This document shows positions 1 to 64,000 of a stretch of 64,000 bases of DNA, in pieces (position 1 is the first letter of the stretch; every line of letters begins with the position of its first letter). A program made the position numbers and the translations under genes. Under the pieces are notes generated by a model. The model was not told the DNA's origin, did no database searches, and worked only from the letters and a program-made list of their open reading frames with translations. Origin of the DNA: Candidatus Latescibacterota bacterium (GTDB lineage Bacteria; Krumholzibacteriota; Krumholzibacteriia; WVZY01; JAKEHA01); the NCBI GenBank assembly GCA_963707635.1, contig OY970173.1, positions 800,001 through 864,000 on the forward strand. Direction: 5' to 3'.

Positions 1-392
1 CGCTGGCGCGGACGGGAGTGAGGCCTGATTGGATGGAACCTTGGATGGAACCCTTCGCCCGTACGATCGACGCGGCAAAGAAGTACGTCGTGTCGAGCAC
101 CCTGGGTCGGGTCGATTGGAACGCGGAGCTCGTGCGCGGGGAAGTGGGGAAGGCCGTTCAGCAGCTCAAGCGGGAGTCGGGCAAGGGACTGTTCGTGGGG
201 GGCGTGAAGCTCCCGCAGGCGTTGGCGGAGCTGGGATTGATCGATGAGTACGAGTTCGTCGTGCATCCTAGGGTAGCGGGCCATGGGCCGACGTTGTTCG
301 CGGGGTTATCGAAGCGTGTCGACTTGAAGCTCGTGAGCCGACTGGAGTTCCGCTCGGGGGTGGTGGCGATGAAGTATAAGCCGCGAAGGTAG
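1..392 (+). CDS. Dihydrofolate reductase/RibD C-terminal family protein (5' partial)
   Basis: KKYVVSSTL, GGVKL..AL.ELGLIDEYEFVVHP..AGHGPTLF motifs; the frame runs off the left edge. Confidence 0.85.
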   Translation, partial: LARTGVRPDWMEPWMEPFARTIDAAKKYVVSSTLGRVDWNAELVRGEVGKAVQQLKRESGKGLFVGGVKLPQALAELGLIDEYEFVVHPRVAGHGPTLFAGLSKRVDLKLVSRLEFRSGVVAMKYKPRR

Positions 393-411
393 CCTTCCAG
401 GAGTCCCAGGC

Positions 412-834
412 ATGACGCTCACCAAAGTTGTTTGCCTCGTTTATGGCCTCTTCGGCATCCTCTATGTCCTCATCGGCGTCGGGTCTATGTTGCTGCCCAC
501 CGGTTGGCTCCCGCAAATCCTGCAAGGCGACTTGGCTCGGGAAGCGTCGAGCCCCTTCGTCGAGCACCTACTCCAAGAATTCGGCACGGTAGTTCTTGCA
601 CTCGGCTTGGTATTTCTCTGGTACGCGCGCGGCAAGGAGCAGAATCCCGGCTTTCACTGGGCAGTGACCTGCTACTTCGCATTGGATGCCTTGATCCATT
701 GGGTCGGCCCCGAAGGGCTGATCGGCTCTTGGTCACGGGGCATCATCAATTCCATTCCGTTTGCGCTAATGCTGTTACTCGGATTGCTTCAGTTGCGGGC
801 GTCAAGGCGAAGAGAGGTGCCGAGTGCCGCCTAA
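412..834 (+). CDS. Small 4-TM membrane protein (cassette gene)
   Basis: AGGAG RBS, four hydrophobic segments, stop codon lies inside GCCTAAC. Confidence 0.75.
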   Translation: MTLTKVVCLVYGLFGILYVLIGVGSMLLPTGWLPQILQGDLAREASSPFVEHLLQEFGTVVLALGLVFLWYARGKEQNPGFHWAVTCYFALDALIHWVGPEGLIGSWSRGIINSIPFALMLLLGLLQLRASRRREVPSAA

Positions 835-870
835 CAAACAGTTGGACGGACCGTGGAACGGTGTCGCGGG
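829..870 (+). mobile_element. attC left-arm remnant
   Basis: GCCTAAC-aaaca-GTTGGAcggac directly at the gene stop; no right arm found. Confidence 0.55.
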
Positions 871-1029
871 CCCACCCATCCAACCTTCATTCCTCCCCTA
901 GGGAAGTAGCAAGATGGCAACGAATCCCTGTTTGTGCGGATACGTTCTGGTGACGTCGCTGGTCATGCCGTACTATTGACGAACTGCCTGTTCGAACTGA
1001 GAACTCGTTTACGCGCGCTCCGTGAGACT

Positions 1030-3667
1030 ATGGCCCTTTCAATCGGAACTCGCCTCGGTCCGTACGAGATCACCGCTGCCCTGGGTGCGGGCGGAATGGG
1101 AGAGGTTTATCGCGGGCGCGATACGAAGCTGAATCGCGACGTCGCGCTGAAGATCCTGCCCGAGCCGTTCGCGTCGGATCCGGAGCGCCTGGCGCGCTTC
1201 CGTCGCGAGGCACAGCTGCTCGCCTCCTTGAATCACCCGCACATCGGCGCGATCTACGGCTTCGAGGAGTCGCAAGGAGTCGGCGCGCTGGTGCTGGAAT
1301 TGGTCGAAGGCACCCACGCTCGCGGATCGGATTGCACGCGGCCCGATTCCTCTCGAAGAAGTCATTCCGATGGCGCGACAGATCACCGACGCATGCGAAG
1401 CGGCGCACGCGCAGGGCATCATTCACCGCGACCTCAAGCCGTCCAACATCAAGCTGCGCCCGGATGGCGAGATCAAAGTTCTCGACTTCGGTTTGGCCAA
1501 AGCCACGGATGCGACACCCGTCACTGGTAACGACGCGTCCCAGTCACCCACCATCACCAGTCCGTCGATGACACGAGCGGGAGTGATCCTGGGGACGGCA
1601 GCATACATGAGTCCCGAGCAAGCGAAGGGTCGCGTCGCCGACCAGCGCAGTGACATCTGGGCGTTCGGGTGCGTGTTGTTCGAGATGCTCACCGGGAATC
1701 GCGTATTCCACGGTGAGGACGTGGCGGAGACACTGGCTGCGGTATTAACGAAGGAGCCCGACTGGACCCTGCTCCCGTCGGATACGCCACTGTCAATCCG
1801 GCGCGTTCTTCGTCGCTGCCTGGCGAGAGACCGGAAACGACGGCTCGCCGACATGGCGGACGTTGGAATCGAGCTCGATGATAGCGTGACCGGAGGCGCG
1901 GAACCCGGAGCGCTTTCTACGTCGCCACATCGATGGATTCCGTGGTCGATCGCGGGCGTGTCTGCCGCCATCGCGCTTTGGCTCGCGGTAAGCACGGTCT
2001 TCGATCGACCGGCCCGCGATACGCGCGTGGTTCGCAGTTCGATTCTGCTTCCGAGTGGGCTGGGAGTGCGCTCGGGCGGCACATCGGGTGCTACCCTCGC
2101 GCTTTCGGCCGACGGCCGGCGCCTGGCGTTCGTCGGCATGGACACGACTGGACACCGCCAGTTGTGGATGCGCACGCTCGACGGTTCCTCGCCCCGGCCA
2201 CTCGCCGACACCGAGGGCGCAAACTCGCCATTCTGGTCGCCCGACGGTCGATGGCTTGCGTTCGTCGCGGACGGGAAACTCAAGAAACTCGATCCATCAG
2301 GGGGTCAGGCCATCACATTGTGCGAGTCGGCCCAGAGTGGTGGTGCCTGGAATCGTGACGACATCATCCTCTTCACGCAGATCAATGGGCCGTTGGCCCA
2401 GGTCCGAGCATCGGGCGGCGCCCCATCGACCGTTACCACGCTTGCAGCCGAAGACTTTCGGCACGCGCATCCGATCTTCTTACCTGACGGCGACCATTTC
2501 GGGTACGTCGCGTTCGGACTCGGGTTTGAGGTGGCCGTCTGCGTCGCCTCGCTGACGTCAAGCGAGCGAACGCAGTTACCCCTGGACGCCGTCTTCGTAC
2601 AGTATGCGCAAGGCTTCCTGCTGTTCGCACAAGGAAGCACGCTCATGGCCCAACGGTTCGACGAGCGGCGCAATGCGCTTGTCGGCGCGGCCGTGCCCGT
2701 TGCGGAGCAACTTCGGGTCGACTATGGCTCGAGAAGCAGACACTTCAGCGTATCAGCCACGGGCGTGCTCGTGTTCCAGGAAGATCCGTCCCCGGGATTC
2801 GATCTCGTTTGGTACGACCGTCAGGGGAGACCAGTTGGGACACTCGGAACCGCGGCCGACTACTCGGATGTGTCGCTCTCGCCCGACGGACGAAGGTTGT
2901 TGGTCTCAATCGCGGAGCCGGGTACGACGAACCGCGATCTGTGGATGTTCGACGTGGCGCGGGATCTCCGTACTCGCTTCACGGTCAGTCCCGAGCAGGA
3001 GACGCACAATATCTGGTCGCCCGACGGCAAACGGATCGCGTACGACTCCTTGCGAAAAGGGCATCGTGACATGTTTCTAAAGGCCTCCGACGGTTCCGGA
3101 GACGAGGAGGTCTTGCTCGAGACCGAGTTCGATGAGAACCCCATGGACTGGTCTCCCGACGGCCGGCTCATCTCATACATCAGGCGAAGTGCCCAAACCG
3201 TGAATATCTGGATGTTGCCACTCGATGGTGATCGGAAACCCTTCCCATTCCGGGAATCATCTTTCTTCGAAATCGGAGGAAGGTTTTCGCGTGACGGGCG
3301 CTGGGTGCTCTACGTCTCGACCGAATCAGGCAGGAGTGAGGTCTACGTCTCGCGGTTTTCTAGGCCGGGTGAGAAGCTGCAAGTCTCGGCGACCGGCGGC
3401 ACCGACGCAAGGTGGGGTCCTGCTGGGAAGGAGATCTTCTACTTGTCGCTCGACGGCAAACTGATGGTTGCCACCGTGTCGACGGACGGCGATCAGTTTC
3501 GTGTCGGCGAGGTGAAGCCAATGTTCGAGCTGCAGAAGATCGGGCCGCGATTCACCTATGATATCTCGCCTGACGGTCAGCGCTTTATTGCCGTGACGCG
3601 GAAATGGGAGTCTGTCTCCGCTCCGCTCGTGCTCGTGGACAACTGGCCGGAACTCCTGGAGCAATGA
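1030..3667 (+). CDS. Ser/Thr protein kinase with TM and C-terminal PD40/TolB-like beta-propeller (frameshift near 1310-1350)
   Basis: LGAGGMGEVY and VALK in one frame; HRDLKPSN, DFGLAK, YMSPEQ and repeated WSPDG in the next. Confidence 0.9.
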
Positions 3668-3780
3668 TCCAGGCACAAAGCGCATGGCACTGGCTTTGAA
3701 GCAGAGGACTCGTGACGAAGGCTGTGAAGGCCGCGCCCTCTCGCTTCCCTAAAGAACCAGCAGAAAGGCAACGAACTGTT

Positions 3781-3834
3781 GTAGTTGGGCTGCGGGCGGG
3801 CAGCAGATCAGAATCGATAGAAGACTAGTTAGGC
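3781..3834 (+). mobile_element. attI-like site, copy A (3' part of conserved element)
   Basis: gtagttgggctgcgggcggg...atcgatagaagactaGTTaggc matches 6536-6588; similarity stops just after GTT (3828). Confidence 0.65.
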
Positions 3835-3864
3835 GTCGGGAACCGGCAATCACGGACTATCTAT

Positions 3865-4281
3865 ATGGCCGAAAACAAGACCAAGCCCACCGACGCTAGC
3901 GTCGAGGACTACATCGCCTCAAGAGCCAACGCGCAGCAATGCACCGACTGCCGGGAGTTGATGGTTCTGCTCAAGAAAGTCACCCGGCACTCACCAAAAA
4001 TGTGGGGACCCAGCATCGTCGGTTATGGCTCCTACCGGTACACCTACGAGAGTGGACGAACTGGGGAATCCCCTTTGGCGGGCTTTGCCATCCGTGGCCG
4101 AGAACTGGTGGTCTACCTGTTGGCTGAAGGAGAGGAGCAAAAATCCTTGCTGTCCAAGCTTGGCAAGCACAAGATGAGCAAGGTTTGCCTGTACTTCAAG
4201 CAGCTTGCTGATCTTGATAGGTCGACGCTCGAAAAGCTTGTCGTCGGTTCGGTCGCGCAGGTAAGGCGGCGCTACGGGTAG
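3865..4281 (+). CDS. DUF1801 (YdhG-like) protein, cassette gene
   Basis: MAENKTKPT...PKMWGPSIVGYG.Y.Y.YESGR; LGKHK..K.CLY. Confidence 0.85.
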   Translation: MAENKTKPTDASVEDYIASRANAQQCTDCRELMVLLKKVTRHSPKMWGPSIVGYGSYRYTYESGRTGESPLAGFAIRGRELVVYLLAEGEEQKSLLSKLGKHKMSKVCLYFKQLADLDRSTLEKLVVGSVAQVRRRYG

Positions 4282-4290
4282 AACGATGGC

Positions 4291-4350
4291 TCCTAACAAG
4301 TCATTCAAGCCGACGCCGCGTCGCGGCGCGGCTTAATTCAGGCGTTGGGC
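4291..4350 (+). mobile_element. Complete 60-bp attC site
   Basis: TCCTAAC aagtcattcaagccgacgccgcgtcgcggcgcggcttaattcaggc GTTGGGC; imperfect palindrome resembling short Xanthomonas/aadB-type attC. Confidence 0.92.
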
Positions 4351-4381
4351 GGACCGGAGGGCGCATGGATCAGGAATCCTG

Positions 4382-4460
4382 ATGGCGGTCCCGGACTACC
4401 AGACGGTAATGCTGCCACTTCTTCGCTTCCTGTGACTCCGACTACTTCAGTGAGGAGTGA
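4382..4460 (+). pseudogene. mrr: Internally deleted Mrr-type restriction endonuclease cassette gene
   Basis: MAVPDYQTVMLPLLRFL (Mrr-like N-terminus) joined directly to DSDYFSEE-stop (Mrr-like C-terminus). Confidence 0.7.
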
Positions 4461-4467
4461 ACACACG

Positions 4468-4492
4468 CCGTCCAACTACAGCATGCAGCGGT
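4468..4492 (+). mobile_element. attC left-arm remnant
   Basis: CCGTCCAAC-tacagcatgcagcgg; complementary to GTTGGGCGG at 4344 with one mismatch. Confidence 0.65.
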
Positions 4493-5220
4493 ACTGGAGG
4501 AGACCATGACCTATCCCCGGTGGGGTTGTAACCGCCATCGCGAGAGCCGCGCGACGCGGCGCCTCTTCATCCGATCTTAGTCGGCGGCGCGCTCGTCCCG
4601 TGGGTTACTGGCGCCTGCGTGAAGCTTTACCGCGACGCGCACGCAGCACGTGGACGTGGCCCTGGTCGGCGTTCCTCGGTCCGGGAAGGCTCGGACTTGG
4701 GCTCTTCTTAGCAGCCATTTCGGCGCTCCCCATGCAGCGTTCGCGAGCATCGCGCGGGACCATTCCCACGGGAAGCCTCCATTCCTCGGCAGTGTAGACA
4801 TGCGGAGGCGGCGGGCGGTGGTAAGTTGCAGTCTGGTTGGCGGGTGGATAGTATCGGCACGGTTCTTCTGGTCCCTGTTTTGGGATTTCCAAGAGATGTC
4901 GCTGGTCGCCGGCGCGCCGTTTCTAATTTTCTACGTTGGGATGGCATGATTGCGGGGTGAGACGCGCCGGGATGGCGGTGTGCACCCACGTTGTTTTCGC
5001 CCGGCGGCGCCACGATTGATGCCGCGGCGGGGTCACCGGGAGTTGCTGCCTAACGGGGCGAAGCCAGGGACAAAGCTTGGTTGGCGGGCACTGCATGTCC
5101 CCCTGCCCGGCAAGCGGCAGGCCGTACAATCTAATGGAGCCGATCGAAACTGGCCGCCTCATGGGGCCGAGGCTCCCGACGGCTACCGAGCGATCAACGA
5201 GCACGACCAGTCGCCCAGAA

Positions 5221-5707
5221 TTACTTCATCGCGTTTACGTGCTCCACGAACTGATCGACGGCGATCTCGGCGCCCAGGTAGAAGCCCAATGCCTTGTTCG
5301 TTTCGAGGTCCTCGTCATTGCGGTGCAGCGCCGTGAAGACGTAGTGAGTGCAGTCTCGCGGTTACCATAGTCACGATGGCAGTGATCGAGATGTCGTTAA
5401 AGACAGCCGGGCGATAGCCGGGGAACAACATCGAGATCCAGACCAGTTACTTTCATGGGAATAACGTCCAGGAAACAGCCGAGGTTGGGAATCCTGCACG
5501 TCTCCCTGTGGCCATGTCGATGCTGAAGATGCCGCCCGGTCGCACGTCCATTTCGGCTCGCGACACACGCCCCCCGGGCTTAGGCATATACCACTCCTTG
5601 AGATGCTCCGGTTTCGTCAACGCTTCCCAGACGAGCCGCTTGGGAGCGTCGATCAACCGTTGAATGGCGGAATCAAGTTTCGGATCGATCGTGAATTGCT
5701 TGTTCAT
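5221..5707 (-). pseudogene. SRPBCC/AHSA1-like protein, frameshifted
   Basis: RLIDAPKRLVWEALTKPEHLKEWYMP...DVRPGG; C-terminal part (FTALHRNDED...VEHVNAMK) lies in another frame. Confidence 0.75.
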
Positions 5708-6064
5708 GATTTTGATTCCTTCTCCTTGAGTTGTTTGACGTATTGGTCGAACCGGTCCAGTCGCGCTTCCCACAACTGACGACGCGCGGTCAGCCAGTCT
5801 TCAACGACCTTGCAACCGTCCGGGTGCGATCTCATACGTCCGCACCCGCCCGCGCTTTTTCGACCGCACCAGTCGGCTCTGTTCGAGCACCGAGAGGTGC
5901 TGCACGAACGATGGAAGTTGCATGTCGAACGGCGCCGCCAGTTCGGTGACGGTGGCTGGTCCGACAGACAGTCGCTCCAAAACTTTCCGCCGAGTCGGGT
6001 TGGCCAAGGCGTAAAACACGTCGTCAGCGGCTGAAGGATTGAACCATTTCCGATACCATCCCAT
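5704..6064 (-). CDS. ArsR-family regulator (frameshift near 5810)
   Basis: DDVFYALANPTRR..L..L..GPATVTELAAPFDM.LPSF.QHL.VLE, then WL..RRQLWEARLDR in the adjacent frame. Confidence 0.85.
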
Positions 6065-6088
6065 GCCTGTGTTTCTGATCTGACCGGG

Positions 6089-6132
6089 GAAGTATAGAGC
6101 CATAGAATACTTCTGTCAATACCTAAGTATTG
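6089..6132 (-). promoter_or_regulatory. Sigma70 promoter with overlapping palindromes for the ArsR-SRPBCC pair
   Basis: TTGACA(6119-6114)-17 bp-TATACT(6096-6091); GAAGTAT-N11-ATACTTC and CAATAC-ctaa-GTATTG. Confidence 0.7.
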
Positions 6133-6283
6133 TCTTGAAGCGCCAACCTTCGCACGGAGACAAGAAGTCCGGCGAAGGCGGTTGCCCTTACATCGACTCG
6201 ACTGCGCGCGTGTGGCGAGCGTTCGATCTGCGCCAACGAACGCTGAAGCTGACGAACGATTTTCGGAATTGCGCGCGGCTGGT

Positions 6284-6427
6284 TTTGCGACGCACTTGCT
6301 GGAGTCCGGCACGGACATCCGGACGATCCAGGCACTGCTGGGGCACCGGGACGTGACGACGACGATGATCTACACGCACGTTCTGAACAAGGGCGGGCTC
6401 GGCGTGAAGAGCCCGTTGGACCGGTGA
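6284..6427 (+). pseudogene. intI: Integron integrase C-terminal fragment
   Basis: [51 protein letters not shown]; upstream sequence is not integrase-like. Confidence 0.9.
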
Positions 6428-6588
6428 TGTTGAATGCCACGCAGCGCTTATCTTGTTAGGCAGCAGGTTACGCAGTACAATCTACAGACTGCGCGCCGAA
6501 TCGACAACCCGGTCGAATGTAATGACGCAGCCTACGTAGTTGGGCTGCGGGCGGGCGGTAAACAAGATCGATAGAAGACTAGTTGGAC
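6428..6588 (+). mobile_element. Pc-like promoter plus attI-like site, copy B
   Basis: TTGTTA(6453)-17 bp-TACAAT(6476); ends gactaGTTGGAC(6582); colinear with 14832-14992. Confidence 0.7.
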
Positions 6589-6660
6589 GGCCAATGGGGG
6601 ATCGATGACTTCATCTAGGAGCGGCTCAGACTCTATTTCCAAGTACGATGGAGGACCATC

Positions 6661-7146
6661 ATGACGAAGATCACAAAGAACACGATTTGCCTCTGGTACG
6701 AATGCGATGGCGAGGAGGCGGCGCGATTCTATGCCAAGACCTTTCCCGATTCGTCCGTCGGCGCGGTGCATCGCGCGCCGGGCGACTTTCCGTCGGGCAA
6801 GCAAGGGGACGTATTGACAGTCGAGTTCTCCGTGATGGGTATTCCGTGCCTGGGGCTGAACGGTGGGCCCGCGTTCAAGCACAATGAATCGTTCTCGTTC
6901 CAGGTTGCCACGGAGGATCAGGCCGAAACCGATCGATATTGGAATGCGATCGTAGGCAACGGCGGCCAAGAGAGCGAGTGCGGTTGGTGCAAGGACAAGT
7001 GGGGTGTCTCCTGGCAAATTACGCCAATTGCGTTGATCAAGGCGTATACCAGCCCCGATCTCTCCGCCGCCAAGCGAGCATTCGATGCAATGATGACGAT
7101 GAAGAAAATAGACATCGCCGTGATCAAGGCGGCGGTTCGTGGCTAG
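6661..7146 (+). CDS. VOC/PhnB-like (3-demethylubiquinone-9 3-methyltransferase family) protein
   Basis: CLW...EEAARFY, LNGGPAF, CGWCKDKWGVSWQI, MKKIDIA. Confidence 0.9.
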   Translation: MTKITKNTICLWYECDGEEAARFYAKTFPDSSVGAVHRAPGDFPSGKQGDVLTVEFSVMGIPCLGLNGGPAFKHNESFSFQVATEDQAETDRYWNAIVGNGGQESECGWCKDKWGVSWQITPIALIKAYTSPDLSAAKRAFDAMMTMKKIDIAVIKAAVRG

Positions 7147-7173
7147 AAGCCGACTGGAGTGGAGGTGTTGGGT

Positions 7174-7653
7174 ATGAATAGCGAACTACAGCGACTCGAG
7201 GAGCAACTGCGCCGCTCGTTGGAGGGTGGGGCCTGGCATGGCCCGGCGGTCCTGGAGGTGCTCGAGGACGTCTCGCCTGAGCAGGCCGATGCGCATCCGA
7301 TAGCCGGCGCACACAGCATTTGGGAATTGGTGCTTCATTTGGCGAGCGATTATCGTTTGGTCTTGCGGCGTCTGAATGGCGATGGCGCGCAACTAACGCC
7401 AGACGAGGATTGGCCGGCGGTGCCGCCCCCTACCCAGGAGAATTGGAGCGACACCATTCAACGCCTTCGTCAGTTGAGTCAGGACCTCAGGCGGGCTGTG
7501 CTTAACTTCTCCCCGGACCGTTTGGACGAACCCCTCGTTCCGGAGTCTCCCTACACCGCCTACGTTCAGTTCATCGGTGTCACGCAGCACGCGTTGTATC
7601 ACACCGGCCAGGTGGCCGTTCTCAAGCGCGCGCTACGCCCCGCACATGGATGA
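7174..7653 (+). CDS. DinB family protein
   Basis: AWHGP, HSIWELVLHL, QH..YH.GQ. Confidence 0.85.
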   Translation: MNSELQRLEEQLRRSLEGGAWHGPAVLEVLEDVSPEQADAHPIAGAHSIWELVLHLASDYRLVLRRLNGDGAQLTPDEDWPAVPPPTQENWSDTIQRLRQLSQDLRRAVLNFSPDRLDEPLVPESPYTAYVQFIGVTQHALYHTGQVAVLKRALRPAHG

Positions 7654-7852
7654 CCGGTCTTCGCACACTTGACGAGCGGTTCTGCACGGGCTCCGGGCGG
7701 GCGGTACTCGCGGAAGCAGGAAACCAGGTGGAAGATGCGAGTGTTGAACGCCCTCTTTCTGCGGCGTCTCATGGCACGCAGGGCATTGCGTACCATTGAG
7801 GGCGTGAGGCGCCTGGCAGAAGCGACCTAGACCATGCGCCTCTGTAACCACA

Positions 7853-7876
7853 GGCCGCCCAACAACGGCATGCAGG
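7853..7876 (+). mobile_element. attC left-arm remnant
   Basis: GGCCGCCCAAC-aacggcatgcag; matches the reverse complement of GTTGGACGGCC at 6582 at 10/11 positions. Confidence 0.6.
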
Positions 7877-7898
7877 AATGGCGCCTAATCGAGCCCGA

Positions 7899-8609
7899 TC
7901 AATGAGCCGAAGCGGACCCGACGACCAGGCCCTGGTTCGGCACCCACTTGTCGTATTCCATGTACTTCGCGGTGCCGAGTGCCGCTTCCTCTCCGTAGAG
8001 GCGTGAAACCAGGTGAAGAGCGCCGTCGATCCCGGCGGAGACCCCCGCCGTCGTAACGATCTGTCCGTTGTCCACGTAGCGCGTTCCGGTGTGGATCTTC
8101 GTTTTCGGTGCCGCTTTCTTCAGGTCGTCGACTTTGCCGTACCAGGTCGTGGCCTCCCGGCCGTCCAGCAGACCCGCCTTGGCAAGGATGAACGCACCCG
8201 TACATACCGACATCAGGATGGCGGACTCCTTGGCCGCGGACTGCGTCCAGGCGATCACCTTGGGGTTGCTGACGGACGATCCCGTGCTGCCCCCGGGTAA
8301 GACGATGATGTCGGGCTTGGGGCAATTCTCGATCGTGTACTGCGGCACGATCGTGATGAACCTCTGACTGATCACTGAGCCAGGGGCGGCCGCGACAGTG
8401 TAGACATTGAACGGCGAGATGTCTTCATCGCCCACACGCACCTCCGTCGATTCAAATACCTCCGCCGGACCTCCGAAATCGAGAATCTCGACACCCTCGA
8501 AGACGAATATCGCCACGTTCATCTTCTTCGTCTTTCCCTCCCCGGCCTGCGCCAGTACGCTCCCGACCGAAATCGCGAGAATCCCTAACGATACCAGGAT
8601 CGTTCGCAT
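7899..8609 (-). CDS. DJ-1/PfpI family protein with signal peptide
   Basis: EILDFGGPAEVF, SVCTGAF.LA.AGLLDG, TTAGVSAGID; AGGAGG RBS. Confidence 0.9.
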   Translation of the reverse strand: MRTILVSLGILAISVGSVLAQAGEGKTKKMNVAIFVFEGVEILDFGGPAEVFESTEVRVGDEDISPFNVYTVAAAPGSVISQRFITIVPQYTIENCPKPDIIVLPGGSTGSSVSNPKVIAWTQSAAKESAILMSVCTGAFILAKAGLLDGREATTWYGKVDDLKKAAPKTKIHTGTRYVDNGQIVTTAGVSAGIDGALHLVSRLYGEEAALGTAKYMEYDKWVPNQGLVVGSASAH

Positions 8610-8768
8610 GCTTCCTCCTTATGGACCAGATTGAGCCTGCCTGGACTTGTATACGTGGGGGCGAGCGCTCAGTTTCGGTTGCTGGGGGAAATTCATTTTA
8701 CACACTCACCCATGCGGGTACCACGGGTCGTCGATCAAACAGTCCAGTGCTCGCCGCTATTGATTCCT

Positions 8769-9872
8769 TCATTCTGACTCTACGGACATTGCTCTTGACG
8801 TGGGAGCCCTGTTCTCAAATCGAAACCAGTGCCGGGTACGGTTGCACGCCGAACAAACGGAGAGCATCACCGGCACTTCGACCAGTACGCCGACCACAGT
8901 TGCAAGCGCGGCGCCTGAGTCGGGTCCGAAAAGCGTGATGGCCACGGCGACCGCGAGCTCAAAGAAGTTGCTGGCGCCGATCAGCGCGCCGGGTGCCGCG
9001 ATCGAATGGGCGATCCGGAACCGGCGCATCAGCAGATATGTGAGTCCGGCGTTGAAATACACCTGAATTGTGATCGGCACGGCGATCAGGAGCACGTGGA
9101 ACCAGCGACTTGTTATGTTGTCCGCCTGGAATGCGAAGATGAGCACCAGCGTGGCGAGCAGCGCGACCGTCGTCACCGGGTGGAACGCGGGCAGGTAGAC
9201 GCGTTCGAACCACTCGCGCCCCTTGGACCGGATGAGCAGCACGCGGCTCAGGCTCCCGAGCACGAGTGGAATCACGATGAACGCCACCACGCTGTAGAGG
9301 AGCACCGCGAAGGGGACCCGCAGGCTGCTCGCACCGGCCACGAGCAGGCCCACGATCGGGGCGAACAGCACCAGCATGATGAGGTCGTTGAGCGACACCT
9401 GCACCAGCGTATACGCCGGATCGCCGTCGGTGAGATACGACCATACGAATACCATCGCGGTGCACGGCGCCGCGGCCAGAATAATCGTCCCGGCGACGTA
9501 CTGGTCTGCCAGCTCCGGCCCGATCCACGGCGCGAAGAGGTGCTTGAAGAAGACCCAGCCGAGCAGGGCCATCGAGAACGGTTTGACCAGCCAGTTGACG
9601 AAGAGCGTGACGAGGATGCCGCCCGGACGGCGGCGCACACCCATGATGCTCGCGAGATCGATCTTGAGCATCATCGGGTAGATCATGAGCCAGATCAGCA
9701 CGGCGATCGGCAGGTTGATCTGGCTTCCCGTCCCGAACTCGAGGCTTCGCAACGCAGCCACCAGCCCGGGAGCGACCTTTCCGAGCGCCACTCCTGCCAG
9801 CATGCACAACCCAACCCACAGGGTCAGGTAGCGCTCGAACACGCTGAGCCGTTTCCCCGCAGCCTCAATCAT
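8769..9872 (-). CDS. acr3: Acr3-family arsenite efflux transporter
   Basis: FERYLTLWV, LIWLMIYPMM, NWLVKPF, APCTAMVFVWS, GASNFFELAVA, GVLVEVPVML. Confidence 0.95.
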   Translation of the reverse strand: MIEAAGKRLSVFERYLTLWVGLCMLAGVALGKVAPGLVAALRSLEFGTGSQINLPIAVLIWLMIYPMMLKIDLASIMGVRRRPGGILVTLFVNWLVKPFSMALLGWVFFKHLFAPWIGPELADQYVAGTIILAAAPCTAMVFVWSYLTDGDPAYTLVQVSLNDLIMLVLFAPIVGLLVAGASSLRVPFAVLLYSVVAFIVIPLVLGSLSRVLLIRSKGREWFERVYLPAFHPVTTVALLATLVLIFAFQADNITSRWFHVLLIAVPITIQVYFNAGLTYLLMRRFRIAHSIAAPGALIGASNFFELAVAVAITLFGPDSGAALATVVGVLVEVPVMLSVCSACNRTRHWFRFENRAPTSRAMSVESE

Positions 9873-11055
9873 GATCGCTCGCTCGCGCCTGATCCGGCAC
9901 GCGCGGCTCCTCGTACCCCGGGGTGGGCAGCCGCAACGCGAAGCCGGGTATGACGGTGTTGGCGAGGGTGTAAACGACGAGCCCGCCGAAAATCGCCGGC
10001 GAAACGCCGAACCTCTCGCGGAGGATCTCGGCGATGATGAGGGTGAATACCAGCGTGGGCAGTATCGAAATCCCGATCCGCATCCCGACGCGAAATGATT
10101 CTCCGAGCATGACGCGCCGATGCAGGGCGACGAGGGCCATTCGGAAGGGAACCATCGTGGCGAGGAACGCGGCGCCAAGCATCAACGCCCCCACCCCGAA
10201 ATCGTCGCGCCGCAGGTGTAGCCCCGCACTGAAGAAGTAGAAAGGGACGAAGAAAGACGTGAACATCTCGACGGCGTGCACCATTTGCTCGGAGGTAATC
10301 GCGGGCAGGCGCTCACGGAATCGCTGCGCGGTAAGCCCGACGACGAACGCCCCGACGAGGTAGTAGACGCCGAGCCTTCTGGTCGCGAGGGCGCACAGGA
10401 CGGCGGTCATCAGCAGAAACGCGAACTCGGACTTGGGCGCGTAGGGCACCACCAGCCGCGCGAACGCGCGAAAGACGACGGGCAGGCCCGCGACGAGGGC
10501 GGCGAGCACGAGGGCTGAAATGGCGAGCTCCTTCACCGTCGATGATTGGAGCGTGACGAAGAGCACGGCCAGCGCAAGCAGCTCGGTCGCGATGGCCTTT
10601 GACTTGATCCAGAAGCGCTCCCGGTCCGTGACGCCGAGCGAATTGAGCGAATCGAGGATGAACCCGGTCGAGGGGGTCACGAGCGCCAGGGCGACGAGCG
10701 TCGCGGGGCGAACTGCCAGATCGAGCACCTTACACGCGAGGAAGGCGGTGCCAAGAATGGCGACCGCCTGGACCGCCAGGTGTTGAGTCAAGATCGACAC
10801 TTCCTGGCGAAGTTCGGCACGATTCACGTCGAGGCCCGCGAACAGGAACAGCGAAACGATTCCGAGCGTCGATAGCAACTGAATGGTGTGGTCTTGCTCG
10901 AAGAGGCCGAGTCCGATCCCGGCGAGGGCGCCGAGTCCCACGCTCGTCACGGCGGCTGGCAGGCGAAAGCGCTGCAGCACGCGCGGCACGACGAAAATCA
11001 AGAACAGGAGCGCGACGTACTGAAGCTCGGGCGGCAGCTTTTCGAAATACATCAT
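9865..11055 (-). CDS. Cation:proton antiporter (CPA2-like)
   Basis: ~12 TM segments, LFLFAGL, GAFVVGL, FFVPFYFF.AG; overlaps the acr3 start. Confidence 0.8.
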   Translation of the reverse strand: MMYFEKLPPELQYVALLFLIFVVPRVLQRFRLPAAVTSVGLGALAGIGLGLFEQDHTIQLLSTLGIVSLFLFAGLDVNRAELRQEVSILTQHLAVQAVAILGTAFLACKVLDLAVRPATLVALALVTPSTGFILDSLNSLGVTDRERFWIKSKAIATELLALAVLFVTLQSSTVKELAISALVLAALVAGLPVVFRAFARLVVPYAPKSEFAFLLMTAVLCALATRRLGVYYLVGAFVVGLTAQRFRERLPAITSEQMVHAVEMFTSFFVPFYFFSAGLHLRRDDFGVGALMLGAAFLATMVPFRMALVALHRRVMLGESFRVGMRIGISILPTLVFTLIIAEILRERFGVSPAIFGGLVVYTLANTVIPGFALRLPTPGYEEPRVPDQARASDHD

Positions 11056-11305
11056 GATATACCACGGAGCACGGCTTCACAGTACCCTGTCCCGAAGTCG
11101 GAGGCAAGCGACGGGCGGGAACGGGACCCTCACAGAATGTCGGACCACCGTGGCGATGCGGCAAACGCCGCGTGAATGAGGCCAACGTGGGAATACGCCT
11201 GCGGAAAGTTGCCCCACATGCGGGGGCTCAATTCGAGCGGGTGGTCGTGAATGTGGAATCCCGCCGGACTCCGCCATGCAGCCGTTGCGCCATGCGCCGC
11301 TAACG

Positions 11306-11339
11306 AATCGCCCCGCCCGATACGTCGGGCGGGGCGATT
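11306..11339. terminator. Strong hairpin, probable terminator for the di-haem gene
   Basis: 15-bp perfect stem aatcgccccgcccga-tacg-tcgggcggggcgatt. Confidence 0.65.
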
Positions 11340-11367
11340 TCGTTCAATGATCGCCCTGGAGGGCGAA

Positions 11368-12683
11368 CTACAGTGACTCGAGGAACGCCATCAGGGCCCT
11401 GCGGTCGCGAGAACCGAGCCTCGCGAAGTTCTTGCGGGCGTTACTCCCCTGACCATCATGCGCGAGGATCGCCGTTTCGGGCGTCGTCGCACGACCGTCG
11501 TGGAGGAACGTTGGCCGCGCCATCAGACCCCAGAGGGGCGCGGTCCGCATCTCACGAGCCCGGGCAGCGCCCTGGACAATGCCATCGCCCAGCTTGCCCA
11601 TGTCGTGCAGCAGGAAGTCCGAGTACGGGTGGAAGGTCTTGTTCGACAATGCCTGTACCGGACTGAGTCCCGTCTGGTGGGTAGGCGTATGACAGTGGGC
11701 GCAACCGGCGTTCTGGAACACCCTTTCGCCGGCCGCGGTCTGGCTGTTCGTGGGGCCCCGCGGAGGTGGGCCGAGGAAGGTCATGAAGTCCGTGAACAGA
11801 TCCACCCCTTCGCCGTCGTCGTTCAGGGCCGGTGCCGGGTTGAACTTCAACGCATCCGCGTCCCCCTGAGGCAGGTTCTCGTTCGGGAACTCCGGATTCG
11901 TGATTCCCATCTCGTTCAGGTAGGCGTCGCCGGAGAACTGGAACAACGTGGGGACCTGCGCTTTCCATCCGAAACGGCCGACGCGCATCGCGCCGGTGCG
12001 AATCTCCTTCACCATGTGGACCCTGCCCCGCGTGTCGCGGGGCTGGCGATTGGCCAGCGCCGTCAGCGCCTCGTCGGGGATGGCGTCCACCAATCCAAGA
12101 CCGAAGAGCGACGTGGTGTTTCGGAGAGCGGTCTGGTTCGCTCGTCGCGGCACGATCTCGGGTACGAACGTGAAGAACCCGGAGGATCGCCGGCCGGATC
12201 TCGATCGGTGCGGACCTTGCCGATCGCCTGATCCTGCATGAGCGAGCCGCCGAACCGGTCGAGGGGATCGAACTTCCCCTGCTCCCACTTGCCGAACCGG
12301 GTCTCGAGCCGCCCGTTGGTACCGCCGATGGGGGCATCGTGGCAATCGACGCACCCGGCCTCGTTGAATACCGGACCCAGCCCGTCCTCGACGGTCTCGA
12401 TCTCCTGGAAGTCCTCTCGGCCTGCCTCGAAACGCGCGAGCTCTTCCGGAGTCAGCCCCGCGATCGGCCCTCCCAGAGTCGTGGCCATCGCGGGACCGCC
12501 GGGGTCAGTGGAGTTGGACAACAGATCCGTCTCGCGCGTCGGCGGCGTCAGCGGCGCGGTGCTGTCCCGCTCACACCCGGCGAGTGCGATCATCGCCAGC
12601 AGGGCAAGCGCGCCGCGGGCGGTCAGGCGCGTGGACGGTGAACAGAGCACACCCTGTCTTCTGAACTGCGTTGGTGGATACAC
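11368..12683 (-). CDS. Di-haem oxidoreductase (DHOR-like) lipoprotein (frameshift near 12190)
   Basis: Lipobox LAGC; GLGPVFN..CVDCH; GRFGWKA; CAHCH; YSDFLLHDMG; RTAPLWG; LHDGRA. Confidence 0.85.
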
Positions 12684-12703
12684 CGGGGCACCTCCTTGGT
12701 GCG

Positions 12704-12828
12704 GAAGAAATGCACAAAGTTCGCCCGGGCGGCTTGACTCAAAGACGCGAAGTTCGCCCGGTGGGGGCCAAAGAAATCAACGAAGAGCGCCCGGAGGGAG
12801 CTTGAAGAAATCCACGAAGTTCGCCCCG
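12704..12828. repeat. Four ~25-bp direct repeats with 33-34 bp period
   Basis: Consensus aagaaatc.acgAAGTTCGCCCGG; cores at 12717, 12750, 12783, 12817. Confidence 0.75.
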
Positions 12829-13017
12829 GGAAGGGGTCTACCGGAAAGGGGCCTAGAGGTTGCCACAGTGGTTGTCACGCGTCAAGTAGAATGTCGTCAC
12901 CGTGCAAGCAGATCTGGCGCCAGGATGCGTTGTGATGCAGCGAGCGTCTGACGGAGCGTCACATCGCGGAAGCAGTGGGTATCGGGGGCGTGAAACAAGG
13001 TTGTCGTCACGACGGAT

Positions 13018-14688
13018 CTACCGCACGAGCAGGAGCTTCCTCGAGCGCTCGAGCGTCTGGCCCCCCAGTCCCACGGCGCGCAAGCGGCAGAAATAGAGCC
13101 CGGATGGCGCTGGAGTTCCGGCGTCGTCGAAGCCGTTCCAAACCGCGTTGTGCACTCCGGCCCCCTCATCCCGGCGCACCAGCGTGCGCACCCGATGCCC
13201 GGCGACATCGTAGACATCGATCTCCACGCTCGCCGCTTGAGGGAGACTGTACGAGAGCTGTGTGTTGGCCGCGAACGGATTCGGCGCGTTCTGTGCGAGC
13301 GCATGATCGACCACTGGGGTCGGCTCGGTGACGGCGGTCGGTGCGCTCCATGGAATGCAGAATCGCGCGACCGCGCCGTTCGGGGACGGGACCATCAGAC
13401 GATCGACGCTGGTCGCACCGGCGCTGCTCAGGTCAACGCTCGGATCCCACGCCGCGGCGGTCCCGACGGGTGCCGGCGACTCAGGCGTCCCACCGGCGAT
13501 GTCAATCTGCTGGACATACCCATCATCCCGTCCGACGTAGGCCTTGTTGAGTCCAGGCGCCACCGCGGGTGGGGTGACGAACGAGTTCCCACCCCCGGCG
13601 TTGACCGGCGGCCAGAGTGGAACGCCTGCAGTGCTGCCGTCCTGCACGCCGTGGAGTACTCCGGACGTGTCTACAAAGAACACCCGAGTGGGCAAGGGGG
13701 ATCGAAACTCGACCCACGGGCTGCGCAGGAGTGGCGCGCTGCTCGCGTAGGTCCATAGGAGCACTCCATTCCCAAAGCCGTCGCCATCTGGAGCCCACTT
13801 CTGGAGCGTACCGTCGATCGAGGCTGCGTACAACTCACCCGCACCGAACTGCGGCCGGCTCAGAATGGAGCCCGCATTGGCCGCCCACGCTGGCGCGCCG
13901 TTCAGGCTGCCAATCGCCCACAGGGTGGGCAGGCCAGGCGCGACCTGATCTTGATTCGTTCCGCAGTACAGACGATTGGAAGCGTAGTCGATGGCGCAGC
14001 TTTCGCTGCCGTAGTCCATCGAATAGCTGCCGGTATTATTGAATGTCCACTTGAGCGAGAGGTCGGACGCGTAGTAGGCCCGGATCCGATTCTTGGTGGA
14101 GCCCAAGTAGCAGCCGTCTGAGGGCACAGCCGAGTTGCCATTGTGCGTCATGACGAACACGAGATCATCCGGATGGCCGCGCAGCGTCATGATCGTGCTT
14201 TGGAACGTGGAGTTCGACGCCGCGTAGAGCTGCACCGCTGGCGTCGCGGTGATACGATCCGCCGTGCAGACGGCACGTCTGGTGTCCACACTCTTCGCCG
14301 TCAGGCCGGTTGCGACGTCTATTTTGTAGAGGAAGCCGTCGCTCCCTCCGACGAACAGGTACTCGAGGCCGTTGCTGAGCAAGACCGGCGAAGGAAAGTT
14401 CTCGATGGTGGTACCTGCCGACCACGTCCAGGCGACAGCTCCGCCGGTATGGACGGGCGGACCAGCGCCGGTCTCGTTCCACACCGCGTAGACCGTGGGG
14501 CCGTAGGCAAAGAAACTGAGCCCGGCGCCGAAGGGCGTGTCGGAGGCGACCTGCGTGATGGTGCTCGGAAGCTGCTCCGGAAGCTGCCATAGCGGAGCGG
14601 GCGGGCATGTTTGCGCGGCCGAGATTCCGGATGACGCTACGCCGGCAGCGATGGTGACCCAGACGAGGCGCGCACACGTTCGTCTCAT
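13018..14688 (-). CDS. Secreted PQQ-like beta-propeller protein with C-terminal FlgD-Ig/T9SS-like domain
   Basis: GGAGG RBS; signal peptide; W-repeat blades; LAQNAPNPF...VYDVAGHRVRTL...WNG.D..G...PSGLYF. Confidence 0.8.
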   Translation of the reverse strand: MRRTCARLVWVTIAAGVASSGISAAQTCPPAPLWQLPEQLPSTITQVASDTPFGAGLSFFAYGPTVYAVWNETGAGPPVHTGGAVAWTWSAGTTIENFPSPVLLSNGLEYLFVGGSDGFLYKIDVATGLTAKSVDTRRAVCTADRITATPAVQLYAASNSTFQSTIMTLRGHPDDLVFVMTHNGNSAVPSDGCYLGSTKNRIRAYYASDLSLKWTFNNTGSYSMDYGSESCAIDYASNRLYCGTNQDQVAPGLPTLWAIGSLNGAPAWAANAGSILSRPQFGAGELYAASIDGTLQKWAPDGDGFGNGVLLWTYASSAPLLRSPWVEFRSPLPTRVFFVDTSGVLHGVQDGSTAGVPLWPPVNAGGGNSFVTPPAVAPGLNKAYVGRDDGYVQQIDIAGGTPESPAPVGTAAAWDPSVDLSSAGATSVDRLMVPSPNGAVARFCIPWSAPTAVTEPTPVVDHALAQNAPNPFAANTQLSYSLPQAASVEIDVYDVAGHRVRTLVRRDEGAGVHNAVWNGFDDAGTPAPSGLYFCRLRAVGLGGQTLERSRKLLLVR

Positions 14689-14759
14689 TGCCGTCCTCCA
14701 AGGGGATATTGTCACGCTGATGGTAACCATCCGTCGAGAACGACTCAACAACAATTCTG

Positions 14760-14831
14760 ACAACGACGATGATCTACACCCACGTTCTGAACAAGGGCCG
14801 GCTTGGAGTGAAGAGCCCGCTGGACCGGTGA
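14760..14831 (+). pseudogene. intI: Second integron integrase C-terminal fragment
   Basis: [27 protein letters not shown]; diverged paralogue of the 3' end of 6284-6427. Confidence 0.85.
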
Positions 14832-14992
14832 CAACGAATGCGTCGCAGCGCATATCTTGTTAGGCTACGAGTTGCGCTGTACTATTTGCAGGCCGCGAGC
14901 CGAAGGGAAGGCAAGGTCTGGCGTTATGATTGAGCCTATGTGGTTGGACTGCGGACGGGCAGCGTACAGGATCAATAGCAGACTAGTTGGGG
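14832..14992 (+). mobile_element. Pc-like promoter plus attI-like site, copy C
   Basis: TTGTTA(14857)-17 bp-TACTAT(14880); ends gactaGTTGGGG(14986). Confidence 0.7.
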
Positions 14993-15001
14993 GAGGACAT
15001 T

Positions 15002-15451
15002 ATGATTGAAGCGCAGAGAACGACGACTCCGGGGAGACCGTGGCATTTGTGGTTGATCGGGATTGTCGGAGGCCTGTGGAGTTCGATCGGTGTGCTGTCC
15101 TTCATGCTCACTCAGATGAACGTCGAAGCTGTCATGAGCCGGTTTCCTCCGCAGCAGCGCGAGTACTTCGAATCGTTTCCGCTGTGGGCCGTCGCGTTCT
15201 GGGCGATCGGCGTGTTCGGTGGCGTGTTCGGGTGCCTTCTGTTGCTTCTGAAGAACCGCCTCGCGTATCATGTCTTGCTCGCCTCAGTGATCGGAGCGAT
15301 CGTTTACAATCTCGGCGGCTTGTTTCTTCTTGGCGGGATGAAGGTGATGCGCGAAACGGGTGGGTTGGGTCTCACCGTACTCCCCATTATCTTTGCCGCA
15401 TTCCTGGCGTATTACGCTCGTGCGATGAGCAAGAAGGGTGTGCCCAGCTAG
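15002..15451 (+). CDS. 4-TM membrane protein
   Basis: GGAGG RBS; PWHLW..G..GLW..G; P.WA...WAI.VFGG..G. Confidence 0.8.
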   Translation: MIEAQRTTTPGRPWHLWLIGIVGGLWSSIGVLSFMLTQMNVEAVMSRFPPQQREYFESFPLWAVAFWAIGVFGGVFGCLLLLLKNRLAYHVLLASVIGAIVYNLGGLFLLGGMKVMRETGGLGLTVLPIIFAAFLAYYARAMSKKGVPS

Positions 15452-15515
15452 CCTCGCTACGACGACAGAACGCATCTTGGTTCACTACACGCCTACGAAA
15501 ATGAAGAGTATGAAA

Positions 15516-15986
15516 ATGCACAAACCAGTCTTTACCGAAACGATGCAGATCGGGATCGTGGTGCGCGACCTCGATGCGACGATGCGAAGATACGTTGATA
15601 ACTACGGGATCGGTCCGTGGCAGGTCCATCAGTTCAAGCGTGAAGACGTCAAAGAGTGGTTTGAGCATGGCCAGCCGCTTGAGCCCTCGACGCGCATCGC
15701 TACCGCTATGGTTGGCCACATGCAATGGGAGCTGATCCAGCCGCTCGACGATAAGAGCATCTTTGCGCGGTTCCTTGCTGAGAAGGGAGAAGGCGTGCAT
15801 CATATCGCCGTCGCTACGATGAACTTCGACGAGACGCTCGAGGCGGAGGCGAAGCGAGGGAACGATTTGGTCCTTAGCTGCGAGTTGAGCGGCAAGTTCA
15901 GCGGCATAAAGGTCGCTTACCTCGGCACCCAGAGCGATCTTGGAGTGATCCTCGAGATCTTCAACGATCTGCCCAAAGGCAAATAG
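15516..15986 (+). CDS. VOC family (methylmalonyl-CoA epimerase-like) protein; start uncertain
   Basis: QIGIVVRDLD, GIGPW, ELIQP, FL.EKGEGVHHIA. Confidence 0.85.
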   Translation: MHKPVFTETMQIGIVVRDLDATMRRYVDNYGIGPWQVHQFKREDVKEWFEHGQPLEPSTRIATAMVGHMQWELIQPLDDKSIFARFLAEKGEGVHHIAVATMNFDETLEAEAKRGNDLVLSCELSGKFSGIKVAYLGTQSDLGVILEIFNDLPKGK

Positions 15987-16077
15987 AAGCTTGCCGCGAG
16001 CTGTTCAGCGGACGTCGTCTAATTCGCGTGCGTCAGCCTGGCGAGGAGTTGTGGCTGCCGGCGCGTTGCGGGTACGC

Positions 16078-16864
16078 ATGGATGCACGATCATCATTGAG
16101 AACCGAAAGATACGGACCCCTCGAGGACCAGGTGGGAGATCTGTATCTTCCGGCGAATCCGTGGCCACAAGTGGTCTGCCTTCTGCACGGAGGATTCTGG
16201 CGAATGCCACATGGCCGGGACCAGATGACATCCATCGCTCAGGACCTTGCATGTCGTGGTTTTGCAGTCTGGAATCTGGAGTACCGTCGCCTGGGAGCAT
16301 CCGCTGGCGGATGGCCGGGCACCTTCGACGATGCGATCGCGGGCATCGAGCATCTCGCCAGTCTTGTCTCTGCCGGAATTGACCTCGACCTCGATCGCAT
16401 CGCCATCGTTGGCCATTCCGCTGGAGGACAACTGGCATTGTGGTCGGCGGCGCGCAAACGAGGTGCCCGGAAGGGCGGGACAGCGGAACGAATTCGAGAT
16501 CAGGGCAGCAGTCGGTCTGGCTCCGGTGGCTGACCTCGTTCGTGCCTACGAGTTGAATCTCGGTGGAGGCGCCGTCGCGGAACTTCTGGGCGGAACACCG
16601 ACCGACCAGGCTGTGCGCTACCAGGCAGCCTCCCCTCGCGCGATGCTGCCGTTGGACGTATTGCAACTCGTCATCCATGGCACCGCCGACGATATCGTTC
16701 CTGTCGAGATCGCCCGCAGCTACACACAAGCAGCCCGAAGTGCTGGTGACAGGGTCGAGTTGGTGGAGTTGTCCGACACAGGTCACATGGATTATCTCGA
16801 CCCGTCCAGCGCAGCCCATGCAGCTCTTTGCGACTGGCTTGCCCGGAACTCGAGCGGGCGTTAG
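16078..16864 (+). CDS. Alpha/beta hydrolase (frameshift near 16495)
   Basis: HGGFW, GHSAGG, then HGTADDIVP and GHMD in the next frame. Confidence 0.85.
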
Positions 16865-16882
16865 ACCGCAGACGAAATAACA

Positions 16883-17617
16883 ATGACCGACTGGTTCCAG
16901 ACCTTGGTCGCCACGACCGCTCTCCCGATGGGTGCCGCAACAGACCTGGAAAAGAGGGGCTTCGTCGTACTCCCCGAGGCGGTGCCGTCGATCCGGTTGG
17001 ACCGCCTTTCCAACGCATATGACGCCGCGGTGGAGTCCGCGCGGGGGGACGACATCAGGGTTGGCACCACGTCCACGCGGGTGACCGATTTCGTCAACCG
17101 CGGTCCGGAGTTTGACGAAGTCTACCTGTATCCGCCGCTGCTTCAGGCCTGCTGCAACGTCATAGGCGCTCCCTTCAAACTGAGTTCGTTGCAGGCGAGG
17201 ACACTCCACGCGGGCGCGCCCGGCCAAGGGTTGCACGTAGATGTGGATCGCCTGTCCGCCGACTGGCCGCTTCTGGGTTTCATCTTGATGGTCGACGAAT
17301 TCCGGCCGGACAACGGGGCGACCCGCTTCGTGCCGGGGTCGCACAGGCGGGCCGATATTCTGGCCGGGGGTATTCCGGAGACCGCGCTCGTCGATGCCGA
17401 GCAGGTTCCGGCGTGCGGCGCCGCGGGCTCACTGCTCGTCTTCAACGGGTCTACGTGGCATGGGCACGGTACGAATATCTCGAGCGCGCCACGGCGGTCG
17501 CTCCAAGGCGCCTACATTCCCCGGGGTGGCCGCGCGGGAACCGCTTTCGGGTCTCGCATGCAACCGGCAACACGCGCCCGCCTCATCCCGCTGGCGCAGT
17601 ACTTACTCGCGCTCTGA
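16883..17617 (+). CDS. Phytanoyl-CoA dioxygenase (PhyH) family protein
   Basis: QGLHVD, NGATRFVPGSH, WHG.G.N.S..PRR. Confidence 0.9.
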   Translation: MTDWFQTLVATTALPMGAATDLEKRGFVVLPEAVPSIRLDRLSNAYDAAVESARGDDIRVGTTSTRVTDFVNRGPEFDEVYLYPPLLQACCNVIGAPFKLSSLQARTLHAGAPGQGLHVDVDRLSADWPLLGFILMVDEFRPDNGATRFVPGSHRRADILAGGIPETALVDAEQVPACGAAGSLLVFNGSTWHGHGTNISSAPRRSLQGAYIPRGGRAGTAFGSRMQPATRARLIPLAQYLLAL

Positions 17618-17665
17618 CATCCGGGGCTGCAGGGCCACAGGAGGCTCATGCCAGGCGGACGATGG

Positions 17666-17731
17666 TCTTGTTGGGCTGCGGGTGGCGCAGTACAATCTGC
17701 AGTCTGCGGGCGGCCCGGTCCGTCGTTAGGC
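17666..17731 (+). mobile_element. Internally shortened Pc/attI-like element, copy D
   Basis: tcTTGTTG-17 bp-TACAATctgcagtctgcg matches 6451-6493; followed by GTTAGGC at 17725. Confidence 0.6.
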
Positions 17732-17779
17732 TGCAGCGTTTGAGCGCAATCCGCCAGGTTGCAGACAACAAGGAGACGC

Positions 17780-18181
17780 ATGCCACTACTCGTCGGAGCA
17801 TTACTGGCACTTGCAGTCGGGTTGTTCGCCTCGGGCGTCGGCCTGGACCGGGAACGGGGCTTCTATCCGACAGTCACCATCGTCATCGCGTTGTACTATG
17901 CTTTGTTTGCGGTCATGGGCGCATCCACTCAGACGCTTGTACTCGAGTCCCTGGTCGCCACTGCATTCCTTTCAGCCGCGGCGCTGGGCTTCAGATCGTC
18001 ACTTTGGCTGGTTGTGGGAGCACTTGCGGCGCATGGCATTTTCGATCTCATCCATGGTCGAGTCATCAGCAATCCGGGAGTTCCAGTTTGGTGGCCCCAT
18101 TTCTGCCTCACGTACGACGTTGCGGCAGCTGGGTATCTCGCGTGGTTGCTCAAGCGCGGACGCCTTCGTTCGGCAACCTGA
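17780..18181 (+). CDS. Small membrane protein
   Basis: AAGGAG RBS; hydrophobic; HG.FD..H...NPGVP.WWP.FC..YD. Confidence 0.8.
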   Translation: MPLLVGALLALAVGLFASGVGLDRERGFYPTVTIVIALYYALFAVMGASTQTLVLESLVATAFLSAAALGFRSSLWLVVGALAAHGIFDLIHGRVISNPGVPVWWPHFCLTYDVAAAGYLAWLLKRGRLRSAT

Positions 18182-18217
18182 CTTGCGTTTGAACGTCAGA
18201 GAACGGAGCACATTGCC

Positions 18218-19195
<978 letters not shown>

Positions 19196-19223
19196 CCGCG
19201 CCACGGGGCGGGGAGGTAGAAAC

Positions 19224-19622
19224 ATGAAGAACGTTGCGAACTCCCGATTCACCATCAAGAGCTGGGATGAGAAGCCTTATAGTGAGGGCCAGGACCTGCC
19301 AAAGCTGACTCGGGCCGCCGTCATCAAGACGTTCACCGGCGATATCGCGGGTGAGGGGCATGTCGAATACTTGATGATGTACCGCAGCGACGGCTCGGCC
19401 GCCTTTGTCGGCCTCGAGCGGGTTGTCGGGCAGCTAGCAGGGAAAGCCGGCAGCTTCATACTCCAGCGCACTGGAGTATTCGAGAACGGCTTGGCGAAGG
19501 AGTCCTTTTCCGTCATCCCTGGCTCCGGCACGGAAGAGCTTCGAGACTTGCGCGGCGAGGGCACATCGGCTGTCGGGCACGGGGCCGAGCACCCGCTAAC
19601 GCTGAACTACGAGTTGGACTAG
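19224..19622 (+). CDS. DUF3224 family protein
   Basis: F.I.SWDE, GLER..G.L.GK.GSF.LQ, V.PGSGT.EL..L.G. Confidence 0.85.
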   Translation: MKNVANSRFTIKSWDEKPYSEGQDLPKLTRAAVIKTFTGDIAGEGHVEYLMMYRSDGSAAFVGLERVVGQLAGKAGSFILQRTGVFENGLAKESFSVIPGSGTEELRDLRGEGTSAVGHGAEHPLTLNYELD

Positions 19623-19675
19623 CCCGCACATCGGATTCATGGCGCTCGTTGCAGTGAGCAGGCGTTTGATGGCCA

Positions 19676-20188
19676 ATGAATCAACTGCGTGAAAGTCTCC
19701 TTCAGGCCTGGGCCACCAACAACCGCACGACGGTCTTCCTGGTCGAGAACCTGCCTCCGGGCCTGTGGACGGCTGCTGTCCCCGGCGCACCCCGGCGCAC
19801 GGTCCGCATGATCGCGGGGCACATTCACAACGCGCGCTGCATGTGGATCCGGACATTGGGGCGGCAGCACGGCATCTCTGTGCCAGCGGTCGTCGATCGA
19901 CGCCGGGTGAACCGTACGCAACTGATCGCGGCCTTGAAGCGCAGTGACCGCGGGATCGCGGCTCTGCTCGACCTCGGGTGCGAACGGAACGGGCGGATCC
20001 CGCCCACAGCGGCGTACGCCTGGCGCAATCTCCCGCTCGACGTGGGGCACGTGCTGGCGTACTTCGTGGCTCACGAAGGCCATCACCGGGGCCAGATTGT
20101 GATGTTGGCAAGGCTGCTGGGCCATCGGCTCCCGACGCCCGTCACGAATGGCCTGTGGCAATGGACGAAGCGGAGCGCCGAGACGTGA
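19676..20188 (+). CDS. DinB family protein
   Basis: HIHNAR; YFVAHEGHHRGQI. Confidence 0.85.
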   Translation: MNQLRESLLQAWATNNRTTVFLVENLPPGLWTAAVPGAPRRTVRMIAGHIHNARCMWIRTLGRQHGISVPAVVDRRRVNRTQLIAALKRSDRGIAALLDLGCERNGRIPPTAAYAWRNLPLDVGHVLAYFVAHEGHHRGQIVMLARLLGHRLPTPVTNGLWQWTKRSAET

Positions 20189-20213
20189 GAAGTCGCGGAC
20201 GAATCCATCGGGC

Positions 20214-20492
20214 ATGTTGAAGTACCCGAGCGCGTTCCTTCCCGTGGCAATGTCCTTCGGTGCCCTTGCGACCGTGCTGATTTTCCTGGCCGCGCATGGG
20301 GCGGCGCCACAGGCGGATGAGGGTGCAGCTGCTCACATCTGGCAGATCCTGATGGCTGCGCAGGCGCCCATCGTGTTGTACTTCGCGATCAAGTGGGTGC
20401 CGAAGTCACCACGGCAGGCTGTGCTCATCCTGGCACTGCAGGTCGGCGCGGCGCTGGCAGCGATGGCGCCCGTTTTCCTGCTCCACTGGTAG
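20214..20492 (+). CDS. Small 3-TM membrane protein
   Basis: PSAFLP.AMS; DEG.AAHIWQ.LM. Confidence 0.65.
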   Translation: MLKYPSAFLPVAMSFGALATVLIFLAAHGAAPQADEGAAAHIWQILMAAQAPIVLYFAIKWVPKSPRQAVLILALQVGAALAAMAPVFLLHW

Positions 20493-20686
20493 GGATAGCG
20501 CGCGAATGTTCGCAATTGGATCACGCTACGTTTCCGGCCCAGATTCAGCGGTATTCCAGAGCTATCGGGGAACTTTGTGAGAGCGCGATGAGAACCGGGG
20601 CCCGGGTAGCGCTTGATGAATGCCCTGGTCGTTGTCATGATGTCTCGGTACTCTGAACGAGAAAGTGGTCTCTAAGGGAGTTCACC

Positions 20687-21559
20687 ATGAGCTTGCAAAC
20701 ACTAATTCCACTCGTGTTGAAAGCGACTGTATGGCTGAACGTCTTCGCGATTGGACTCCGAGCCAGCACACAGGACGCGACCTATTTGTTTCGCCGGCCC
20801 GGTGAACTGGTTCGCGCGCTCCTCGCCATGAGCGTGCTGATGCCCCTGTTCGCCGTCGCTCTTGTATTGATTTTTGATCTCCATCCGGCAGTGAAGATTG
20901 CGCTGGTCACGCTGTCTGTCTCCCCGATTCCTCCTCTCCTTCCGAAGAAACTGGTGAAGACGGGAGGAACCGCCTCGTACGCGATTGGATTGCTCGTCGC
21001 AATAGGCCTGCTGTCTATCATCTTCGTGCCACTCGCGATGGAGATAATCGAGCGAGTTCTCAAGGTGCCGCTGCAAATGACCGTAGCCTCGCTTGCCACG
21101 CTCATCTTCACTACGATCCTGCTTCCGATTGGGCTTGGGGTGGCGGTGCGCAGGTTTGCGCGTGCCCTGGCTGAACGCCTGGCAAGCCCGATCACACAAG
21201 TCGCGGTCATTGGGCTGCTGGCGTGCGTCGTCGCCATCCTGGTTGTGGCGGCGCCCATGATCTGGGGGCTCATGGGCAACGGCACCGGCATCGCGCTCGC
21301 TGCGTTCGTGCTCGTCGGCCTGGCGGTCGGCCATTTCCTTGGTGGACCGGAACCGGAGAATCGCACCGCCCTGGCCATATCGACTGCTTCGCGTCACCCG
21401 GGAATCGCGGTCGCGATCGCCCAGGCAAACTTTCCCGAGCAGAAACTCGCGATGGCGGCGGTGCTTCTATACCTGCTCGTCAACGCGGTTGTTTCGATCC
21501 CTTATCAAATCTGGGCCAAGCGCCGGCAGCCGGCCAGCGGCCAGCCGGAGAGAGCTTGA
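20687..21559 (+). CDS. Bile acid:sodium symporter family transporter
   Basis: Multi-TM; GH.LGGP...RTALAI.TASRHPG.A. Confidence 0.85.
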   Translation: MSLQTLIPLVLKATVWLNVFAIGLRASTQDATYLFRRPGELVRALLAMSVLMPLFAVALVLIFDLHPAVKIALVTLSVSPIPPLLPKKLVKTGGTASYAIGLLVAIGLLSIIFVPLAMEIIERVLKVPLQMTVASLATLIFTTILLPIGLGVAVRRFARALAERLASPITQVAVIGLLACVVAILVVAAPMIWGLMGNGTGIALAAFVLVGLAVGHFLGGPEPENRTALAISTASRHPGIAVAIAQANFPEQKLAMAAVLLYLLVNAVVSIPYQIWAKRRQPASGQPERA

Positions 21560-22314
21560 CGAATTCGAGCGACAAGAGCCTGAGCAAGGTTCCAGAAGTC
21601 ACACTCATCTTCTGGATCATCAAGATTGCGGCCACGACGCTTGGGGAAACCGGTGGTGATGCAGTCTCGATGTCGATGGGCCTTGGCTATCTGGTCGGGA
21701 CCGGAATTTTTGCTGCGCTCTTTGTCATTACTGTCGCCTTTCAGATTTCCGCGAAGCAGTTTCACCCATTGTTGTACTGGACAACCATTGTTGCCACGAC
21801 AACCGTGGGCACGACGCTGGCCGACTTTGCTGATCGTTCGTTGGGCATCGGTTATGCCGGCGGCACGGCGCTCCTGTTCACACTCCTCATATTATCGCTG
21901 TTCACCTGGTATCGTTCCCTCGGCTCCGTGTCGATCGATACTGTCAGCTCTCCAAGAGCAGAGATGTTCTATTGGGTGACGATCATGTTCTCCCAGACAC
22001 TCGGCACGGCTCTTGGCGATTGGACCGCCGATACGGCCGGCTTTGGCTACGCTCGCGCAGCCGTGTTGTTTGGGGCTCTGTTGGCCGTGGTTGCCGGCGC
22101 ATATTTTTGGACGCGAATATCTCGCACCCTGCTGTTCTGGGCAGCGTTCGTGCTCACTCGACCGCTGGGAGCGGTGATCGGCGATTTCCTCGACAAGCCT
22201 TTGGACGCAGGCGGACTTGCGTTAAGCCGCTACATGGCTTCCGCGGTGCTACTCGTGCTCATGGCGGCCTGTATTCTCCTCGTCCCGCAACGGGCGGCGA
22301 GAAAGTCCCACTGA
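21556..22314 (+). CDS. COG4705/DUF347-type membrane protein
   Basis: SKVPEVTL.FWIIKI.ATTLGETGGD; QTLGTALGD; LTRPLGA..GD; TTG start overlaps the upstream stop. Confidence 0.85.
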   Translation: MTNSSDKSLSKVPEVTLIFWIIKIAATTLGETGGDAVSMSMGLGYLVGTGIFAALFVITVAFQISAKQFHPLLYWTTIVATTTVGTTLADFADRSLGIGYAGGTALLFTLLILSLFTWYRSLGSVSIDTVSSPRAEMFYWVTIMFSQTLGTALGDWTADTAGFGYARAAVLFGALLAVVAGAYFWTRISRTLLFWAAFVLTRPLGAVIGDFLDKPLDAGGLALSRYMASAVLLVLMAACILLVPQRAARKSH

Positions 22315-22377
22315 CTCGGCACATTTCGTCGGTCGCGGGGATCATCGCATGGGCCTTCTGCATCCGGAGCGATTCAA

Positions 22378-23184
22378 ATGCGGATGATGCGCGAGAATCG
22401 CTGGATCAGTCGCGCTGGGGCCGTCATGACGGCGTTCGTCATCATGCCCTTCCCACTGACGTTTCAGAATGCCCGGGAAGCAGTGGTTGCCGCCGCTCTA
22501 CGCGACGGGGATGCAGCCTCCGAGGCGTTCGACAACGAAACGGCGCGCCTCTGCTATCAGCGCGCCTTCGCAATCGATTCCACGCATTGTGACGTTCTCT
22601 GCAGCCTCGCGCGGGCGAATATTCAACGCGGATTGATCGGCCCGGAAGACGAAAAAGCTGGCTGGTTCGCCTCCAGCGAGGAGCTCTCGCGTCGGAGCGT
22701 CTCGCTTTGCCCCGACTCCTCGGAAGCGCATTTCATTCTGGCGGTTGCCATCGGCCAGATGACCAGAGTGGTGGGTGGCAAGCGTCGCATCGAGCTTTCC
22801 AAAGACGTCAAGCGCGAGGCGGAGACGACGTTGTCCCTCGATCCGAGGCATTTTGGCGCCATGCATGTCCTCGGAAGGTGGAACTACGAGGTGGCCGGTC
22901 TGGGATGGTTCTCGAGGCTGGCGGCAAAGGTCGTTTACGGCGGTGTGCCCCCTGGAGCGAGCTACCAGCAAGCGAAGGAATGGTTCGAGCGCGCCATCGC
23001 CATCCGGCCCGACATGCCGCTCAACCATCTCTGGCTCGGTGAAACGCTGATCAAGCTCCGCGACTACCAAGGCGCGCGCGGGGAACTGCAGACGTGCCTC
23101 GATCTCGACGATGTGCTCTGGGACGATGCTCTCACCAGGGCCCTGGCGCAGAAGAAACTGCGGGACATCGAGGGCAAGAAATGA
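22378..23184 (+). CDS. TPR-repeat protein
   Basis: Helical TPR-like repeats (AHF.LA.A.G; A..WFERAI...P). Confidence 0.7.
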   Translation: MRMMRENRWISRAGAVMTAFVIMPFPLTFQNAREAVVAAALRDGDAASEAFDNETARLCYQRAFAIDSTHCDVLCSLARANIQRGLIGPEDEKAGWFASSEELSRRSVSLCPDSSEAHFILAVAIGQMTRVVGGKRRIELSKDVKREAETTLSLDPRHFGAMHVLGRWNYEVAGLGWFSRLAAKVVYGGVPPGASYQQAKEWFERAIAIRPDMPLNHLWLGETLIKLRDYQGARGELQTCLDLDDVLWDDALTRALAQKKLRDIEGKK

Positions 23185-23219
23185 TGGCGTTCGCGCCGTA
23201 GTGCGCGAGGTGCAAGTTG

Positions 23220-24077
23220 ATGCTCTCACTCTGGCGACGCCTGCCCACAATCGCGCGTGCCGTGATCACGGGGCTCGCGGTCACTGCTGCAGGGACGCTC
23301 CCGTGGGTGCTGCTCGTGACATGGAACCAGCGTGTGTTCCCAGGCTTGCCCTGGGCCACCTTGCCGATGGCGCTGTATCTCTGGCTGTATTGGAAGTATC
23401 TCAACGGCTCGGGTTGGCCACGTACGACCGCGGAGGCCCGTCGCACGAGCCTTCGCGCCAACCATCTTTCGAGCGATCTTTGGGGCATGTCGCTGGTTGC
23501 TGGAATCATGGGTCTTGCTGCGCTCCTGCCGCTGCTCGGAATCATGAGCCGTCTGGTGAGACTCCCGGCCGAATCACAAGCGATCAACGCGCCCCCACAA
23601 ATGCCGGTTGTCACGGTGTTTCTCCTGCTCGTCATGGCATCGATCGTCGCCGGCGTGGTCGAGGAAGCGGGGTTTCGCGGCTACATGCAGGGGCCGATAG
23701 AGCGGAGACACGGGCCCGTCGTGGCGATCCTGTTGAACGGTGCACTGTTCGGAATCGGCCACTACATGCATCATCCGGCGTCAATTGTGGCGATGCTGCC
23801 GTACTATCTCGCTGTCGCCGCCGTCTACGGCGGGCTCGCGTACGCCACGAATTCGATTCTTCCGGCAATCGGACTGCACGCTGGCGGCGACGTGTTCTCT
23901 CTCACACGCTTGTGGACTACCGGACAGCCGGAGTGGCAAGTGTCCGCTAACCCTCCGACGCTGATCTGGGAGACGGGCGCGGACGCTGCGTTCTGGGGCT
24001 ACGTCGCCGCCTTCCTTCTGCTCGGCGCCGGCGCGGTGTGGGCGTACTCCGCGCTTGCCCGCGCCGCGCGAGCGTGA
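23220..24077 (+). CDS. CPBP/Abi family intramembrane protease
   Basis: EE..FRGY, LFG..H, SI.PAI.LH. Confidence 0.9.
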   Translation: MLSLWRRLPTIARAVITGLAVTAAGTLPWVLLVTWNQRVFPGLPWATLPMALYLWLYWKYLNGSGWPRTTAEARRTSLRANHLSSDLWGMSLVAGIMGLAALLPLLGIMSRLVRLPAESQAINAPPQMPVVTVFLLLVMASIVAGVVEEAGFRGYMQGPIERRHGPVVAILLNGALFGIGHYMHHPASIVAMLPYYLAVAAVYGGLAYATNSILPAIGLHAGGDVFSLTRLWTTGQPEWQVSANPPTLIWETGADAAFWGYVAAFLLLGAGAVWAYSALARAARA

Positions 24078-24207
24078 TGCCTCTGGGAGATTGGACACTG
24101 GTAACTGGGAACCTATCTGGCAGGGGGGTGTTCGCAGCGTTAGATTCCAGCGAACTTGCCGTTCGATACTATCGGGGCCCGAGCTTCGCCCCAGACGGGA
24201 GTCCCCT

Positions 24208-25788
24208 ATGGCTGCTCGATCGCTAGTACGCCTCGCCGTCTGTATCCTGGCGGTGTCTGCCGGCGTTCCTTCCGCATTCGGCTCCGGCGAACCCCAGGAG
24301 TCGTATCTCTACAAGAACTTCGTCCGGGCGTCGGAGGTGCTGAATCGTGCAGTGGCGGCGCACGGAGGCGCTGAACTGCTCGATCGAGCGCTCGACGTTC
24401 GAATCACGTTCACCGGTACGTATCGCGACGAGGGCCATTTCGCCCGCCCCTGGGCCCATATGGACTACCGGATGGATGGGACCACGCTCTATTCCGCCGA
24501 CTTGCGGGCAATGAAGCAAGAAGCGACGTCCCTCGAGGAAGAAGGGCCGGTGCCGTCCTTCATCATCGTAGGCCCGATAAACGGACTCAAGCTGAACCGG
24601 TGGGCGAGTCGGCCGGATTCCATTCCGGAGACGGACCTCGAGGGCTCGCGGAGGGAAGCGCTCGAGGTTCTGCCGCATGAGTATCTGCGCCAGGCACGCG
24701 CCGGAGCCGCCAGCCTCCGACTGCTCTCCGGTCCCAAGGGCTACGACGTGCTCACCTACACCCTGGACAACGGCGAGGCGCGGGCGCTCTTTTTCGACAC
24801 CAGGACCCATCTCCTGATGCGCGTGGAACGAATCGGTCACTGGAAGCACAAAGGGGATCGGCTGGAGTGGCGGACGTTTGCGGACTACGTCGACCGGAAC
24901 GGAATCCGGGTACCGCTGCACTCCGAAGTCCACTTCGAGGACAGCTCCACCCAGCGCAACGTCATCTCCGAAATAAACAGGATCGAGTTCGGCGCGGCGG
25001 TGAGCGCCGATGAGTTCGCGATTCCCGCCGCCTATCGATCCGGACTCGAGGGATGGACCCTCCAGCAGTCGAAGGCGGAGAATCGGGACGAGCTGTTGCC
25101 GTTGCACGATCTCGGGCAGGGAGTCTTCATCATCGATCTTCCCCCCAGCACCGCCCGGTCGTTGCTGGTGGCCTTCTCCGACTTTTCCGCAATCGTGGAA
25201 GCCGGCGACTACAGCGAGATATCCGAGAGAGTACTGGCGACCGCCGATCATGTGCTGCCCGACCAGCCCGTTCGCTATGTCGCCATGACTCATCACCACC
25301 CGCTCTACGCCAACGGACTCCGGCCCTACGCGCAGCGCGGGATCACCATCCTGACCACGAAAGACAACGTCGAGTACCTTCGCGACCTGACCACGCGACC
25401 GTATCGGATTCACCCCGATGCCCAGCAGCACCAACCGCGCGCGCCCAAGTTCGAAGTGATCGACGGAACCAAAGTCATCACGGATGGAAAGCAACGATTG
25501 GAGCTGTACGAGTTCGATTACTCCACCCACACGGACGAGTATGTGTTGCCGTATCTTTCCAGTCACAAACTGATCGTGACCGGTGATATGGTCTACATTC
25601 TCCGCGACGCGCCGCTCGGCCCCGCGCGCCGCCGCGAACTGGCCATTCACCGTGTCGTCGCCGAGCGGGGGCTGGACGTCGAGTCCATCATGCAGACCTG
25701 GTTTTTGGCCGAGACCGACTCGCTCGTTCCGTACTCGGTCCTTGAGGAGAAGGTTCGGCTGGCGGAAGCGAAGGACTCGAAGAAATGA
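24208..25788 (+). CDS. Secreted protein with C-terminal metallo-beta-lactamase-like fold
   Basis: Signal peptide; PVRYVAMTHHH; HTDE...YL...KL..TGD. Confidence 0.65.
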   Translation: MAARSLVRLAVCILAVSAGVPSAFGSGEPQESYLYKNFVRASEVLNRAVAAHGGAELLDRALDVRITFTGTYRDEGHFARPWAHMDYRMDGTTLYSADLRAMKQEATSLEEEGPVPSFIIVGPINGLKLNRWASRPDSIPETDLEGSRREALEVLPHEYLRQARAGAASLRLLSGPKGYDVLTYTLDNGEARALFFDTRTHLLMRVERIGHWKHKGDRLEWRTFADYVDRNGIRVPLHSEVHFEDSSTQRNVISEINRIEFGAAVSADEFAIPAAYRSGLEGWTLQQSKAENRDELLPLHDLGQGVFIIDLPPSTARSLLVAFSDFSAIVEAGDYSEISERVLATADHVLPDQPVRYVAMTHHHPLYANGLRPYAQRGITILTTKDNVEYLRDLTTRPYRIHPDAQQHQPRAPKFEVIDGTKVITDGKQRLELYEFDYSTHTDEYVLPYLSSHKLIVTGDMVYILRDAPLGPARRRELAIHRVVAERGLDVESIMQTWFLAETDSLVPYSVLEEKVRLAEAKDSKK

Positions 25789-25837
25789 CCGTCGTCAAGA
25801 AGCCGCACGGCAGGGAAGTGGAGTGCTCGAAGGACGC

Positions 25838-26305
25838 ATGAACCCAAGCCTTCTCGCCCTCATGCTGTGCGCTGCGGCCGCCGCGCTCGAGGGGTTGGCT
25901 GCTGGCGGCGGCGTCCGGGCGCGGTTTGCCGAACTGCGCTTGCCGCCATTCTCGCCGCCGCTTGCCGTGTGGATCGGCATCGGCGTCGGTTATTACTTCA
26001 TCTGTTTTGTCATCCTCAGCCGCTTGCTTGCGACTCCGCTGGCCGGCGCCGCCCCGGGCAGGCTCGCGCTTGGGCTCGTCTGCTCGCTCATGCTGGCCAA
26101 CGCCGCATGGGGCCTGCTGTTCTTTCGCCGCAAGGATCTGCGCTTGAGCTTCCTGGCGCTTCCACCGTATGCAGTCCTGACGCTTGCCCTCGGGATAACC
26201 TTGTCAACTGTGGATCGAGTCGCCGCGCTGGTCCTGCTGCCGTATCTGCTGTACCTCATCTATGCGACCTGGTGGGGCTGCCGTCTGTGGCGCCTGAATG
26301 CCTAG
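25838..26305 (+). CDS. TspO/MBR family protein
   Basis: L..P.FSPP..VW; NAAW..LFF; LLPYL.YL.YA. Confidence 0.85.
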   Translation: MNPSLLALMLCAAAAALEGLAAGGGVRARFAELRLPPFSPPLAVWIGIGVGYYFICFVILSRLLATPLAGAAPGRLALGLVCSLMLANAAWGLLFFRRKDLRLSFLALPPYAVLTLALGITLSTVDRVAALVLLPYLLYLIYATWWGCRLWRLNA

Positions 26306-26332
26306 AACGGATCCGTCAGGTATACTCCGTTA

Positions 26333-27160
26333 ATGACACCGAAGCAGGCATCGGATACGTGGGAAAGCGGTAGAGTCTACGAGCAATACATAGGCCGGTG
26401 GAGCCGACGGGTCGCGCCACTGTTTCTCTCCTGGTTGAACTTTCCGGCCGAACGTCGCTGGCTGGATGTGGGATGCGGCACCGGAGCACTGTGCGCTGTG
26501 ATTCTGGACCAGTGCGCGCCCGCGTCGGTCGTGGGCGTGGAACCGTCGGAACGATTCCTCGAGAGCGCCCGGGAACGGTTCGCTGGCCGGGCTCTGTTTC
26601 ATCATGGAAGTGCCACGGAGATCCCGCTAGAGGCCGCATGTGTCGATGCGACCGTGTCGGGACTGGTCCTGAACTTCGTCCAGGATCAACCGGCAGCGCT
26701 GGCCGAGATGGCCCGCGTGACCGTACCAGGCGGGACGATCGCGGCGTACGTCTGGGACTATGCGGGAAAGATGGAGATGCTGCGCGCCTTCTGGGACGCG
26801 GCGATCGAACTTGACCCGGATGCGGCGAACTTTGATGAGGGAGCTCGCTTCCCGCTGTGTCGGCCGGAGGCGCTCACTGACCTGTTTACACGCGCCGGGT
26901 TGGGTGACGTCACGGTGACGACCATCGACATTCCCACGCACTTCACGACTTTTGACGACTACTGGCATCCGTTCCTCGGCGGCCAGGGCCCCGCGCCGTC
27001 ATACGCCGTGGCTCTCGATGAGTCGGCAAGAATGAGACTACGGGACCGGATAAGGGAGAGCATCCCTGTCCAATCGAACGGTTCGATCTCCCTGACGGCT
27101 CGGGCCTGGGCGGTGCGAGCGATCGTCGCGGACCGCGAAGGCCAGTCGCGCGGGAGGTGA
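26333..27160 (+). CDS. Class I SAM-dependent methyltransferase
   Basis: WLDVGCGTGAL; EM.RV..PGG. Confidence 0.9.
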   Translation: MTPKQASDTWESGRVYEQYIGRWSRRVAPLFLSWLNFPAERRWLDVGCGTGALCAVILDQCAPASVVGVEPSERFLESARERFAGRALFHHGSATEIPLEAACVDATVSGLVLNFVQDQPAALAEMARVTVPGGTIAAYVWDYAGKMEMLRAFWDAAIELDPDAANFDEGARFPLCRPEALTDLFTRAGLGDVTVTTIDIPTHFTTFDDYWHPFLGGQGPAPSYAVALDESARMRLRDRIRESIPVQSNGSISLTARAWAVRAIVADREGQSRGR

Positions 27161-28098
27161 CGTTGGAATCCATTGCGCCAAACGTGCTGGGGGGAATCGG
27201 CAATACGCCGCTGGTCCAGTTGCGACACGTGGTTCCGGACGGCTGTGCCCGCGTGGTCGCAAAGTTGGAATCGACGAATCCGACGGGCAGCATGAAGGAC
27301 CGCATGGCCGACGCGGCGGTCGCGCGCGCGGAAGCCGACGGGCGCCTTCGCCCCGGCGGAACGGTGGTCGAGTACACGTCGGGAACCACGGGCATCTCGC
27401 TGGCTTTGGTATGCGCGGCAAAAGGGTACGGGCTGGAGATCGTTTTTTCGGACGCGTTCAGCGACGACAAGCGACGCACGCTGCGGGCGTTCGGAGCGCA
27501 CGTGACCGACGTGCCGAGCGACCACCAGAAGATCACCGAGGCACTGATCAAGAACATGATCAAGACGGCGGCGGATCTAAGCCGACGGCCCGGCCACTGG
27601 TACTGCGATCAGCTCAACAACCATGATGGCATCGAGGGATATGTCCCGCTCGGCGAGGAGATCTGGCGGCAGACCGAAGGGCGGGTGGACGCATTCGTCC
27701 ACGCCGTGGGCACGGCCCATTCGATCCACGGCGTGACCCGGGCGTTGAGGAGCCACCGCCAGGTCCGAATCGTCGCCGTCGAACCCGCGGAGTCCGCCGT
27801 TCTCTCCGCAAAGCCGTCGGGTGCCCACCAGATCGAAGGCATCGGCATTGGATTTCTGCCTCCGCTCTGGCGCCCGGAACTCGTCGACGAAATCCAAACC
27901 GTCACCACCCACGATGCCTACCAGATGGCCCGACGATTGGCTCGCGAGGAAGGTATCTTCGCGGGCGGTTCTTCGGGCGCGAATGTGGTGGCAGCGATTC
28001 GCGTTGCCCAGCGACTCGGACCCGACGCCACCGTCGCCACGATCATCGTCGACTCCGGGCTGCGCTACTTGAGCACCGACATCTATCGCGGCGATTAG
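27157..28098 (+). CDS. PLP-dependent cysteine synthase family protein
   Basis: IGNTPLV, KLE..NPTGSMKDR, H.IEGIG, G.SSGAN, DSGLRYLS. Confidence 0.9.
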   Translation: MTLESIAPNVLGGIGNTPLVQLRHVVPDGCARVVAKLESTNPTGSMKDRMADAAVARAEADGRLRPGGTVVEYTSGTTGISLALVCAAKGYGLEIVFSDAFSDDKRRTLRAFGAHVTDVPSDHQKITEALIKNMIKTAADLSRRPGHWYCDQLNNHDGIEGYVPLGEEIWRQTEGRVDAFVHAVGTAHSIHGVTRALRSHRQVRIVAVEPAESAVLSAKPSGAHQIEGIGIGFLPPLWRPELVDEIQTVTTHDAYQMARRLAREEGIFAGGSSGANVVAAIRVAQRLGPDATVATIIVDSGLRYLSTDIYRGD

Positions 28099-28240
28099 GC
28101 ACTGAACCCCGTTGTTACTTTGCGGTGGTACGATGCGCGGGTGGACGACTACGATGCGCTGGTATAGATTGAGGGTGAAGCCCACTCGCATTGAACAAAC
28201 AGAGACCACAGCAACCGTGAAAAACATCACGACCTGGAAG

Positions 28241-29695
28241 ATGGAATTTCTCTGCGGCTTGACGCAGCTGGTCGTAGCGAGGCGATCCGCAGCCGGACTG
28301 GCAGCGGCGGTTACGCTTGCGGTCGCTCTCGCGTACGTGGCGAAGCCGGAACTCTCCGGTGCTGCTCAGGAAAAACCCAACATCGTCATAATCCTCGCGG
28401 ACAACCTCGGCTATGGCGAGCTTGCCTGCTACGGCAGCGTCCGCATGGTCGGGACGCCGCGCATCGACAGCCTGGCCGCCGAGGGCTTGCGGCTTGCCAA
28501 TTTCAACGTCGAGTCCTGGTGTTCGCCATCGCGTTCGGCCCTGCTAACGGGTCGCTTCGGGGTCCGTTCCGGTACGGACTCCCTCGCGGCGTCCGGTCCG
28601 AAGGGCATGGTGCAGTGGGAGGTAACGCTGGCGGAGCTGTTGTCCGCCCGCGGCTACGCCACCGCCCACTACGGTAAATGGCATCTCGGCGACCAGGAGG
28701 GACGCTTTCCGACCGATCAAGGTTTCGACGAGTGGTACGGCATCGCGAATAGTTGGGATGAGGGCATGATCACGTCGAAGCCGGACTACATCCCCAAAGA
28801 GGCCGATATGCCTTACATCCTCGAAGGCATCAAGGGTCAGAAGACTCAGGAGGTCGGAATCTTTGACGTGGAGGCCGGGCGGATGATTGACCGCGAGCTG
28901 ACCGACAAATCGGTCGCATACATCCAGCGCAACGCACAGGCAAAACGGCCGTTCTTTCTCTACGTGCCGATAGCCGCCGTGCATCGGCCGGTGTATTCCC
29001 ATCCCGATTTCACCGATAAATCCGGGGCCGGCCTGATCGGCGATGCCGTGATGGGGATGGACTTCAACGTCGGCCTCATCCTCGACGCCATCAAGCAGGC
29101 TGGCATCGAAGACAACACCATTTTCATCTTCGCCAGCGACAACGGTCCCGACTTCGGCGATCCATGGAGGGGTACCGCCGGTCCCTGGAACGGGAGCTTC
29201 AAGACGGCGATGGAAGGCTCGCTGCGCACCCCGTGTATCATCCGTTGGCCCGGTCGCATCCCGGCCGGGCGGGTGAGCAACGAGATCGTGCACATCACCG
29301 ACTTGTTTACGACGCTGGCCAGGGCTGCGGGTGCGAAAGTTCCGAACGACCGCGCGATCGATGGTGTGGACCAGATGGATTTCTTCACCGGCAAGCAGGA
29401 AAAATCGAACCGCGAAGGCTTCCCGGTCTATGCGTACGGCCATCTCTATGCCGTGAAATGGCACGACTGGAAGATGCATTTTGTGTGGCGGCCGCTGGCC
29501 ACGCTGGAACCGGAGACGATCAGGAAACTTTTCAACCTGCGTAGCGACCCGAAGGAAGAAGTGGACGTATTTTGGCAGAACACCTGGACCCAAGCGCCGA
29601 TAGAAAAGATCGCTACCGATTTCGAAGCCACGCTGGCGAAGTATCCGCTCATCGCGCCCGGCACCCCCGATCCATATCGACTACCGAAGAAGTAG
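28241..29695 (+). CDS. Arylsulfatase (start uncertain)
   Basis: KPNIVIILADNLG, CSPSRSALLTGR, GKWHLG, SDNG. Confidence 0.92.
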   Translation: MEFLCGLTQLVVARRSAAGLAAAVTLAVALAYVAKPELSGAAQEKPNIVIILADNLGYGELACYGSVRMVGTPRIDSLAAEGLRLANFNVESWCSPSRSALLTGRFGVRSGTDSLAASGPKGMVQWEVTLAELLSARGYATAHYGKWHLGDQEGRFPTDQGFDEWYGIANSWDEGMITSKPDYIPKEADMPYILEGIKGQKTQEVGIFDVEAGRMIDRELTDKSVAYIQRNAQAKRPFFLYVPIAAVHRPVYSHPDFTDKSGAGLIGDAVMGMDFNVGLILDAIKQAGIEDNTIFIFASDNGPDFGDPWRGTAGPWNGSFKTAMEGSLRTPCIIRWPGRIPAGRVSNEIVHITDLFTTLARAAGAKVPNDRAIDGVDQMDFFTGKQEKSNREGFPVYAYGHLYAVKWHDWKMHFVWRPLATLEPETIRKLFNLRSDPKEEVDVFWQNTWTQAPIEKIATDFEATLAKYPLIAPGTPDPYRLPKK

Positions 29696-29769
29696 CTGGC
29701 GACGTCGCGCAGTGAGTCAAGGTGCTGAACGGCCATGAATGGTCAGGTGAAGACGAGGTAGGAGCTGAT

Positions 29770-30249
29770 ATGAAACCCGTAATGATCCTTTTCGCTTTGA
29801 TGTTCGCGAGCGCGATCGCAGTCGGTCAGGGGACTGCGGAATCCAGCGAGAAAGCAACCATGACTGCACGGGGAACGTTCGATGTAAAGCTGGCCCCGCA
29901 GCCTGCTGACAGCACGGGCGGGCCGTTCGGCCGCCTGACTTTCGACAAACAGTTCCACGGCGACATCGAGGCGGCCAGCAAGGGACAGATGCTGGGCGCT
30001 TATACTGCGGTCGAAGGCTCGGGCGCGTATGTCGCGCTGGAACTGGTGACCGGCGTTCTCAATGGGAAGACGGGAAGCTTCATGCTTCAGCACAAGGGGA
30101 CCATGCAAAAAGGCGCGTACGCGCTGGACGTGACGGTGGTCCCGGATTCGGGGACCGATCAATTGACCGGGATCGCGGGCACGATGACTATCATCATCGA
30201 CGCCAACAAGCACTCGTACCAGTTCGAGTACACACTCGAGAAAGAATGA
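29770..30249 (+). CDS. DUF3224 family protein with signal peptide
   Basis: A.GTFDVK, K.FHGD, YVA.E...G.L.GK.GSF.LQH, VVPDSGT..L.G. Confidence 0.85.
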   Translation: MKPVMILFALMFASAIAVGQGTAESSEKATMTARGTFDVKLAPQPADSTGGPFGRLTFDKQFHGDIEAASKGQMLGAYTAVEGSGAYVALELVTGVLNGKTGSFMLQHKGTMQKGAYALDVTVVPDSGTDQLTGIAGTMTIIIDANKHSYQFEYTLEKE

Positions 30250-30270
30250 GCGAAGGAACCCTGGAAGGCC

Positions 30271-30657
30271 ATGAAACCCAATCACGCCGCACCCAAGAAT
30301 ATCGATCAGTACATTGCGGGGTTCCCGAGTGATGTTCGGGAGACTCTGGAAAAGATAAGGATGACGATCCGGAAAGCGGCGCCAGATGCGGAAGAGGCCA
30401 TCAAGTACCAGCTGCCGACTTTCGTTTTGAAAGGCAATCTGGTTCATTTTGGTGCCTTCAGGCAGCACATCGGGTTCTATCCCACATCGACCGCAACCGC
30501 GAAGTTCGCGAAAGAGCTGTCTGCCTACGAAGGAGCCAAGGGCTCGGTGAAGTTCGCGTTCGACAAGCCCATTCCATTCGCCCTGATCAGCAGGATTGTG
30601 AAGTTCAGGGCGAAGGAGAACCTGGACCGGGCAGCCGCGAGAGCGAAGAAGAAATAG
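30271..30657 (+). CDS. DUF1801 (YdhG-like) protein
   Basis: IDQYIAGFP, I.KAAP.AEE.IKY..PTF, HIGFYP, KGSV.F..DKPIP. Confidence 0.88.
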   Translation: MKPNHAAPKNIDQYIAGFPSDVRETLEKIRMTIRKAAPDAEEAIKYQLPTFVLKGNLVHFGAFRQHIGFYPTSTATAKFAKELSAYEGAKGSVKFAFDKPIPFALISRIVKFRAKENLDRAAARAKKK

Positions 30658-30663
30658 GCCGCC

Positions 30664-31284
30664 ATGGATAACGCGATCCCTCCCCAGAACGGTCCCGGGA
30701 CTCCCGATCCCTCCACGACCGCCGTCCTGCTGGCGCGCGCGCGCTCCGGAGACGTGGGGGCGCGCGAGGAGCTCTTTCAGCGGTTCCTGCCGACGCTGCG
30801 CCGCTGGGCGCACCGGCGGCTCCCGCTTCGCGCCCGCGACCTCACCGAGACGGCCGACCTGGTGCAGATCACGCTACTGCGCGCGCTCAACCGCATGGAC
30901 CAGTTCGAGGCCCGCGGCGAGGGCGCATTTCTCGGCTACCTCCGGCAGATTCTTTTGAACGTCGTGCGCGAGGAGATTCGACGCTCCGGACGGCGCGGCA
31001 CCCAGGAGTCGCTGCACGAAACGCTGGCCTCACCCGACGCGTCGGTGATCGAACAGATCGTCGGACACGACCAGATGGAGCATTACCAGCGCGGCCTCGA
31101 GTTGCTGGACGAAGAGCAGCGACTGGCCGTTCTCCTGCGTCTCGAGTTCGGTTACACCTATGCGCAGATCGCGGACGCCCTGGGAAAGCCCAGCCCGGAC
31201 GCCGCGCGCATGATGGTCGGGCGGGCATTCGTGGAGCTCGCGCGGATTATCGACGACGGCCATGCCGGACGATCCAGTTCTTGA
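30664..31284 (+). CDS. ECF sigma factor
   Basis: A..GD..A.EELF.R, DLVQ, region 4 Y.QIA..LG....AARM...RA. Confidence 0.9.
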   Translation: MDNAIPPQNGPGTPDPSTTAVLLARARSGDVGAREELFQRFLPTLRRWAHRRLPLRARDLTETADLVQITLLRALNRMDQFEARGEGAFLGYLRQILLNVVREEIRRSGRRGTQESLHETLASPDASVIEQIVGHDQMEHYQRGLELLDEEQRLAVLLRLEFGYTYAQIADALGKPSPDAARMMVGRAFVELARIIDDGHAGRSSS

Positions 31285-33662
31285 CGACGCGCTAGCAGTG
31301 GCGGATCGCCGCGCCGCCTCGACCCCGGCATCGTCGGAAGGTCTCCGGCTGCTCGACCGACTGATGCGCGTTTTTGGCGCTCCCTCGACCTCTGTACCCG
31401 AACCCCGAACCGCGTCGCTGTTTCCGTGGGGGCCGCTCGACGTCAAGCGATCGCTGGGCGCGGGGTCGTTTGGCGAAGTGTACGCCGCCTGGGATCCAAC
31501 CCTGCACCGCGAGGTGGCACTCAAGCTGCGCAGTCCGGAAGTCGGCACGCTGCGATGGCTCGACGAAGCACGCAACCTGGCGCGCGTCCGGCACCCGCAC
31601 GTGCTCACGGTCTACGGAGCCGACGTCCTCGACGGGCGCGCGGGCATATGGACCGAGTTGATCAGCGGTCGCACGCTGGAACAGGAGCTCGAAAGCACCG
31701 GGCCGTTCTCCGAAGCCGAAACCGTGCGCATCGGTCGCGACATCGCATCCGCCCTGGTCGCGGTGCACGCGGCCGGCCTCGTGCACGGCGACATCAAGAC
31801 CGCCAACATCATGTTGGAAGATGGGGACACTCCGCGGCGAGCCGTGCTGGTGGATTTCGGGACCGCCGACAAGATGCTCGCCGACGACGAGATTCCGGCG
31901 TACCTCATGGGGACGCCGCTCACGATGGCGCCCGAAGTGCTCGACGGCCAGCCCGCGACGGGCGCGTCTGACGTGTACGGGCTGGGTGCGACGCTCTTCC
32001 GCGTCTTGAGCGGGCGCTACCCGGTTGAAGCCGAGACCATCGACGAACTCAAGCAGGCGCATGCGTCGGGCAAACGCGCCTCAATCCGTTCCTTCGCGCC
32101 CCAGGTCTCGCCGCGCCTGGCTCGCGCCCTGGACCGCGCCCTCGAATCCGACCCGGCGAAGCGATGGCCGAACGCGCAGACGTTCCAGCGCGCGCTCGAC
32201 GACGTCGCCGATCCGACGCGCCGCATTCGCGCGCGCGCCACGGCGATCGGAGCCGGCGTTGCGGGTTTGGCCGCCGTGGTTGTCGTCGCGATTCTGATCG
32301 CCCGGCCGGGGCCGGGACCGCTCACGCGTGGAAAACTCACCACACCCGAAACGCCGGATCTGCTGCGCGTTGCCTGGCGCCGCCCGGGCCCCGGCGCCAA
32401 CCTCGGGTATCACTATTACACCGGGATCAGCGACTTGGACGGCGATGGGCGCGACGATCTGCTGACGGCCGAATCGCACTGGACTGGGGCGGATGTCACG
32501 GGAATGGGACGCATCTCGGTGTTTTACGGCGCGGTGGGTGGTGCGGACACGACGGCCGGCGCAGCCATCACCGCACGCGACACCGAATTCCTGATGGGGA
32601 AGGGTGTGGTGCGCGCGGGCGACGTGAATCACGACGGCTTCGAAGACCTGCTCGTCGCCGAGGAATCCCCGCAGGCGCTGATCGGTCGCGTTTCACTCTA
32701 CATGGGCGGGCTTCGGGGACAGGAGCTTTCGCCGGTCTGGACCGTGTTGGGATCGAGATACGATTCCGGCCTGGGTCGCTCGATGACATCGGCCGGAGAC
32801 GTGAACGGCGACGGATATGCCGACGTGGTGATCGGAGAGCTGTCGCGCGTACGATCCGCTCGCGGAAGAGGGCGTCGATCGTTTGTACCTCGGCTCGGCA
32901 GCCGGTCTCTCCGTAACACCCGCGTGGAGCGCGCACGGCGGACAGGATCACATGGAGCTGGGTTCCTGGATGGGGCCGGCGGGTGACGTCAACGGCGACG
33001 GCCACGACGACATTCTGCTCGGCGCACAGCTCTGGGATGGCCCGAAAGGGGTCGACTGTGGTCTCGCGCGACTCCACCTCGGCAACAAGAACGGCGCGGA
33101 CGCGACGCCCGTGTGGTCGCACGAGGGTGACGGTCCGAGTTTCCTGCTTGGCTGCTGCACGTCGGGCGCAGGAGACGTGAACGGCGATGGCTTCGACGAT
33201 CTCCTGATCGGCGAGCGACTGTACTCGGACGAGCACCGACCCGAGCGCGGCCGGGTCCTGATCTTTCACGGCGGTGTGCACGGGCCTTCGACCACGCCGG
33301 ACTGGGTCGCGCTGGGTCCCGGTCCGTACGCGCATTTCGGTTTCTACCTGGCGGGAATCGGCGATGTCGACGGCGATGGCTTCGACGACGTCGCCATCGG
33401 CGCGCCCGACTACACTGCCGGCAAGCTGAAACACTGCGGCTTCGTCGAGGTGTACCGCGGGGGTCGCACCGGCTGCGAAACCCGGCCCGCCTGGCGCGTC
33501 GTGGGCGACAGCGACGGCGCGTTGATGGGCTTCTATATCGCCTCCGGTGACCTCAACGGCGACCATGTCCCGGATCTCATTGTCAAAGCGTCGCTCTGGA
33601 GCGACTCGGTTCCCGAACGGGGCCTGCTCCTCGCCTACCTCGGGCAACCCCGGCGCCGATAG
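31262..33662 (+). CDS. Ser/Thr kinase-TM-FG-GAP repeat protein (frameshift near 32850)
   Basis: LGAGSFGEVY, HGDIK.AN, DFG, MAPE; TM; many GDVNGDG.DD repeats continuing in the 32883-33662 frame. Confidence 0.88.
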
Positions 33663-33802
33663 TCACAAATAGGGCGTCGGCCGGCCGAAGAAACTTCGAT
33701 CACGCGCAAGGTGGTCATTGCGCGCCAGGGCATGCGGCCCGCGGCCCGCTTGACGCGCGCCGCATCACGGACGTACACTCTTTGCAACCGGAGGTGGACA
33801 TC

Positions 33803-34618
33803 GTGAGACTCTGCTCGATCCTCCAGTCCCGCACCTCGTTGCTGGCCGGCAGCGCACTCCTCGTGTACGCGCTCGGCTGTTCGCATACTCCCATCACGAC
33901 CGAACAATCCCTCGAGCTGCATTCTTGTATCGATGGGGCCCGTTCCGTGCGATTCATGGCCGAGGTCGGTCCGATGGTGAGTACGGCGGACGCGCAGGCG
34001 GGGTCGACCAACATCATTGGAACGCCGGACGTCCAATTCTTCGGCTTCGGCGTCCAGGTCACCGCCGAGCTCGACACCGTCCCCCTCGGCGACCCGGTGA
34101 CGTTCCTGCTTTCGGCGACCTCGCTGGGCTACGAGGTGTCGGTCACCGTGATGGACGTCGCGTTCTACACGGTTCCACCGGATCAGATTCCGCCCGAGCC
34201 GGAATGCATACCCTCGTCGTCGCCCGAGTTCACACTGGCGAACGAAACCGCGCTCGGCCTTGGTCTCGTGCTCAACGTGTCGAACCCCACATCGCAGCCG
34301 ATGATGCTCACCATGCTCGACCTCACCGAGAGCCCGAACGTGCTCCCGCCTTCGTCGCTCGACTGGACGAACCCGGACTTCAACGCGCTGCCGTGGCACC
34401 CGGCCGTCGGCGGAGGCACTTCGCTCGACCCGGCGGCTCCGCCGCTGGTCATCGACCTTCCGGACACCGCCCCCGGCGCGGAGGCGGCCCTGCTGCGTTT
34501 TTCCTCGTTCTCCGAAGGCGGACCGATGCGCGGAATCCTGCAGGCGAGCCTGGTGGAGGAACCCCTGGCGACAACGCCGACGACGTGGGGCGCGGTGAAG
34601 GCGCTCTACCGAAACTGA
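33803..34618 (+). CDS. Exported hypothetical protein with C-terminal TTWGAVKALYR motif
   Basis: GGAGG RBS plus GTG start; lipobox-like ALGC; terminal motif. Confidence 0.65.
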   Translation: MRLCSILQSRTSLLAGSALLVYALGCSHTPITTEQSLELHSCIDGARSVRFMAEVGPMVSTADAQAGSTNIIGTPDVQFFGFGVQVTAELDTVPLGDPVTFLLSATSLGYEVSVTVMDVAFYTVPPDQIPPEPECIPSSSPEFTLANETALGLGLVLNVSNPTSQPMMLTMLDLTESPNVLPPSSLDWTNPDFNALPWHPAVGGGTSLDPAAPPLVIDLPDTAPGAEAALLRFSSFSEGGPMRGILQASLVEEPLATTPTTWGAVKALYRN

Positions 34619-34684
34619 CCCATCGACATTCTCGCACTTCGGCAAGAGGTCGCGTCACGTAGTTCCACGATCGGGGCTTGAGCC

Positions 34685-37503
<2,819 letters not shown>

Positions 37504-37526
37504 CCAGTAGACGACCGGCTCCGGCC

Positions 37527-37575
37527 TTGATATCTTCTTGATGGCCGCACGGGTGTCCTTGACACCATGCTGATG
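37527..37575 (+). promoter_or_regulatory. Putative KdpE boxes
   Basis: TTGATA-N5-TTGATG (37527/37538) and TTGACA-N5-CTGATG (37559/37570); 11-bp OmpR-type spacing. Confidence 0.55.
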
Positions 37576-37597
37576 CGCGGATGCGCATACTGCGGTC

Positions 37598-38413
37598 ATG
37601 AAACACACACACCGGTCCGATCTGCGCTGGCTCCTTGCCGGCTTCGTTATTCTCGCGCTGCTCGTCGTTGTGGCCCTCGAGGCCCGCGACGCGCATGCAA
37701 CCGCGTCCACCACATTTTGGGCTCCGTCGACGCCGTATGTGCAGCCCTACGAAGTGCTCCACCTGACCTACGACACGTACTTCGGCTCCCGCGCCGTGTA
37801 CCCGATCGACACCGGGCTCACGATGGGCGTGATCCCGGGACAGAAATTCCAGGCCGAAGTCGGCTTCGATCTGTTCTACTCGACAGTCGCCAACGGAGAG
37901 GGAATCGAATTTCCGATCGTGCTCAACGCCAAAGTCGGCGCGCCCGAGGACGTGTACTTCCACAATCAGCCGGCGTGGTCGTTCGGGATCTTCGGAGTCG
38001 GGTTCGAAGAGAACGTCAACGACCAGAACGCGCTCTACTTCATGCTGGGCAAGACCCTGCCGAAGGTAGGGATGCCGGAGATCGGCGTCTACTATGGCCT
38101 CAACGAGGATCTGTTCCTCTCGGCCAGCGGCGAGGACGAGCGCTTCGGCGTGCTGGCGGGCTGGTATTTTCCGGCCATCGACGTGGGGCTCATCGACAAG
38201 CTGGTTTTTTGCTGGGACATCCAGACCGGTAGCAACGCGCTCGGCGCCACCGGCGCCGGCGTGAGCGCGTACATCACACCCGCCATCGCCGTGTTGACCG
38301 GCCCGGTCTGGTTCCTCGAGAAGGAACTGCAGCCGGGCGGGACGGAGTGGATGTGGAGCGTGCAGCTTGACGTCGACGTGGATCTCCTGTCGGGAGCCGG
38401 CGCGTCAGAGTAA
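37598..38413 (+). CDS. Signal-peptide protein, probable outer-membrane beta-barrel, leading the kdp operon
   Basis: Signal peptide ending AHA; amphipathic aromatic/Gly-rich strands; WSVQLDVDV near the C-terminus. Confidence 0.6.
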   Translation: MKHTHRSDLRWLLAGFVILALLVVVALEARDAHATASTTFWAPSTPYVQPYEVLHLTYDTYFGSRAVYPIDTGLTMGVIPGQKFQAEVGFDLFYSTVANGEGIEFPIVLNAKVGAPEDVYFHNQPAWSFGIFGVGFEENVNDQNALYFMLGKTLPKVGMPEIGVYYGLNEDLFLSASGEDERFGVLAGWYFPAIDVGLIDKLVFCWDIQTGSNALGATGAGVSAYITPAIAVLTGPVWFLEKELQPGGTEWMWSVQLDVDVDLLSGAGASE

Positions 38414-38445
38414 TTGAGTGATTCCTTCGACCCAGAGGCAATACC

Positions 38446-38526
38446 ATGGACTTCATTTTTGTCGGGATTGTTTTGGTCTTCTTCCTGTTGTGCTGGGCGT
38501 TCGTGCGCCTGTGCGAGAAGGTGTAA
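38446..38526 (+). CDS. 26-aa membrane peptide upstream of kdpF
   Basis: GAGG RBS; MDFIFVGIVLVFFLLCWAFVRLCEKV-stop. Confidence 0.7.
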   Translation: MDFIFVGIVLVFFLLCWAFVRLCEKV

Positions 38527-38530
38527 TGCC

Positions 38531-38623
38531 ATGAGTATCCTGACCATCATCGGGGGCGTGATCGCCGCGCTTCTGCTTGGCTATCTCCTGGTCGCCCTGC
38601 TCTTCCCGGAGAAGCTGTCATGA
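38531..38623 (+). CDS. kdpF: K+-ATPase subunit F
   Basis: ...[20 protein letters not shown] overlap with kdpA. Confidence 0.9.
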   Translation: MSILTIIGGVIAALLLGYLLVALLFPEKLS

Positions 38624-40368
38624 CGCAGAACGCCGTTCTTCAGTGCGTGCTCTACCTGGTTCTGCTGGTAGGGCTCGGTATTCCACTCGGCGCCTACATG
38701 GCGCGCGTGTACGAGGGACAATCGAAGCTGGGCAACCGCCTGTTCGGTCCGCTCGAGCGGCTCGTCTACCGGGTGGCGCGCATACCGGCCGAAGTCGACA
38801 TGAGCTGGAAGCGCTACGCGATCGCCGCGCTGGCGTTCAACTTCCTCGGCGCCGCTCTCGTGTACGCTATTCAGCGCTTGCAAGGCGTGCTGCCGCTCAA
38901 TCCAGCGCACCTGCCGGCCGTCGTTCCGCCGGTGGCCTTCAACACGGCGGTCAGTTTCGCCACCAATACCAACTGGCAGGCCTATGGCGGCGAGACCACG
39001 CTAAGCTATCTGACGCAGATGGCGGCTCTCACAGTGCAGAACTTTGTGTCGGCAGCCACGGGGATGGCGGTGCTGGTGGCGCTCATCCGCGGTTTCGTCC
39101 GTCGCTCGGCCAATGGGGTGGGCTCGTTCTGGATCGACCTCACGCGCAGCACGGTCTACATCCTGCTCCCGCTTTCCATCATTCTGGCGCTGCTGCTGGT
39201 GTCGCAGGGCGTGGTGCAGACGTTCGCTCCTTATAAGGAGGTGGCGTTGCTCGATCCGCTGGCCACCAGCGATTCCACGACGGTCACCACCCAAACGCTG
39301 GCACTCGGACCCGCGGCTTCGCAGATCGCCATCAAACAGCTCGGCACCAACGGCGGCGGTTTCTACAACGTCAACTCCGCGCATCCGTTCGAGAACGCCA
39401 CGCCGTTCTCGAACCTGCTCGAGCTGCTCGCGATCCTGATCATTCCGGCGGGGCTGTGTTTCACGTTCGGCTCGATGGTGCGCGATCGCCGCCAGGGCTG
39501 GGCCGTTCTCGCGGCCATGTTGATCATCTTTGTGCCCCTCCTCTATGTCGCCGTTCATTCCGAGCAGACGCCCAATCCGATTCTCACCCACCTGGGTGCG
39601 GATGCGACGCCGGGCCTCCTGCAATCGGGCGGCAACATGGAGGGGAAGGAAGTCCGTTTCGGGATCACCAACAGCGCGCTCTGGGCCACCGCGACCACGT
39701 CCGCGTCCAACGGTTCCGTCAACTCGATGCACGACAGCTTCATGCCGCTCGGCGGCATGGTGCCGATGTGGCTCATGCAGCTCGGTGAAGTCGTATTCGG
39801 CGGCGTCGGCTCCGGCCTGTACGGAATGCTGATGTTCGCAATCGTCGCGGTGTTCATTGCGGGGCTCATGGTGGGACGCACGCCGGAGTATCTCGGCAAG
39901 AAGATCGAAGCCTACGAGATGAAGATGGCGTCGCTCGCCGTGCTGGTGCCACTATTCGCGGTGCTGGTGGGGACGGCGCTCGCGTGTATCGTGCCCGAGA
40001 CGCAACGGGCCATCGCCAACCCGGGCATCCACGGCTTCAGCGAAATCCTCTACGCCTTCTCGTCGTCGAGCAACAACAACGGCTCCGCCTTCGCCGGCCT
40101 CACCGCGAGCGGAATGTTCTACGCCACCGCGCAGGGCATCAGCATGCTGATGGGCCGTTACTGGATCCTGGTGCCGGTGCTCGCCATCGCGGGCTCGCTG
40201 GCGCGCAAGAAGTACGTACCGCCCAGCGCAGGGACGCTGCCGACGCACACGCCGCTCTTCGTGTTCCTGCTGGTGGGAGTGGTCATTATCATCGGTGCGC
40301 TCACGTTCTTCCCGGCGCTCGCGCTCGGTCCCATCGTCGAGCACCTGCAGCTCGCGCATACCCTGTAA
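38620..40368 (+). CDS. kdpA: K+-ATPase subunit A
   Basis: [41 protein letters not shown]. Confidence 0.98.
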
Positions 40369-40378
40369 GGAGAGCTTT

Positions 40379-42454
40379 ATGTCGACCCATGCCCATTCAC
40401 GGCCGCTGTTCGAACGCGCGATCGTCGCACGCGCGGCCGTTGACTCGTTTCGAAAACTGAACCCGCGCCGCATGGTCCGCAACCCGGTCATGTTCGTCGT
40501 GATGGTGGGGAGCGCCTTCACCACCGTGCTGTTCGTGCACGCCGCGGCGAGCGGAAAGGGCGAAGCCGCCCCCGGCTTCATTCTCGCCATTTCGCTCTGG
40601 CTCTGGTTCACCGTGCTCTTCGCTAACTTCGCCGAAGCCATGGCCGAGGGCCGCGGCAAGGCCCAGGCCGACGCGCTGCGCAAGGCCCGGAAGGCCGTCA
40701 TTGCCAAACGGCTCGAGGCCCCCCGCATGAACGCGACGCGCAACGTGGTCGCGTCCGCCGATCTCCGTCAGGGCGACTTCGTGCTGGTCGAGGCGGGCGA
40801 CCAGATTCCCGGCGACGGTGAAGTGATCGAAGGCGTGGCGTCGGTCGACGAGAGCGCCATTACGGGCGAGAGCGCGCCCGTCATCCGCGAGACCGGGGAA
40901 GACCGCAGCGCCGTCACCGGCGGGACGCGGGTGCTTTCCGACTGGCTCGTCATTCGTATCACCGCCAATCCGGGCGAGACCTTTCTCGACCGGATGATTG
41001 CGATGGTCGAGGGCGCGAAGCGCCAGAAGACGCCCAACGAGATCGCCCTCGACATCCTGCTCGCCAAGCTGACGATCGTATTCCTGCTGGCGACGGTTAC
41101 GCTCCTGCCGTTTTCGATCTACGCGGTGACGAGCTCGGGTCAGGGCTCACCGGTTACGTTGACGGTGCTGGTCGCCCTGCTCGTGTGCCTGATCCCGACC
41201 ACCATCGGCGCGTTGCTTTCGGCGATTGGCATCGCCGGGATGGATCGCATGATCCAGGCGAACGTCATCGCCACCTCCGGGCGCGCGGTGGAAGCGGCGG
41301 GGGACGTCGACGTGCTTCTCCTCGACAAGACCGGGACCATTACCCTGGGCAACCGCCAGGCGTCGGCATTTCTCCCTGCGCCCGGCGTGAGCGAGTCGGA
41401 GCTGGCCGACGCGGCGCAGATTGCCTCGCTCGCGGACGAGACCCCGGAAGGGCGCAGCATCGTGGTGCTCGCCAAGGAGAAGTTCAACCTGCGCGCGCGC
41501 GACGTGCACGCGCTTGGCGCCACCTTCATTCCCTTCAGCGCGCACACGCGCATGAGCGGCGTCGACGTGGACGGCCGGCAGATTCGAAAGGGGGCGGCCG
41601 AAGCCATCGCCCGCTACCTGGACGAGCGCGGCGCGCGCATCCCGGCCGAGGTGCTGCAGACCGTCGAGCAGATCTCGCACCAGGGTGCGACGCCGCTGGT
41701 GGTGGTCGAGAACAACCGCGCGCTCGGCGTCGTGCAGCTCAAGGACATCGTCAAGGGGGGAATCAAGGAGCGCTTCGCCGAGATTCGCCGGGTCGGCATC
41801 CGCACCGTGATGATCACCGGCGACAACCCGCTGACCGCGGCCGCCATCGCGGCCGAGGCTGGCGTCGACGACTTCCTCGCCGAGGCCAACCCGGAGAAGA
41901 AGCTGACGATGATCCGCGACTACCAGGCGAAAGGGCACCTGGTTGCGATGACGGGTGACGGCACCAACGACGCGCCTGCGCTCGCGCAGGCGGATGTCGC
42001 GGTGGCGATGAACACCGGCACCCAGGCGGCCAAGGAAGCCGGGAACATGGTGGACCTCGATTCGAACCCCACCAAGCTCCTCCAGATCGTCGAGATCGGG
42101 AAGCAGATGCTCATGACGCGCGGTTCGCTCACGACTTTCAGCATCGCGAACGACGTCGCGAAGTACTTCGCCATCATCCCGGCCGCGTTCGCGGGGACCT
42201 ATCCAGTGCTCGGGGCGCTCAACATCATGCATCTTCATTCGCCGACGTCGGCGGTGCTGTCCGCGGTGATCTTCAACGCGCTCATCATCATCGCGCTCAT
42301 CCCGCTGGCGCTGCGCGGGATCAAGTACCGCCCGGCGCCGGCCTCCGCGCTGCTGCGCCGGAATCTGATCGTCTACGGCCTCGGCGGCGTGCTGATGCCG
42401 TTCCCGTTCATCAAGCTCATCGACGTCATCCTGGTCGCGATGGGCGTCAAGTAG
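40379..42454 (+). CDS. kdpB: K+-ATPase subunit B
   Basis: [35 protein letters not shown]. Confidence 0.98.
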
Positions 42455-42470
42455 CGCCGAAAGGAAACCC

Positions 42471-43046
42471 ATGTCGCTCGTGCGTCCTGCTCTCATGCTC
42501 CTGCTGGTGTTTACCGTGCTCCTCGGGATCGTGTACCCCGCGGTCATGACGGGTGTCTCCCGCGTGCTCTTCCCCGCGCGGGCGTCCGGGAGCCTCGTGC
42601 GCGAGGGGGACCGCGTGGTTGGCTCCTCGCTGATCGGTCAGCCGTTCGACGACCCCCGCTACTTCTGGGGGCGCCGGTCGGCGACGGGACCGGTGCCGTA
42701 CAACGCGGCTGCCTCCACGGGCTCGAACCAGGGCCCGTCCAACCCCGCCCTGCACGACGCCGTCGCCGCCCGCATCGACGCGCTTCGCGCCGCGGACCCC
42801 GGGAACGACGCACTCGTGCCGATCGACCTGGTCACCGCCTCGGGAAGCGGGCTCGACCCGCACATCTCGCCCGCGGCGGCGTATTACCAGGTGGCGCGCG
42901 TGGCGCGCGCGCGTGGTCTGTCCGAGCTACGGGTTCGCGCGCTGGTTGACGCGGCCGTCGAGGGTCGCACGCTGGGCATGATCGGCGAACCGCGCGTGAA
43001 TGTGCTGCGCCTCAACCTGGCGCTCGATCACGGCAGCGGTTCGTGA
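42471..43046 (+). CDS. kdpC: K+-ATPase subunit C
   Basis: [35 protein letters not shown]. Confidence 0.97.
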
Positions 43047-43077
43047 CGGACGCGGGTACTGGTGATAGACTGACCGC

Positions 43078-45806
43078 GTGAGCCCGGAAACCCGACGCCC
43101 CGATCCCGACGCATTGCTCGAGCGGGTGACCGCGGAAGCCGAACGCGAGCACCGCGCCAAGCTGCGGATTTTTTTTGGCTTTGCCCCTGGGGTCGGCAAG
43201 ACCTACCGCATGCTCCAGGTGGCGCGCGATCTCGTGCGCCAAAAGGTCGACGTCGTGGTCGGCGCGGTCGAGACGCACGGCCGCTATGACACGGGCGGGC
43301 TCCTGCTCGGGCTCGAGATCCTGCCGCGACGCAAGGTCGCCTATCGGGGTCGCGAGATGGAAGAGTTCGACCTCGACGCCGCGCTGGCGCGGCGGCCGCG
43401 CGTGTTGATCCTCGACGAACTCGCCCACACCAACGTGCCCGGCTCGCGCCACACCAAGCGCTGGCAGGATGCCATGGAGCTGCTCGACGCCGGGATCGAC
43501 GTCTACACGACTCTCAACGTCCAGCACGTCGAAAGCCTCAACGACGTGGTCGCGCAGATCACGCGCGTCCAGGTGCGCGAGACCGTCCCCGATTCCGTTC
43601 TCGAACGCGCCGACGCGATCGAATTGGTCGACATCTCCCCCGAAGAACTCCTGGCTCGCCTGCGTGAAGGCAAGGTCTACCTCCCGGATCAGGCGGCCCG
43701 CGCTGCCACGCACTTCTTCCAGCGCGGCAACCTGCTTGCGCTGCGCGAACTCGCGCTGCGGCATACCGCCGAGCAGGTGGAAGCGGACGTCATGGAGTAC
43801 CGCGAGCTGGAGGGAGTGGAAGGGGCGTGGCCGACGTCGGAACGCATCCTGGTCGGCATCGGCGCCTCGCCGACGTCGGGGCGGATCTTGCGCGCGGCCC
43901 GGCGCATGGCGGCGGGGCTGCGAGCGCCATGGGTGGCCGCGTTCGTGGAGCCGCTCGGCATCGCGCCTCTCGGCGAGGGCGACCGAAAGCGTCTCGAAGA
44001 ACACCTGCGTCTCGCGGAATCGCTGGGTGCATCGGTCGTGCAGCTCACGGGCCCGAGCGTGAGCGAAGCGATCCTGGACTACGCGCGCAAACACAACGTC
44101 ACCCGACTCATCATCGGTAAACCGAGGCACACCCGGCTGCGCGACCGTTTCCGGGGTTCGCTCGTGGACCACATCGTCGCGGGCAGCGGCGACATCGACG
44201 TTCACGTCATCTCGGGCGACCCGGAGGGGCCGGCCGAAGTACGCGAGGAGACGGTGCGCCGGGGCCTCGCCGCACCGTGGAGCGCCTACGTGTGGTCGGC
44301 GGCATTCATCGCAGGGACCACCGGACTCGCCGCCGCGGTGCGAGCGGTCTATCCCGTGCCCGATCTCGAGATGATGTATCTCGTCGCCGTCATGCTCACG
44401 GCGTTGCGCTTCGGGCGCGGACCGTCGTTGCTCGCCGCCGCACTCGCCGTGGCCGCCTACGACTTCTTCTTCGTTCCGCCGCGCTTCACGTTTGCGGTGT
44501 CGGATTGGCGTTACCTGCTGACGTTCGGGATGATGTTCGGCGTCGGCTGGCTCATCAGCACGCTGACGATCCGCATTCGCCGGCAGGAGCACGACGCGGT
44601 TGCCCGGGAAGAGCGGACCCGGGCACTGTTCGAGCTGGGTCGCGAGCTCGCGAACGCGCGGACGGTGGCCGCTGCCGCCGACGTGGCGGCCCGGAACGCG
44701 GCCCAGGCATTCGACGCGGCCGCCACCGTGCTCATGCGCGGTCCGGGAGAGGAGCTCGCGCCACGCGCATCGTTTCCGCCCGACGCGAATCTCGACGCCG
44801 GGGACCTCGGAGTCGCGAAGTGGGTATTCGAGCACGGGCGCGTCGCCGGCCAAGGAACCGACACGCTGCCGGGCGCCCGGGCCATTTGCGTCCCCTTGCG
44901 CACGACCGGCGACCCGGTCGGGGTGCTGGCACTCCTGCCGCGGCGCGCGGTTTCGCTGGACGCCGACCAGCGCACGCGCCTCGACGCGCTGTGCACGCAG
45001 GTGGCGTTCGCGCTGGAGCGGGCGCAGCTCGCGCGCGAAGCGGAAGCATCCGCACTGCGGGCGAAGACGGAAGAGATGCGCAGCTCGCTCTTGAGCGCCG
45101 TGTCGCACGACCTGCGCACGCCACTGGCCGCAATCACCGGCGCGGTGTCGACGCTGCGCGACGAGTCCGTGCGGCTGCCCGAGGCGCAACGAGACGAACT
45201 GCTCGCCGCCATTCACGAGGAAGCCGAGCGGCTCGAGCGGCTGGTCGCCAATCTGCTCGACATGACGCGCGTCGAATCGGGCAGCCTGCACGTGCGGCAC
45301 GAGTGGGTGCCGCTCGAAGAACTGGTGGGCGCGGCGTTGACCCGGCTGGAGCGCGTGCTCGACGACCGGCCGGTGCGCGTGTCCCTGGCCGCGGGGCTGC
45401 CGCTGCTGTCCGTGGACCCGTTGTTGTTCGAACAGGTTCTCGTCAACCTGCTGGAGAACGCGGCCAAATACACGCCCGCGGGGTCCGCGATCGACATCGA
45501 GGGCCGCGCCGAGGGGGACGGGGTGGTGGTCGAGGTCAAGGATCGCGGCCCGGGAATCGCCGCCGGAGACGAGCAACGCGTGTTCGAGAAATTCTATCGC
45601 GGGGACAAACCGGTGGCGGTGGGAGCGGGGCTCGGGCTGGCCATCTGCAAGGGAATCGTGGAAGCGCATGGCGGCGCGATCCGCGTCGAGAGCCGGCCCG
45701 GCGAGGGGGCCACGTTTCGCGTGACGCTTCCCCGGGTCGGAGAGGCGCCGTCGGTGGACGCGAATGATGCCGGCTTGCCGCCCGGTGCCGACCGGGGTGA
45801 CGCGGC

Positions 45807-45810
<4 letters not shown>
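43078..45810 (+). CDS. kdpD: Sensor histidine kinase KdpD
   Basis: PGVGKTY.ML, DELAHTN, Usp-like domain, 4 TM, SHDLRTPL, GLGLAIC. Confidence 0.97.
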
Positions 45811-46502
<692 letters not shown>

Positions 46503-46511
46503 GACTTTCTC

Positions 46512-48140
46512 ATGCGACTCATGAAAAAAGAGCGCCGCCAGGAGCACACGACAGAACACGGACGCGAACAGGTCACCCTGATGCGGCCCGAAGGTCCCGA
46601 CCGGGGTCGCGGGCTGTCCTCGGGATTCCCGGCCGATCTCTTCGAACAGGCCCGCGGGCGTCTCCGGCTCCTGGCGGGTTTCTTCTTCTGCGCCTTCCTG
46701 TTCGACGTACTGGTCTTTGTCAGCGTGATGGCGGTCACCCGGTCGCTGCCGCGCGAGAGTTTCCGTACGATCCCCATCCAGGTCGCCGCCCTGGTTGCCG
46801 CGGTGATGTCAGCCGCCGTGTGGTGGGCGGCGAAGAGTCCGCGCATTTCCGCGTCCCGCATCCACGCGGTGGGCCTGGTCTATGAAGTGGTGGTGTGCTC
46901 CATCGCGGCCACGTCGACCTACCTGCAGTACTACCACGATACCGGGCTGGTCCCGTTGCTGACGTGGGTCCCCGCGATCGTCATCATGTTTCCCCTGATC
47001 ATGCCGGGGCCGCCGCGGCGAATGCTCGCGGCCGCGATCATTTCGGGCGCGACGGGACCGCTGGCGCTGTTCCTGCTCGACATGACGGGCAGAGTCGAAG
47101 CCGGTGACGGGTACGTTCCGTCCGTCGTCAGCTCGACGTTTGCGGTGATATTCGCGTACATGGGTGCGCGCGTCATCTACTCACTCGGGCGCGAGGTGGC
47201 CCGGGCGCGCGCGCTGGGGAGTTATCAACTCGAAGTGCGCCTGGGAGAGGGCGGCATGGGGGAGGTCTGGCGCGCGACCCATCGCCTGCTGGCCCGCCCG
47301 GCGGCGATCAAGCTCATTCGGCCGTCGCTGGTGGGAAGCGCGAGCACCGGGGTTTCGGACGAGGCGCGGCGGCGCTTCGAGCGGGAAGCGCAGGTCATCG
47401 CGAGTCTCCGCTCACCGCACACGGTCGACCTGTTCGACTTCGGAGTCGCGGACGACGGCTCCTTCTACTACGCGATGGAGCTGCTCGACGGACTCGACGC
47501 CGATGTGCTCGTGCGCCGCTTTGGTCCCGTCCCAGCGGAGCGCGCGGTGCACCTGCTCCGCCAGGTGTGCCACTCGCTCTCCGAGGCGGAATCCCGCGGC
47601 CTGGTCCATCGGGACATCAAGCCGTCGAATGTATTCGTGTGCCGCTACGGCGAGGACCACGATTTCGTTAAGGTGCTGGATTTCGGCATCGTGAAGTCGC
47701 GACACGATGCGGCCGGCCTGGGACCGGCGCTGACTCGTGAGACCGTGATCCACGGCACCCCCGCGTTCATGGCGCCCGAACAGGCGCTGGGCGGTGACAG
47801 TATCGACGGGCGCGCCGACATCTATGCGGTCGGCTGCGTGGCCTACTGGCTCCTGACCGGACAGCTCGTGTTCACCGCCGACACGCCGTCGGCGTTGCTT
47901 TTGCAGCATATCCAGGCGGTGCCGACCCCGCCTTCGGCACGCGCCGAATTGCCGATCCCCTCGTCCCTGGATGCGATTGTGCTGGCGTGTTTGGCGAAGA
48001 GCCCGGCCGATCGTCCCCGGTCGGCGAAGGAATTGTCGAGCCGGCTGGCAGGTGTCGAAGGGGCGGGCGTGTGGACCGAGGACCGCTGCCGGGAATGGTG
48101 GGAGAAGCACCAGCCGGCCCCGCGCAGCGCGTCGAACTGA
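46512..48140 (+). CDS. Membrane Ser/Thr kinase (N-terminal ~6 TM, C-terminal kinase)
   Basis: GEGGMGEVW, RPAAIK, HRDIKPSN, DFG, GTP.FMAPE. Confidence 0.92.
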   Translation: MRLMKKERRQEHTTEHGREQVTLMRPEGPDRGRGLSSGFPADLFEQARGRLRLLAGFFFCAFLFDVLVFVSVMAVTRSLPRESFRTIPIQVAALVAAVMSAAVWWAAKSPRISASRIHAVGLVYEVVVCSIAATSTYLQYYHDTGLVPLLTWVPAIVIMFPLIMPGPPRRMLAAAIISGATGPLALFLLDMTGRVEAGDGYVPSVVSSTFAVIFAYMGARVIYSLGREVARARALGSYQLEVRLGEGGMGEVWRATHRLLARPAAIKLIRPSLVGSASTGVSDEARRRFEREAQVIASLRSPHTVDLFDFGVADDGSFYYAMELLDGLDADVLVRRFGPVPAERAVHLLRQVCHSLSEAESRGLVHRDIKPSNVFVCRYGEDHDFVKVLDFGIVKSRHDAAGLGPALTRETVIHGTPAFMAPEQALGGDSIDGRADIYAVGCVAYWLLTGQLVFTADTPSALLLQHIQAVPTPPSARAELPIPSSLDAIVLACLAKSPADRPRSAKELSSRLAGVEGAGVWTEDRCREWWEKHQPAPRSASN

Positions 48141-50432
48141 TCAGCCTTCCTCGACGCGCTTGCGGACTTCGGCCAGGTTCAGCTCGATCGACTGGCTCGA
48201 ACGCATCAGATCCTCCAGGACGACTTCACGCGGGCGCGTGCCCGGGGTCTTCCCCCGCGTGTCGTCGAGCAACGGACTCAAGCTGTTCCATATCTCGCGT
48301 GGAAGAACGCTCTCCAGATACTCCAGCCCGGTTCCGCGCAGCACGACGTCGGTCGTGAGCAGTCCCTTGAACGCAATCAGCAACGGGGCGCGCGGGATCA
48401 CGAGCGACAGGATGGTGAACACGTGCTCCATCCGGCGGCTGGCACGCCCGTGCAGCGATTCGTCGATCAGCGCGGGCTCGTCGTTCGCCGGCTCGTCGAT
48501 AAGCTGCTGATCCTCCCAGAGTGACTTGTCGACACGCGTCTCTTTCAGCACCGCCGCGTATACCGTCGCCGCGTCGACCGGCAGCGACGGGAGTCGTTCG
48601 TGGATTCGGGCCAGCGCCCGCGCCGTCTGGTAGCGCACCTCGAACCGGCTGTCGGCGAGCGCGGCTACGAGCCCGTCGTAGGCGCGTGAGGTCGTGCAGG
48701 TGCCGAGGATGCGGGGGACACGCCGGCGGATGGCGAAGTCCTCGTTGGGATCGAGCAGACGGTCGATGAGTTGACCCGTCACCGCCGGCGCGGATTTGGC
48801 CAGCGCGCGCGACGCCCAGCCGGTCACCTCGTCCCAGGCCAGGAGCGAGATCACCTGGGCGGCGAGCGTCGGCGTCAGGGCCCGGGTCTGGCGCAGCTCC
48901 GCGTGCACGCGCCGGGCGTCGCCGGAACGAAGCGCGATCAGGGAAGCAAGCTCCGGGTCCGCCACGGGCGCGAGGGGCTGCGTCGGCGCCGTTTTCAACT
49001 CGGAGATGGCCCCGTCGTCCGCGGATGGGTCCGACGACGAGCCCGGGGAGTCGCCGCGGAGCTCGCCCAGTCGCGCGCCGTCGATCGACATCGACAGGTC
49101 GATGCCGGTGAACGACTCCATCATCATCGTGCGCACGCCGACGGGCTCGTCTCCCTTGATGTCGAGCACGCTGGCCCGCTTGATCAGGCTCTCCTCGAGC
49201 GCACGGATGTATCCCCGGCGCAGCGCTCGCACCACCACGAAGCCCAGCGCCGAAATCAGCACCGCCAGGCCCATGAGGACGTGGCTGGCGATCGCCACCG
49301 GCAGGAGTATGACCGCGCGGATGACCGCGCCGCCGACGACATCCCCCATGCGATCCGCGCCCACGTCGACGATGGTCTTGGTGCTGCGTTTTTCTTCGGG
49401 GGCGACCGGGGTGAAGAGCAGTTCGTACCCGGACCGAAACAACGAACTCTGAATGACCGCTTCGAGGGCGCGCAGAATCCCCAGGCCCGTAAGCCCCATC
49501 ACCGGGAGCGTGACCAGCCCGCCGACGGCCACGATCGCCGGGCGGACGGCCAGCGTGTTTGCAATCCCGGCCCCCTCCAGGAGACGTCGCGTCATGCCGG
49601 CCTGCACGGCGAGCGAGACGACGGACACGGCCGTGTAGAACACCGCAAAGAACCGAACCAGGTCCGCGCCGTTCGCGAAGCTCTGCGCGGCGCGCGCCTT
49701 GAAGAGATAATCGATGAGAGTGGCGGCCACGTTTCCCAGCAGAACGATGAGCGCGAGATTGCGCAGGTAGCCGACGCGCATCAGCACGCGGAAGCCGGAT
49801 TCAGCCGCGCGCTCGTGTTCATGCCTGGCGCGGCCGTCCGGCGGCGACTTCGGGTCCGCGCCGGCGGGCGGCAAGCGGACGAGAAGCAGCCCGCAGACCA
49901 CGTTGAGGCCGGCGATGATCGGCAGCACCCACAGCAGACCGGCGTAAGCACCCACCCGTTCCGCGAGCAGGCCTCCGAAGAGCCCGCCCACCGTGGCCCA
50001 TCCGACGATCCGTCCGATACTGCGTTTGGCCGTCCGGGGGTCGAAGTGTTCGTTGAGGATCGACCAGAATCCCGAAATCAGAATCGAGCCGATCACCGCG
50101 ACGTGGAGGTATACGAGGACCGAGGCCGCCTTCGGGCTGCGCGTGGCGAGAAACCACTCGGCGACGAGCAGGACGCCGCTGGCCACGAAGAACGGCGGCA
50201 TCACGCGGTGCGGTCCGAGCGAGGTCATGGCCCGCGCGGTGAGCAGCACGGCGCCGATCGACAACAGCGCCGACGCGATTAGCACCAGCGGCAGTGCGGA
50301 TACTTCGAAATTGGTCAGGAACAGAGCGTCGCGCGTGGCCTTGGCCGCCACCTGCGTCGCGATCATCGCGAACGCGCAGGCCGATGCGGTGGCGACCGAC
50401 GCAGCGCCGGCCCGCCGGCCGGGGCTAGCCAT
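48141..50432 (-). CDS. NTT/TLC-like MFS transporter fused to HEAT-like repeats
   Basis: KATRDALFL, FW....E.FDPR.AKR, K...D....R.GD..G; C-terminal L.D..FEVR..A.AL repeats. Confidence 0.8.
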   Translation of the reverse strand: MASPGRRAGAASVATASACAFAMIATQVAAKATRDALFLTNFEVSALPLVLIASALLSIGAVLLTARAMTSLGPHRVMPPFFVASGVLLVAEWFLATRSPKAASVLVYLHVAVIGSILISGFWSILNEHFDPRTAKRSIGRIVGWATVGGLFGGLLAERVGAYAGLLWVLPIIAGLNVVCGLLLVRLPPAGADPKSPPDGRARHEHERAAESGFRVLMRVGYLRNLALIVLLGNVAATLIDYLFKARAAQSFANGADLVRFFAVFYTAVSVVSLAVQAGMTRRLLEGAGIANTLAVRPAIVAVGGLVTLPVMGLTGLGILRALEAVIQSSLFRSGYELLFTPVAPEEKRSTKTIVDVGADRMGDVVGGAVIRAVILLPVAIASHVLMGLAVLISALGFVVVRALRRGYIRALEESLIKRASVLDIKGDEPVGVRTMMMESFTGIDLSMSIDGARLGELRGDSPGSSSDPSADDGAISELKTAPTQPLAPVADPELASLIALRSGDARRVHAELRQTRALTPTLAAQVISLLAWDEVTGWASRALAKSAPAVTGQLIDRLLDPNEDFAIRRRVPRILGTCTTSRAYDGLVAALADSRFEVRYQTARALARIHERLPSLPVDAATVYAAVLKETRVDKSLWEDQQLIDEPANDEPALIDESLHGRASRRMEHVFTILSLVIPRAPLLIAFKGLLTTDVVLRGTGLEYLESVLPREIWNSLSPLLDDTRGKTPGTRPREVVLEDLMRSSQSIELNLAEVRKRVEEG

Positions 50433-52146
50433 TCACGACCGTAGGCGCGCCCGTGTCCAGCCTGTGACCGAGGGGCGCCGCGTGGAGGTGGGGGAGGTGC
50501 ATTCGCCACCATTGCTCGGCACGCTGCTGCGTCCAGGCGGGAAGCGTGGCGGCGAGCTCCGAGAGCATTTCGCCGAGCTCCTCCGCGGAGCCCGGCCGGT
50601 CGTCCGGATCCTTCTCCAGACAGGCGAGCACGATCTCCTCCAGCCGCGGCGGCACCTCGATCTCGGTACGCGAAGAAACCGTGGGGGGCTTCTCCTTCAC
50701 GTGCTGGATGAGAATCGACATGGGAGTGTTGCCGGCGAACACCAGCTGCCCGGTCAGCAGCCAGTAGGCGACGCAGCCGAGTGCGTAGATGTCGGCGCGA
50801 CCGTCCACCGGCGCATCCCCGGTCACCATCTCCGGCGCCATGAAGCCCGGGGTTCCGCTGGTGACGCCGGCGCCCGTCAGCTGGGTGATCGTGTCGCCCG
50901 GGTCCTTGACGCTCTTGACCAGGCCGAAGTCGAGCACCTTGATGAAGTCGAAATCGCGGCCGCGGCGGCAGGTGAACATGTTGGCGGGTTTGATGTCCCG
51001 GTGTATCAGGCCGCGGTCGTGGGCGTCGGCGAGAGAATCGCACGCGGCGCGCAGGAAGTGGACCGCCCGCTCCGCGGGTATCGGTCCGGACTCCTGGATC
51101 AGCGACTTGAGGTCGCGACCCTCGAGAAACTCCATTACGTAGTAGAAGACTCCATCCTCGCCGATGCCGAAATCGTAGAGCATGATGGAATGTTGCGACG
51201 TGAGCATCGCCGTCGCCTGCGCCTCGCGCTCGAAACGCCGCAGCAGCGTCCGGGCGGCGGTCCCGTCCCCGGGGGTGCCCAGGGACTCGGGCCGGATCAG
51301 TTTTACCGCCGCCGGGCGGGCGAGCATCCGGTGTTTCGCCCGCCATACTTCGCCCATGCCGCCCGATCCGATCTTGTCGGTGAGCTGATAGCTGCCGAGG
51401 CGCCGGGCCTTGGAAACATCCCGGGCCAGGCGAAACACCCGATACGCAATGGCGTACGCGATGCCGGCGCAGATCAGGACCGGCAGCGCGAGGCGAACCA
51501 TCGCGATCCACGGGGAGCCCTCGAAATCGGCCGGAACACCGTGGACAGCCAGCGAGAGGATGGCGACGGCCGGCACGGTGGCGAATGCCAGCAGGGAGCC
51601 GATGAGCATCTGCCTGGGCGCGAGCGTGACGATGCTCGGATACGCCACCAGCCAGACTCCCACCCAGTTGACGGACTCGATCTCGAACTTCGAGACGCTC
51701 TCCCATCCCCACGACTGGACGGCGATGCCGAGCGCGGACACCACCAGGTAAAACATCGACATGCCCGCGAAGACGCAGGCTTCGCACTTCGTCCTGACGC
51801 ATCGGTAAACGACGACCAGCGAGTAGGTGATCGCGATCAGGGAGGTGACGGTGTCGAACGCGGGGAGAAAAAGGAAGTGACCGGCGTCGGCTATCCAGGT
51901 GATCCAGTCGGCGACGTAGCCGAGAAAGAAAACCGCCGCATAGATCGTCGCGGCAGCGGCGAGCCCGTGAAAGGCGCTCTGCTGCGTCTGGGAATCCAGG
52001 TCGGCGAAATTCGACGGATCGCTTGGACTGCTCGGCTGACTTTCAGCCCGTATGTTGAATTGTGCGGCCACGAGCCTCCCGGTGTGCGCCGGCGCGGCGT
52101 TGGCTCCAACCCCGCGCCCGGGCAGCGGTACGCGCAAGGTTATCAC
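50425..52146 (-). CDS. Membrane Ser/Thr kinase, paralogue of 46512-48140 (start uncertain)
   Basis: GSGGMGEVW, RPAAVK, HRDIKPAN, DFGLVK, GTPGFMAPE; N-terminal TMs. Confidence 0.92.
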   Translation of the reverse strand: MITLRVPLPGRGVGANAAPAHTGRLVAAQFNIRAESQPSSPSDPSNFADLDSQTQQSAFHGLAAAATIYAAVFFLGYVADWITWIADAGHFLFLPAFDTVTSLIAITYSLVVVYRCVRTKCEACVFAGMSMFYLVVSALGIAVQSWGWESVSKFEIESVNWVGVWLVAYPSIVTLAPRQMLIGSLLAFATVPAVAILSLAVHGVPADFEGSPWIAMVRLALPVLICAGIAYAIAYRVFRLARDVSKARRLGSYQLTDKIGSGGMGEVWRAKHRMLARPAAVKLIRPESLGTPGDGTAARTLLRRFEREAQATAMLTSQHSIMLYDFGIGEDGVFYYVMEFLEGRDLKSLIQESGPIPAERAVHFLRAACDSLADAHDRGLIHRDIKPANMFTCRRGRDFDFIKVLDFGLVKSVKDPGDTITQLTGAGVTSGTPGFMAPEMVTGDAPVDGRADIYALGCVAYWLLTGQLVFAGNTPMSILIQHVKEKPPTVSSRTEIEVPPRLEEIVLACLEKDPDDRPGSAEELGEMLSELAATLPAWTQQRAEQWWRMHLPHLHAAPLGHRLDTGAPTVVNG

Positions 52147-52195
52147 GGGGCGGCGAACAGGACAACGGGGTGGTGGGATCCCGGTTTTCGGCCGG

Positions 52196-54779
52196 CTAGA
52201 ACGAGAGACCCGCGTGGATGTAGACCCCGGTGCCTTCCTCGCTCGACGCGATGGAAACGCTCACCGTGTTCGCCGCGTCGAGCAGCGCAAACCAGAACCC
52301 GCCGCCGGCCGCGCTGTGCCACTGATTGGACGATTCTCCCGTGAAGTAGACCCGTCCGGTGTCGCCCAGCGCAAACACGCCCAGACTCCCGGGTACGAAG
52401 ATGTAGACGCGGGCGATCGGGATACGAAGCTCCGCGCTTCCATACAACGAGCCGTCCCCGGCGAAGCGCTGTTGCGGGAATCCTCGCAGCGTGGCACCCC
52501 CGCCCACGTAGGCGGCCTCATCGTAGGGGTAGGCTCCCCACACCCGTTTGCCACCCGCCCGCAGGGCGAGGGTCGGTGTGGTGGGAATCGGAAGCGGCTG
52601 GTACAGGGCGCCCTCGCCATGAACCTCGCCGAAGGTGGTTTCGACGGCTCCGACCGGTGGGTACACGTTACCGTCGACGGCGAAACGGACGCCGCGCGTG
52701 GGAGCCACATCCGAGTCGCGCGTGTCGATGGATAGTCCCGCGCCCGCGCCGGCCTGGAAGAAGTCCTCCGCGCCGTACGGGGGCGCGGTCGTGATGTAGC
52801 GGTCGGGCTCGAGGTCGGTCTTTTTGTACTGCGCGTTGACCTGCAGGGTCGCGGTCCAATGCTGGCCGACCGGCAGGAGCAGCGACGGCTCAACGACGTA
52901 CTGGGTGTGCTTCACCTTGTAGAAATCTTCGTCCTCGCTGGCCTCGGTCTCGTTTCCGTATCCATAGAAGTGCAGAAAGTCCAGCCCCGACGCCCGCACA
53001 TAGAGGCCTGTCGCGACGCGCGTGTTCTCGCGACGGAATTCGCCCCGGTAGTCCGCACCGAAGGATCCGGCCCGGGTGGCGTAGCCGACGCGGATGGTTT
53101 GTTTGCTCGCGTACGGGTCCTTGCGGAATCCGTATCCGAAGGATTGCAAACTGGCGAGGAACAGCACACCCAGGTCGCTGTTGCCGCCGATCCACGGAAT
53201 GAAGATGTTTCTCCGCCCCCAGTCGCGCGGCGGGATCCAGGGGGCCTTCTCGCGTTTCGGAGGCGTGTACGGGCGGGTGTCCAGTTTCGTTCCGGATCCG
53301 CGCAGCACGTCGTTGGTGCCACTCGCGTCCGAGACGAGAAGTCCGGTCCCGGCGCTATCGTCGAAGGTGTCATCGCCACCGCCGCCGATCACGCGCACGG
53401 TGATCTTGCCCGGGCGGCCGGTGGCGGTCAGGCTGTCGTTGCCGCCGCCGAGGTAGATTCGAATCTCGTCGGTTTCGTCCGGATGAAACACGCGATGCAC
53501 GTACGGAGTGCCGGCCGCCGCGACGGACACCTCGACATCGCCATTCTCGCGATGGCCGACCGTCACGACCTCGTCCTGGTCCGTGGCCCGAATGTCGACC
53601 TTGCGCGCGAGGAAGCGATAGAAGCGATCCGCCTCGGCCGCGAGCTGGTCGCGCCGATGGCGCAGCGCGGCTTCCATCCCGGCACCCTCCAGGGCGCGGT
53701 ACTCGGCGGGAATGCGCGCCACCGCCTGCGCGATCACGGCGTCGGTGATGCGCGCCTGCAGACCCGTCGCGACCTCGTCCCAGACCGGTTTCTCCAGCTC
53801 GACCAGGATCCGGCGGTCGCCGTCGCGGCCGTTCCACGTGAGTCCTTCGATCCCGGGATAGTCCTCGCCGAAGCTCACGAACTGGGGTGCGCGCTGACGC
53901 CCCGCGACGACCACCAACCCTTCGAAGCGAACGAAGGCCTGATCGCGGTCCTCGGGAATCGGGCGCCATCGTTCGTCAGCCGGCAGCTTCGCCCACCGCC
54001 ACTGCCCGCGATGACGATCCCAGTCGCCGACGAGGATGTCGACCAGCCGGGCGGTGAGAAACGCGCGCGAATCGGGGCGCGTGGCCGGACTCTCGTCCAT
54101 CCGTTTCCACATCTCCGCGCCGTCCACGATCTCGGTGGCGCCGGCGAATCCGGGCCGCGGGTATTCCTCGAACGTTCCGAGCACCCCGGCGAACACGGAT
54201 TGAAACTCGCCCAGCAGCGAGTCGTCCGGCATCACCACCAGCATCGGATCCGCGTGCAGCACGCCGGCGGCTTCCAGCAGCGGTGGCACGGCCACGGCGC
54301 CCGCCGGGGAAGCTGGACGCGATCTGATCCTGCAACAGTTTGTCGACGAACGTGCCGTGTAGCTCCGGCGGCAGTATCTCGGTGGGATCCTTGTCGAGGC
54401 CGCGGAAGGTGTAGTCGCGGCCGTCGGCGCCCTTCATGGCGAGACCGAGTGTCTGCTGACCGCCCACGCGCCTCACCGGCTGCAGTCCGCCCGCGAAGCG
54501 GTGCAGGTCCAGTTCCGGGATTTCGACCGGCGTCGTCCACAGGCGGCGATAATCGCTTCCCAGCAGGAACCGGTGCAAGTCCCCCGCGTGGTAGTGCTCG
54601 CCCGCGACCACGGTGCGAACGCGCGGGGCGATGGCCGCCGTGCTGTCGGGCGCGCCGCCCGCGTCGGCCGATCCAGCGCTGCCGGCAACGGTGAGCGCCA
54701 GGCCATTCGCGAGCAGCCCGGCCACTGCGCCGGCGCGCTTTCGCCGCGCGGCGCTACTCCTGCGGAACAGGATCGACAC
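52196..54779 (-). CDS. Omp85/BamA-TamA-like outer-membrane protein with N-terminal kinase-like domain (frameshift near 54300)
   Basis: Signal peptide; DTRD...PTRG, LRGF...RFAG, C-terminal Phe; N-terminal GGQQT, GDWDRH..QW, DRDQAF. Confidence 0.8.
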
Positions 54780-56112
54780 GTTGCACCTCCATCAGCGCCC
54801 GGTGACGCCGGCCAATGCCGATGACGATGAGCAGCCATACCAGAATGAACGCCATGTTGACGATGGCGAAGTCCCGGGGTTGCAGCGCGAGCAGGGTTCC
54901 CAGGAATACCAGACCCGCGGACGAGAGGTCGCCGGCGCGCACGAACAGCGTGTCGATCGCGGCCTTGGCCTTGTACTTCGCTTCTCTAGCCGTCGGCAGG
55001 AAGAGTGCCTGACGCGCGGTGTTGTTGAGCGAATAGTCGAGTGAATTCTCGCTGATCTTCGCCATCCGGATGAGCGCGAGCACCGGCACGAACGCGAGTA
55101 TCCCGTACGCGCCCAGCGCGACCACCGGCAGCACATACAGCGCCACCCGCACGCCGAAGCGGCGCAGGAAACGCCCGACCAGGAAGATCTGGATGACGGC
55201 CGTGATCGTGGCCACCCAGGTGAAGTAGTCCGCGTAGAACCTGCCGATGAATTGCTTCACGAAATCGTCGGCGGCCACGCCTTCCATCCTGCCGGCGGCG
55301 GCGAATCGCACCGCCTCGCCCGACACCACCCGGCCGAGGATGTATTCTCCGTTGGTGTTCACGAAGTTGAGCAGCAGCAGCAGCATGGCGATCAAGAACA
55401 GATAGCGGTCCCGCGCCACCAACGCGAATCCACCGCGGCGATCGATCATGGGTGCGGTGGCGGCAGGGTCGTGTGCGACTCGTTGCGTGCGGCGTTGGAC
55501 GATCAGGATGAGCAGCAGATAGCCACCGAGAATGGCGGCGGCAACGAGCATGAGTTGATAGACGTGGAGGCGCCCGATCAGCGCCTTGGAGATGAACCCG
55601 CCGGTGGCGGCGCCCAGGGTCTGGCCGAATCCCAGGATGGCGAAGAGCCGGCGGCCCTGTTCCGGCGTGTAGACGTCGTTGGCGAACGACCAGAACTGGG
55701 CGATGATCATGAGGTTGAAAATCCCCACCCACACGAAGAAGGCGACGCCCAGGCCGGGCGTTCTCGCGACCGCGAGGAAGTAGAAAACCAGGAGGTTGGA
55801 GATGAAGAACAACGTGACGATGCTGATCAGGCGGATGCGATTGACCCGATTCGCGATCGCACTGTAGGCGGGCACCAGAAAGAGGAGTAGGACCGCCTGC
55901 GCCGCCGAGGTATAGCTCTTCAGTTCCGCTCCGCCCCCCGAGAGAATGAGCGGCTCGCGCACGACCTTGAGCACGTAGTACGCGGTGAGCAGCAGGAACA
56001 CCGCAAGCATGAGCAGAACCGCGTTCGTTCCTTCGCCGGCCCTGAGGAACGCGAACGGCCGCAGCATGCTGTCGAGAATTCCTCGATGATTCCGGGGAGC
56101 GCTCTCGCTCAT
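54754..56112 (-). CDS. NTT/TLC (Npt1/Npt2-like) nucleotide translocase
   Basis: YY.LK.VRE.L, QFWSFAND.Y..EQG.RLF, DYSL.NT....LFLP..RE.KYKAK..IDT..VR.GD. Confidence 0.88.
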   Translation of the reverse strand: MSESAPRNHRGILDSMLRPFAFLRAGEGTNAVLLMLAVFLLLTAYYVLKVVREPLILSGGGAELKSYTSAAQAVLLLFLVPAYSAIANRVNRIRLISIVTLFFISNLLVFYFLAVARTPGLGVAFFVWVGIFNLMIIAQFWSFANDVYTPEQGRRLFAILGFGQTLGAATGGFISKALIGRLHVYQLMLVAAAILGGYLLLILIVQRRTQRVAHDPAATAPMIDRRGGFALVARDRYLFLIAMLLLLLNFVNTNGEYILGRVVSGEAVRFAAAGRMEGVAADDFVKQFIGRFYADYFTWVATITAVIQIFLVGRFLRRFGVRVALYVLPVVALGAYGILAFVPVLALIRMAKISENSLDYSLNNTARQALFLPTAREAKYKAKAAIDTLFVRAGDLSSAGLVFLGTLLALQPRDFAIVNMAFILVWLLIVIGIGRRHRALMEVQRVDPVPQE

Positions 56113-56282
56113 TTGCGGCAGTGTACCGCATGGCGGCTGCCGCGGAAAGATGCGACGCCCCGGTGCGGCAGGCGGGATCGACGGGCCGCAAGCGGCGGCA
56201 TCCGTGGGTGCACCGGATGTGCTACAATCCTCCCCCCGCAAGAATGTGCCCCCATGGTTCCCGCACGTAAGGAGGAGAGGTC

Positions 56283-56930
56283 ATGAATCGAATCATCCCA
56301 ATACTACTGATCGCAATGATGGCGACGGTGGGCTGCTCCAAGAAGGCCCTGATCGCCCAGAAGGACGCGGAGATCGCCAGTCTGCAGAGCGACGTGACGG
56401 AGCTAAAGGGGCAGGTCAGTGAACTCCAGGCCAGTCTCGACCAGCAGCAGCAGATGAACGCCCAGTTGAACACCGACCTGGCCGACCTGCGCGAAGAGAA
56501 GCGCATCCTGATCGAGGAGAAAGAAGGCCTCACGCACATCACCCTGGACGGGGCAGCGACGTTCGGCACGGCGCAGGCCGACCTGACCGACGAAGCCAAA
56601 GAAGTCCTGGACCGGGTCTGGAATGTGCTGGCGGACTACCCGGACCGCCGCATCCTGATCGAAGGGCACACGGACAGCCGTCAGATCGCGATGACGTACC
56701 GCGAGAAGTTCGCGTCCAACTGGGAGCTGTCATCCGCCCGCGCGCATTCGGTGCTCCACTATCTGCAGTACCAGCACCACGCGGATCCGAACCGCCTGGC
56801 CGCGGTCGGCTACGCCGCGAGCGAGCCGGTGGCCGACGACTCGACGCCGGAAGGACGGGCCCAGAACCGGCGCGTCGTGATCACGGTGGGCAGCGAAATG
56901 GACGTCGAGGCGAGGATTTCCAACCGGTAG
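56283..56930 (+). CDS. OmpA/MotB-like peptidoglycan-binding lipoprotein
   Basis: Lipobox TVGC; coiled coil; EGHTD, NWELSSARA, R..NRRV. Confidence 0.9.
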   Translation: MNRIIPILLIAMMATVGCSKKALIAQKDAEIASLQSDVTELKGQVSELQASLDQQQQMNAQLNTDLADLREEKRILIEEKEGLTHITLDGAATFGTAQADLTDEAKEVLDRVWNVLADYPDRRILIEGHTDSRQIAMTYREKFASNWELSSARAHSVLHYLQYQHHADPNRLAAVGYAASEPVADDSTPEGRAQNRRVVITVGSEMDVEARISNR

Positions 56931-56943
56931 CGTCTGGATCGAT

Positions 56944-57039
56944 GGCGGACGACATGTCGGACTCCGCGCTCATGCACTCGCGCGCAAACGTCTGCAGCGC
57001 GCCTCGTGAAATCGCACTTCGCCCGACATGTCGTCCGCC
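56944..57039 (+). repeat. ~100-bp hairpin/MITE-like element, copy 1
   Basis: 17-bp perfect inverted repeat ggcggacgacatgtcgg...ccgacatgtcgtccgcc; homologous to 62398-62489 in reverse. Confidence 0.8.
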
Positions 57040-57069
57040 GAAGTTGCGCGGCGGGATTGAAATCAAGCG

Positions 57070-57972
57070 TCATGCCCGCATGTAGCCCTCGAGGTACTGG
57101 GCGCGGGTCGAATGGCGCAGGCGCTGGATCGCCCGCTCCTTGATCTGACGGACGCGCTCGCGCGTGAGCTTCAGGCGCTTGCCGATCTCCTCGAGCGTCA
57201 TGGGGGCGTCGCCGCTCAAGCCGAAGTAGAGCGACAGGATGTGGCGCTGTCGTTCGGTCAGCGTGCACAACACCCGCGCGAGGTCGTCGCTCAACGCGGC
57301 GGCGTAGGCGCCGGCATCCGGCGATGCTTGGGTTTCGTCGGTGAGATAGTCGACCAGCGCGGTGTCGTCCCTCTCGTCCGAGCGCGGGTCGTCCAGCGAG
57401 ACATGCGTGTTCGCGATGGCCATCGTGTCGGCGACTTCCTTCGCCGGGAGGTCGAGCCGCGCCGCGATCTCGTCGGCGCTCGGCGCCCGGCCGAGTTCCT
57501 GGTCGAGCTGGCGCGACACCTTGCCGATCCGGTACAGCGTGCCCGCCCGGTTCAGGGGCAGGCGCACGATCCGCGAGTGCTCGGCCAGCGCCTGCAGCAT
57601 CGCCTGGCGGATCCACCACACGGCGTAGGAAACGAACTTGAACCCTTTTTCGCCGTCGAAGCGATGCGCCGCCTTGATCAGGCCCAGGTTCCCCTCGTTG
57701 ATGAGGTCCTCCAGCGACAGGCCCTGATTCGCGTACTGCTTCGCGATCGAGACCACGAAGCGGAGGTTGGCGCGAACGAGCCAATCTAGCGCGTCCTTGT
57801 CACCGCTGCGAATCCGGATCGACAGGTCCCGCTCCTGCTCGCGCGTCAACAGCGGCGTGCGATTGATTTCGTGGAGATAGAGCACCAGGCTCCGACTGCC
57901 GGCCCCGGTTGTCGGCCTCCTCGCGACACTGGCTCGCGACGTCCAACGTTCGCTCAATTCGTGTGCTCGCAT
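57070..57972 (-). CDS. Sigma70-family (RpoD/RpoS-like, no region 1.1) sigma factor
   Basis: ANLRFVVSIAK.Y, DLINEGN.GL, SYAVWWIRQ, TLEEIG....LTRERVRQI. Confidence 0.95.
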   Translation of the reverse strand: MRAHELSERWTSRASVARRPTTGAGSRSLVLYLHEINRTPLLTREQERDLSIRIRSGDKDALDWLVRANLRFVVSIAKQYANQGLSLEDLINEGNLGLIKAAHRFDGEKGFKFVSYAVWWIRQAMLQALAEHSRIVRLPLNRAGTLYRIGKVSRQLDQELGRAPSADEIAARLDLPAKEVADTMAIANTHVSLDDPRSDERDDTALVDYLTDETQASPDAGAYAAALSDDLARVLCTLTERQRHILSLYFGLSGDAPMTLEEIGKRLKLTRERVRQIKERAIQRLRHSTRAQYLEGYMRA

Positions 57973-58107
57973 GTTGTCATCCTCCTTAGCGGTTTGTTTT
58001 GGCGGGCGGCCAGCCGTACCAGCGCCCCCTTATACCGGTGAAGACCGCTGTACGCCGGTAACGGCTGCCCCGCCCGCCTCCCGACCGGAGAACCCGGATG
58101 TCGCTGG

Positions 58108-58515
58108 CTATCGCCCCTCCATGCCCAGCGAATCCGGGCTGACACGGACGCTTTGCTGCCGAACGGTGTCCGTCAGATCCACGTACCGTTTCTCCAAATC
58201 GAGATACTCGGACTCCAGGCTGGTCTTGGCCTCGCTCCACTGCGGCTCCGAAGCGTCTGACAGCGAAGCCACCCTCGCCCGGAACTCGCGCTGACTACGC
58301 TGCAGATTCGAGATCTCCCCGGCGCGCGCAACCGCGACCGTATCCGCGGCTTCGCGCGCAAGCGCATCGGTTCTCCGTTCGAGCTGGGCCAGCTTGGTTT
58401 CCATCACGATCTGGAATTGCCTCTTCTGTTGTCGGGCCTGCGTCTGCTCCCGTCCGCCGCATCCACCCGCGAGAGTGGCCACGAGCAGCAACGACAGCCC
58501 GTAGCGCGGCGTCAT
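58108..58515 (-). CDS. Small helical lipoprotein
   Basis: AAGGAG RBS; lipobox AGGC; coiled-coil pattern. Confidence 0.65.
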   Translation of the reverse strand: MTPRYGLSLLLVATLAGGCGGREQTQARQQKRQFQIVMETKLAQLERRTDALAREAADTVAVARAGEISNLQRSQREFRARVASLSDASEPQWSEAKTSLESEYLDLEKRYVDLTDTVRQQSVRVSPDSLGMEGR

Positions 58516-58552
58516 CGTCTCGACTCCTTCTTGTTCATTCCGCTCCTGCCGA

Positions 58553-59293
58553 CTACGCGCCGGTCGCGCAGATCGACGTTCGGTACAACCCCTCGGGATC
58601 GTGCACGCACAAATGGCGGTCGTGAACGCCGAGCCACCCTCGCCGCCGGAACTGATTCAGCGTGCTGCTGGTAACCTCGCGCGTCGCGCCGGTCATGTTC
58701 GCGATGTCCTGTTGCGTAAACAGCACGCTGATCGTCGTCCCGCAGGCGAGCGCGCTTGGAAACTCCTTGCACAGCCGCAGCAAAATGCGGGCGGTTCGCG
58801 CCGGGACCGTGCCGACGCTCAACTCGTCCAACCGGTCTTCCATCTGTAGAAGCCGAAGTTTTCGGATCTGGGAGATGTCGGACATTAGCTTCGTCGGACC
58901 GACGATCTGCTCGAGGTCACAAGACCGCATGCACGCGGTGACGCACGGCTGGAGCGCCACGGTGTTGACGTCGACCCGGGTGCCCGACACGGCGGCGCCG
59001 AAGTACTCTCCGGGCTTGATGAGATAGAGAAGGGTTTCCGTCCCGTTGCTGTCGAGCCGGGACGCCTTGGCGAGTCCGTGGGTCAGGAAGCACAGGCAGC
59101 CGCTGGTGTCCCTCGGCAGGGGAATTCGCTGCCGCCTCTCGACGACCTGGAATCGCGCGACCCCGGCCACCCGCAAGAGATCCGCGGGGGACAGATTCTG
59201 GAATGGCTCGAGTCTTCGCAGCGAGGCGAACTCGAGAGTGCGTCGCGCATCGTCGCGCGTCGTGTTCCGGGTCTGAAGCGATAGGCTTGACAT
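58553..59293 (-). CDS. Crp/Fnr family regulator
   Basis: G..K, PGEYFG, R.AR.LL.L, TQQDIA.M.GATRE..S..L. Confidence 0.88.
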   Translation of the reverse strand: MSSLSLQTRNTTRDDARRTLEFASLRRLEPFQNLSPADLLRVAGVARFQVVERRQRIPLPRDTSGCLCFLTHGLAKASRLDSNGTETLLYLIKPGEYFGAAVSGTRVDVNTVALQPCVTACMRSCDLEQIVGPTKLMSDISQIRKLRLLQMEDRLDELSVGTVPARTARILLRLCKEFPSALACGTTISVLFTQQDIANMTGATREVTSSTLNQFRRRGWLGVHDRHLCVHDPEGLYRTSICATGA

Positions 59294-59449
59294 GAGTCGC
59301 CGCCTTTCTGTTCTCCGGCCGATTCCGCGGCTGCCTTCGAGAACGATAGCGCAAAGCTGTTGAACCGGTACTTAATTCGAGGTTAAGATACGTTCATCTC
59401 CGTCTAATCCGCTCGCCCAGTTGCCACCCAGCAGGAAGAGGTCCGGCCC

Positions 59450-60139
59450 GTGCGCGTACTCGTCCTCGAAGACAATCCCAAGATGGCGGAAGCGATCCGC
59501 AAGGGGCTGACGCAGCACAATCACACCGTGGACGTGCACAACAGCGGGTTCGAAGGCGAGGAAGCTGCTGCAGGAAGTGCCTACGACGTCATCCTCCTCG
59601 ACCTGATGCTGCCCGACCGCGACGGTATCGACGTCTGCCGGAACCTGCGCCGGCGAGGCGTGGCGACGCCCATCCTCATGCTGACCGCGTTGTCCGACAC
59701 CGAGACCAAGATCGCCGGGCTGGACGCGGGAGCGGACGACTACCTGACCAAGCCGTTCGAGTTCGAGGAACTGGTGGCGCGGATTCGCACGCTCGCGCGA
59801 CGCGGACAACCATCCGAAGCCGCGCTGCTCAAGTACGAGGACCTGGAGTTCGATCTGAGCAAGCGGGCCATCACCCGGGCGGGGCGCCCCATCCGCCTGT
59901 CGGCGAAAGAGACAGCGCTGCTCGAGTACTTCATGCGCAACCCGGACCGCGTGCTGACGCGACAGACGATTGCGGAGAAGGTCTGGGCGCTGGACTACCA
60001 GCCGGGCAGCAACGTCATCGACGTCCACGTTTCGGCGCTGCGGAAGAAGGTCGATCGGGGTTTCGATGCGACCTTGATCCACACCGTGGTCGGAGCCGGC
60101 TACCGATTTGGAAAGACCGACGGTGATCCCACCGTCTGA
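59450..60139 (+). CDS. OmpR-family response regulator
   Basis: LDLMLP..DG, GADDYL.KPF.F.EL.AR, SNVIDV....LR.K.D, HTV.G.GY. Confidence 0.95.
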   Translation: MRVLVLEDNPKMAEAIRKGLTQHNHTVDVHNSGFEGEEAAAGSAYDVILLDLMLPDRDGIDVCRNLRRRGVATPILMLTALSDTETKIAGLDAGADDYLTKPFEFEELVARIRTLARRGQPSEAALLKYEDLEFDLSKRAITRAGRPIRLSAKETALLEYFMRNPDRVLTRQTIAEKVWALDYQPGSNVIDVHVSALRKKVDRGFDATLIHTVVGAGYRFGKTDGDPTV

Positions 60140-60146
60140 TGCGGAA

Positions 60147-61562
60147 ATGGCGAAACTCCCGATTCGTTTCAAGCTGACCCTGTGGTTTCTGGCCATATTC
60201 GCCTCGATCTTTCTCGGGGTGAGCGCCACCATGTGGTTCCTCGGGCGCAACGCCCAGCGGCGCCTGCTCGACGACGGATTGCTCAGCCTGGCCAAGGGAG
60301 TCGGCACGTTGCTCGTGAAATTCGAAGGCGATTTCTCGGACCTCGACCTTCGCCCGTACCAGCCCGTGGACCGGGAATTCAGCCTGCTCGCCGTTCGCGA
60401 CAGCGTCGGCACGGTGCTGACGTCGGATATCCGGGTGGACACGGCGGCGCTTCCACCCATTCCGGAGTCCCCCTCGGAAAGCGTCATCAACAAGATCGAC
60501 GGCGACGTGGCGCGGCGGCTGGTCGGGCGCGCGATCGAAACCCGCATGGTCACGCACCGTCTGGTGTCGGCGGACGGCGGCGTGTTCTATCTCGACTTGG
60601 CGAGAACCACCGACGTCGGCCGCCGGCAGCGCCTGTTCTTCTCCGACGTTCTGTTCATGGCCGGGCTGGGCGGCCTGCTCTCGTCGACCATCGCCGCATG
60701 GATCCTGCTCGGGCGCGCCACGAGTCCGATCCTGCGGCTCGCCGAAGCGGCGAGGCGCGTGGGTCCCGAGGGGGAGCTGCGCCTGCCCGTCGATTCCAGA
60801 AGCAGCTACAGCGGCAGCGAAATCGAGCGCCTCCAAACCGCGCTCAACGAGGCGCTCGGACGGCTGGAGGAGGGTTATCGGGTGCGACAACAATTCCTGG
60901 CCAACGTGGCGCACGACTTGAAAACGCCCGTCAGCGTCATGCTCACACAATCGCAGGTTCTCCAGCCGGATGGGGCCAACCTGCAGGAGTTTCAGGCCTA
61001 CCGGCAGAGCATGGTCGACGAGTTGCGCCGGCTGCGCGGCATCATCGAAGGCATTCTCACGCTCTCCCGCGCGGATCAGGGCGAGGGCCTGCTGCGCCGC
61101 ACCGCCCTCTCCGTCAACACCATCGTGTCGCAGTGTGCCACCCGCGCTCGGCCGCAGGCGGAAGCTGCCAACGTCCGCGTCAAGACGACCCTGCTGGAAC
61201 GGTCGGAGCAGGGCGAGCTGAACGGCGACCTCGACTTGCTCTCGACGATGCTGGACAACCTCGTCCGCAACGCCATCCGTTTCTCGCCGCACCACGAGAC
61301 GGTCGACATTCGTGCCGAGCGTTCCGGCCACCACGTGCGTATCACGGTGCGGGATCGCGGGCCCGGCATCCCCCAGGCCTACGTCGACAAGATCTTCGAT
61401 CGTTTCGTCCAGGTCCCGACCACGGACGGCCGTCCTCGGGGAACCGGGCTCGGCCTGGCAATCGCCAAGGCGGTGTCGCTGGCGCACGGCGGCTCGATCG
61501 AGGTGCGCAACTGCGACGACGGGGGATGCGAATTCGCGCTGACGCTGCCGCTGCGTGATTGA
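60147..61562 (+). CDS. HAMP-domain sensor histidine kinase
   Basis: Two TM; AHDLKTP; NLVRNA; DRGPGI; GTGLGLAI. Confidence 0.93.
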   Translation: MAKLPIRFKLTLWFLAIFASIFLGVSATMWFLGRNAQRRLLDDGLLSLAKGVGTLLVKFEGDFSDLDLRPYQPVDREFSLLAVRDSVGTVLTSDIRVDTAALPPIPESPSESVINKIDGDVARRLVGRAIETRMVTHRLVSADGGVFYLDLARTTDVGRRQRLFFSDVLFMAGLGGLLSSTIAAWILLGRATSPILRLAEAARRVGPEGELRLPVDSRSSYSGSEIERLQTALNEALGRLEEGYRVRQQFLANVAHDLKTPVSVMLTQSQVLQPDGANLQEFQAYRQSMVDELRRLRGIIEGILTLSRADQGEGLLRRTALSVNTIVSQCATRARPQAEAANVRVKTTLLERSEQGELNGDLDLLSTMLDNLVRNAIRFSPHHETVDIRAERSGHHVRITVRDRGPGIPQAYVDKIFDRFVQVPTTDGRPRGTGLGLAIAKAVSLAHGGSIEVRNCDDGGCEFALTLPLRD

Positions 61563-61695
61563 CCGGTTTTTCCCCCGCCTCGGTCCCCTCGTGTAAGCGA
61601 GCGTACAGACTCCCGCCCGCCTGGACGCATTCTTACCTGTGCGAATCCTCGAACACTACACCTGCCCTCAAGGACCCAACCGCGGGAGGAACCAC

Positions 61696-62370
61696 ATGAA
61701 ACCCATAGGAATCGTGCTCGTGGCCGTGACGATGGTGATGGCAACGGGTTGCTCGAAGAAGGAGCTCATCGCCCAGAAGGACGCCGAAATTGCAGGACTG
61801 CGCGCGGATGTATCGCGCCTCGAGAGCGAAGCCGCCGAGCAGAAACGGGTGACGGACGACCTCAATACCCAGCTGGCGGACCTGCAGGAACAGAAGCGCG
61901 TGTGGGTGGAAGAAAAGGACGGCTTGACGTTCATCACCCTGGACGGATCGGCGACCTTCGCCACGGCCCAGGCCGACCTGACCACCGAAGGAACGGAGGT
62001 CCTCGACCGCGTCTGGAGCGTGCTCCAGAACTACCCCGACCGCCGCGTGCTGGTCGAGGGCCACACGGACAGCCGGCCCATCGCGCCGAGCTTTCGCTGG
62101 AAGTATGCGTCGAACTGGGAGCTATCGTCGGCGCGGGCCCACGCCGTGCTCCACTATCTGGAAGGCAAGTACGCCATCGAACCCACTCGTCTCGCAGCCG
62201 TCGGGTACGGCGAGAACGATCCCGTCGCCGACAACGAGAGCCCGGAGGGGCGCGCGCAGAACCGTCGCGTCGTCATCACCGTGGGGAGCAAGGCGTCGGT
62301 CGAGCAGCGCAAGTCGGAGGCACAGGTCAGCGCCGTCGGGGCGCCGGACCTCGAGCGGAGAAGCGACTAG
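61696..62370 (+). CDS. OmpA/MotB-like lipoprotein, paralogue of 56283-56930
   Basis: GCSKK.LIAQKDAEIA shared with the paralogue; EGHTD; NWELSSARA. Confidence 0.9.
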   Translation: MKPIGIVLVAVTMVMATGCSKKELIAQKDAEIAGLRADVSRLESEAAEQKRVTDDLNTQLADLQEQKRVWVEEKDGLTFITLDGSATFATAQADLTTEGTEVLDRVWSVLQNYPDRRVLVEGHTDSRPIAPSFRWKYASNWELSSARAHAVLHYLEGKYAIEPTRLAAVGYGENDPVADNESPEGRAQNRRVVITVGSKASVEQRKSEAQVSAVGAPDLERRSD

Positions 62371-62397
62371 GAGCAGGTGTGGTCAGAAGCAACTCAG

Positions 62398-62489
62398 TGG
62401 ACGATATATCGGGCGGAGCGCAATTTCACGAGGCGCGCTGTAGACAGTTGCGCGCGAGTGCATGAGCGCGGAGTCCGATATATCGTCCA
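62398..62489 (-). repeat. ~100-bp hairpin/MITE-like element, copy 2 (inverted)
   Basis: 15-bp perfect inverted repeat tggacgatatatcgg...ccgatatatcgtcca. Confidence 0.8.
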
Positions 62490-62500
62490 TCGAGCGGTCG

Positions 62501-64000
62501 CTAACGAACCACGACGAACTTCCGCGTCGCCTGCTCCTGGCCGGCGCGCACACGGATGAAGTAGACGCCCGCCGCCAGCGACGACGCGTCGATCGTCTCG
62601 GCCCCGGAGCCCGCGACGACGCTCTTCGCGGGGCGTGATAGCACACGGCGACCGGCGATGTCGAAGACGTCCACGTCGAGGGCGCCGTCCCGGTCGACGA
62701 CGTACTGGAACGTGAACGAATGCCGCGCCGGGTTCGGGAGCAGCGAGGTGACGGTCAGGAACGTCGGCGCGCGGTCGGCCACCGCCGTGGCGATGCTACC
62801 GCGCAGGATCTTGTTGTCGGGGTCGATCGCCACCGAAGTCGGCTGGGCTGCGACCGTCAGCTCGAATGTCTGTCTGCGCTGGTCGTTCTGGACCGTGAAT
62901 CGCTGTTCGCCTCCCGTCGTCTGCACCGCGATCACAACCGGCATCACGAACACGCTGATGTTCGATTGCCCCGGATTCGAGCCCGGTTGCTGGTATTGTT
63001 CGAGCGTGACCCACACCTTGTAGACCCCCAGATAGGGCTGCGAGAAGTTGTACGCGCGATACCGAGGGTAGCCGTTGCCGGTGGTCACCCACTGGCTGAA
63101 GAACACGTCGAGGTCCATCCCAGATACGGTTTCCGCCACGCGCTGAAAGTCGCTGGTCGTCGCCACGCCGTAGTGCACCGCCGGGTCGGCGGCGTAGGTC
63201 TTCAGGATGTCCTTGAAGTCCGCGTCGCCCACCACGTAACGAAGCATGTGCAGGACCACGCCGCCCTTCGCGTAGACGCGGTTGCCGTTGAACATGTTGG
63301 ACACGCTGGTGGTGTCTTCCAGCACCAGCGTGCCGACCGCGTCCAACGCACTGGTGTAGCGCGAGGCGATGAGCGTGGCGGCCGTGCCCGGATACGTGGC
63401 GGCTCGTTCTTCGAAGTAGATGATCTCCGCGTAGGTGGCGAACCCCTCGTTGAGCCACAGGTGCGGCCAGGTCTTCGGCGAGATGTTGTCCCCGAACCAC
63501 TGGTGCGCGAGCTCGTGCGCCACCAGCCCCGGCGTTGACCCGCCCAGCGATCCCATGGTCTGGTGCTCCATGCCGCCGCCGAACGTGCACTCGCTGTGAC
63601 CGTATTTTTCGTCCGCGAACGGGTATGGCCCGAACCAGTTCTCGAACACGTCGAGGTCGTCGCCCACGTTCGCCCAATTGGCGAAGAGGGCCGATGAGCC
63701 GTCGTTGTAGACGAGGTTGTCGAGCGGCATCGAGAGGACGCCGTAGAGCGCGGTGAGACCCGGAGAGCGCGTGTAGACACTCTGGTAACGCACGTACTCG
63801 CCGACCGCGACCGACACGAGGTAGTTCGATATCGGGTAGCGGGAGACCCAGTCGTAGGTGGTCATGCCGCCCCCGGACGTCTCGCCTTCGAGCAGCCCCT
63901 GGGATCCCACGCGGTACTGGGATGGCACGGTGACGGTCACGCGGACCGAATCGGCCTTGTCGGACGGGTGGTCCTTGCACGGCCACCACTCGCGGGCACC
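62501..64000 (-). CDS. M1 family aminopeptidase with C-terminal T9SS/FlgD-like domain (5' partial)
   Basis: GGMEH, HELAHQWFG, WLNEGFATY, Y.KG..VL.MLR; PNP...FDIAGR...GVYF. Confidence 0.93.
   Translation of the reverse strand, partial: GAREWWPCKDHPSDKADSVRVTVTVPSQYRVGSQGLLEGETSGGGMTTYDWVSRYPISNYLVSVAVGEYVRYQSVYTRSPGLTALYGVLSMPLDNLVYNDGSSALFANWANVGDDLDVFENWFGPYPFADEKYGHSECTFGGGMEHQTMGSLGGSTPGLVAHELAHQWFGDNISPKTWPHLWLNEGFATYAEIIYFEERAATYPGTAATLIASRYTSALDAVGTLVLEDTTSVSNMFNGNRVYAKGGVVLHMLRYVVGDADFKDILKTYAADPAVHYGVATTSDFQRVAETVSGMDLDVFFSQWVTTGNGYPRYRAYNFSQPYLGVYKVWVTLEQYQQPGSNPGQSNISVFVMPVVIAVQTTGGEQRFTVQNDQRRQTFELTVAAQPTSVAIDPDNKILRGSIATAVADRAPTFLTVTSLLPNPARHSFTFQYVVDRDGALDVDVFDIAGRRVLSRPAKSVVAGSGAETIDASSLAAGVYFIRVRAGQEQATRKFVVVR

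Follow-up and report, generated by a model that had tools for sequence, protein, structure and literature searches.

A predicted atypical-kinase domain fused to an Omp85 barrel and encoded among nucleotide-carrier homologues in a Candidatus Latescibacterota bacterium

The 64,000-nucleotide stretch of Candidatus Latescibacterota DNA analysed here (the window) carries on its minus strand a gene for a predicted exported protein in which an atypical kinase-fold domain precedes an Omp85 barrel. The gene belongs to a packed minus-strand run in the order NTT, kinase-barrel fusion, membrane Ser/Thr kinase and NTT-HEAT (Table 1). The reading that we favour, with a likelihood approaching but not reaching an even chance, is that the protein is a periplasm-facing kinase held under an Omp85 barrel and supplied with nucleotide by the NTT, its activity being a prediction. 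What appears to be new is the widespread architecture that lacks a phosphoesterase, its invariant active site and its coupling to NTT carriers.

Table 1. Coordinates of the fusion gene, its parts and its neighbours in the window
Feature	Position	Strand	Basis or remark
Nucleotide-carrier homologue of the NTT/TLC family; probable true start near 56130	54754..56241	-	PF03219 E 5e-12
Kinase-fold/Omp85 fusion gene	52196..54779	-	about 860 aa in congeners; split by an extra base at about 54300-54306
Predicted Sec signal peptide, end approximate	54660..54779	-	sequence; heuristic; low pLDDT at residues 1-47
Atypical kinase-fold domain (PI4K/CotH/CtkA/HipA-like), predicted periplasmic, ~340 aa	53591..54620	-	predicted structure
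Gly-rich loop GGQQT	54450..54464	-	sequence, alignment
YTFRGLDK, third strand of the N-lobe, its Arg and Lys invariant	54390..54413	-	predicted secondary structure, alignment
Putative catalytic loop D-W-D-R-H-x-x-Q in DILVGDWDRHRGQW	53999..54040	-	aligned to CtkA N-F-D-R-H-N-G-N
Putative metal-binding motif D-R-D-Q-A-F in IPEDRDQAF, probable DFG equivalent	53933..53959	-	CtkA alignment, conservation
Linker rich in beta strands; two GGxGxD copies, the one canonical, the other degenerate	53240..53590	-	short strands 392-499 in model
Predicted 16-strand Omp85 barrel preceded by a conserved WIPPRDWG linker; LRGF loop motif, C-terminal Phe	52199..53239	-	
Membrane-anchored Ser/Thr kinase; N-terminal half hydrophobic, Pkinase domain at the C-terminus	50425..52146	-	PF00069 E 7e-41
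NTT-HEAT fusion, start overlaps kinase stop	48141..50432	-	PF03219 E 6e-11, HEAT_2 E 1e-4
Second, similar membrane Ser/Thr kinase	46512..48140	+	convergent, abuts NTT-HEAT stop; not tied to operon

The fusion gene starts with GTG, has GGAGG six bases 5' of this codon and overlaps the end of the NTT gene. It is a single gene spread over two frames: its span of 2584 nt is a multiple of three plus one base, and the frame switches at about the place (near 54300) where an earlier note, made from the sequence of this DNA, had located a one-base indel. The upstream frame encodes the signal-like N-terminus, GGQQT and YTFRGLDK, and the downstream frame encodes DWDRHRGQW, IPEDRDQAF and the Omp85 barrel; the four motifs listed in that note (GGQQT, YTFRGLDK, DILVGDWDRHRGQW and IPEDRDQAF) all lie on the minus strand in the order that it gave. 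Ten congener loci read through the switch in one continuous frame, with open frames of about 850-880 aa over the gene, and both halves share 92-94% identity with P0002 (859 aa), the nearest protein. Since the congener genes are intact at about 860 aa, the extra base is probably an assembly error and the gene intact in the strain. That the base is real and this copy a recent pseudogene, which would be independent of the function of the family, is improbable: the assembly is a single 3.2-Mb contig, both halves keep their identity to the intact P0002, the three neighbouring operon genes are intact, and breaks occur elsewhere in the genome, with 80 ortholog queries giving 8 frame-change matches (5 to the fusion gene, 3 to other genes) and a P-type ATPase gene at 34685-37503 of the window also in pieces. 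A genuine extra base gains some room from the lack of a read set of the strain among the runs searched, none of which matched half of the query words. Two contigs from run X2 are without one base at 54306, and these belong to relatives with 7-8 other differences, a different strain. All structure prediction was done on intact homologues, not on the split gene.

The N-terminal domain of one such homologue (L005, 77% identical to P0002 in this region) was folded alone with a pLDDT of 94.3 and a pTM of 0.93, and the model has the two lobes required of atypical kinases. Foldseek matched it to CtkA (E 4.7e-6), PI4KIIalpha (1.1e-5) and HipA (8.7e-4), and also to CotH and Fam20. In VIA-align the top rows are those of the PI3K/PI4K/HipA/CotH/Fam20 group, including PI4KIIalpha (4pla; Z 15.0, rmsd 5.0, 266 aligned), CotH (5jda; Z 14.8, rmsd 4.3, 249 aligned) and CtkA (3akj; Z 13.4, rmsd 4.4, 215 aligned), with kinase-superfamily entries throughout the listing. 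The domain is thus predicted to have an atypical-kinase fold. The earlier note had read a HipA/PI4K-type N-terminus and proposed an AlphaFold and Foldseek check, which returned the kinase-like fold that it anticipated. Its inference of an exported kinase or pseudokinase tethered to a barrel is supported.

Sequence searches were largely silent on the domain. Neither Pfam nor NCBIfam has a model for it: no Pfam family scored above its cut-off (CotH was best with E 0.005, and 4 of 96 members matched it at E up to 1), nor did HipA or CotH reach their curated cut-offs. A search of PDB sequences with profile A1 gave no match, and with profile A3 the sole notable match was CtkA (E 0.17), in an alignment that sets D-R-H-x-x-Q against D-R-H-N-G-N and the Asp of D-R-D against the next Asp of CtkA. 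Atlas neighbours of the domain reached 0.78-0.79 only. The modelled domain therefore resembles CtkA, HipA/HipT, CotH, PI4KIIalpha and Fam20C in its predicted fold (Z 10-15) and D-R-H catalytic loop, and differs from them in its low identity (8-14%), its Arg and Gln substitutions, its tether to a barrel and the absence of a visible antitoxin gene. The nearest structural relatives of PI4KIIalpha are given as CtkA, Fam20 and actin-fragmin kinase in the available text of PMC3974213, and CotH and Fam20C are described as functioning outside the cytoplasm in that of 10.1101/2020.02.18.954925. A HipBA-type toxin-antitoxin system, with a cytoplasmic kinase and an antitoxin gene, does not fit the locus, where the fusion has a signal-like N-terminus, a barrel and, as neighbours, NTT and Ser/Thr kinase genes, no antitoxin gene was seen in the operon, and PADLOC returned no match for the fusion.

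The putative active site is strongly conserved. Among 135 representatives, the top scorers of a HMMER search made without word seeds, R73, K77, D205, D207, R208, D230 and D232 (L005 numbering) occur in all 135 and H209 in 128, in line with the expectation of the earlier note that the Asp and His residues would be conserved; at position 212, 126 have Gln and 9 have Asn. The Gln in place of Asn in D-x-H-x-x-N, which the same note had pointed out, is therefore the family norm, short of being universal. The catalytic D-x-H-x-x-N and metal-binding Asp of atypical kinases thus have their counterparts here, mostly with Gln at the Asn position. Conservation of the active site is similar in 236 other homologues. 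A further set of 79 loci was fetched with peptide patterns spanning the D-R-H and D-R-D motifs (R73, K77 and D98 lie outside the patterns), and motif conservation in that set is therefore partly circular, which applies less to the 135 unseeded representatives. When the downstream protein was shuffled 20000 times, the pattern D.H..[NQ] ... D...[AS]F turned up in 5 of the shuffles, a figure to be read with the fact that the pattern was composed after the sequence had been seen.

In kinases, the ATP-binding Lys lies on the third strand of the N-lobe (beta3). In the predicted domain an invariant Arg ends this strand, an invariant Lys follows four residues on, and a near-invariant Asp sits on the next helix. 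The Arg probably occupies the expected position of the beta3 Lys, so that the site would be non-canonical in three respects, with Arg instead of the beta3 Lys, Gln instead of Asn and an Asp at the possible site of the alphaC Glu. In PI4KIIalpha, the K152A substitution inactivates the enzyme (PMC3974213, available text), and the non-canonical site of the fusion counts against a periplasmic kinase. The conserved residues argue for a working nucleotide site, if one with non-canonical residues, while falling short of proving phosphotransfer.

The full-length model of P0002 (pLDDT 88.5, pTM 0.82) opens with a disordered leader at residues 1-47. A mixed domain occupies 50-390 and short beta strands fill 392-499; a conserved linker in extended form then leads to 16 long strands, at 521-856, which form the C-terminal barrel expected of the Omp85 superfamily. 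PF01103 matches the barrel with 50.7 bits against a cut-off of 24 (E 2.5e-13), the barrel is present in all 121 representatives of at least 750 aa, and its model aligns with TamA (Z 28.0, rmsd 3.0, 289 aligned); BamA was also matched. With BamA and TamA the fusion shares the predicted 16-strand barrel, an RGF/Y-type loop motif and a C-terminal aromatic residue; it differs from them in having no POTRA match, in scoring 33 bits against a BamA cut-off of 297 and in its patchy distribution. The region where POTRA domains would stand models as the kinase domain and a beta-rich linker, and the PF00149 phosphoesterase family has no match in the fusion protein; the absence of POTRA and of a phosphatase domain, both asserted in the earlier note, is borne out. 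Its short GG.G.D repeats ahead of the barrel fared less well, the motif being present in one canonical and one degenerate copy rather than as repeats. Among 99 homologues of 800-900 aa, GGxGxD has one match in each of 67 and none in 32; the linker matches NF046115 with E 0.022, far under the cut-off, and an Atlas search with it found only unnamed clusters (0.89-0.90). The GGxGxD linker is possibly a Ca-binding repeat.

A signal-like N-terminus, also claimed earlier, was found in 97 of 97 full-length homologues as against 53 of 432 internal control windows, by an ad hoc hydrophobicity heuristic rather than SignalP. The alignment of several TamA, BamA, FhaC, CdiB and Sam50 chains to the model begins at residues 497-509, before their own barrels are reached, in stretches that we take to be periplasmic POTRA. 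Seven porin or VDAC rows start at model residues 286-306, the segment after D-R-D. From these two sets of alignments, which bear on the matter only indirectly, the kinase domain is predicted to lie on the periplasmic side, near the barrel mouth.

A domain of this kind has been in print for some years. Heinz & Lithgow 2014 (PMC4104836) defines an Omp85 'Metallo' group, and in part 1 of 3 of its Table S3 all 34 Metallo rows have a Phyre2 match to CtkA (3akj) at 99.6-99.8; 8 of the 34 place the CtkA-like domain N-terminally, without a phosphoesterase, and are called 'truncated'. One Metallo protein in Table S2 carries PF08757 CotH. In the available main text the words 'kinase' and 'CtkA' are absent and PF00149 is called a metalloprotease. 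Because the CtkA-like domain is tabulated there, the kinase-domain assignment was already published, undiscussed; it was listed in 2014 yet, as far as we found, not studied. The fusion resembles the Metallo proteins in having the same domain ahead of the barrel, and profile A1 matches the 1240-1315-aa PF00149 fusions of Pedobacter and Pontibacter (E about 1e-100), in agreement with the statement in the earlier note that a related region occurs in Bacteroidota metallophosphoesterase-Omp85 fusions. Unlike most Metallo rows, it has no N-terminal PF00149 domain, its kinase domain beginning at about residue 53. The forms that PMC4104836 calls 'truncated' carry signal peptides here, by the same heuristic, and the available text of that paper describes no link of the group to NTTs.

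The two outer members of the operon, which the earlier note did not mention, are both NTT homologues, and tblastn found no others in the source genome. The NTT gene next to the fusion meets the NTT/TLC family with 45.7 bits to PF03219 against a cut-off of 21, and its similarity to the solved ADP/ATP carrier 9j3n is distant (E 1e-6). The NTT and NTT-HEAT architectures of free-living bacteria, both of which thus flank the fusion gene, were reported as uncharacterised by Major et al. 2017 (PMC5381601), whose available main text does not contain 'Omp85', 'kinase', 'periplasm' or 'outer membrane'. The order NTT, fusion, kinase and NTT-HEAT is kept in six congeners (L118-L123), the membrane Ser/Thr kinase holding the equivalent position; in L121 a 1427-aa reading that joins the fusion to the Ser/Thr kinase was discounted as probably due to a frame error. 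A promoter scan gave 0 sites, and terminator-like matches were uninformative. No description of this operon was found in a literature search that was thin on subscription journals.

Across the phylum, the association with NTTs was counted in 181 genomes of at least 80% completeness, leaving out a fusion fragment in G031; these genomes are kin and not independent. The fusion is patchy (19 of 181). The NTT clade was delimited at E 1e-60, a cut-off placed at the gap seen in the table, on one side of which the best E values are 1.7e-63 or better and on the other the next is 2.4e-45. Either the fusion or a separate exported kinase-like lipoprotein is held by 72 of 72 NTT-clade genomes as against 17 of 109 others, and one of the two lies within 10 kb of the NTT in 56 of 72 (45 of 59 outside the genus of the source genome). 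The remaining 16 of 72 NTTs are without an adjacent exported kinase-like gene, which counts against the link; in L102 the NTT follows aminotransferase and CN-hydrolase genes, and in L103 it stands beside a NUDIX gene.

The lipoprotein appears where the fusion does not. Same-order genomes without the fusion have an Omp85 gene, then the lipoprotein of ~570 aa, then the NTT (L104, L105), and in L113 and L115 the lipoprotein occurs with a phosphoesterase, NTT-HEAT and a cNMP protein. It is found in 0 of 16 genomes of the genus of the source genome, versus all 5 other genomes of its family, and only G167 has both proteins in full. K, D-x4-N and (D)FG are invariant throughout its family, which also gave one sub-threshold HipA_2 match (E 0.009, in 1 of 4 members); on these grounds it is read as kinase-like. 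PDB searches with it gave no relevant match. The idea that the lipoprotein is a split form of the fusion domain found no support, profile-profile comparison giving probabilities of 7% and 17% over C-terminal helices only, and the two are at most remotely related. The lipoprotein family strengthens the NTT link.

Beyond the phylum, the fusion family comprises 2765 clusters at 50% identity (E up to 1e-10) and includes cultured Bacteroidota, Pedobacter and Pontibacter among them. Only 5 of 135 representatives exceed 1150 aa, so that the form lacking a phosphoesterase is the commonest retrieved, a proportion biased by the query; it is a complete and widespread architecture. Nine of the 135 have no barrel match and mostly look truncated, and 14 short matches inspected on long contigs as candidate stand-alone domain genes end in off-frame or truncated tails; neither set yielded a genuine stand-alone gene. 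In the 79 distant loci, which span many phyla, the neighbours are an SdiA-regulated/phytase-like propeller (27), a phosphoesterase, fused or separate (24), DUF4956 (20), Ser/Thr kinase (16), NTT (12), PycTM (11) and PPK1 (9); a neighbour at 28 loci taken at one stage for a phosphoesterase was reassigned to the propeller. NTT-adjacent loci (12 of 79) belong to Gemmatimonadota, Acidobacteriota and Pseudomonadota, and 67 of 79 have no NTT within the available flanks, 26 of the 79 loci being under 11 kb. NTT is never found together with DUF4956, propeller or PPK1. In a quick tree of 96 rows with none left out, all 21 NTT-linked rows fall in one 41-row branch (SH-aLRT 94, four phyla), and the NTT link may therefore have one origin; the mutual exclusion likewise follows the tree, and so may reflect history only.

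If the protein is a periplasmic kinase, it would be exported by Sec and its barrel inserted by BAM, leaving the kinase domain hanging in the periplasm near the barrel mouth. The Asp of D-R-H would catalyse, the Gln or Asn and the Asp of D-R-D would hold Mg, and the Arg and Lys would hold phosphates. Gene linkage suggests that the NTT could exchange cytoplasmic ATP for periplasmic ADP, that the membrane Ser/Thr kinase and NTT-HEAT may regulate this supply and that a calcineurin-like phosphoesterase, whether fused or encoded next door, might reverse the mark in other lineages. The best guess for the substrate is a protein or a lipid located at the mouth of the barrel, since kinases of proteins and of lipids have the closest folds. 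A 2020 review reports ATP in the E. coli periplasm and calls its route across the inner membrane unresolved (PMC7432876, available text); the same source notes ATP-hydrolysing enzymes in the periplasm, which count against this reading. So do the lack of a phosphoesterase homologue in the source genome with two queries, and the distance of the NTT from solved carriers (E 1e-6), at which substrate and direction are not readable from similarity.

The direction of transport is where an uptake system would diverge from a kinase fed with ATP. Characterised NTTs import ATP, and the barrel might instead admit nucleotides or phosphorylated solutes, the kinase-fold domain binding or gating them and the NTT importing them in a scavenging route, an alternative that we regard as unlikely. 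NTTs of parasites and plastids have been described (PMC5381601, available text). Uptake would suit neighbours such as phosphoesterases, phytase-like propellers, PPK1 and, in one case, a phosphate porin, and also the segment after D-R-D if, as the model suggests, it is near the barrel mouth; the full catalytic-type Asp set is nevertheless invariant, more than binding alone should need, and the barrels of BamA and TamA do not open to the outside in their solved structures (PMC4104836, available text).

Unlikely, too, is that the domain performs other chemistry or uses another donor, as a pseudokinase, ATPase or AMP-transferase or with polyphosphate or the like, DUF4956 or PPK1 and the NTT then being alternative suppliers. 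The Arg-rich, non-canonical site and the mutual exclusion of NTT and DUF4956, propeller or PPK1 in the 79 loci speak for it, and there are precedents: Gram-positive pel clusters contain a contiguous set of cotH, a polyphosphate polymerase and DUF4956 (10.1101/768473, available text), and SelO is a kinase fold able to AMPylate (available text of 10.1101/2020.02.18.954925). The possible historical origin of that exclusion weakens the point, however, and D-R-H and the second Asp stay in register when aligned with CtkA. Most improbable of the three is a type Vd-like autotransporter, in which the kinase domain would pass through its own barrel to act at the cell surface. PlpD shares the enzyme domain N-terminal to an Omp85 barrel, an analogy raised for the Metallo group in PMC4104836, and the GGxGxD-like motifs and the conserved 20-residue linker before strand 1 are further points in its favour. 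According to the available text of that paper, however, PlpD has POTRA and a lipase, of which the fusion has neither; in the model the linker seems to stay on the side where POTRA would be, a carrier in the inner membrane would not feed the surface directly, and translocation in type Vd is called unresolved in the available text of a 2026 review (PMC13721041).

A broader form of the periplasmic-kinase reading, held more tentatively than the reading for this protein, is that many diderm bacteria have a dedicated supply of ATP to the periplasm, with an NTT exporting it to a kinase located beneath an Omp85 barrel and a periplasmic phosphoesterase working against that kinase, which would be fused here and a separate lipoprotein in sister genera. 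The operon joins two questions, the route of ATP to the periplasm (PMC7432876, available text) and the role of NTTs in free-living bacteria (PMC5381601, available text), and with a soluble domain of ~340 aa bearing clear residues to mutate and a carrier amenable to liposome assays it forms one testable unit. If true, the broader reading would give bacteria an equivalent of secretory-pathway phosphorylation and account for the presence and role of NTTs in free-living species.

The stop codon of the NTT-HEAT gene is directly abutted by the end of a gene for a second membrane Ser/Thr kinase, a homologue of which (67% identity) occupies the equivalent position in L118, a congeneric locus with the same operon order. 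Immediately upstream of the second kinase lie what we take, from their translations, to be kdpA, kdpB, kdpD and kdpE-like genes. A block of sigma-70, Crp-like and two-component genes sits between two similar OmpA-domain lipoproteins in the window.

Several reading frames are broken. The joined frame in L121, another congeneric locus, is probably a frame error of that assembly, and the broken frames at three places in the window are consistent with indel errors of assembly.

Coordinates of the features discussed (window positions unless a locus is named)
Feature	Position	Strand	Remarks
Second membrane Ser/Thr kinase	46512-48140	+	Resembles the operon's own kinase
Presumed kdp genes	38620-46502		
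Two similar lipoproteins, coiled coil and OmpA domain	56283-56930; 61639-62370		Domain scan of the 56283-56930 copy
1427-aa frame	L121:8201-12481		Kinase domain and part of barrel joined to Ser/Thr kinase
P-type ATPase	34685-37503		Split over several overlapping frames
Kinase/FG-GAP gene	31262-33662		Split over two frames
Another kinase	about 1012-1891		Frame change
~570-aa kinase-like lipoprotein	L104:1651-6478; L105:2821-7472		Stretch with Omp85, the lipoprotein and NTT
~570-aa kinase-like lipoprotein	L113:6081-13984; L115:5907-12136		Stretch with the lipoprotein, phosphoesterase, NTT-HEAT and cNMP protein
NTT of the operon's clade	L102:7957-11696		By aminotransferase-III and CN-hydrolase genes
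NTT of the operon's clade	L103:6318-9557		By NUDIX and epimerase genes

In other lineages, the fusion gene is duplicated within a single locus (L043, L048, L061, L065 and others), where the copies adjoin DUF4956 and an SdiA-regulated/phytase-like propeller, with PPK1 in some. In Bacteroidota (L089-L093, L100, L101), an HD-PycTM gene often adjoins the phosphoesterase-kinase-barrel gene, and ppk1 sometimes does. Certain variant proteins (P0082, P0101 and similar) carry a carboxypeptidase-regulatory-like domain N-terminal to the kinase domain.

The kinase-like lipoprotein, whose family is at best a distant relative of the fusion's kinase domain, was found in 72 of 181 genomes of the phylum. Its homologues number at least 4453, and none of the 120 matches listed carries a precomputed Pfam domain. 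The neighbours of the NTT carriers in L102 and L103, both from the same phylum, hint at other substrates.
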